Source: a virus (taxonomy: Duplodnaviria > Heunggongvirae > Uroviricota > Caudoviricetes). Taken from it: a DNA stretch of 18,073 bases. Below the pieces are notes generated by a model that saw only the letters and a list, made by a program, of their open reading frames with translations, did no database searches and was not told the origin of the DNA. This document shows positions 1-18,073 of this stretch, one piece after another (within the stretch, counting starts at the first letter, position 1; each line of letters opens with the position of its first letter). The position numbers were made by a program, and so were the translations under genes. The stretch is from the IMG/VR virus record IMGVR_UViG_2526164650_000010; one strand, 5' to 3'.

Positions 1-436
1 ATGAAGCGTGAAGAAATCGCTGATCTGATGGCGTTTGTCGTCGTTGCAGAGGAGCGTAGCTTCACTCGCGCAGCAGCCCGCCTGAGCATGGTGCAGTCAG
101 CTTTAAGCCAGATAGTGCGCCGTATAGAAGAACGATTGGGATTGCGGCTTCTGACGCGAACCACGCGCAGCGTTGTACCCACTGAAGCGGGCGAGCATCT
201 TTTGTCTGTTCTTGGCCCTATATTGCATGACATAGATTCTGCCCTGACATCCCTGAGCGATCTGCAGAACCGCCCATCCGGGACAATACGTATTACTACT
301 GTAGAACATGCAGCAAAAACGATATTGTTACCAGCCATGCGCACATTCCTGAAATCGCATCCTGAAATTGATATTCAGCTTACCATTGATTATGGTTTGA
401 CCGATGTCGTTTCTGAACGTTTTGATGCAGGCGTCC
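1..436 (+). pseudogene. LysR-family transcriptional regulator, N-terminal (HTH plus start of effector domain) fragment, truncated by IS600
   Basis: Translation begins with a LysR-type HTH (FTRAAARLSMVQSALSQIVRRIEERLG...); the reading frame runs into the IS600 terminal repeat at 437, so the 160-aa ORF 1..483 is a gene-IS fusion, not an intact protein. Confidence 0.8.
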
Positions 437-1698
437 TGAGGTGTACTGGCAATAGCGGATACTACCATTTGTTCTTTTTTTAAGCAGCCATCTGATGATA
501 TTTTTCCCTGAAGGCTGCCGGGGAGATATTCCCCAGACGAGAGTGACGACGCTGACGATTGTAGAAAATCTCAATGTATTCCCGTATTACTGAGATGGCT
601 TCATCCCGGTTATTAAAACGATAGTGGCTCAGGCTCTCATTTTTCAGCGTTCCCCAGAAGCTTTCCATCGGAGCGTTGTCGTAACAGTTACCTTTACGCG
701 ACATTGATGTTTTCAGACCAGACTGCTCCTGTATGACCCGGTAATCGTATGCGCAGTACTGTGAACCTCGATCAGAGTGGTGGATTAGCCCGGCAGGTGG
801 GCGCTGGCTCCTGAGCGCCATAAACAGGGCTTTACCTGTCAGCTCTTTTGTCATGCGCTCTCCCATGGCGTAGCCGACAATTTCGCACGTATAAACATCT
901 TTGATGCCAGCGAGGTACAACCATCCCTCCTGTGTGGCAACATACGTCAGGTCCGCCACCCAGACCTGATTTGGTGCTGTAGGAGCGAACGTCTGGTTCA
1001 GCAGATTTGGCGCAACTGGCAGATTGTGGTTCGGGTTCGTAGTCGCTCTGAACTTGCGTTTCTGCTTACAGCGTAGCCTCAGCTCCTTACGAAGACGTGC
1101 CAGTCGGTCACGACCAACGATGATGCCATTCTCTGCCAGCTCCGTCTGGAGCCGCCGGGTTCCATATGTTTCGCGAGTGCGGATATGTGCCACCTTAATC
1201 TCCAGTTTTAGCCGCTCATCACTTTGTTTTCTGTCTGAGGGTTCATGCTGTACCCAGTTGTAATAACCGCTCCTGGATACACCAAATACCTGACACATCG
1301 CTTCAATGGGAAATTGTTGTCGCCATTGTTCGATTAACGCGTATTTTTCAGCGACTCCTGTGCAAAATACGCTGTTGCTTTTTTTAATATATCGCTCAAG
1401 GCGAGCTTCATTTAACGCCTTACGCAGTTGCAGAATTTCAGATTCCAGTTCAGCCAGCGTGCGGGAACCAGGAGTACCGAGCCCTTTTCTGGCGGCGGTA
1501 ACCCATTGTCCTAAAGTGCCTTCAGGAAGGGATAATCGGGAAGCGCCTTCACTGATTGAAAGTTGATTTTCAAGAACCGTTCTGACAGCTTCGGCTTTGA
1601 ACTCTTTAGAGTAACGTTGGGTTTTTCTGCTCATTATTAGCTCCTTCTGATGCCATTCTATTTCAGGAAGGAGTGTCCGTTAAACTCAGGCTACCTCA
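437..1698 (-). mobile_element. IS600 (IS3 family) copy A, 1262 bp, ends TGAGGT...ACCTCA
   Basis: Near-identical to the second copy at 11228..12491 over its whole length; terminal inverted repeats TGAGGTAGCC.../...CCAGTACACCTCA; flanking triplets differ (no target-site duplication). Confidence 0.85.
480..1634 (-). CDS. IS600 transposase, orfA-orfB fused in frame (384 aa)
   Basis: Single ORF whose N-terminus matches the 100-aa orfA and C-terminus the 272-aa orfB of copy B; a 2-bp deletion just upstream of the A7G slippery run (compare 1386..1400 with 11526..11542) places orfB in the orfA frame. Confidence 0.85.
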   Translation of the reverse strand: MSRKTQRYSKEFKAEAVRTVLENQLSISEGASRLSLPEGTLGQWVTAARKGLGTPGSRTLAELESEILQLRKALNEARLERYIKKSNSVFCTGVAEKYALIEQWRQQFPIEAMCQVFGVSRSGYYNWVQHEPSDRKQSDERLKLEIKVAHIRTRETYGTRRLQTELAENGIIVGRDRLARLRKELRLRCKQKRKFRATTNPNHNLPVAPNLLNQTFAPTAPNQVWVADLTYVATQEGWLYLAGIKDVYTCEIVGYAMGERMTKELTGKALFMALRSQRPPAGLIHHSDRGSQYCAYDYRVIQEQSGLKTSMSRKGNCYDNAPMESFWGTLKNESLSHYRFNNRDEAISVIREYIEIFYNRQRRHSRLGNISPAAFREKYHQMAA

Positions 1699-1737
1699 CT
1701 TATTCTAAGCAACCGGGTAGCATCATACGGGGCAATT

Positions 1738-2150
1738 ATGGCCGCATTACCATACATGCAACTGTACATAGCTGATTACCTGGCTGACACCATGCATTTG
1801 TCAGCAGAGGAGCACGGCGCGTATTTGTTGCTGATGTTCAATTACTGGCAAACAGGAAAGCCAATACCCAAAAACAGGTTGGCAAAAATTGCCCGTCTGA
1901 CTAACGAGCGATGGGTTGATGTTGAACCATCCTTGCGGGAGTTTTTTTGTGATAACGGCGACGAATGGATGCATCTTCGGATTGAGGAAGATCTGGCATC
2001 TGTCAGAGAAAAATTAACCAAAAAATCAGCCGCAGGAAAAGCATCTGTTCAGGCCAGAAGAAGCAGAAAGGAAGCAGATGTTCAAACAAAACAAGAGAGA
2101 AATTTAACAGGTGTTCAAACAGATGTTGGAGTGGTGTTCGAACATGATGC
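1738..2150 (+). pseudogene. Phage replication protein (YdaU-like), 5' portion, interrupted by IS2
   Basis: ORF starting MAALPYMQLYIADYLADTMHLSAEEHGAYLLL...; the frame continues into IS2 at 2151 (track ORF 1738..2328 is a gene-IS fusion) and resumes in frame at 3487. Confidence 0.6.
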
Positions 2151-2161
2151 TGGATTTGCCC

Positions 2162-3067
2162 TTATATTTCCAGACATCTGTTATCACTTAACCCATTACA
2201 AGCCCGCTGCCGCAGATATTCCCGTGGCGAGCGATAACCCAGCGCACTATGCGGATGCCATTCGTTATAATGCTCGAACGCCTCTGCAAGGTTCTTTGCT
2301 GCCGTTAACCCGTCTGGTTTGGGCATGATACTGATGTAGTCACGCTTTATCGTTTTCACGAAGCTCTCTGCTATTCCGTTACTCTCCGGACTCCGCACCG
2401 CCGTGTTCTTCGGTTCAAGTCCCAACATCCGGGCGAACTGGCGTGTTTCATTAGCCCGGTAGCATGAACCATTATCCGTCAGCCACTCCACTGGAGACGA
2501 CGGAAGATCGTTGCCGAAGCGGCGTTCCACCGCTCCCAGCATGACGTCCTGTACTGTTTCACTGTTGAAGCCGCCGGTAGTCCCCGCCCAGTGCAGTGCC
2601 TCACGATCACAGCAGTCCAGCGCGAACGTGACACGCAGTCTCTCTCCGTTATCACAGCAGAACTCGAACCCGTCAGAGCACCATCGCTGATTGCTTTCTT
2701 TCACGGCCACTCTGCCTGTATGTGCCCGTTTCGATGGCGGTACAGCAGGTTTTCGCTCAAGCAACAGCGCATTCTGGCGCATGAGCCGGTAAACACGTTT
2801 GGCATTGATCGCAGGCATACCATCAAGTTCTGCCTGTCTGCGAAGCAGCGCCCATACCCGACGATAACCATACGTGGGCAGCTCTCCGATAACATGGTGT
2901 ATACGGAGAAGCACATCCGTATCATCAGTGTGACGACTGCGGCGGCCATCCATCCAGTCATCGGTTCGTCTGAGAATGACGTGCAACTGCGCACGCGACA
3001 CCCGGAGACAACGGCTGACTAAGCTTACTCCCCATCCCCGGGCAATAAGGGCGCGTGCGCTATCCAC
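2162..3067 (-). CDS. insD: IS2 transposase OrfB (InsD), 301 aa
   Basis: 301-aa ORF with DDE-type integrase core; overlaps upstream orfA as in IS3-family -1 frameshift arrangement. Confidence 0.9.
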
Positions 3068-3387
3068 TTTTTTGCCCGTCCATATTCAACGGCTTCTTTG
3101 AGGAGTTCATTTTCCATCGTTTTCTTGCCGAGCAGGCGCTGGAGTTCTTTAATCTGCTTCATGGCGGCAGCAAGTTCAGAGGCAGGAACAACCTGTTCTC
3201 CGGCGGCCACAGCAGTAAGACTTCCTTCCTGGTATTGCTTACGCCAGAGAAATAACTGGCTGGCTGCTACACCATGTTGCCGGGCAACGAGGGAGACCGT
3301 CATCCCCGGTTCAAAGCTCTGCTGAACAATTGCGATCTTTTCCTGTGTGGTACGCCGTCTGCGTTTCTCCGGCCCTAAGACATCAAT
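3025..3387 (-). CDS. insC: IS2 OrfA (InsC) HTH protein, about 121 aa
   Basis: Translation ...[43 protein letters not shown]...; the codon at the expected initiator position reads ATT here, and the open frame extends upstream to a GTG at 3435. Confidence 0.75.
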
Positions 3388-3486
3388 AATCTGTTCTCCA
3401 ATGACAAGTCTAAAAACTGGTATTAAGACTATCACTTAAATAAGTGATACTGGTTGTCTGGAGATTCAGGGGGCCAGTCTAGATGC

Positions 3487-4222
3487 CAACACAAAGGCAA
3501 CTAATAAAGATACAGATAAAGATCTAAAAACAGATCTAACCCATCCCAAACCCTTCCCTTCCGGAAGGGAGTTTCGGGATTTTGTGGCTGGAGTGCTTGA
3601 GGGGAGATTATCTGGCGGTACTGCAGCGGAATTTTGTAATTCTGCGGTGGTTGCGTTGCAGGCTGCTGGCCTGGATGTCTGTCGTGAGTATCCGGTGCCA
3701 GAGCGTGGTGACGGTTGCGGAGGGCGGATTGATATCGTCGTGACTGACAGGAACGGTGTCCGGTGTGGGATCGAGCTTGACCGAAATTCTCCGCGACAGA
3801 AATCACTGCTCAAAATCGGTGCTGTTGAAACCGGGATATGTGTCTTGCGGCGCAGTGATATCGCAAGGCACACCGAGCAGGGAATTCTGGTTATCGGTGG
3901 GGCTGTTCGCCAGAAAAAATTTGACCCGTTGTCAGTTGATCTGCCCGACTGGTTGTCAGAAACACTCTGGCATGAGTGGGTCCAGTTCAGGCAGGCATTG
4001 CGAAAACCGATTCGAACGGAGCTGGGCGCTAACGGGGCGATACGGGAACTGGAAAAATTCCGTCAGCAGGGTTTTACACCTGAGCAGGTGATTCGACACA
4101 GCATCGCCAATGAATACCAGGGTCTGTTCGCGCCGAAAGGTGTTCGGCCTGAGACGTTGCTCCGACAGGTTAACACCGTCTCGTTGCCGGACAGTGCGAT
4201 CCCGCCAGGCTTCAGGGGGTAA
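3487..4222 (+). pseudogene. Phage replication protein (YdaU-like), 3' portion
   Basis: Open in the same frame as 1738..2150 once IS2 and one TSD copy are removed (no stop between 3488 and 4222); joined length about 383 aa. Confidence 0.6.
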
Positions 4223-4228
4223 CAGACC

Positions 4229-4975
4229 ATGAAAAATATTGCGACAGGAGGCGTTCTGGAGCGTATCCGCAGACTGACCCCACCACATGTAACCGCCCCA
4301 TTCAGAACGGTTGCGGAGTGGCGCGAGTGGCAACTTGCTGAAGGCCAGAAACGTTGCGAGGAGATCAACCGCCTGAATCGTCAGTTGCGGGTGGAAAAAA
4401 TCCTGAACCGCTCCGGCATCCAGCCGTTGCACCGGAAGTGTTCGCTTGCGAATTACCGGGCGCAGAACGACGGTCAGCGACATGCACTGAGTCAGGCGAA
4501 ATCCATAGCTGACGAACTGATGACAGGCTGTACGAATTTTGTGTTCAGCGGTAAGCCCGGCACCGGAAAAAATCATCTTGCAGCCGCGATTGGCAACCGG
4601 CTGATGGCGAAGGGGCGTAGCGTGATTATCGTCACCGTGTCCGATGTCATGAGCGTGTTGCATGAGAGCTACGACAACGGCAAATCCGGTGAAAAATTTT
4701 TACAGGAGCTTTGTGGTGTTGACCTGCTGGTCCTGGATGAAATTGGCATGCAGCGGGATACGAAAAACGAGCAGGTGGTACTGAACCAGATTGTTGATCG
4801 CCGGACGGCATCGTTACGCGGTGTGGGGATGCTGACAAATATTAACCATGCAGCGATGAATACACTTCTCGGCGAGCGGGTGATGGATCGCATGGTCATG
4901 AACGGCGGGCGCTGGGTGAATTTTAACTGGGAGAGCTGGCGTCCGAATGTTAGCCATTCGAGGGTTGTTAAGTAG
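4229..4975 (+). CDS. DnaC-like replicative helicase loader (AAA+ ATPase, YdaV-like)
   Basis: 248 aa; Walker A GKPGTGKNHLAAAIG and Walker B LLVLDEIG motifs; RBS upstream; sits directly after the YdaU-like gene as in lambdoid O/P-type modules. Confidence 0.8.
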   Translation: MKNIATGGVLERIRRLTPPHVTAPFRTVAEWREWQLAEGQKRCEEINRLNRQLRVEKILNRSGIQPLHRKCSLANYRAQNDGQRHALSQAKSIADELMTGCTNFVFSGKPGTGKNHLAAAIGNRLMAKGRSVIIVTVSDVMSVLHESYDNGKSGEKFLQELCGVDLLVLDEIGMQRDTKNEQVVLNQIVDRRTASLRGVGMLTNINHAAMNTLLGERVMDRMVMNGGRWVNFNWESWRPNVSHSRVVK

Positions 4976-4989
4976 TTTCAGGAGGATTT

Positions 4990-5412
4990 ATGGCGAAACC
5001 TTTTACTCCCGAACAGCGGGAAGAACTGAAGACGCGAATTGTGGAACTCGTGCATCAGGACGGTCGGGTCACGATTCGGCAGTTGTCCGATGAAACAGGT
5101 ATCAGTCGTGCGTCTGTCGGTCGCTTATGCATAGAACTGGTCGCAAGTGGTGATGTATATAATTCTGGCTACGGCTTATTCCCGTCTGAACAGGCTCGCA
5201 AGGACTGGCAAAGCGCCCGCAAAAAACTCTCGAGAGTAAAGGTGAGGAAACCGGTTGTTGTTGATCCGGACCTTATCTGGTCATTACCTGACGGAGAAAT
5301 ACGCCGCTACGACAGGCGCCTGAATATAATCTGTCGCGAGTGCCGGAAGAGCGAAGCTATGCAGCGTGTACTGGCTTTCTATCAGGGTAATTTTCAGGAG
5401 GCGATACTGTGA
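4990..5412 (+). CDS. Hypothetical phage protein (YdaW-like)
   Basis: 140-aa ORF with strong AGGAGG RBS 8 nt upstream of ATG; syntenic with the replication module. Confidence 0.5.
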   Translation: MAKPFTPEQREELKTRIVELVHQDGRVTIRQLSDETGISRASVGRLCIELVASGDVYNSGYGLFPSEQARKDWQSARKKLSRVKVRKPVVVDPDLIWSLPDGEIRRYDRRLNIICRECRKSEAMQRVLAFYQGNFQEAIL

Positions 5413-5826
5413 ATGAAATTAGCTATCAGGCTTCAATTACCGCTGGCATTCGCATCAAAGGAGAGGAGCATGGAAATAAAACCAGAAGATGAGTTAAGCA
5501 ATATCGTTTTATTTCCGATAAAAGAGGATGACCCTCGTAATCAGGTTAATTTTCTTTATAAGCCATCGGAAAGACCATATTGCCATCACGCCTCTGTACG
5601 GGTTGACGAAAAAGAGCGTCAGGTCCGCTGTAAAATCTGCGGTGCGGTTGTGGAGCCGTTTGACTGGATGCTCTCTGTGGCAAAAAGAGAAACCAGACTG
5701 GCAGATGATGTAAGGCTATTGCGCCAGGAGGAACAGGAAAGGCGGAGAAATATAGAAAAGCTGATACAGATTGAGCGTAACGCGAAAGCGCGGATACGCA
5801 GGGCGACAAAATCCAGAACTGAATAA
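5413..5826 (+). CDS. Hypothetical protein with CxxH...CxxC zinc-ribbon-like motif and basic coiled-coil C-terminus
   Basis: ORF abuts previous stop; alternative start at 5470 (MEIKPEDE) has a better-spaced AGGAG RBS; cysteine/histidine pairs CHHAS...CKICG. Confidence 0.5.
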   Translation: MKLAIRLQLPLAFASKERSMEIKPEDELSNIVLFPIKEDDPRNQVNFLYKPSERPYCHHASVRVDEKERQVRCKICGAVVEPFDWMLSVAKRETRLADDVRLLRQEEQERRRNIEKLIQIERNAKARIRRATKSRTE

Positions 5827-5918
5827 TTAAATTTAGCACTGTTAAAAATTTAATCCTTAACCGGAGGGATTTCTGCACCCTCAAATCATCAGGAGACCGC
5901 CCGAAAGGGCGGTAATGA

Positions 5919-6137
5919 ATGGTTACATTATTTAGAAAAAAATATCCGCGAAAGAGTAGAACAACAGAATTCCTGTTTCTCATTCTGTTTATCGTGTTGA
6001 TGACACCGATATCCCCGCAAATTTTTGTCTGGATAATCGGAAAAATAATTGAGCCAGTTATTGAATTGTATAACGACGTGGTATGGGCGTCATTCAACAC
6101 ACTGCACAATAAAATTAATCCGTATAAGGAAAGCTGA
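5919..6137 (+). CDS. Possible small membrane protein (72 aa)
   Basis: Hydrophobic stretch FLFLILFIVLMTPISPQIFVWIIG; weak RBS; could be non-coding spacer. Confidence 0.2.
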   Translation: MVTLFRKKYPRKSRTTEFLFLILFIVLMTPISPQIFVWIIGKIIEPVIELYNDVVWASFNTLHNKINPYKES

Positions 6138-6138
6138 T

Positions 6139-6504
6139 ATGGCACTGACGAAAAAACAACGTGCAGAACTGCGCATGAAGTTCGGTGGTCGCTGCGCTTA
6201 TTGCGGCTGCGAACTTGGCGAAAAGTGGCATGCAGACCATGTAAAACCGGTCATTCGTTTTGATGGAAATATGCTTCACCAGGAACGTGACGATATATCC
6301 AACATGGTACCAGAATGCCACCCATGCAATCTGCACAAGCATTGCAGTAGCCTGGAAGATTATCGACGAATTATCAGTGATGGTCGTCGTGAATTCCTTG
6401 CGTCCGGGAAAGGCAAAGCGCTGGTTCGTATGGGATTGGTTGAAATGAAATCTGACCCGGTTGTGTTCTGGTTTGAAAAATATCAAGAAGGGGCTACGGC
6501 ATGA
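6139..6504 (+). CDS. HNH endonuclease family protein
   Basis: Start MALTKKQRAELR with AAGGAAA RBS; paired Cys motifs CAYCGC...HADH...CHPCN...H typical of HNH zinc-finger nucleases. The track ORF 6049..6504 is an N-terminally over-extended version. Confidence 0.7.
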   Translation: MALTKKQRAELRMKFGGRCAYCGCELGEKWHADHVKPVIRFDGNMLHQERDDISNMVPECHPCNLHKHCSSLEDYRRIISDGRREFLASGKGKALVRMGLVEMKSDPVVFWFEKYQEGATA

Positions 6505-7166
6505 CTACTATTACCAAAGAGCGACTGCAATGGCTGGCTAACATTTCTGGCCGCGATGATATTGACGATATAGACGGCGGTGAAATTCGTGAACTGGCGC
6601 TTATCGCTCTGGCATCACTGGAAGCAGAGCCTGTAGCGGAATGCATTGTTGAAGATGGGGGCATGTGTATTGATGGGTTCGGTGAGTATGTGGGTCACTC
6701 GCTGCCTGATGGAATGCATGAGCTTTATGCTGCCCCGCGAATGCGACAACCTGATGGATGGAAAGCCGTAGCTGTAGCGTGGAAGGTGACGTTTACTCAA
6801 GTTGACCAGGAATCTAATACGTTCACTGCTATATATTTTTACAAAGCGGAAGTTGAGCGTTGGGTACGACTGCATAAAGCATGTGATTTTCGGGCAGATA
6901 TAACACCGCTTTACGCAGCGCCGGCAGTGCCGGTTGCAGTAAACGACGACATGGCTTACGCATTCCATCACGCACTGTCAGATTCATCGCTTGGCTCTGA
7001 TGAAATCGAAGAAATTAAAACCGGTTTGCGTGCTGCCTTTGCCAACGTCACTATCCAACCAGAGCCGATAGTGCCGGATGAAATCGGGCCAAACGATAGT
7101 AATACGTTTGATTATGTTGATGGCTGGAACGCCTGCCGCGCTGCCATGCTTAAGGGAGATAAATAA
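6501..7166 (+). CDS. Hypothetical phage protein (221 aa)
   Basis: ORF overlapping the neighbouring stop/start codons (operon-like packing); acidic N-terminus; no motif I can assign. Confidence 0.55.
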   Translation: MTTITKERLQWLANISGRDDIDDIDGGEIRELALIALASLEAEPVAECIVEDGGMCIDGFGEYVGHSLPDGMHELYAAPRMRQPDGWKAVAVAWKVTFTQVDQESNTFTAIYFYKAEVERWVRLHKACDFRADITPLYAAPAVPVAVNDDMAYAFHHALSDSSLGSDEIEEIKTGLRAAFANVTIQPEPIVPDEIGPNDSNTFDYVDGWNACRAAMLKGDK

Positions 7167-7531
7167 TGATTAATCGAACCAAACTGGAGCACATTCTCGA
7201 ATATGCCAGGCAGCAGAAATGTATTGGGCAACTTTGTAAAATTCCACCAGGAGATATGGTTGAAATCGTGGAAATGGCCATGCGTAAGGCTGGCAACTCT
7301 CCGGTAACTCTGGCTGGCTGGATAAGCTGTAGTGATGCAGTTCCTGCTGAATATTGCGATGTGATTCTTCTCGATGATCTCGGGAATGTATTCCCCGGTT
7401 CCTGGGATAAGGTTTTTTGCCCCACTCGTGGCGGGAATAAGATGGCTTTTGTGGACAAAGACGGCGTTGAAGTAGAGAGCTCAACTCACTGGATGCCGCT
7501 ACCGGAACCACCGCAGGAGGTGAATCAATGA
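7166..7531 (+). CDS. Hypothetical phage protein, DUF551-like C-terminus (HWMPLPEPP)
   Basis: 121-aa ORF; the C-terminal W-x-PLP-x-PP motif is recalled from prophage DUF551 proteins; stop overlaps next start (ATGA). Confidence 0.55.
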   Translation: MINRTKLEHILEYARQQKCIGQLCKIPPGDMVEIVEMAMRKAGNSPVTLAGWISCSDAVPAEYCDVILLDDLGNVFPGSWDKVFCPTRGGNKMAFVDKDGVEVESSTHWMPLPEPPQEVNQ

Positions 7532-7611
7532 CCTGGCCTGAGGCATTCACCACGGTAGGAATTGCGATGGCGGTGGCGCTGGTGGTGTATTCGATTTGCC
7601 GTTGGGGTTAA
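7528..7611 (+). CDS. Small hydrophobic peptide (27 aa, single predicted TM helix)
   Basis: MTWPEAFTTVGIAMAVALVVYSICRWG; ATGA overlap with the upstream gene suggests translational coupling; immediately followed by a strong terminator. Confidence 0.4.
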   Translation: MTWPEAFTTVGIAMAVALVVYSICRWG

Positions 7612-7620
7612 CAAACAAAA

Positions 7621-7647
7621 ACCCCGGATTGATGGTCCGGGGTTTTT
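7621..7647. terminator. Rho-independent terminator (8-bp GC-rich stem plus T-run), probably bidirectional
   Basis: ACCCCGGA-ttgatgg-TCCGGGGT followed by TTTTT; A-run on the 5' side gives a U-run on the opposite strand. Confidence 0.7.
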
Positions 7648-7869
7648 GAAGGAAACAAAACAGAAACAGCAATTGCCGTTACCTGTTGTTACCATGGCAA
7701 GTAAACGTATCTCAGGCGAGCGCATTGCGCCGTTCTGACGCAGATAAATTAGCCTGGATAGAAGGTGCTGGCAATAAAAAATAGCGTTTTCTTATCGGTA
7801 TCGGTAAGATTGCTGCGGGTGCTTGAGGCTGTCTGCCTCGGGCATGCCACTGTAAGGCAGACAGAGAAA

Positions 7870-7940
7870 AGCCCCAGTTAACATTACGCGTCCTGCAAGA
7901 CGCTTAACATTAATCTGAGGCCCAATCTATGTCTCACAAA
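7870..7940 (-). ncRNA. Candidate Sok-like antisense RNA overlapping the mok start
   Basis: Minus-strand TTGCCT-17nt-TAACCT (7972..7944) would start transcription near 7937, antisense to the mok initiation region; a minus-strand hairpin GCGTC-ttgcag-GACGC lies downstream. Weak promoter match; hypothesis only. Confidence 0.2.
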
Positions 7941-8141
7941 TGTAGGTTAGCCTCTTACGTGCCGAAAGGCAAGGAGAAGCAGGCTATGAAGCAGCAAAAG
8001 GCGATGTTAATCGCCCTGATCGTCATCTGTTTAACCGTCATAGTGACGGCACTGGTAACGAGGAAAGACCTCTGCGAGGTACGAATCCGAACCGGCCAGA
8101 CGGAGGTCGCTGTCTTCACAGCTTACGAACCTGAGGAGTAA
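7929..8141 (+). CDS. mok-like reading frame (in-frame N-terminal extension of hok, 70 aa)
   Basis: ATG at 7929 opens a frame that contains the whole Hok peptide, as in chromosomal mok/hok loci. Confidence 0.45.
   Translation: MSHKCRLASYVPKGKEKQAMKQQKAMLIALIVICLTVIVTALVTRKDLCEVRIRTGQTEVAVFTAYEPEE
7986..8141 (+). CDS. hokD: Hok/Gef-family membrane toxin, HokD (RelF)-like, 51 aa
   Basis: MKQQKAMLIALIVICLTVIVTALVTRKDLCEVRIRTGQTEVAVFTAYEPEE: hydrophobic TM segment followed by the conserved TRKxLCE motif of Hok proteins. Confidence 0.85.
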   Translation: MKQQKAMLIALIVICLTVIVTALVTRKDLCEVRIRTGQTEVAVFTAYEPEE

Positions 8142-8210
8142 GAGACCAGGCGGGGGAGAAATCCCTCGCCACCTCTCATGTGTCAGGCATCCTCAACGCA
8201 CCCGCACTAA

Positions 8211-8231
8211 ACCCGCTTCGGCGGGTTTTTT
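8211..8231 (+). terminator. Rho-independent terminator downstream of hok
   Basis: ACCCGC-ttcg-GCGGGT hairpin followed by TTTTTT. Confidence 0.7.
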
Positions 8232-8376
8232 GTTGCGTGCTGAATACGCAGGGTGAAAAATAACCATATATTTGATTATATACACAACAAAAATAAAAGT
8301 CATTGTACTTGCACATTAAACAATCAAATATACGGCGTGAAATAAATATTTATCAGATTAATATTTTTGTCTCTAT

Positions 8377-8628
8377 GTGGATATAACCGTTTGTACTTAT
8401 AAACCTGGGGGCATCGTGGAAAAAATAAAGAAACTATTTAGTAGCAAATACGCAGTCATACGTCGTGATGACCTGTCAGTTATAGTCGAAATGGATTACT
8501 TCCCTGAAACCCCAAAATCAATAATGTATCGTAATGGTCGAAAGGCAATTTTTTTACCGATGAGGGTAAGTGACATTATGGGAAATGATAAACTGCTGGA
8601 TGAATTGCGAGTCAGAGCATCCTGTTAG
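8377..8628 (+). CDS. Small phage protein, Rem-like (83 aa)
   Basis: 83-aa ORF directly downstream of hok, as rem is in the K-12 Qin prophage (from memory); GTG start in this frame; its stop codon TAG lies inside the left IS1 target duplication. Confidence 0.55.
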   Translation: MDITVCTYKPGGIVEKIKKLFSSKYAVIRRDDLSVIVEMDYFPETPKSIMYRNGRKAIFLPMRVSDIMGNDKLLDELRVRASC

Positions 8629-8645
8629 TAGGTAATGACTCCAAC

Positions 8646-9136
8646 TTACTGATAGTGTTTTATGTTCAGATAATGCCCGATGACCTTGTCATGCAGCTCC
8701 ACCGATTTTGAGAACGACAGTGACTTCCGTCCCAGCCTTGCCAGATGTTGTCTCAGCTTCAGATTATGTCGCTCAATGCGCTGAGTGTAACGCTTGCTGA
8801 TAACGTGCAGCTTTCCCTTCAGGCGTGATTCATACAGCGGCCAGCCATCCGTCATCCATACCACGACCTCAAACTCAGAAGACGCTCCAGTGTGGCCAGA
8901 GTGCGTTCACCGAAGACGTGCGCCACAACCGTCCTCCGTATCCTGTCATACGCGTAAAACAGCCAGCGCTGACGTGATTTAGCACCGACGTAGCCCCAAT
9001 GTTCGTCCATTTCAGCGCAGACAATCACATCACTGCCCGGTTGTATGCGCGAGGTTACCGACTGCGGCCTGAGTTTTTTAAGTGACGTAAAACCGTGTTG
9101 AGGCCAACGCCCATAATGCGTGCACTGGCGCGACAT
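8646..9136 (-). pseudogene. insB: IS1 insB, frameshifted by 13-bp deletion
   Basis: InsB homology split into two overlapping ORFs (8852..9136 and 8646..8864); the break coincides with the 13-bp deletion near 8873/8874. Confidence 0.8.
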
Positions 9137-9330
9137 CCGACGCCATTCATGGCCATATCAATGATTTTCTGGTGCGTACCGGGCTGAGAGGCGGTGTAAG
9201 TGAACTGTAGTTGCCATGTTTTACGGCAATGAGAGCAGAGATAGCGCTGATGTCCGGCAGTGCTTTTGCCGTTACGCACCACGCCTTCAGTAGCGGAGCA
9301 GGAAGGACATCTGATGGAAATGGAAGCCAC
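9055..9330 (-). CDS. insA: IS1 InsA (91 aa)
   Basis: [42 protein letters not shown]... zinc-finger/HTH InsA. Confidence 0.9.
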
Positions 9331-9463
9331 GCAAGCACCTTAAAATCACCATCATACACTAAATCAGTAAGTTGGCAGCATTACCCTGTTAGTATTGGCA
9401 TTAATTCTGGTATACTACATAACGGGCTGAACACCCATTCTACTGCGCCAGCGGAGAACTACG

Positions 9464-10063
9464 ATGGCGCATATACAACTGGTCAAACAAACCTCTTCCG
9501 GATTACTTCTCCCGGCGACGCCGGAGAGTTGCGATTTTTTGCATCAAATCAAAATAGGTGAGTGGATACACGCAGACTTTAAGCGTGTGCGTAACTACGC
9601 ATTCCACAAGCGTTTTTTCAAACTCCTGCAACTGGGATTTGATTACTGGACTCCGGTCGGTGGGGCGATCACGCCTCGCGAACGAAAACTGGTATCAGGC
9701 TTCGTTGATTACCTGTGCGAATCAGTAGGTCGGGAACACACTCCAGCCCTGAGTGATGCCGCAGAGCAATACCTTAATACAGTTGCGACATGCAGAACCC
9801 GGGATACGGCATTGCTAAAGTCGTTTGACGCTTTCCGCGAGTGGGTAACCATTCAGGCCGGATTTTACACCGAGCATATTTATCCTGATGGTAGTCGTGG
9901 GCGCAGGGCAAAATCTATCGCATTTGCGAACATGGACGAAACCGAGTTTCAGCAGGTTTATAAATCTGTACTGAATGTGCTGTGGAACTGGATCCTGTTC
10001 CGTAAATTTTCCTCTCCGGAGGAAGTCGAAAATGTGGCCGCGCAGTTACTGGAGTTTGCGTAA
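9464..10063 (+). CDS. Phage nin-region protein of unknown function (199 aa)
   Basis: ORF with GGAGAA RBS; positioned between rem-like and YbcO-like genes as in Qin/DLP12-type prophages. Confidence 0.6.
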   Translation: MAHIQLVKQTSSGLLLPATPESCDFLHQIKIGEWIHADFKRVRNYAFHKRFFKLLQLGFDYWTPVGGAITPRERKLVSGFVDYLCESVGREHTPALSDAAEQYLNTVATCRTRDTALLKSFDAFREWVTIQAGFYTEHIYPDGSRGRRAKSIAFANMDETEFQQVYKSVLNVLWNWILFRKFSSPEEVENVAAQLLEFA

Positions 10064-10353
10064 TGGTGGATTTACGTAAAGCGGCGCGGGGGCAGATGTG
10101 CACCGTCAGAATTCCTGGCTACTGCAATCACAATCCCGAAACTTCTGTGCTGGCGCATTACAGGCTGGCGGGGACGTGCGGAACAGCGACAAAACCACAC
10201 GATATGCAGGCAGCGATTGCCTGTAGCTCATGCCACGATTTAATCGACGGGCGGGTAAAAACCAGCGATTACACCAAAGAAGAATTACGCCTGATGCATG
10301 CAGAAGGTGTTTTTCGCACACAAGAAATCTGGAGAAAGGAAGGTTATTTATGA
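10063..10353 (+). CDS. YbcO-like (DUF1364) Cys/His-rich putative nuclease
   Basis: 96 aa; MVDLRKAARGQMCTVRIPGYCNHNPETSVLAH...ACSSCHD resembles my recollection of DLP12 YbcO; ATGA overlap with upstream and downstream genes. Confidence 0.6.
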   Translation: MVDLRKAARGQMCTVRIPGYCNHNPETSVLAHYRLAGTCGTATKPHDMQAAIACSSCHDLIDGRVKTSDYTKEELRLMHAEGVFRTQEIWRKEGYL

Positions 10354-10904
10354 TTTACCCAACAAATACAGGCAAAAGCGGGGAACACCTTCGTCTCACC
10401 ACGCTGGAAAGTGTCTGGATTCAGGGAAAACTGCGCATGTGGGGGCGCTGGTCGTATATTGGCGGCGGTAAGACGGGAAATATGTTTAACCAGTTGCTGG
10501 CATCCAAAAAATTGACGAAAACAGCCGTCAATGAAGCCCTGCGCAGGATGAAAAAAGCGGGAATAGAGAAACCTGAGCTGGAAGCGTTTTTGCGAGAGAT
10601 GATCAATGGCAAGCAAAAGACCTGGCTGGCGCATTGTACTGATGCAGAGGCGTTATGTATTGATAGAGTCATAAGTGAGGTGCTGGCAGAGCATCCTGGA
10701 TTGATTAGTGTCCTCCGGCAACGGTATGAAGGGCGGGGGATGACTAAGCGTAAAATGGCTGAATTGCTGAATGACGCACACCCTGAGTGGTGTTTCCGGA
10801 CGTGCTGCAGTCGGGTAGATGTATGGCTAAATCTTGCTGAATATATGCTCTATCTACCGATGCGTGATGCATTCTCTTCCGGGGATCTAAAAACCGTTTG
10901 TTGA
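10350..10904 (+). CDS. Putative late antiterminator Q-like protein (185 aa)
   Basis: Assigned mainly by position: last gene before a promoter plus short-transcript terminator pair, downstream of the nin-like genes. Start taken at ATG 10350 (overlaps YbcO-like stop) rather than the upstream-extended ORF 10230. Confidence 0.45.
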   Translation: MIYPTNTGKSGEHLRLTTLESVWIQGKLRMWGRWSYIGGGKTGNMFNQLLASKKLTKTAVNEALRRMKKAGIEKPELEAFLREMINGKQKTWLAHCTDAEALCIDRVISEVLAEHPGLISVLRQRYEGRGMTKRKMAELLNDAHPEWCFRTCCSRVDVWLNLAEYMLYLPMRDAFSSGDLKTVC

Positions 10905-10930
10905 CTCAATCTGTTATCCGGGGCTATATT
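10901..10930 (+). promoter_or_regulatory. Sigma70 promoter, PR'-like late promoter candidate
   Basis: TTGACT (10901..10906) - 18 nt - TATATT (10925..10930), overlapping the stop codon of the Q-like gene. Confidence 0.4.
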
Positions 10931-10992
10931 CCTCACGCGCCAGCAAAATCTGGCGTCGGGATTGGCGTCCCGGATGTTTACGGAGCGATATG

Positions 10993-11013
10993 AGACGCGC
11001 CCGCGTCTTTTTT
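10993..11013 (+). terminator. Rho-independent terminator, tR'-like
   Basis: AGACGC-gccc-GCGTCT followed by a T-run, about 60-80 nt downstream of the candidate PR'. Confidence 0.6.
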
Positions 11014-11176
11014 CATATCGTTTGCACAGTCACATTCGCGATTTATGGCGGGCTGTGTGGGGGAGCCGAAAGGCTCGCCGGTTTCCGTACCCGGTTACGC
11101 CAACCCTGCACAGTTCGCCACCAGTTCGATTGGCGTCGTCGGTGGCGATAATTTCCAAATGTACGGAGTTATCGTT

Positions 11177-11227
11177 ATGACCACTCAAATCTCTGTTGAA
11201 ACTCTCTCCCCGATCACCCATAACCAG
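11177..11227 (+). pseudogene. Phage antirepressor-like gene, 5' 17 codons, interrupted by IS600
   Basis: ATG with GGAG RBS, MTTQISVETLSPITHNQ, then IS600 terminal repeat at 11228; frame resumes at 12495. Confidence 0.45.
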
Positions 11228-11291
11228 TGAGGTAGCCTGAGTTTAACGGACACTCCTTCCTGAAATAGAATGGCATCAGAAGGAGCTAATA

Positions 11292-11594
11292 ATGAGCAGA
11301 AAAACCCAACGTTACTCTAAAGAGTTCAAAGCCGAAGCTGTCAGAACGGTTCTTGAAAATCAACTTTCGATCAGTGAAGGCGCTTCCCGATTATCCCTTC
11401 CTGAAGGCACTTTAGGACAATGGGTTACCGCCGCCAGAAAAGGGCTCGGTACTCCTGGTTCCCGCACGGTGGCTGAACTGGAATCTGAAATTCTGCAACT
11501 GCGTAAGGCGTTAAATGAAGCTCGCCTTGAGCGAGATATATTAAAAAAAGCAACAGCGTATTTTGCACAGGAGTCGCTGAAAAATACGCGTTAA
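11292..11594 (+). CDS. IS600 OrfA (HTH protein, 100 aa)
   Basis: MSRKTQRYSKEFKAEAVRTVLENQLSISEGASRLSLPEGTLGQWV... with leucine-zipper-like C-terminus. Confidence 0.9.
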   Translation: MSRKTQRYSKEFKAEAVRTVLENQLSISEGASRLSLPEGTLGQWVTAARKGLGTPGSRTVAELESEILQLRKALNEARLERDILKKATAYFAQESLKNTR

Positions 11595-11629
11595 TCGAAC
11601 AATGGCGACAACAATTTCCCATTGAAGCG

Positions 11630-12448
11630 ATGTGTCAGGTATTTGGTGTATCCAGGAGCGGTTATTACAACTGGGTACAGCATGAACCCTCAGACAGAAA
11701 ACAAAGTGATGAGCGGCTAAAACTGGAGATTAAGGTGGCACATATCCGCACTCGCGAAACATATGGAACCCGGCGGCTCCAGACGGAGCTGGCAGAGAAT
11801 GGCATCATCGTTGGTCGTGACCGACTGGCACGTCTTCGTAAGGAGCTGAGGCTACGCTGTAAGCAGAAACGCAAGTTCAGAGCGACTACGAACCCGAACC
11901 ACAATCTGCCAGTTGCGCCAAATCTGCTGAACCAGACGTTCGCTCCTACAGCACCAAATCAGGTCTGGGTGGCGGACCTGACGTATGTTGCCACACAGGA
12001 GGGATGGTTGTACCTCGCTGGCATCAAAGATGTTTATACGTGTGAAATTGTCGGCTACGCCATGGGAGAGCGCATGACAAAAGAGCTGACAGGTAAAGCC
12101 CTGTTTATGGCGCTCAGGAGCCAGCGCCCACCTGCCGGGCTAATCCACCACTCTGATCGAGGTTCACAGTACTGCGCATACGATTACCGGGTCATACAGG
12201 AGCAGTCTGGTCTGAAAACATCAATGTCGCGTAAAGGTAACTGTTACGACAACGCTCCGATGGAAAGCTTCTGGGGAACGCTGAAAAATGAGAGCCTGAG
12301 CCACTATCGTTTTAATAACCGGGATGAAGCCATCTCAGTAATACGGGAATACATTGAGATTTTCTACAATCGTCAGCGTCGTCACTCTCGTCTGGGGAAT
12401 ATCTCCCCGGCAGCCTTCAGGGAAAAATATCATCAGATGGCTGCTTAA
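11630..12448 (+). CDS. IS600 OrfB (DDE transposase catalytic domain, 272 aa from ATG)
   Basis: The -1 frame relative to orfA is open from 11531; DDE-type motifs (WVADLTY..., HSDRGSQY..., NCYDNAPMESFWGTLK). Confidence 0.85.
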   Translation: MCQVFGVSRSGYYNWVQHEPSDRKQSDERLKLEIKVAHIRTRETYGTRRLQTELAENGIIVGRDRLARLRKELRLRCKQKRKFRATTNPNHNLPVAPNLLNQTFAPTAPNQVWVADLTYVATQEGWLYLAGIKDVYTCEIVGYAMGERMTKELTGKALFMALRSQRPPAGLIHHSDRGSQYCAYDYRVIQEQSGLKTSMSRKGNCYDNAPMESFWGTLKNESLSHYRFNNRDEAISVIREYIEIFYNRQRRHSRLGNISPAAFREKYHQMAA

Positions 12449-12494
12449 AAAAAGAACAAATGGTAGTGTCCGCTATTGCCAGTACACCTCACAG

Positions 12495-13001
12495 ATTCCT
12501 GTTATTACCACCGAACTTTTGGCGCAGCTTTACGGCACTGAGCCGGTGCGTATTCGCCAGAATCATCATGAGAACAAAGTACGCTTCGTTGAAGGGAAAC
12601 ACTTTTTCAAAGTTGTTGGTAATGACCTTAAAGAATTGCGGGTCGCTTTAAACTACTCACAAAATCCAGTTTCACCCAAAGCCCGCTCCCTCATCCTCTG
12701 GACAGAACGAGGCGCAGCACGCCACGGCAAAATGCTCGAAACCGATCAGGCGTGGGATGTGTTCGAAAAACTGGAAGACTGCTATTTCAGTCAAAGGGAT
12801 CCGTCAACGCCAGTTTCATGCCAGAAAAGTTACGACACGCGAGTTCTCTGTTATCAGAGAGGCGGTGTCACTGTTTCCACAATTCAGTTACGGGATGATG
12901 ATATTGTTATTTCCCTTGAGTCATGGCTGGAACTGGCGAGAGCCAATGGTTGGTTTGTTGTTCGCAGAGATAAACTGGTGGAAAGGTTGATGCAGCTTTA
13001 A
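12495..13001 (+). pseudogene. Phage antirepressor-like gene, 3' portion (169 codons)
   Basis: In frame with 11177..11227 after removing IS600 and one CAG copy; the track ORF 12354..13001 begins inside the IS. Confidence 0.5.
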
Positions 13002-13098
13002 AAAAGTTCTTGCATTTTTGCACATAAACTGCTTCAATTACGGTAAGCTTCGCAAAGCTGTATCGCGAGGCGAATAGCAGACATGGACACTTGAAAGA

Positions 13099-13121
13099 AC
13101 CCGCTTTATGCGGGTTTTTTT
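13099..13121 (+). terminator. Rho-independent terminator
   Basis: ACCCGC-tttat-GCGGG followed by TTTTTTT. Confidence 0.65.
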
Positions 13122-13171
13122 GTGCCTGAAAAATGGCACAGGGCGTTAAACGCGCTGGTGGTCAGATGAGT

Positions 13172-13200
13172 TTGCAGATGTGATGACATATGGTTATTAT
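13172..13200 (+). promoter_or_regulatory. Candidate sigma70 promoter for the tRNA cluster
   Basis: TTGCAG - 17 nt - TATTAT ending 9 nt upstream of the first tRNA. Confidence 0.3.
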
Positions 13201-13209
13201 TCTGCCTCC

Positions 13210-13286
13210 GGCCCTTTAGCTCAGTTGGTCAGAGCGAGCGACTCATAATCGCCAGGTCGCTGGTTCAAGTCCAGCAAGGGCCACCA
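13210..13286 (+). tRNA. tRNA with CAU anticodon, most like tRNA-Ile2 (lysidine type); tRNA-Met not excluded
   Basis: Hand-folded cloverleaf: acceptor GGCCCTT/AAGGGCC, anticodon loop CTCATAA, T-arm GCTGG-TTCAAGT-CCAGC, 3' CCA encoded; the anticodon stem-loop and T-arm match my recollection of E. coli ileX. Confidence 0.75.
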
Positions 13287-13287
13287 A

Positions 13288-13364
13288 CCACCACTAGCTC
13301 ATCCGGATAGAGCATCAACCTTCTAAGTTGACGGTGCGAGGTTCGAGTCCTCGGTGGTGGGCCA
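13288..13364 (+). tRNA. tRNA-Arg (anticodon UCU)
   Basis: Acceptor CCACCAC/GTGGTGG (unusual 5' C), D-arm GCTC...GAGC, anticodon stem TCAAC/GTTGA with loop CTTCTAA, T-loop TTCGAGT, CCA encoded; 1-nt spacer from the previous tRNA. Confidence 0.75.
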
Positions 13365-13366
13365 GC

Positions 13367-13442
<76 letters not shown>

Positions 13443-13445
13443 TAT

Positions 13446-13520
<75 letters not shown>

Positions 13521-13634
13521 TGACCTTTCTTAAAGTACTCCAACCTACTGAATCCTAAGGGATACGGCTTTAAGCCTCCTTGCAGAGTTACTTACTGTAA
13601 CCCACTGTGTAACCCTCTCAGGGCATGCAGACAT

Positions 13635-15239
13635 ATGATTCAGCTATCCAGTAGTCACAAACTTCCAGCAGTCTACTATCTCTACCAGCGTAACGGCGTC
13701 TACTACTTCCGTCTTAGGGTCAGACAATCAAACAATGATAGAATGACCTCAATATCATTACGGACCAAGGATAGACGCACCGCTATGGCTTACTCAAGGC
13801 ACATAAAGGCAGCACTCAAGGCAATACACGCAGACAGACCCAACGCTACCTATGAGGAAATGAGGGAACACCTTAAGGACATCGCTGAGTGTGAACTGTC
13901 TATGGGCCGTTCAGATCTCTTTGAGCCTGACATGAGGGATATCTACCGGGACCAATACGGAGAACTTGGTGAGAGCCTTACCGATGCTCTGGCTAGTGAG
14001 CCGCTAAGCATTGACCAGCATCGTTACATCAATGAGGCCCTGAAGGTGCTAAAAGCCTGTATGAGGCGTATCGAAGCGGGAGACAGTCAGCTTCTGATAG
14101 ATTACGTCGATCTTTTTAATGATATTGATAGGCAAGATAACCAAGCAGACTCTGTGTCCCTATCTGTTAATGCTCCAGAAGTAAAACCAGAAGTTACGCC
14201 TAGCATTACCATAGCGAGCCTCTTTGAGCAATACGAAGCGGAGAACTATCAGAACTGGAAGCCTGCAACCTTAAGGGAAAACAAGGCGTCACACGCTGCG
14301 TTAATCGAAATATTCGACCATCTGGGTCTCAATGCAGACGCTAACAGGGCTGACATGCTTAGGGTCCGTGATGTGCTCCAGCAGTTACCTAGGAACCGTA
14401 AGCAGCGCTTCAAGGATGTCCCACTTGCTGACCTGTTGAGCCGTGAAGATAAGACAGATTGTCTGGATGTCGTTACCATCAACAACAAGTATCTTATTAA
14501 GATGGCTGCTGTCTTTAGGTGGGCTGTGCGCAATGACTTGATTAAAAAGAACATGACTGAGGGTCTGGAGCTTAAAGTCCCTCAGCGTAAAGCCTCAGGG
14601 GCCCGTAACGCCTTCTCTACGGAGCAGGTGGGGCAACTACTGGTCGCAGCTAAGGCATACTCTCAGAAGACCTCTGGTAAGCCGTATCATTATTATGTTA
14701 CCGCCTTGGCTGCTATCACTGGGGCGAGACTCAATGAAATAGCCCAACTACAGGTCAAAGACGTCAGGACCACTGAGGCGGGAACCGTTTATATTCATAT
14801 CAATGAAGACGATAGTAGTCTACCCGGTAAGAGCATCAAGAACGCTCATAGTGACCGCTGTGTGCCTCTGGTCGATGGGGCCTATGGTTTTATATTGGCT
14901 GACTTTATGGCGCTTGTAGAGACCCGTAGAGGCGCTGACGGTGATGACGCTATGGTGTTCGATGGTCTGCGTCTCATGAAGAACGGTTACGGTGAGCAGG
15001 TGAGTAAATGGTTTAATCGGACGTTGTTGCCTAAAGTCCTCGTAGACCGTAGCGGCTTAGCGTTTCACTCGTTTAGACATACAGTTGCGGCCCAGTTAAA
15101 ACAACATGGGGTCGAGTTGGCGTATGCACAGGCGATCATGGGGCATAGTTCAGGGTCTATTACGTACGACCGTTATGCTAAAGAGGTCGAGGTTGATAGG
15201 CTGGTCAATGTGATGGCTGATGTTTATAAGGAGACCTAG
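13635..15239 (+). CDS. Tyrosine site-specific recombinase (phage-type integrase), 534 aa
   Basis: C-terminal catalytic signature: R (TGARLNEIAQL), H-x-x-R (HSFRHTVA), H and Y nucleophile (MGHSSGSITYDRYAK); N-terminal arm-type start (YQRNGVYYFRLRV); begins 114 bp after tRNA-Gly. Confidence 0.9.
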   Translation: MIQLSSSHKLPAVYYLYQRNGVYYFRLRVRQSNNDRMTSISLRTKDRRTAMAYSRHIKAALKAIHADRPNATYEEMREHLKDIAECELSMGRSDLFEPDMRDIYRDQYGELGESLTDALASEPLSIDQHRYINEALKVLKACMRRIEAGDSQLLIDYVDLFNDIDRQDNQADSVSLSVNAPEVKPEVTPSITIASLFEQYEAENYQNWKPATLRENKASHAALIEIFDHLGLNADANRADMLRVRDVLQQLPRNRKQRFKDVPLADLLSREDKTDCLDVVTINNKYLIKMAAVFRWAVRNDLIKKNMTEGLELKVPQRKASGARNAFSTEQVGQLLVAAKAYSQKTSGKPYHYYVTALAAITGARLNEIAQLQVKDVRTTEAGTVYIHINEDDSSLPGKSIKNAHSDRCVPLVDGAYGFILADFMALVETRRGADGDDAMVFDGLRLMKNGYGEQVSKWFNRTLLPKVLVDRSGLAFHSFRHTVAAQLKQHGVELAYAQAIMGHSSGSITYDRYAKEVEVDRLVNVMADVYKET

Positions 15240-15327
15240 AGGAGACCATAGTCTAGGATGACACTTACTACAGACCTGTGTGGTCATGTTTTTGACTCAT
15301 AGTTTTCTCTACTTGTCAAGGGATAAT

Positions 15328-15350
15328 TAATACGACTCACTATAGGGAGA
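15328..15350 (+). promoter_or_regulatory. Phage T7 RNA polymerase promoter, perfect 23/23 match to class III consensus
   Basis: TAATACGACTCACTATAGGGAGA; predicted +1 G at 15345. Confidence 0.75.
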
Positions 15351-15448
15351 AGGGACACAAAAAGTTTTCTCTTCTAGGATGACACTTACTACAGACCTGT
15401 GCGGTCATGTTTTTGACTCATAGTTTTCTCTGCTTGTCAAGGGGTAAT

Positions 15449-15471
15449 TAATGCGACTCACTATAGGGAGA
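15449..15471 (+). promoter_or_regulatory. Phage T7 RNA polymerase promoter, 22/23 match (A to G at -13)
   Basis: TAATGCGACTCACTATAGGGAGA; predicted +1 G at 15466. Confidence 0.65.
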
Positions 15472-15568
15472 AGGGACACAAAAAGTTTTCTCTTCTAGGA
15501 TGACACTTACTACAGACCTGTGTGGTCATGTTTTTGACTCATGGTTTTCTCTACTTGTCAAGGATAAT

Positions 15569-15591
15569 TAATACGACTCACTATAGGGAGA
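15569..15591 (+). promoter_or_regulatory. Phage T7 RNA polymerase promoter, perfect 23/23 match
   Basis: TAATACGACTCACTATAGGGAGA; predicted +1 G at 15586. Confidence 0.75.
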
Positions 15592-15780
15592 AGGGACACA
15601 AAAAGTTTTCTCTTCTAGGACAACTAACCGTAACTTATCGCATCCTTTCAGGGGCGGGATGACCAATTACAGACACCAAGCGTTCTACTTAAAGTGAATG
15701 CTTCCTGTGTGCTCTGGGTCAGTCGATAAGTGAATAGCAATAAGACACAATCATCTTAATTATGGTCTCTAGTCCCTACA

Positions 15781-15960
15781 GGGGCTTAACTTAAAGTTAA
15801 CTTAAAGACACAATTAAAGATTAACTTATAGTATTACTTAAAGTTAACTTAAAGACACAATTAGAGATTAACTTTAAGTATTAAATAAAAGATTTAATTA
15901 AAGACCAATTAAAGATTAACTCTAAGGGAATACCTTAAGGGGTGATGATATTTATAATAA
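15781..15960. repeat. AT-rich iteron region (ACTTAAAG / ATTAAAGA motifs; two about 42-bp direct repeats 47 bp apart plus a degenerate third)
   Basis: ACTTAAAGTTAACTTAAAGACACAATTA at 15789..15816 and again at 15836..15863; related ATTAAAGACCAATTAAAGATTAAC at 15891..15920; no ORF. Confidence 0.7.
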
Positions 15961-15996
15961 TCAATCACCAAACCTATAGGTCTTCTCTTGAAGTGG

Positions 15997-16837
<841 letters not shown>

Positions 16838-16892
16838 AGGATAATGCGCTCTGAGTTTCCCGATTATCGAGAACTGTTCAGGGAGTCTGACA

Positions 16893-17165
16893 TCAAGAGC
16901 GCGGTAGCCTTTTTAATATTTCATTCTCCATTTCAATGCGTTGTAGCTTTTTCCTGAGCTCACGGATTTCAATTTGTTCCGGGGTAATGGGGGAGGCTTT
17001 TGGTGTTTTGCCCTGACGCTCATCACGCAGTTGTTTGACCCATCTTGTCATTGTGGAAAGGCCAACATCCATAGCTTTGGCGGCATCTGCCACCGTGTAT
17101 TTCTGGTCAACAACCAGTTGAGCGGATTCGCGTTTAAACTCTGCGCTAAAATTTCTTTTTTTCAT
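16893..17165 (-). CDS. IS911 OrfA with altered C-terminus
   Basis: [46 protein letters not shown]...; the slippery run reads ATTAAAAAGG (five A before G), which is one A short of an A-AAA-AAG heptamer. Confidence 0.75.
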
Positions 17166-17237
17166 TGGAGCACCTGTGTTGTTCTGAGGTGAGCATATCA
17201 CCTCTGTTCAGGTGGCCAAATTCAGTGTGCCACTTCA

Positions 17238-17320
17238 CAGTTGAAATTGCTGAGCTGACAGGCAAGGAGCACCGAAATGTCCTTCGTGATATTCGTAAGA
17301 TGCTCGAAGAACTTAACGCG
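17238..17320 (+). pseudogene. Fragment of a phage Rha-family regulatory protein gene
   Basis: Translates VEIAELTGKEHRNVLRDIRKMLEELNA, the conserved N-terminal Rha motif; bounded by IS911 (17237) and IS1 (17321). Confidence 0.5.
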
Positions 17321-17375
17321 GGTAATGCTGCCAACTTACTGATTTAGTGTATGATGGTGATTTTAAGGTGCTTGC

Positions 17376-17651
17376 GTGGCTTCCATTTCCATCAGATGTC
17401 CTTCCTGCTCCGCTACTGAAGGCGTGGTGCGTAACGGCAAAAGCACTGCCGGACATCAGCGCTATCTCTGCTCTCATTGCCGTAAAACATGGCAACTACA
17501 GTTCACTTACACCGCCTCTCAGCCCGGTACGCACCAGAAAATCATTGATATGGCCATGAATGGCGTCGGATGTCGTGCCAGTGCACGCATTATGGGCGTT
17601 GGCCTCAACACGGTTTTACGTCACTTAAAAAACTCAGGCCGCAGTCGGTAA
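17376..17651 (+). CDS. insA: IS1 InsA (91 aa)
   Basis: Identical protein to copy A InsA. Confidence 0.9.
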
Positions 17652-18073
17652 CCTCGCGCATACAACCGGGCAGTGATGTGATTGTCTGCGCTGAAATGGA
17701 CGAACATTGGGGCTACGTCGGTGCTAAATCACGTCAGCGCTGGCTGTTTTACGCGTATGACAGGATACGGAGGACGGTTGTGGCGCACGTCTTCGGTGAA
17801 CGCACTCTGGCCACACTGGAGCGTCTTCTGAGCCTGCTGTCGGCCTTTGAGGTCGTGGTATGGATGACGGATGGCTGTCCGCTGTATGAATCACGCCTGA
17901 AGGGAAAGCTGCACGTTATCAGCAAGCGTTACACTCAGCGCATTGAGCGACATAATCTGAATCTGAGACAACATCTGGCAAGGCTGGTACGGAAGTCACT
18001 GTCGTTCTCAAAATCGGTGGAGCTGCATGACAAGGTCATCGGGCATTATCTGAACATAAAACACTATCAGTAA
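17570..18073 (+). CDS. insB: IS1 InsB (167 aa), intact frame
   Basis: Continuous frame through the region deleted in copy A; stop codon is the last triplet of the window. Confidence 0.85.

Follow-up and report, generated by a model that had tools for sequence, protein, structure and literature searches.

The 18,073-nucleotide stretch of Shigella flexneri DNA analysed here (the window) carries two copies of the insertion sequence IS600, one of which (copy A) reads as a single transposase frame where the other (copy B) has the usual two. IS600 and the frameshift control of IS3-family elements are textbook subjects, and the locus raises the question of whether copy A has escaped that control. 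The original prediction was that a 2-bp deletion fuses orfA and orfB in copy A, which may make transposase constitutively and without OrfA. Its identification of the element as IS600, of the frame fusion and of the domains in the product held; its interpretation of the product as a working constitutive transposase free of OrfA was not supported. Our comparisons suggest that the deletion is probably either a sequencing artefact or a mutation with damaging effect.

Copy A (437..1698, minus strand) is 1262 bp long; copy B (11228..12491, plus strand) is 1264 bp long and has the wild-type layout. Against the many copies annotated as 'IS3-like element IS600', the element has 99.4% nucleotide identity at 100% coverage, where a full-length nucleotide identity of at least 95% was taken to define an IS600 isoform. 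The terminal inverted repeats of copy A lie at 1667..1698 (left, TGAGGTAGCC...) and 437..468 (right, ...GTACACCTCA), both on the minus strand. These repeats (TGAGGT... / ...ACCTCA) match at 19–20 of 32 positions and at all six of the outermost ones, and the 5'-TG...CA-3' ends are present. In the right repeat, 24 nt from the end, copy A has an A for copy B's G, and this A is common to all orthologous copies.

Copy B encodes a 100-aa OrfA (11292..11594, plus strand) and, in the −1 frame, a 272-aa OrfB (11630..12448, plus strand), and is flanked by a 3-bp target duplication, CAG (11225..11227 and 12492..12494). Both copies have the A7G slippery run and, downstream of it, a hairpin (GCGUAUUUU ... 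AAAAUACGC), whereas the two-frame layout of orfA and orfB is found in copy B and not in copy A. In copy A, the run lies at 1378..1385 (minus strand), where the continuing frame takes it as AAA AAA AGC in place of the native register, A AAA AAA G; the hairpin occupies approximately 1339..1372 (minus strand) and is unchanged. Its equivalent in copy B is predicted to fold with −23.9 kcal/mol (z = −2.25), and the structure is presumed to be the stimulator of frameshifting.

In a full-length alignment of the two copies, copy A (as its reverse complement) differs from copy B by substitutions at four positions (142, 242, 816 and 1241 of copy B) and by one 2-bp gap, the GA of copy B columns 306–307, which falls between window bases 1392 and 1391. 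Copy A has CTTGAGCGATATATTAAAAAAAG where copy B has CTTGAGCGAGATATATTAAAAAAAG or, over a longer stretch, GAGCGATATATTAAAAAAAG against GAGCGAGATATATTAAAAAAAG. The deletion is 7 nt upstream of the A7 run; at this site (1388..1395, minus strand), wild-type GAGCGAGATAT is GAGCGATAT in copy A, and the D82-I83-L84 codons become Y-I. The difference between the copies is an exact one, for which chance is not at issue. The alignment thus bears out the loss of two bases upstream of the slippery run that the original prediction had described. Both regions were read and their open reading frames listed, and every coordinate and length that it gave proved correct, including the normal IS3-family arrangement of copy B. 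Its remark that the loss is frame-equivalent to the −1 shift was likewise right: a single ORF of 384 aa runs through 480..1634 on the minus strand.

The fused protein and its leucine zipper

The fused ORF comprises an HTH_Tnp_1 domain, a leucine-zipper region, an HTH_21 domain and the rve core. It scores 402.6 bits on the NCBIfam model transpos_IS3 (cutoff 160) and retains an intact DD(35)E triad (D228, D288 and E324); a search of solved structures with the fused protein returned no match. These features, together with the agreement of both IS ends of copy A with those of orthologous copies, are what would be expected if the deletion were real and active OrfAB were made constitutively, without frameshifting or OrfA, raising IS600 activity in the strain. 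Fusions engineered in IS911 and IS2, which yield mainly OrfAB, offer a precedent (PMC2909936; PMC3219604). We nevertheless regard this account as unlikely, because the engineered fusions keep the sequence of OrfAB and copy A does not.

The orfA frame of copy B runs TTA AAA AAA GCA, and after a −1 slip on A AAA AAA the next codon is AGC; the translations of copy B give a native OrfAB of 385 aa with the junction ...LERDILKK|SNSVF. The copy A product has 384 aa and reads ...LERYIKKSNS (LERYIKKSNSVF) in place of ...LERDILKKSNS, which amounts to D82Y and the loss of Leu84 (DIL to YI). The two proteins differ because the deletion precedes the slip site, so that the frame changes earlier. The fused product is therefore equivalent to the natural frameshift product in frame but not in sequence.

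The residues affected are strongly conserved. We aligned the 100-aa OrfA with 52 relatives (37–59% identity; 53 sequences in all) drawn from a search of 1.84 billion representative proteins. Leucine occupies position 84 in 52 of the 53 sequences, position 83 is I, V, L, M or F in all 53, and position 82 is D or E in 52/53. The zipper heptads place d positions at 63, 70, 77 and 84 and a positions at 67, 74 and 81; on this assignment, Leu84 is the d-position leucine of heptad 4 and, of the hydrophobic residues in the motif, the most conserved. The IS2 zipper substitutions L83V and L97H abolish transposition (PMC3219604), and the title of Haren 1998, as cited in PMC2909936, describes the zipper of IS911 as essential for activity.

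If the deletion is real and very recent, the fused product may be a damaged transposase, impaired in multimerisation and end binding, and copy A would be a neutral, decaying copy, not an activated one. The loss of a near-invariant leucine next to D82Y, the IS2 mutants and the IS911 title all point this way, as does a change of GAGA to GA that is plausible as a slippage event. Weighing on the other side, the adjacent Ile83 is kept and could partly replace the lost leucine, and the lesion lies where the zipper ends, a place that may be more tolerant of change. We consider a damaged transposase a possible explanation, though short of a probable one. Least likely of all is a real deletion whose D82Y/ΔL84 OrfAB is still active, which would make copy A a natural, frameshift-free copy whose zipper might escape control by heteromultimers with OrfA. 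Such a protein, if real and active, would make copy A a spontaneous up-mutant, from which a burst of IS600 peculiar to the strain could follow.

A real deletion would also change the set of proteins made from copy A. The variant OrfAB would be its main product, and copy A would make no OrfA. Further products can be inferred: a short HTH-zipper protein ending ...YIKK-KQQRILHRSR, from a −1 slip in the new register, and one reading ...YIKK-ATAYFAQESLKNTR, from a +1 slip or a transcript short of one A. The cell would not lack OrfA, since an intact orfA is encoded by copy B, 9.5 kb from copy A, and copy B and many other copies can supply the protein in trans: S. flexneri genomes carry dozens of copies of IS600, which is among the five insertion sequences expanded in all Shigella species (PMC7373316). 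This supply in trans further weakens the case for a transposase working free of OrfA. A deletion both real and compatible with activity would show frameshift control being escaped in nature, within a genus whose evolution the expansion of insertion sequences has shaped.

Distribution of the allele and flanks of the insertion

Only one contig on record encodes the exact 384-aa protein: AFHD01000018.1, from a 2011-era draft (GCA_000213495.2) and evidently the source of the window. To follow the insertion itself, we used the gene that it interrupts as a marker. Copy A cuts off a LysR-family regulator (pgrR/ycjZ-like; 1..483, plus strand), leaving a 160-aa chimeric LysR-IS ORF that ends inside the IS and marks this particular insertion. 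The chimeric protein occurs in 364 blocks of the collection, of which 10 loci are listed (L002–L011), from S. flexneri. In all ten of these listed loci, IS600 stands at the LysR junction with a length of 1264 bp and with GA present, and the four bases that distinguish copy A from copy B are common to 10/10. Because the listed loci share both the junction and the four diagnostic bases, copy A is the orthologue of a long-standing, vertically inherited S. flexneri insertion with one private change. Contig AFHD01000018.1 and CP007037 are identical over 8483 nt save for these two bases.

An 80-bp probe for the deletion junction found no exact match by BLAST in 3140 E. coli records or in 335 plasmid records (128 of them from Shigella), where it matched only the wild-type form, at 97.6% (80/82). 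An exact-pattern scan for the junction gave 0 matches in species-representative genomes and in metagenome contigs. A gapped pattern tolerating any small indel recovered 59 IS600 copies in the species-representative genomes, all of wild-type length (42 with GAGCGAGAT and 17 with GAGCGCGAT); they came from three records, with nearly all of the copies in S. flexneri SFBU1023 and E. coli ECMA0423.

We considered whether the fused allele has spread and rejected this, the exact protein being confined to one contig and the junction absent from the other collections searched. The allele thus has no second site and shows no sign of having copied itself, as a damaged transposase would predict. That it occurs at one site in one assembly, with a copy B free of the deletion in the same window, also counts against a fused OrfAB that raises IS600 activity.

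IS600 was also seen on a 1380-bp contig assigned to Streptomyces sp. UG1 (L041, NZ_JBNGGG010000135.1; coverage 1.3), almost certainly as a contaminant derived from E. coli or Shigella.

No target duplication borders copy A, whose flanking bases in IS orientation are AAG (left) and GGA (right). The same insertion in AE014073 (L009, 4420..5720; S. flexneri 2a 2457T) has TCC on either side and retains its native downstream genes, with an SBP_bac_5 gene and a mechanosensitive-channel gene following it. The window shares with nine other genomes a different IRL-side flank, a Rac-like prophage that carries DUF1376/YdaU-like and IstB-like ATPase genes. Because the AE014073 orthologue has TCC/TCC, the duplication was lost after the insertion and was not absent when it occurred. 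Its loss dates to the replacement of the IRL-side flank by prophage DNA, in an IS600-mediated rearrangement older than the strain, presumably through recombination or deletion between IS600 copies. An inversion between copies A and B was considered as the cause of the missing duplication and rejected, since CAG/CAG is intact around copy B and the prophage flank is found in nine other genomes.

Other mobile and phage genes surround the two copies. An IS2-like element (2162..3435, minus strand; orfA of 136 aa with a GTG start, orfB of 301 aa) sits in the DUF1376 (YdaU-like) prophage replication gene (1738..2328, plus strand), and its transposase is annotated in orthologous loci as 424, 409 or 301 aa. 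Copy B interrupts an ORF6N-domain (antirepressor-like) gene (12354..13001, plus strand), whose called start lies inside the IS end; a hok/gef-type toxin and IS1 fragments lie near this gene, at about 7929..9140. Between copy B and an IS911-like element is a tyrosine recombinase of 534 aa (13635..15239, plus strand) with a Phage_integrase domain and a faint DUF6538, the exact protein of which occurs in 105 blocks, mostly short contigs.

Assembly error or real deletion

We compared the 18-kb window with its nearest complete relatives (L006, L012 and L013) and a sister draft (L014) and found four private indel events and zero private substitutions, three of the four events lying in IS copies: GA missing at 1391/1392, one A missing from an A run at 8288, a C gained at 16510 and a T missing at 16909. 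The sister draft AFHB has six single-base homopolymer indels over comparable lengths. A spectrum made up of indels alone fits consensus error of the pyrosequencing type, and not divergence, the platform itself being inferred from the error pattern. Some three such errors per 18 kb would scale to several hundred genome-wide, and even a small non-homopolymer fraction of these would exceed the genuine private deletions expected, which are few because the strain is very close to its relatives.

The deletion is not a classic error of this type. Each of the nine remaining private indels in the two drafts alters a homopolymer by a single base. The GA loss instead removes 2 bp within GAGA, at a distance of 7 nt from the A7 run, and this counts against an artefact; a replication slip from GAGA to GA is mechanistically plausible. 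On balance, we judge the likeliest explanation, with moderate confidence, to be an indel error of consensus or assembly within a multi-copy repeat. The two bases would then be present in the real DNA, and copy A would be an element of normal layout, with the same arrangement of orfA, −1 frameshift and orfB as its orthologues. So serious a possibility of artefact is a further point against active OrfAB made from copy A.

The private differences of the draft, all of them indels, join the lost Leu84, the restriction of the allele to one draft, the wild-type form of the 10 listed orthologues and the orfA encoded 9.5 kb away in speaking against a constitutive, OrfA-free transposase. Copy A therefore matters little in itself, being private, unspread, damaged at a conserved residue and quite possibly an assembly error. 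More generally, indels within repeats of old draft assemblies need read support.

The window contains a third IS3-family element, the IS911-like one (15997..17201, minus strand), with an OrfA ending ...IEMENEILK and ORFs of 102, 116 and 167 aa. It is broken by the loss of one nucleotide in its own slippery A6G run (16909) and by the extra C (16510). Both changes are private to the draft in comparison with L013 and L014, and the breaks look like homopolymer assembly errors.

Comparison with other frame-fused transposases

Annotated IS600 shares with the copies described here its ends, the A7G run and a 3-bp target duplication (CAG for copy B, TCC for the AE014073 orthologue of copy A), and it encodes an orfA of 100 aa and an orfB of 272 aa, as copy B does. 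Its normal length is 1264 bp; copy A differs in having 1262 bp, the missing GA merging both frames.

Fusing the frames so that OrfAB is made constitutively is routine laboratory practice. Among experimental systems, the closest are the engineered IS911 and IS2 fusions, in which one base was inserted in the slippery run and OrfAB became the main product (PMC2909936; PMC3219604). These are like copy A in that a change of +1 or −2 nt merges orfA with orfB. They differ in where the change lies: the base was inserted within the A run, so that the protein is the same as the natural frameshift product, whereas the lesion of copy A is 7 nt upstream and turns DIL into YI. The lesson is that an indel equivalent in frame need not give a fusion equivalent in sequence.

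E. coli genomes in RefSeq hold a counterpart of the engineered design. A probe with an A8 run had a perfect match in three E. coli records (the chromosomes CP027351 and OY754853 and the plasmid CP058683), at three unrelated sites (L020, L021 and L022), each annotated as an uninterrupted 385-aa coding sequence (WP_106914028.1). Such A8 copies could be frame-fused in nature or could result from homopolymer errors of assembly. Like copy A, they have orfA and orfB fused in the deposited sequence; unlike it, they gain one A within the run and keep the length and junction of native OrfAB, where copy A loses two bases upstream and encodes a 384-aa variant. Frame-fused IS600 alleles are thus already known in deposited genomes, and copy A falls within known kinds.

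What the first reader, a model, noticed from the sequence alone, without database searches (positions are those of the whole stretch)
7870..8231. hok/mok-type toxin locus with candidate antisense (sok-like) promoter
A 51-aa Hok-family toxin ORF is embedded in a 70-aa in-frame upstream frame (mok-like) and followed by a strong terminator. On the opposite strand a TTGCCT-17nt-TAACCT element would start an RNA antisense to the mok start, the geometry expected for a Sok-like regulator. A long inverted repeat CTGTCTGCCT...AGGCAGACAG at 7838..7862 sits in the leader. Unlike K-12 hokD, which follows relBE, this copy follows replication-module genes.
Basis: partly seen in the sequence, partly recalled or inferred. 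Interest (0 to 1): 0.45.

Follow-up and report, generated by a model that had tools for sequence, protein, structure and literature searches.

The report
Intact hok/mok/sok toxin-antitoxin locus
This is an ordinary, complete copy of the well-known hok/sok RNA-controlled toxin-antitoxin module (HokD/HokW type), sitting in a decayed lambda-like prophage; near-identical copies occur in most E. coli genomes and one close relative has already been tested experimentally.

Summary
Window 7805..8231 holds a complete hok/mok/sok type I toxin-antitoxin locus. It has a 51-aa Hok toxin identical to K-12 HokD, an in-frame 70-aa mok leader frame, a terminator, and a 71-nt antisense Sok RNA (minus strand, 7937..7867). 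The Sok promoter (TTGCCT-17-TAACCT) is base-for-base identical to the sokW promoter of Stx phage 933W/Sp5, whose -10 box was mutated in a published functional test. By consensus alone that promoter cannot be told from chance; only homology validates it. The 5' end (tac, 7817-7828) pairs with an fbi element (8191-8203), and the leader inverted repeat lies at 7829-7838/7855-7864, not 7838..7862. Folding reproduces the closed full-length and open truncated mRNA states described for R1, and a 41-locus alignment from several genera shows compensatory changes in these helices. Matches occur in 4,722 of 5,426 complete E. coli genomes. K-12 hokD is a 5'-truncated derivative whose homology begins inside the sok -35 box. 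Verdict: real, correctly interpreted, already known, low interest.

The parts
7805..7810 (+). Inferred hok/mok mRNA promoter -10 box (TAAGAT). There is no good -35 box.
   Evidence: It aligns with TAGAAT in 933W and TATGAT in an R1-type locus, 6 nt upstream of the conserved mRNA 5' end. Inferred, not mapped; the sigma-70 scan did not call it.
7817..8231 (+). Full-length hok (mok-hok) mRNA, about 415 nt.
   Evidence: The Rfam RF01794 match starts at 7817. The terminator lies at 8209-8228 and the T-run ends at 8231. Fold z-score -7.25. The structure is 82.7% paired across 41 loci, against 38-46% when the 3' partners are slid.
7817..7828 (+). tac (translational activator) element at the mRNA 5' end.
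   Evidence: It pairs with 8191-8203 in the full-length minimum-energy fold and with the ucb in the truncated fold. One pair covaries: U-A in 25 loci, C-G in 12. A perfect 9-nt complement links 7814-7822 and 8198-8206.
7829..7864 (+).
   Evidence: Compensatory changes: G-C here, A-U in 933W, U-A in the R1 type (helix 2).
7868..7875 (+). ucb (upstream complementary box, the anti-SD of mok).
   Evidence: 7871-7875 pairs with the mok SD (7917-7921) in the full-length fold and with tac in the truncated fold. Helix 3 covaries: A-U 27 / G-C 14, and G-C 22 / A-U 16.
7867..7937 (-). Sok antisense RNA, 71 nt: a 14-nt single-stranded 5' tail plus a long terminator hairpin and a U-tail.
   Evidence: These are the coordinates of the annotated 933W sokW transferred to the window. 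Fold -29.2 kcal/mol, z-score -5.27. 64 of 71 nt are identical to SokW.
7944..7972 (-). sok promoter: -35 TTGCCT (7972..7967), 17-nt spacer, -10 TAACCT (7949..7944).
   Evidence: Identical to the 933W promoter, whose -10 box was mutated in the published promoter-less construct (PMC8621323). TTG in the -35 box and TAnnCT in the -10 box hold their positions in most of the 41 loci. Not significant as a consensus match.
7917..7920 (+). mok Shine-Dalgarno sequence (GAGG).
   Evidence: Invariant in all 41 loci. It lies 8 nt upstream of ATG 7929.
7929..8141 (+). mok reading frame, 70 aa, in frame with hok.
   Evidence: Same layout as the annotated mokW. The mok-to-hok start distance is 57 nt here; other loci have 58 or 56.
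7933..7936 (+). YUNR (CUCA) motif in the loop at the mok start, a candidate U-turn for Sok recognition.
   Evidence: present here, and in 26 of 40 loci against 31% of random windows.
7950..7954 (+). dcb (downstream complementary box, GCCUC). It pairs with the mok SD in the open conformation.
   Evidence: The Rfam consensus structure pairs GAGGC with GCCUC, and the window satisfies it (alignment). GCCTCTT is invariant. My own truncated minimum-energy fold did not reproduce this pairing.
7986..8141 (+). hok toxin gene, 51 aa; SD GGAG at 7973-7976.
   Evidence: Pfam HOK_GEF E=1.2e-23. Identical to K-12 HokD.
8124..8127 (+). TACG at codon Tyr47, the TadA A-to-I editing motif (Tyr to Cys recoding).
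   Evidence: TTACGAA is invariant in 41 of 41 loci. Editing of hokD-type mRNAs is described in bioRxiv 10.1101/2025.08.07.668861. Not tested here.
8149..8170 (+). 3'-UTR hairpin, the presumed road-block for 3' exonucleolytic trimming.
   Evidence: helices 15-16, 81-96% paired. The role is inferred from R1 (PMC1635323 figure legend; PMC9841398).
8191..8203 (+). fbi (fold-back inhibition) element.
   Evidence: It pairs with tac and covaries with it.
8209..8231 (+). Intrinsic terminator of the hok mRNA.
   Evidence: 8-bp stem with 5 G-C pairs, a 4-nt loop and a T-run. Also, repeat I4.

Best explanation
Window 7805..8231 is a complete hok/mok/sok type I toxin-antitoxin module of the HokD/HokW subgroup, carried in the accessory (nin-like) region of a defective Rac-type lambdoid prophage.

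The mechanism below is inferred from the R1 and hokW-sokW systems. All the required sequence elements were shown here to be present.
1. A weak promoter makes a stable mRNA of about 415 nt (7817..8231).
2. In the full-length form, the 5' tac pairs with the 3' fbi, and the ucb sequesters the mok Shine-Dalgarno sequence. Neither mok nor hok is translated, and Sok cannot bind.
3. Slow 3' trimming removes the terminator and the fbi.
4. tac then pairs with the ucb, the mok SD shifts to the dcb, and the mok start loop is exposed.
5. While the DNA is present, a 71-nt unstable antisense Sok RNA (minus strand, 7937..7867) is made from TTGCCT-17-TAACCT.
6. Sok binds the mok initiation region through its 14-nt single-stranded 5' tail. 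This blocks mok translation and, with it, the coupled hok translation. The duplex is cleaved by RNase III.
7. If Sok supply stops, the stored mRNA is translated and the 51-aa Hok peptide damages the inner membrane.
8. TadA editing of Tyr47 (TAC followed by G) to Cys probably modulates toxicity.

The most likely biological role in this decayed, IS-riddled prophage is as a selfish stabilising (addiction) element, or simply as a surviving remnant of one.
For: Shown here:
- Rfam sok/hok-leader model, 118 bits against a gathering score of 59, E=8e-27.
- Pfam HOK_GEF, E=1.2e-23.
- Toxin identical to K-12 HokD and 47/51 identical to HokW.
- Locus about 93% identical to the 933W mokW/hokW/sokW locus, with every annotated feature mapping in register.
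- sok promoter identical to the 933W promoter.
- tac/fbi and ucb/SD pairing in the full-length fold, and the switch to tac/ucb in the truncated fold.
- Sok folds as a 5' tail plus a terminator hairpin.
- Across 41 loci from Escherichia, Shigella, Kluyvera, Photorhabdus, Pantoea, Citrobacter and an R1-type plasmid, the structure is 82.7% paired against 38-46% when slid, and 47 pairs change on both sides.

From the literature:
- HokW is toxic; sokW RNA is detected by Northern blot and is protective; a promoter mutation abolishes protection; RNase III and Hfq contribute (PMC8621323).
- The tac/fbi/ucb/dcb model for R1 (PMC9841398; PMC1635323).
- The HokD peptide is toxic on overexpression (bioRxiv 10.1101/2025.08.07.668861).
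Against: - No expression data exist for this copy.
- The sok promoter is a poor consensus match and was not called by the scan.
- The hok promoter and the transcription start are inferred only. The tac/fbi complement extends 3 nt upstream of the presumed +1.
- My truncated fold did not reproduce the SD/dcb pairing; the truncation point was arbitrary.
- Chromosomal hokA, hokB and hokC loci failed to give post-segregational killing in earlier work (cited in the bioRxiv survey). Structural intactness therefore does not prove activity.
Confidence: 0.93

Rival explanations
1. The locus is structurally intact but functionally silent. It is transcribed and regulated yet unable to kill at single copy, like the chromosomal hokA/B/C loci, so it is a neutral passenger and not an active addiction module.
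For: [quoted passage not shown] Tyr47 must be edited to Cys for the disulfide thought to be needed for full toxicity. The host prophage is heavily decayed.
Against: All regulatory elements are intact and under visible structural constraint, shown by compensatory changes. The near-identical hokW-sokW works at single copy in a prophage (PMC8621323). The HokD peptide is toxic. Degenerate copies do exist and look different: L007 has a mutated tac, and L008 and K-12 lack the leader.
Confidence: 0.25
2. Its role is that shown for hokW-sokW in Sp5. On prophage induction Sok disappears, Hok is made, and early membrane damage speeds lysis and phage release.
For: PMC8621323. The locus is about 93% identical to hokW-sokW. 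In the window hok points the same way as the replication-to-Q early genes, so antiterminated read-through could interfere with the convergent sok promoter (my inference).
Against: In this window the prophage looks defective. An IS element splits ydaU, no immunity region lies to the left (truncated LysR gene plus an IS), and an integrase-family gene follows the tRNAs where a relative has a holin. The genomic position also differs from 933W, where the locus lies next to attR.
Confidence: 0.12
3. There is no antisense regulator here: the promoter-like hexamers are a chance match and the toxin ORF is controlled by mRNA folding alone.
For: The hexamers match the sigma-70 consensus at only 7 of 12 positions. 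The scan did not call the site, and equally good sites occur about as often as in shuffled sequence.
Against: The sequence is identical to a promoter validated by mutagenesis, whose RNA product was detected. TTG and TAnnCT hold their positions across genera. The downstream minus-strand sequence folds into a hairpin terminator with z=-5.3.
Confidence: 0.02

Closest known systems
hokW/mokW/sokW of Stx2 phage 933W / Sakai prophage Sp5 (AF125520; PMC8621323)
   Same: Same subgroup. About 93% DNA identity over 400 nt. In-frame 70-aa mok, 51-aa toxin (47/51 identical), 71-nt Sok, identical sok promoter, and the same tac, ucb, dcb and fbi elements.
   Different: Six of the first 20 nt of Sok (and so Mok residues 2-4) differ, and there are 4 substitutions at the toxin C-terminus. 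Genomic position differs: 933W carries the locus next to attR, while here it lies between the replication/accessory genes and the Q-antiterminator module. 933W also lacks the window's terminator sequence beyond the fbi.
hokD (relF) of the E. coli K-12 Qin prophage
   Same: Identical toxin coding sequence, hok SD, 3' UTR, fbi and terminator.
   Different: K-12 hokD shares homology only from about 7973 onward; the breakpoint lies inside or next to the sok -35 box. Its upstream side is relE (71-nt gap), so it lacks tac, ucb, the mok start, the sok -10 box and Sok. The window carries the intact ancestral-type locus.
hok/sok (parB) of plasmid R1, the paradigm
   Same: Same element order and spacing, the same two-state mRNA architecture and the same position of the sok promoter (TTGCGC-17-TATCCT in an R1-type copy). 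Matches the same Rfam model.
   Different: The toxin is only 22/51 identical. The Sok hairpin here is longer, with about 19 extra nt at its tip relative to the Rfam consensus, giving 71 nt against 64 nt. mok is in frame here; published R1 numbering gives a 58-nt offset, which is out of frame (PMC9841398). The carrier is a chromosomal prophage, not a plasmid.
mok/hok of 'phage Rac' from E. coli 442/2 (MN652886) and temperate phages mEp460, Tritos, HannyBb
   Same: Same genomic niche: ydaV - ydaW - small ORFs - mok/hok - DUF1367 - ybcO - Q. 92-95% DNA identity.
   Different: The Rac 442/2 copy has a 58-nt mok offset (out of frame, 68 aa) and the promoter TTGACC / TAATCT.

Membership tests
[quoted passage not shown] | Small (~50 aa) hydrophobic Hok/Gef-family toxin ORF. 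| tested here: met
   Pfam PF01848, E=1.2e-23, 82.9 bits against a cut-off of 22. Identical to K-12 HokD.
[quoted passage not shown] | Overlapping mok leader frame with its own SD, starting about 57 nt upstream of hok. | tested here: met
   ATG 7929, with GAGG 8 nt upstream; 57 nt to the hok ATG. The same position holds in 40 of 41 loci.
[quoted passage not shown] | Conserved hok mRNA leader structure (tac stem, Sok-terminator complement, SD/dcb stem). | tested here: met
   Rfam RF01794, 118.1 bits against a gathering score of 59, full-length match 1-157.
[quoted passage not shown] | Long-range 5'-3' tac/fbi pairing that closes the full-length mRNA. | tested here: met
   12 pairs, 7817-7828 with 8191-8203, in the minimum-energy fold. 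A perfect 9-nt inverted repeat 375 nt apart. 88.6% paired across 41 loci with U-A/C-G covariation.
[quoted passage not shown] | Alternative pairing: ucb sequesters the mok SD in the full-length form; tac/ucb and SD/dcb form after 3' trimming. | tested here: met
   ucb/SD in the full-length fold. tac/ucb in the truncated fold. SD/dcb is satisfied in the Rfam consensus alignment but did not appear in my truncated minimum-energy fold.
[quoted passage not shown] | Cis-encoded antisense Sok gene: a promoter inside the 5' part of mok, and a ~65-70-nt RNA with a single-stranded 5' tail and a terminator hairpin complementary to the mok initiation region. | tested here: met
   The promoter is identical to the validated sokW promoter. 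The fold shows a 14-nt tail plus a hairpin. Sequence-level test only.
[quoted passage not shown] | YUNR U-turn motif in the Sok-target loop. | tested here: met
   CUCA at 7933-7936. The motif is enriched in the family but not universal: 26 of 40 loci against 31% by chance. The criterion was recalled from Franch et al. 1999, which is listed in the references of PMC1635323.
[quoted passage not shown] | Sok RNA is actually expressed and unstable; the hok mRNA is stable and 3'-processed. | not testable with these tools
   Needs Northern blot, rifampicin chase or RNA-seq. Shown for the close relative sokW (PMC8621323).
[quoted passage not shown] | The toxin kills or arrests cells, and Sok neutralises it. 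| not testable with these tools
   Shown for HokW/sokW. HokD peptide toxicity is reported in the bioRxiv survey. Not tested for this copy.

The most novel reading that the evidence does not exclude
The segment that sets Sok-hok recognition (Sok's 5' tail and the mok-start loop, 7922-7937) diverges about ten times faster than the toxin gene among close relatives: 36% against 3%. It also differs between copies co-resident in one genome. This could reflect selection for mutually orthogonal Sok specificities, so that each prophage's addiction module is enforced on its own and cannot be rescued by another copy's Sok. The neutral alternative is that this loop and Mok codons 2-4 are simply unconstrained, and the evidence here does not rule that out.
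Probability: 0.2. Interest if true: 0.35.

Novelty: already known. Interest (0 to 1): 0.08.

Why it matters
It matters little beyond correct annotation. Automated pipelines label this locus only 'hokD' or 'Hok/Gef family protein' and leave out mok, Sok and the RNA elements. This copy is the complete regulated module, unlike the truncated K-12 hokD. That is useful to know when interpreting prophage stability, RNA-seq antisense signals, or the toxicity of cloned fragments from this region. The locus could also serve as a clean natural example of the intact HokD-type system for comparison with K-12.

Tried and rejected
- The sigma-70 consensus scan over 7600-8450 did not call either the sok or the hok promoter. 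A custom count showed the sok hexamers are no better than chance. I therefore rejected sequence-consensus evidence for the promoter and relied on homology.
- Folding a 3'-truncated mRNA (7817-8186) reproduced the tac/ucb switch but not the SD/dcb pairing. Instead the SD paired with the arbitrary new 3' end. This is inconclusive, and the truncation point is not mapped.
- I tested whether the 83-aa ORF 8377-8628 is the rem gene that follows hokD in K-12. There was no similarity.
- The whole-window search found no complete E. coli genome covering more than 51% of the window. The source strain was not identified; E. coli ECMA0423 and Shigella flexneri SFBU1023 carry an identical hok locus (L006 and its duplicate L011).
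- YUNR as a universal family feature is only partly supported.
- I considered whether the + strand Rfam 'sok' hit meant Sok is on the + strand. Rejected: the model ends at the hok AUG and contains the mok SD, so it is built in the hok-mRNA sense.
- Two literature or tool queries failed on syntax and were re-run.

Full report
**What is there**

- A 51-aa ORF lies at 7986..8141.
- A 70-aa frame starts at ATG 7929, in frame with that ORF and sharing its stop codon.
- A G+C-rich hairpin lies at 8209-8228, followed by a T-run.
- On the minus strand, TTGCCT (7972..7967) and TAACCT (7949..7944) are separated by 17 nt.

The 51-aa product matches Pfam HOK_GEF at E=1.2e-23. Its coding sequence is identical to K-12 hokD.

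Two coordinates need correcting.
- The leader inverted repeat CTGTCTGCCT/AGGCAGACAG lies at 7829-7838 / 7855-7864. It is part of a longer imperfect repeat, 7818-7838 / 7855-7875.
- The unit begins well upstream of 7870. The Rfam model RF01794 matches 7817..7991 over its full length, at 118 bits against a gathering score of 59.

That model is built in the sense of the hok mRNA leader. It contains the mok SD and ends at the hok AUG. Its + strand hit therefore marks the hok leader, not the Sok RNA itself.

**Is it more than chance?**

The ORF, the leader and the folds clearly are.
- The 416-nt + strand transcript folds at -176 kcal/mol, against -130 +/- 6 for shuffles (z = -7.25).
- The 71-nt minus-strand RNA folds at -29.2 kcal/mol, against -15.1 +/- 2.7 (z = -5.3).

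The promoter, taken alone, is not. TAACCT matches TATAAT at only 3 of 6 positions, and the scan did not call the site. Ten sites in the window are at least as good, against a mean of 16.6 in shuffled sequence. Its credibility comes only from homology.

**Homology to characterised loci**

The 511-nt region matches 79 phage records. One is phage 933W (AF125520), where the locus is annotated mokW, hokW and sokW. With an offset of 4930, the 933W features map onto the window as follows.
- mokW starts at 7929.
- hokW starts at 7986.
- sokW covers 7867..7937 on the minus strand.

The + strand stretch 7940..7990, which contains both sok promoter hexamers, is identical in the window and 933W.

Takada et al. 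2021 (PMC8621323) tested the same locus in prophage Sp5.
- HokW arrests growth.
- sokW RNA is seen on Northern blots and protects against HokW.
- A promoter-less construct loses that protection. It was made with primers YO-421/422, which change TAGGTTAG to CCGGCTCG, that is, the TAACCT hexamer.

The locus is also extremely common. It matches in 4,722 of 5,426 complete E. coli genomes, and 3,794 genomes have a copy covering at least 80% of the query, leader included. The median is two copies per genome that has any.

**RNA anatomy**

I tested the R1 model of regulation (PMC9841398; PMC1635323) on this copy.
- **Full-length fold:** nucleotides 7817-7828 (tac) pair with 8191-8203 (fbi). GCC at 7871-7873 (ucb) pairs with GGC at 7919-7921, part of the mok SD. 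`repeat finder` independently reports a perfect 9-nt complement between 7814-7822 and 8198-8206.
- **Truncated fold:** removing the 3' end (7817-8186) makes tac pair with the ucb instead.
- **SD/dcb stem:** this stem of the open form (GAGGC 7917-7921 with GCCUC 7950-7954) is part of the Rfam consensus structure, and the window satisfies it. My arbitrary truncation did not reproduce it.
- **Sok:** it folds as a 14-nt single-stranded 5' tail covering mok codons 1-3, followed by a 55-nt hairpin and a U-tail. This matches the anatomy described for R1 Sok.
- **YUNR motif:** CUCA lies in the mok-start loop at 7933-7936. The motif occurs in 26 of 40 relatives, against 31% of random windows.

**Comparative support**

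A protein-seeded scan of one genome per species returned 53 loci. The tac motif GCTTGAGGC lies 137-166 nt upstream of hok in nearly all of them.

I aligned 41 full transcripts: the window, 933W, Rac-442/2, an R1-type plasmid copy, and 37 genome loci from Escherichia, Shigella, Kluyvera, Photorhabdus, Pantoea, Citrobacter and others. I then projected the window's full-length structure onto that alignment.
- 82.7% of cells are paired, against 38-46% when the 3' partners are slid by 1-3 columns.
- 47 pairs show changes on both sides.
- The covariation score is 0.167, against 0.056-0.084 for the slid versions.
- In tac/fbi, one pair is U-A in 25 loci and C-G in 12.
- In ucb/SD, one pair is A-U 27 / G-C 14 and another is G-C 22 / A-U 16.

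One caveat applies. The structure came from the window's own sequence, which favours it on the percentage paired. The changes on both sides do not depend on that choice.

The sok promoter keeps TTG in the -35 box and TAnnCT in the -10 box in most loci.

**Context**

Pfam and a homologous annotated region give the following layout.
- a truncated LysR-type gene (1-483)
- an IS3-family element (480-1634, minus strand)
- ydaU (DUF1376), split by a second IS3-family element (2162-3435)
- a DnaC-like ydaV homologue (4229-4975)
- DUF977, a zinc-ribbon ORF, DUF4014, an HNH protein, a 221-aa ORF and DUF551 (ending at 7531)
- a hairpin terminator (7616-7648)
- hok/sok
- an 83-aa ORF
- DUF1367, YbcO and a Q-like DUF1133 antiterminator
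- isrK and C4 RNAs
- a third IS3-family element
- an ORF6N protein
- four tRNAs
- an integrase-family gene
- IS1

This is a decayed Rac-type lambdoid prophage. The same niche (ydaV ... mok/hok ... ybcO - Q) is seen in 'phage Rac' from E. coli 442/2.

There hokD lies 71 nt downstream of relE. Homology to the window begins only at about 7973, within or next to the sok -35 box. K-12 hokD is therefore a 5'-truncated derivative lacking tac, ucb, the mok start and Sok.

**Mechanism and role**

The regulatory mechanism given in the best explanation is inferred from R1 and hokW-sokW. What I showed here is that every sequence element it needs is present, intact and evolutionarily constrained.

The biological role is less certain.
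- **Addiction or stabilisation** of the element is the default reading.
- **Lysis assistance**, as shown for Sp5, is unlikely to apply now, because this prophage appears defective.
- **Silence:** earlier reports that chromosomal hok loci do not mediate post-segregational killing keep a 'silent but intact' reading alive.
- **An untested idea:** hok points the same way as the early replication-to-Q genes. Antiterminated read-through on induction could occlude the convergent sok promoter. That might explain the induction-linked loss of sokW, which Takada et al. left unexplained. It is my inference only.

**Novelty**

There is none at the level of the system. The family, this subgroup, its prophage location (hok enrichment in prophages: bioRxiv 10.1101/2025.08.07.668861), the antisense RNA and even this exact promoter are already described.

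The only mildly new observation is that the Sok 5' tail / mok-start segment diverges 36% among close relatives, against 3% for the toxin gene. It also differs between co-resident copies. This may reflect selection for distinct specificities, or simply relaxed constraint.

Noticed in passing
window 10924-11125: Rfam hits to c4-a1b1 targets (10924-10976), isrK (10937-11013) and C4 antisense RNA (11041-11125), immediately downstream of the Q-like DUF1133 gene. This is a P1/P7-type C4 or Gifsy-type isrK antirepressor-control module. It is followed by an IS3-family insertion (11292-12448) and an ORF6N gene (12354-13001).
   Followed up: no
window 13210-13520 and 13635-15239: A cluster of four tRNAs: Met(CAT), which the homologous RefSeq region annotates as Ile, then Arg(TCT), Thr(TGT) and Gly(TCC). 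It is followed by a 534-aa phage-integrase-family ORF where a close relative (L003) has a holin. This suggests a second element integrated here, or replacement of the lysis module.
   Followed up: partly
window 1-3435, 11292-12448, 17570-18073: Heavy IS load: a truncated LysR-type gene at 1-483, an IS3-family element at 480-1634 (minus strand), an IS3-family element at 2162-3435 (minus strand) splitting ydaU, an IS3-family element at 11292-12448, and IS1 from 17570. The prophage is defective. An IS density this high is typical of Shigella-like genomes, and Shigella flexneri SFBU1023 carries an identical hok locus (L011, a duplicate of L006).
   Followed up: partly
window 8124-8127: The Tyr47 codon TAC followed by G forms the TadA A-to-I editing motif (Tyr to Cys recoding). 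TTACGAA is invariant in all 41 aligned hok loci, which means conservation at the nucleotide level. The literature describes editing of hokB/C/D/E.
   Followed up: partly
window 7922-7937; A2 columns ~128-150: The Sok 5' tail / mok-start segment is the fastest-diverging part of the locus among close relatives: 36% differing, against 3% for the hok coding sequence and 4% for the Sok hairpin. Copies co-resident in one genome (L006, L007 and L014 of E. coli ECMA0423) differ there.
   Followed up: partly
A2 alignment (41 loci): The mok frame is not conserved. The mok-to-hok start distance is 57 nt (in frame, Mok being an N-terminally extended Hok) in most loci, including the window, 933W and an R1-type copy. 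It is 58 nt in ten loci and 56 nt, giving a 19-aa Mok, in two. One Kluyvera locus (L032) has no ATG at that position.
   Followed up: yes
window 7817-7991 (Rfam RF01794): The Rfam family named 'sok antitoxin' is modelled on the hok-mRNA sense strand. Its consensus contains the mok SD and ends at the hok AUG. Its hits therefore mark the hok leader, and the real Sok lies on the opposite strand.
   Followed up: yes
H1 (PP818812.1); L019, L024, L057: Taxonomic labels that look wrong. 'Actinobacillus phage vB_Apl-pPE4' carries this locus at 97% identity. Very short contigs labelled Acinetobacter idrijaensis (275 bp) and Xanthomonas pisi (431 bp), and a 'Candidatus Scatousia' MAG contig, encode HokD-type sequence. 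Contamination or mislabelling is the likely cause.
   Followed up: no
window 8240-8628: An A+T-rich intergenic region (8240-8376) has two promoter-like sites on the minus strand, one matching 10 of 12 positions (ATGACT-17-TATAAT, 8303..8275). It is followed by an 83-aa ORF (8377-8628) with no Pfam hit. The ORF has the same length and position as K-12 rem but no detectable similarity to it.
   Followed up: partly
window 7616-7648: A 13-bp G+C-rich hairpin flanked by A-runs and T-runs, the shape of a bidirectional terminator. It lies between the DUF551 gene and the hok promoter region, and the scan called it on the minus strand. It may insulate hok/sok from upstream early transcription.
   Followed up: no
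window 7814-7816 / 8204-8206: The perfect tac/fbi complementarity extends 3 nt upstream of the presumed transcription start at 7817. Either the real start lies slightly upstream or the extension is coincidental. The start site is not mapped.
   Followed up: no
L007, L008, L045: Degenerate relatives for comparison. L007 has a mutated tac (GACTGCATGTGGC). L008 and L045 lack the leader motif altogether; L008 may be of the K-12 hokD type.
   Followed up: partly

Follow-up and report, generated by a model that had tools for sequence, protein, structure and literature searches.

What are three consensus promoters of bacteriophage T7 doing in tandem in a stretch of DNA that holds no polymerase gene, its longest open reading frame being that of a 534-residue integrase? 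The stretch, an 18,073-nucleotide sequence filed as viral (IMGVR_UViG_2526164650_000010) and referred to below as the window, is very probably part of the chromosome of Shigella flexneri, since its integrase is 100% identical to an S. flexneri integrase cluster of 769 member sequences. An earlier reading made from the sequence alone (the sequence-only reading) knew of no described chromosomal element with this layout. On that point it was wrong, as islands with tandem T7-like promoters had been reported from enterobacterial genomes by Chen and Schneider (Nucleic Acids Res 34:1133, 2006; PMC1380254). A review cites that work in the context of the sit island region of Shigella and E. coli.

The array is the promoter module of this known kind of element, catalogued in 2006 and later named "T7 islands", and the locus as a whole is almost certainly the remnant of one. 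It shares with T7 islands the tandem T7-group promoters, the lack of a polymerase gene, and a place in a small prophage-like enterobacterial island. T7 islands have at least two tandem promoters in a few hundred bp, and the window has three of T7-group type within 264 bp, together with an integrase and an attL-like tRNA-Gly end, attR being absent. The difference is that the promoters of T7 islands transcribe phage-related genes, which are missing from the window and present in its relatives. The catalogued islands reportedly comprise 12 clusters from nine enteropathogens, are 4 to 13 kb long with 2 to 3 promoters within 150 to 620 bp, and are said to carry 2 to 5 phage-related genes of unassigned function. 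A literature search returned the term "T7 island" in only one later paper and found no experimental follow-up.

The promoter array and its island in Shigella

The array occupies positions 15252 to 15620 of the + strand and consists of three tandem 121-bp units (Tandem Repeats Finder: period 121, 3.1 copies, 95% matches), the first of which begins 12 bp after the stop codon of the integrase gene. Each unit ends in a T7 class III consensus promoter, and all three fire rightward on the + strand. The 23-mer TAATACGACTCACTATAGGGAGA is found without mismatch at 15328 to 15350 and at 15569 to 15591, while the copy between them, at 15449 to 15471, has a single A>G mismatch at -13 (TAATGCGACT...). The predicted +1 positions, taken as the start of the 23-mer plus 17, are 15345, 15466, and 15586. 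Matches to the 23-mer were absent from all 200 dinucleotide shuffles of the window, and the perfect copies are identical to the T7 promoters phi6.5, 9, 10, 13, 17, and OR as read from NC_001604. The 23-mer search and Tandem Repeats Finder thus bear out the sequence-only reading in full as to the three consensus promoters, their coordinates, their rightward direction, and their start sites. The scattered differences that it reported between the repeat units are likewise seen on reading the sequence, and an open reading frame scan agrees that the transcribed part of the units contains no convincing reading frame.

The variation between units is concentrated outside the promoters. Among 10 distinct units from 8 loci of the E. 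coli/Shigella subtype, only 1 of the 23 promoter columns is variable, compared with 41 of the 82 upstream columns, and the first ~17 transcribed bases show no variation. By this comparison of columns, the promoter 23-mer is under purifying selection. The number of units is 1, 2, or 3 depending on the strain. Scans for sigma-70 promoters and terminators showed no enrichment, no good sigma-70 promoters are present near the array, and there is no excess of them near the operons of related islands. No Rfam family matched within the array, and the idea that the 121-nt unit is a structured RNA was rejected, as its transcript folds no better than shuffled sequence (z 0.33). Two further candidates were set aside: the T7 class II pause signal ATCTGTT, which occurs within the integrase gene only and not after the operon, and T7 primase sites in the units, of which there are 6 on the minus strand (16/kb versus 4 to 7/kb in the integrase gene), too few to be of use.

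The left end of the island is formed by a tRNA-Gly(UCC) gene at 13446 to 13520 on the + strand (identified by ARAGORN and Rfam), which is the integration site on the attL side and the last member of a prophage-borne cluster of four tRNA genes, Met-Arg-Thr-Gly. Its 3' end, TTCGATTCCCGCTGCCCGCTCCA at 13498 to 13520, has 3 mismatches to TTCGATTCCCTTCGCCCGCTCCA, the 23-bp att core found on either side of glyU islands in E. coli, Klebsiella, and Proteus; given these differences, integration in Shigella took place at a secondary site, one that belongs to a prophage. The DNA directly after the tRNA gene matches DNA downstream of glyU in the E. coli FT130 locus (L001; the L numbers denote the loci compared here). 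Chromosomal glyU is the site of all other family members examined, and the window copy lies inside a prophage instead. The tRNA cluster, within 13210 to 13520, comes after a Q-antiterminator-like gene and belongs to the remnant of a lambdoid prophage riddled with IS elements. Directly following the tRNA gene is the tyrosine integrase of the island (13635 to 15239, + strand), 534 residues long and apparently intact, with a Pfam Phage_integrase match (E 2e-17) and a DUF6538 domain.

On the right, the island is truncated by an IS3-family, IS911-like element at 15989 to 17237 on the - strand, recognized by its rve, HTH_21, and HTH_Tnp_1 domains and bounded by comparison with Shigella copies. An IS1 copy abuts it at 17238 to 18073 on the + strand (DDE_Tnp_IS1, E 3e-71). 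No second att core was found in the window; attR is missing because the IS911 and IS1 elements cut the island. The KilA-N-like gene found in E. coli copies is absent as well, and the promoters run into the IS element. The sequence-only reading had supposed that a downstream cargo was lost to an IS element, and the intact relatives, which bear a KilA-N-like gene and more, show what that cargo was. The Shigella copy is a decayed remnant in which the integrase, the three promoters, a leader, and an AT-rich region are left, the operon and attR having been removed. It could still respond to T7 polymerase but could no longer deliver a product, and is a dead end because its cargo is lost.

The two Shigella loci L022 and L023 retain about 140 bp of additional island DNA before IS1 (equivalent to L001 16827 to 16964), which is absent from the window. 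Shigella copies other than the window have one or three promoter units (L022, L023, and L024 compared with the window), and the IS911-like element of L022 is inverted relative to that of the window. By these differences in unit copy number and IS orientation, the Shigella locus is still rearranging. The window is heavily loaded with IS elements, at 436 to 1385, 2162 to 3067, 8631 to 9386, 11543 to 12491, 15989 to 17237, and 17238 to 18073; one IS3-family element is present as two inverted copies, and the others are a second IS3-family element, a pair of IS1 copies, and the IS911-like element. The prophage genes that they break include YdaU/DUF1376, a DnaC-like ATPase, DUF977, DUF1367, and a DUF1133/Q-like gene.

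Recurrence across Enterobacterales and promoter specificity

The 23-mer is the sequence present in every T7 expression vector, and one account of the array would be vector or expression-cassette DNA that contaminated the assembly or was engineered into it. The sequence-only reading had favored natural divergence over a cloning artifact, had named identity with a vector or cassette as one outcome that would overturn it, and had proposed comparisons with enterobacterial and phage genomes. Of 5426 complete E. coli chromosomes, 91 carry a 751-bp region covering the array, at 88 to 95% identity and unannotated every time; the isolates came from birds, pigs, humans, and water. In these genomes, the array lies at the edge of the ETT2 island, between a site-specific integrase gene adjoining tRNA-Gly (glyU) and, downstream in intact copies, a KilA-N-like gene. 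Direct 23-bp copies of the 3' end of the tRNA gene flank the element, which is 4.2 to 4.3 kb long. Against the artifact stand these diverged copies, which share one tRNA site in 91 wild E. coli genomes; the 72,556 plasmid records searched, in which the window region has no plasmid or vector match; the flanks of the array, which are island DNA; and the Klebsiella and Pectobacterium versions, which bear promoters of their own phages instead. The artifact is vanishingly improbable, and is already refuted by the recurrence, the plasmid search, and the host-specific promoters.

When the array was searched by BLAST against 50,697 phage genomes, it gave promoter-sized matches only, or none. The same search with the non-coding region of the Klebsiella island also returned promoter-sized matches or none. 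Neither search showed longer stretches of homology to the ends or pac regions of phages. A scan of IMG/VR for the island in viral contigs found only prophage calls from Shigella chromosomes and no virion DNA.

Integrase homologues of 65 to 97% identity are present throughout Enterobacterales, and 17 loci from other species were fetched through integrase homology. A tRNA-Gly(CCC) gene adjoins 11 of the 17. Complete elements of other species are 5.5 to 6.5 kb long, giving a range of 4.2 to 6.5 kb for the whole family. Intact islands are bounded by att repeats of 17 to 27 bp, and both repeats are present in 8 relatives. The complete relatives contain no open reading frame of polymerase size, and no replication initiator, terminase, portal, or excisionase is recognizable in the islands. 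A phmmer comparison of 12 island proteins with all T7 and K11 reading frames gave nothing below E 0.09, and island DNA beyond the promoters has no phage genome match by BLAST.

The placement of the promoters in these islands is highly regular. The core CACTATAGGGAGA, with up to 2 mismatches allowed, has 41 matches in 109 kb of island DNA and 3 in 210 kb of flanking DNA, and 40 of the 41 island matches are on the integrase strand, downstream of the integrase. In all intact relatives the promoters face genes (L001, L002, L004, L007, L010, L011, L018, and L030). The island of K. pneumoniae ATCC 13883 has two promoters identical to phi9, phi10, and phi13 of phage K11, one T7 consensus promoter, and a fourth type. 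A Pectobacterium island has an unusual promoter, with the core CACTATTGGGAGA, that is 100% identical over 28 nt to promoters of the Pectobacterium phages PP81, PP47, and PPWS4, in which these promoters are annotated and the match occurs at 10 places per genome. The Proteus-type promoter has no exact match in the phage collection. The upstream specificity region of the island promoters varies with the host and matches the local phages. The placement of the sites, their matching to phages, their conservation, and the lack of sigma-70 enrichment make it very likely that the polymerases of local T7-group phages recognize them as functional promoters, and there is good reason to expect that phage polymerases do use them. 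The earlier suggestion that the array stays silent until a T7-group polymerase arrives is plausible on two counts, the lack of good sigma-70 promoters nearby and the covariation of promoter type with the T7-like phages of the host.

Several repeats and additional promoters were seen in individual loci. In the Klebsiella locus L004, positions 9265 to 9841 hold promoters of at least two polymerase specificities (T7 and K11) plus a third type, AATTAGGTAG..., that has no matched phage. In L001, a 13-bp unit, GATGACCATAGGC, is repeated in tandem about 13 times between the integrase and the promoters at 15775 to 15930 and is followed at 15950 to 16010 by three CCTATGTGGTC repeats. The window has just one related copy. 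A second repeat cluster in L001, at 16615 to 16767, is made up of GCCCTGTA[TC]G (four copies) and AATCAATACG (three copies) and is deleted in the window. This cluster ends in a degenerate T7-like promoter, CAATACGACTTACTAATAGGAGA, with 18 of 23 matches, at the same position as a good second promoter in L030.

A conserved leader and a segment resembling T7 origins

Downstream of the last promoter, the window contains a conserved leader element at 15623 to 15745 (+ strand), delimited by block conservation and covariation. Two blocks within it are near-invariant, block A at 15635 to 15665 and block B at 15717 to 15740. Over its 31 nt, block A has 0 to 2 mismatches among Shigella, E. coli, Klebsiella, Rouxiella, and Edaphovirga, whose integrases are 81 to 89% identical. 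An 8-bp helix formed by 15633 to 15640 and 15724 to 15731 encloses an inner hairpin. The helix is 100% paired in 7 sequences, and its only two variable positions covary; compensatory changes are found in the inner hairpin too. The covariation score was reached by 2 of 500 shuffles and, coming from about 3 independent lineages, is modest evidence. Each sequence on its own folds to the same architecture, with z scores of -1.5 to -2.4. No Rfam family matches the element. A stretch of about 110 nt is near-invariant across genera (window 15623 to 15745, L002, L004, L006, L008, L020, L029, and L030), and its sequence would allow a role as leader RNA or processing site, or as a signal for replication or packaging.

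The leader is followed by an AT-rich segment of CTTAAAG-type repeats at 15781 to 15940 on the + strand, a candidate T7-type origin or iteron region marked by its composition and by Tandem Repeats Finder arrays at 15786 to 15921. The GC content at 15750 to 15949 is 18 to 28%. The motif [CT]TAAAG occurs in the segment about 40 to 44 times per kb, in a strand-specific manner, and 0.3 times per kb in the prophage part of the window (1 to 13400); in T7 it occurs at 28/kb in the left 500 bp versus about 1/kb in the genome bulk. An inverted repeat, GGGTGATGAT...ATCAATCACC, closes the non-coding module at 15940 to 15969, as seen on reading the sequence, and its position is conserved in L001, L002, L004, and L030. 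The leader, the CTTAAAG-type AT-rich repeats, and the inverted repeat are common to the subfamily whose integrases are at least 80% identical.

In T7, an origin of replication is made up of a promoter and an AT-rich region, and plasmids with such origins are reported by the Richardson and Hinkle laboratories to replicate upon infection. The best alignments of the window segment in the T7 genome are at 5912 to 6007 (phi1.1B) and 414 to 484 (phiOL), and in K11 at phiOR, phiOL, and phi1.05, all of them just downstream of origin-associated promoters. The scores for the T7 origin and for K11 OR, OL, and 1.05 were each reached in 0 of 500 dinucleotide shuffles. The window module resembles the primary (phi1.1A/1.1B) and secondary (phiOL, phiOR) origins of T7 in that phage promoters are followed by AT-rich DNA, in that the AT-rich segment aligns best there, and in the strand-specific [CT]TAAAG motif that they have in common. 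It differs in that its AT-rich DNA begins ~200 bp after the last start site rather than tens of bases, with a conserved structured element intervening. The promoters and the AT-rich segment fit a T7-type origin, one of the roles suggested by the sequence-only reading, without proving one, the support from sequence being real, if indirect. The resemblance rests on DNA that is rich in AT and in repeats, and the common short motif could be convergent.

Cargo, mobility, and possible ways of life

The genes that the promoters face are known from intact islands. In E. coli, the first gene of the operon encodes a KilA-N-like protein of 187 residues (Pfam E 6e-5; PHROG 129 E 2e-10), and after it comes the gene for either a 97-residue membrane protein or a 157-residue protein. 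The operons of the 6-kb islands encode a protein of the KilA-N/Ant, Rha, or Bro-N type, a 60- to 80-residue protein, a DUF6971 protein, and a protein of 326 to 402 residues that has homologues in Enterobacterales only. When the KilA-N-like and 402-residue proteins were searched against phages by tblastn, they gave weak matches to Ant-like proteins of Vibrio phages or none. Nothing was found for the 326- to 402-residue family by sequence searches of Pfam, PHROG, or PDB, and it is unlike the T7 and K11 capsid proteins in sequence. Its AlphaFold model is of moderate confidence (pLDDT 68.8), with a poor N-terminal third; nevertheless, the top 50 Foldseek matches are all HK97-fold capsid proteins or encapsulins, the best at E 3e-9. 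As judged from this model, the last gene of the 6-kb islands encodes the HK97 major-capsid fold. By fold comparison the gene lies at 11629 to 12837 in L004, 11901 to 12881 in L010, 11493 to 12590 in L018, and 3582 to 4718 in L030. There is no such gene in the window or in the 4.2-kb E. coli/Shigella subtype, and no terminase or portal accompanies it anywhere.

Several islands carry, between the integrase and the promoters, a match to PD-T7-4 (E 8e-99) that overlaps the island integrase gene (L004 8624 to 9256, L010 8616 to 9275, L011 8610 to 9254, and L029 1795 to 2433). PD-T7-4, which often overlaps an integrase gene (Vassallo 2022, PMC9519451), is now named RAZR and is an abortive-infection RNase activated by the portal rings of T7 and T3 (Nature 2026, PMC13017515). 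The four islands share with the published system both the overlap with an integrase gene and the target phages, T7 and T3. RAZR is absent from the window, and elsewhere it is cargo upstream of the promoters, outside the promoter module. The islands thus give a genomic home to a system earlier described only as often overlapping an integrase gene.

Evidence of mobility comes from a relative in a metagenome. A MEGAHIT contig of 6628 bp (L030) has an exact 141-bp terminal overlap and closes to a 6487-bp circle, in which the order is promoters, operon, capsid-like gene, integrase. The junction between the capsid-like gene and the integrase is also present in contigs from two other samples (L031 and L032), and all three contigs come from relatives of the window island. 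On assembly data, an excised or tandem form of the island exists in nature. The circular contig could stem from a tandem duplication, or from excision unrelated to phage infection. The att site of the L030 variant has no match to the glyU core. A hairpin plus U-run after the L030 capsid-like gene was not relied on, as the scanner made no terminator call.

We consider it probable that the array, leader, and AT-rich segment together control a satellite-like element that phage RNA polymerase switches on. A T7 island is a 4- to 6.5-kb element that integrates at tRNA-Gly by means of its own tyrosine integrase. Its tandem promoters copy the strongest ones (class III consensus) of whichever T7-group phages circulate in the host, and they point away from the integrase and toward a short operon. 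The module would be off because the host RNA polymerase ignores these promoters, and would be transcribed at late-gene strength when a T7-like phage makes its single-subunit polymerase. In intact relatives, the output would consist of a DNA-binding protein of the KilA-N/Ant-like kind, small proteins, and a DUF6971 protein, to which the 6-kb forms would add the HK97-fold protein. Acting in cis, the leader and the CTTAAAG repeats would most likely serve as a T7-type origin, possibly also as a processing or packaging site. The excised circle may be amplified by the phage replication machinery through this origin-like module, in which case the family would resemble a satellite or parasite that exploits virulent T7-like phages and sometimes brings along an anti-T7 defense (RAZR). 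As for the satellite steps themselves, replication and packaging, we put the chances slightly short of even. More tentative still is the fullest form of the proposal, in which T7 islands would be true satellites with a helper-promoter switch, a mimic of the helper origin plus leader RNA, a shell of their own HK97-fold protein, and RAZR as a shelter for their host; the shell protein of full-size islands would then serve to build or resize capsids for a genome of ~6.5 kb.

Defense, decoy, prophage remnant, and artifact are each less likely than the satellite-like island triggered by phage polymerase. The islands might be a pure abortive-infection or defense switch, whose promoters sense infection and drive a toxic or interfering product, such as the KilA-N-like protein, the small membrane protein, or a capsid-like decoy, so that the cell dies or phage assembly is spoiled while the island itself is never transferred. 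RAZR/PD-T7-4, an RNase with proven abortive-infection activity against T7/T3, is indeed found in some islands, the minimal E. coli islands have no more than the KilA-N-like protein plus the 97-residue membrane protein or the 157-residue protein, and the capsid-fold protein could be an assembly poison. However, RAZR lies upstream of the promoters with a promoter of its own, and is therefore cargo and not their output. A mobile element is indicated by the origin-like module, the intact integrase and att sites, the spread across genera (80 to 97% integrase identity), and the circular form. A switch of this kind by itself is unlikely, yet defense and satellite lifestyles are compatible and not mutually exclusive.

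It is far less probable that the array is a decoy which titrates away the T7 polymerase, or sets off futile origins, and so protects without any product. This would explain why promoters persist in Shigella after the loss of the cargo, where even decayed copies retain the promoters and the first 17 transcribed bases intact and the copy number goes from 1 to 3. The persistence can equally reflect recent decay, since IS insertions are typical of Shigella and other strains keep more of the island. Three chromosomal promoters against the 17 annotated promoters of T7 on many replicating genomes would be negligible unless the array were amplified, and the promoters of every intact relative face genes. 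The polymerase sink put forward by the sequence-only reading found no specific support. A remnant of a temperate T7-like prophage, from an integrase-bearing member of the Autographiviridae whose late-region promoters were left over, seems highly improbable. Integrase-bearing T7-like phages do exist, LUZ100 among them (PMC10134795), and the large islands have a capsid-fold gene. Nevertheless, the complete, att-bounded elements measure only 4.2 to 6.5 kb and keep one gene order across genera, they have no genes for RNA polymerase, DNA polymerase, portal, tail, or terminase, neither their proteins nor their DNA beyond the promoters resemble those of T7 or K11, and the 6.49-kb circle is a whole unit.

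If the satellite-like reading is the correct one, how would the islands compare with established satellites? The capsid-fold satellites, cf-PICI (EcCI2) and SaPIbov5 with its Ccm, are about 10 to 15 kb in length, and T7 islands are smaller at 4 to 6.5 kb. Unlike cf-PICI, the islands are without portal, terminase, protease, head-tail, repressor, primase, or replication genes, and the subtype in the window is without the capsid-like gene as well. Virulent T7-group phages are presumed to be the helpers, and induction is presumed to come from the helper RNA polymerase acting directly on the island promoters. PLE of Vibrio cholerae and PICMI of marine vibrios are similar in that they too are small, integrate, and react when a virulent phage infects. 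They have replication and regulatory proteins of their own and are induced through protein-protein interactions; to our knowledge, neither mimics promoters of a phage polymerase. A literature search for a T7 satellite found none, and we know of none for T7, the best-studied virulent phage. If true, the proposal would make T7 islands the first satellite family for T7-like phages and the first to be induced by promoter mimicry of a phage RNA polymerase.

The family would offer a directly testable case of a parasite or defense island wired to the polymerase of the phage itself. Intact copies are available in E. coli and in K. pneumoniae ATCC 13883, the window copy being without cargo. Strains that bear an island already have T7 promoters in place, and their behavior in T7-based expression or phage therapy may be unexpected. 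A paralogous integrase, 73% identical, is found at another site in E. coli ECMA0423 (L014) and S. flexneri SFBU1023 (L015), at positions 7001 to 8593, with no adjoining tRNA-Gly gene and one weak promoter-like match; from its sequence, this locus may be a second, more decayed island lineage of the same species.

Follow-up and report, generated by a model that had tools for sequence, protein, structure and literature searches.

The AT-rich region at positions 15619-15988 of the window, the whole 18,073-nucleotide stretch of DNA analysed here, appears to be the downstream half of a T7-type replication origin, a reading to which we give slightly more than an even chance. It lies within an island inserted in a tRNA-Gly gene and seemingly wired to T7-like phages, and this island would most likely be a minimal satellite or hitcher of virulent T7-like phages.

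Lambdoid prophage genes fill positions 1-13000 of the window, and behind them lies a cluster of phage tRNA genes for Met, Arg, Thr and Gly(UCC). The last gene of the cluster, tRNA-Gly(UCC), was located by ARAGORN at 13446..13520 on the plus strand, and its 3' end (13498-13520, plus strand, TTCGATTCCCGCTGCCCGCTCCA) constitutes the attL core of the island, the same 23-bp core being present at both ends of intact relatives. A tyrosine integrase of 534 aa comes next (13635..15239, plus strand; Pfam Phage_integrase, 2.1e-17; PHROG 1 integrase, 2e-44; a DUF6538 match falls below its cut-off), followed in order by a promoter array, the region 15619-15988, an IS element, a Rha-type fragment and IS1. 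In E. coli FDAARGOS_944 the same prophage has an unoccupied tRNA-Gly with the lysis genes directly after it, indicating that the stretch from the integrase to the Rha-type fragment is an insertion into tRNA-Gly. The copy in the window is decayed, sitting in a prophage-borne tRNA-Gly with its cargo side lost to IS elements. An IS3-family element (15989..17237, minus strand), recognised by its terminal repeats with IS911-type ends (TGAAGTGG...) and by transposase ORFs on the minus strand, has displaced the promoter that follows the module, the 5'UTR element and the beginning of the first cargo gene, with which IS-free relatives continue at this point. The first cargo gene is represented by an 83-bp fragment of a Rha/Ant-type regulator (17239..17321, plus strand, VEIAELTGKEHRNVLRDIRKMLEELNA), which matches the N-terminus of the Rha genes of relatives (Pfam Phage_pRha, 1.6e-17) and is cut by IS1 from about 17322. 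An earlier note on this DNA held that the region is truncated by IS911 at 15989; IS911-type ends do begin there, but the AT-rich module is complete and it is the cargo side that was removed instead.

Upstream of the region, three 121-bp tandem units (15252..15614, plus strand), 97% and 70% identical in register, each contain a class-III-type T7 promoter, and all three fire rightwards. The promoters at 15328-15350 and 15569-15591 are identical at 23/23 positions to TAATACGACTCACTATAGGGAGA, the T7 consensus, and the one at 15449-15471 at 22/23, so that three co-oriented T7 promoters sit 30-270 bp upstream of 15619. When the initially transcribed sequence is included, the best match is T7 phiOR (34 nt, 94%). 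Vector contamination was considered as the source of the perfect 23-mers and rejected, because 91 E. coli chromosomes and some metagenome contigs carry this same locus and its flanks are unlike cloning vectors.

Transcripts from these promoters would enter a conserved 112-nt leader (15626..15737, plus strand), which is predicted to form a long irregular hairpin with the outer stem ACTTATCG / CGATAAGT. Comparison of 20 distinct versions of the leader from E. coli, Klebsiella, Rouxiella, Morganella and metagenomes revealed, for the outer stem, a compensatory change from U-A to C-G together with G-U variants and, for the inner hairpin, two compensatory pairs; this covariation lends the fold modest support, since the changes trace to few evolutionary events. 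The E. coli and Klebsiella leaders are 82% identical, and between the window and the K. pneumoniae island the corresponding values are 67% at the third codon positions of the integrase and 77% for the inverted repeat described below. The leader matched no known phage, and among plasmids the match was limited to 46 nt of AT-rich sequence in four from E. coli. Rfam has no family for either the leader or the AT-rich tract (only sub-threshold miRNA noise was returned), and sigma-70 promoters and intrinsic terminators in 15200-16000 were not above shuffles.

The earlier note had described the region as reiterated AT-rich motifs behind a unique leader of about 160 bp, with direct repeats at 15789 and 15836 plus a degenerate copy, and every one of these features was found where it had been placed. 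Positions 15619-15778 form a repeat-free leader ahead of the AT-rich part (15779-15935, 23.6% GC), in which the iteron core (15786..15935) is built from ACTTAAAG, ATTAAAGA and TTAAAGAC units, the first two occurring five and three times, respectively, in 15619-15988. The direct repeat measures 47 nt (15789-15835 and 15836-15882, 94% identity), and further copies are degenerate. TTAAAG occurs eight times within the 370 bp of 15619-15988 (0.39 expected; maximum 3 in 1000 dinucleotide-preserving shuffles), accounting for 8 of the 11 copies in the 18-kb window. Judged by this count and by the repeats, the repeat grammar of the region is far above chance.

The module is closed by an inverted repeat, GGTGAT-N17(AT-rich)-ATCACC (15941..15969), inside which a possible small ORF (MIFIIINHQTYRS...) begins. 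This element folds better than shuffles (z = -2.4), recurs between +245 and +350, counted from the leader, in the majority of relatives, and resembles T7 39331-39356 (GGTGATTATATTGTATTAGTATCACC), located 3' of phiOR. Directly beyond it, the 10-mer AACCTATAGG at 15971-15980 is shared with the T7 A1 promoter spacer (T7 476-485), as the earlier note had said. Three other roles for the AT-rich tract were considered. Integrase arm sites are unlikely at a distance of about 2.3 kb from attL and at least 1.7 kb from attR; binding sites of a cargo-encoded protein are unlikely for iterons that are common to islands with KilA-N, Rha and 163-aa-type first genes; and an iteron-type plasmid origin was rejected, there being no Rep, primase or helicase gene in any island and the cargo proteins differing among islands that share the iterons.

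When 15619-15988 was compared with 50,697 phage records by sensitive blastn, its AT-rich part matched IME15, PZL-Ah1 and avDM11-UST at E=2e-4 (84.6% over 50 nt), while Ebrios and KFSA9 followed at 2e-3 and Tarrare at 3e-2. Across these records the significant matches were limited to T7-group phages, and they involve short (about 50 nt), low-complexity DNA. In IME15, Ebrios and Tarrare, the three inspected, the matching segment lies in the gap between gene 1 (RNA polymerase) and gene 1.1, right after two tandem promoters, which is where T7 has its primary origin, made up of phi1.1A/phi1.1B and an AT-rich tract. When the region was aligned locally to T7, the primary origin scored z=8.2, the AT-rich tract behind phiOL 6.6 and the phiOR region 4.6, the z-scores being relative to mononucleotide shuffles, a lenient control for repetitive DNA. 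The T7 genome has its densest 150-bp clusters of TTAAAG/TTTAAG/CTTAAG-type hexamers at 5921 (seven) and 361 (six), which are the primary origin and phiOL, compared with 13 such hexamers at 15791 in the window. Alignment to T7-like origins and ends, which the earlier note had suggested, thus revealed similarity beyond the promoter 23-mers, to the internal origin (E=2e-4) and not to the ends.

The gene 4 primase of T7 recognises GGGTC, TGGTC and GTGTC. Candidate recognition pentamers for it lie on the minus strand of the region at 15744..15907, inside TTAAAGAC(A/C)C units, with GTGTC ending at 15748, 15811 and 15858 and TGGTC at 15907; two more pentamers are at 15665 and 15676. Six minus-strand pentamers in 15619-15988 compare with 0.56 expected, and 13 in 15240-15988 with 1.7 expected; none of 500 shuffles reached either count, and both are inflated by the tandem duplication. 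The T7 origin carries GGGTC on the same strand, within TTTAAGACCC (T7 5948-5952). All T7 origins require a T7 promoter, with phi1.1A/B serving as the primary origin and phiOR and phi6.5 as secondary ones (PMC8373140).

Among complete E. coli genomes, 91 of 5426 match 15240-15988, always on the chromosome. The island of E. coli FT130 occupies 4.28 kb and is flanked on both sides by the 23-bp 3' end of the glyU tRNA-Gly. It runs from the integrase through tandem short repeats and a pair of perfect T7 promoters to the leader, the AT-rich iterons and GGTGAT-N17-ATCACC; next come a degenerate T7-like promoter and a conserved 5'UTR and, last, a KilA-N gene and one for a small membrane protein. Further E. 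coli islands at the same site carry other cargo, and some of them have a DUF4145 gene after the integrase. A scan with the integrase over one genome per species found 20 loci, and relatives of 65-87% amino-acid identity adjoin tRNA-Gly in 20 Enterobacterales genomes, including Klebsiella, Pectobacterium, Citrobacter, Proteus, Morganella, Serratia, Kluyvera and Buttiauxella; when metagenomes were scanned for a 20-mer taken from the leader, 34 matches appeared, of which nine were unrelated and set aside, leaving about 25 further true loci. Complete islands measure 4.2-6.6 kb and are bounded by the 23-bp tRNA-Gly core. As would be expected of a satellite, the islands carry an integrase, have att borders (the 23-bp core) and are able to use different sites, the window copy sitting in a prophage tRNA-Gly that is also known in empty form.

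Most of the approximately 35 leader-bearing loci with enough flanking sequence share a common order of attL, integrase, promoters, 112-nt leader, AT-rich tract, inverted repeat, additional promoter(s), cargo and attR. The promoters, one to three in number, lie at -80 to -320. An AT-rich tract (GC 0.16-0.27) occupies the same relative position in nearly all leader-bearing relatives with enough downstream sequence, two (L018 and L032) being without it. The number of iterons varies among relatives, from 1 to 10 TTAAAG, with the composition kept; likewise, comparison of the window with K. pneumoniae shows that composition and motifs are kept and little exact sequence is. Given this weak sequence conservation between subfamilies, the constraint on the tract could be weak or concern composition only.

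Most loci from the integrase scan have T7-supergroup promoters 3' of the integrase, with differing specificity regions. The K. pneumoniae island has a K11-type promoter (AATTAGGGCACACTATAGGGAG) plus a perfect T7 promoter, the Proteus and Kluyvera islands have AATTAACCCACACTATAGGGAG, and the Citrobacter and some E. coli islands have CTTAACTATCACTATAGGGAG. Promoters of the Klebsiella island match 347 Klebsiella phage records, and the E. coli E2865-type promoter matches K1F-like phages at 4-6 places per genome. The promoter type fits the phages of the host, namely T7 in E. coli, K11 plus T7 in K. pneumoniae and K1F elsewhere.

The islands hold only 3-6 genes, with no T7 structural or replication gene among them. 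In every case the first cargo gene encodes a small DNA-binding protein of the KilA-N, Rha/Ant or a related type. Three more genes are present in Klebsiella-type islands, coding for a 76-aa protein, a DUF6971 protein whose long tail is a charged coiled coil, and a 375-aa protein, the last of which returned nothing in sequence searches of Pfam, PHROGs, NCBIfam and PDB, so that only a fold search gave information on it. That search, made with a model of only moderate confidence (pLDDT 61), indicates that Klebsiella-type relatives encode an HK97-fold capsid-like protein; the E. coli-type islands and the window have no capsid gene. A capsid-forming PICI was considered and rejected, as portal, protease, adaptor and small terminase genes of its own are missing, and the HK97-fold and DUF6971 proteins are the only such components, in Klebsiella-type relatives only.

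If the region is a T7-type origin, the RNA polymerase of an infecting T7-group phage, made early, would fire the tandem promoters at 15328-15591, and the transcript would pass through the structured leader into the 24%-GC iteron tract, which should melt easily and could act as the unwinding and initiation zone. There the phage DNA polymerase may take over the transcript as a primer, as at the phi1.1A/B origin, with the TTAAAGAC(A/C)C units supplying gene 4 primase sites for the opposite strand, and the island would be amplified by the helper replisome. Separate downstream promoters would express the cargo, that is, a KilA-N or Rha regulator and, in Klebsiella-type islands, scaffold-like and HK97-fold capsid-like proteins. 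After circularisation, read-through would reach the integrase gene, all genes being co-oriented. Replication initiation, excision and any transfer or packaging of the island are steps that we infer from sequence features. Plasmids can replicate from a T7 origin with T7 RNA polymerase alone (PMC8373140), and the PICMI, a 5-6 kb satellite of a virulent phage, is packaged as head-sized concatemers (PMC10803314); both precedents make origin-driven amplification and packaging of the island plausible, the concatemers offering a way for a 4-kb element to fill a 40-kb head. The strongest counterpoint to the origin reading is that no excised form was found and that the module is missing from some subfamilies. 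The attP junction of the island would read CGATAC-TTCGATTCCCTTCGCCCGCTCCA-TGACC, and neither it nor a circular or concatemer form was present in about 25 metagenome contigs, three IMG/VR contigs and an IMG/VR pattern scan, a weak negative result because these data are mostly cellular assemblies.

The same promoters could instead belong to a defence cassette triggered by the phage polymerase, in which they would only express the cargo (the KilA-N/Rha regulator, the small membrane protein and a capsid-like decoy) and 15619-15988 would be a regulatory RNA or an extended 5' leader, with an AT-rich part that does nothing as DNA. We regard this as rather unlikely, although several observations agree with it. 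The downstream genes all run in the direction of the promoters, RNA-type covariation that includes G-U pairs is seen in the leader, the cargo varies as in defence hotspots, and a conserved hairpin 5'UTR immediately precedes the first cargo gene. Moreover, the leader and AT-rich module are missing from the K1F-type, Pectobacterium and Proteus subfamilies, in which promoters and cargo are nevertheless present, and subfamilies without leader and AT-rich tract (with K1F-type or other promoters) still have the 5'UTR hairpin. The strongest argument against the cassette is that the cargo has its own promoters 3' of the module (at +302 to +391 in Klebsiella-type islands, and the degenerate one in FT130), so that the upstream array and AT-rich tract are not needed for cargo expression and the module is separable from it. 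In addition, PADLOC gave no significant match for any cargo protein, and the cassette leaves the match to phage origins and the strand-biased primase sites unexplained. A cassette of this kind and replication of the island are compatible and need not exclude each other.

Alternatively, the region might be a decoy origin or promoter sink, which would titrate T7 RNA polymerase and parts of the replisome, or start futile replication of host DNA, with no gain for transfer of the island. The presence of up to three tandem consensus class-III promoters plus an origin-like tract, the retention of the island at one chromosomal site in 91 genomes and the lack of a detected packaging signal would all suit such a role. 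Nevertheless, we consider it improbable, as one to three promoters against the 17 of a replicating phage genome make a weak sink, and a mobile element profiting from its own amplification is what the integrase, the conserved att ends, the several contexts of integration and the capsid-fold gene found in relatives suggest.

Another possibility is that the array imitates the CCTAAAG-type arrays beside the T7 terminal repeats and serves concatemer processing and encapsidation in place of initiation. In T7, TAAAGA clusters mark arrays near both ends (281-430 and 39631 onward), and the relative L017 carries CCTAAAGACC units; the promoter is closest to phiOR, and a phiOR-like inverted repeat follows the array; and Kvp1, 2050H2 and vB8388 give weaker blastn matches (E=0.4) a short way inward of their left or right ends. 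However, neither the window region nor the full non-coding region of an intact island gave a blastn match to a T7 terminal repeat or concatemer junction among the phage records. CCTAAAG heptamers are absent from the window, which has the related TTAAAG and TAAAGA units, and the class II pause signal ATCTGTT does not occur 3' of the promoters, its sole copy in the islands being upstream, inside the integrase gene. With the significant matches falling on the internal origin and not on ends, a genome-end mimic is very improbable, and the packaging idea is unsupported, since the searches yielded neither a T7 terminal repeat or concatemer junction nor an excised form. The proposal in the earlier note of a T7-type origin or genome-end array thus divides in two: the origin part finds support in the sequence, through the blastn match (E=2e-4), the alignment score (z=8.2), the primase pentamers, the hexamer clusters and the mobile-element context, whereas the genome-end or packaging part is unsupported, for want of a terminal repeat, a junction, CCTAAAG, ATCTGTT or an attP or concatemer form.

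That the region is an inert fossil, left over from an integrated T7-like temperate phage or from recombination with one and now functionless, is scarcely credible, for although the window copy is decaying, with two IS elements and its cargo lost, and integrase-bearing T7-like phages such as LUZ100 exist, the promoters match the consensus at 23/23 positions in numerous independent copies, the order of the module is kept across genera in which identity at integrase third codon positions falls to as low as 67%, and the att borders are precise, enclosing 3-6 genes of which none is a T7 structural or replication gene.

Returning to the origin reading, a broader proposal, which we put forward tentatively and at somewhat less than an even chance, is that virulent T7-like (Autographiviridae) phages have their first satellites in the tRNA-Gly islands. 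The islands would sense the helper solely via arrays of helper-specific RNA polymerase promoters that set the helper range, replicate through a pirated origin and the helper replisome, and in some lineages build small HK97-fold shells, all in 4-6.6 kb. A full-text literature search, outside which most subscription journals lie, turned up neither satellites of T7-like phages nor chromosomal islands with T7-type promoters, and an earlier description is possible; for the T7 group we could not find an account of a satellite or hitcher that is wired to the helper polymerase and carries a helper-type origin, and the kind is apparently new there. T7 is the best understood virulent phage, and a natural chromosomal element with consensus T7 promoters and a T7-type origin would be notable. 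If the proposal is true, a minimal element senses and exploits a virulent phage without a sensor protein, and the minimal needs of satellite replication become testable with T7 genetics and the public strains NCTC10973 and NCTC9967. The islands would also form a natural catalogue of single-subunit phage RNA polymerase promoter specificities, giving a read-out of the T7-like phages preying on Enterobacterales. They would be relevant to phage therapy (Klebsiella Przondovirus, K1F-type coliphages), because they could be mobilised by, or interfere with, a therapeutic phage.

Among known systems, the module is close to the T7-group primary origin (phi1.1A/B) together with phiOL and phiOR, with which it shares tandem promoters firing into a tract of about 24-26% GC made of TTAAG/TTAAAG-type units. 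Other shared features are the gene 4 primase pentamer on the same strand in a TTAAGAC-type unit, the sequence likeness to the tracts of IME15, Ebrios and Tarrare and, for phiOR, the closest promoter and start region. The island module differs in residing on a bacterial chromosome within an integrase island, and its AT-rich tract starts about 190 bp past the last promoter, behind the structured 112-nt leader, whereas the T7 tract (26% GC) starts immediately. The island tract is also about twice as long and internally duplicated.

The PICMI of Vibrionaceae (PMC10803314) are likewise very small integrase islands (about 4-6.6 kb) with few genes and an apparent dependence on virulent phages, and, as in PICMI, the E. 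coli-type islands have no capsid-remodelling genes. In contrast to PICMI, which lie next to fis, the islands occupy tRNA-Gly and have no AlpA or primase core genes, and their activation is apparently hard-wired through promoters for the helper RNA polymerase, with an origin that would be copied from the helper. Excision, replication and transfer have been demonstrated for PICMI and are putative for the islands. The islands also differ from capsid-forming PICIs and from SaPI capsid-size redirection (Ccm of SaPIbov5): they have no portal, protease, small terminase or head-tail adaptor genes, the island measures 6.4 kb against 10-15 kb, and the subtype of the window has no capsid gene. Finally, T7 transducing and T7-ori plasmids, with phage- or T7-polymerase-dependent replication, were reportedly engineered by Chung and Hinkle in 1990, and the laboratory T7 plasmids that were packaged are said to have carried the T7 concatemer junction as well, a sequence that the island does not have. 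With these plasmids (PMC8373140) the island would share a T7 promoter-type origin on non-phage DNA, and it looks like a natural counterpart to them.

The leader, a 112-nt stretch (15626-15737 of the window) that separates the promoters from the AT-rich tract, is more strongly conserved across genera in the alignment of its versions (A1) than the synonymous sites of the integrase gene, and two of its stems contain compensatory changes in the same alignment. A search of Rfam returned no family matching it. The leader could represent a structured RNA not yet described, or a cruciform in the DNA. A second conserved structure, a hairpin element of ~100 nt (GTCATTCTGTYTGCRTCCTG...CAGGRTGC), lies immediately 5′ of the first cargo gene in every subfamily of the island, including those devoid of the leader or the AT-rich module. 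It was located at 18870-18985 of L001, 9360-9477 of L011 and 9190-9303 of L012, three loci bearing relatives of the island, and also in L019, L020, L023, L025, L026 and L030; this element may serve as an RNase III-type processing site or as a translational control element.

Promoters of unlike specificity adjoin within single islands (8386-8502 and 8942-8964 of L011; 8263-8840 of L013), where K11-type, perfect T7 and AATTAGGTAGCACTATAGGGAG promoters can be found side by side, which suggests that the promoter arrays set a multi-phage response range. Flanking the promoter and origin module are arrays of 12-13-bp tandem repeats (17773-17935 and 17950-18010 of L001; ~4080-4150 of L008) that differ from strain to strain. 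Their units are GGCGATGACCATA (13 copies), TGTGGTCCTA (3 copies) and the CTATAGGTCTCT type, and most of them contain the primase pentamer TGGTC or GGGTC on either strand.

Turning to the coding content, Klebsiella-type islands encode a 375-aa protein, P0001 (~10200-11840 of L013), which has no sequence-family annotation and is predicted to be an HK97-fold capsid- or encapsulin-like protein. The DUF6971 gene immediately upstream encodes a coiled-coil protein that looks like a scaffold, and homologues are known from Pectobacterium, Serratia, Yersinia and Lonsdalea. A DUF4145 gene (PHROG 1305, 'DNA binding protein'; 3260-3901 of L010, 7745-8377 of L011 and 7735-8394 of L012) abuts or overlaps the end of the integrase gene, 5′ of the promoters, in many islands and is missing from the subtype to which the island in the window belongs. 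Its product is a candidate for a role in excision or regulation.

The tRNA-Gly occupied by the window's island belongs to a lambdoid prophage and not to the chromosomal glyU (13210-13520 of the window versus 11955-12265 of the comparison locus L067). Since the same prophage is also known with this site empty, the island could be a passenger of a temperate phage. The IS element at 15989-17237 recurs at the identical base, in opposite orientation, in two IMG/VR contigs, L006 and L007, the former of which keeps the 5′UTR downstream of the IS. The sequences flanking the window's copy do not form a target duplication, suggesting an IS-mediated inversion or deletion.

Six metagenome contigs (L033, L036, L038, L045, L052 and L060) share the 20-mer TTTCAGGGGCGGGATGGCCA within sequence that is mutually conserved but otherwise unrelated to the islands; they were treated as one unrelated family with a chance match. 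Part of the iteron tract (15873-15916 of the window) has a 46-nt, 87% match in unannotated DNA of four E. coli plasmids of 50-72 kb from pig faeces (CP057078.1, at 24212-24257, CP057297.1, CP057306.1 and CP057410.1).

Finally, a short ORF (MIFIIINHQ... or MISIIINHH...) was found at 15947-15988 of the window, at 18546-18611 of L001, and at +248 and +267 from the leader in L055 and L059, respectively, with its start ATG falling within the inverted repeat. The ORF could encode a leader peptide or be a mere coincidence; its placement relative to the tract is that of gene 1.1 relative to the phage origin tract.
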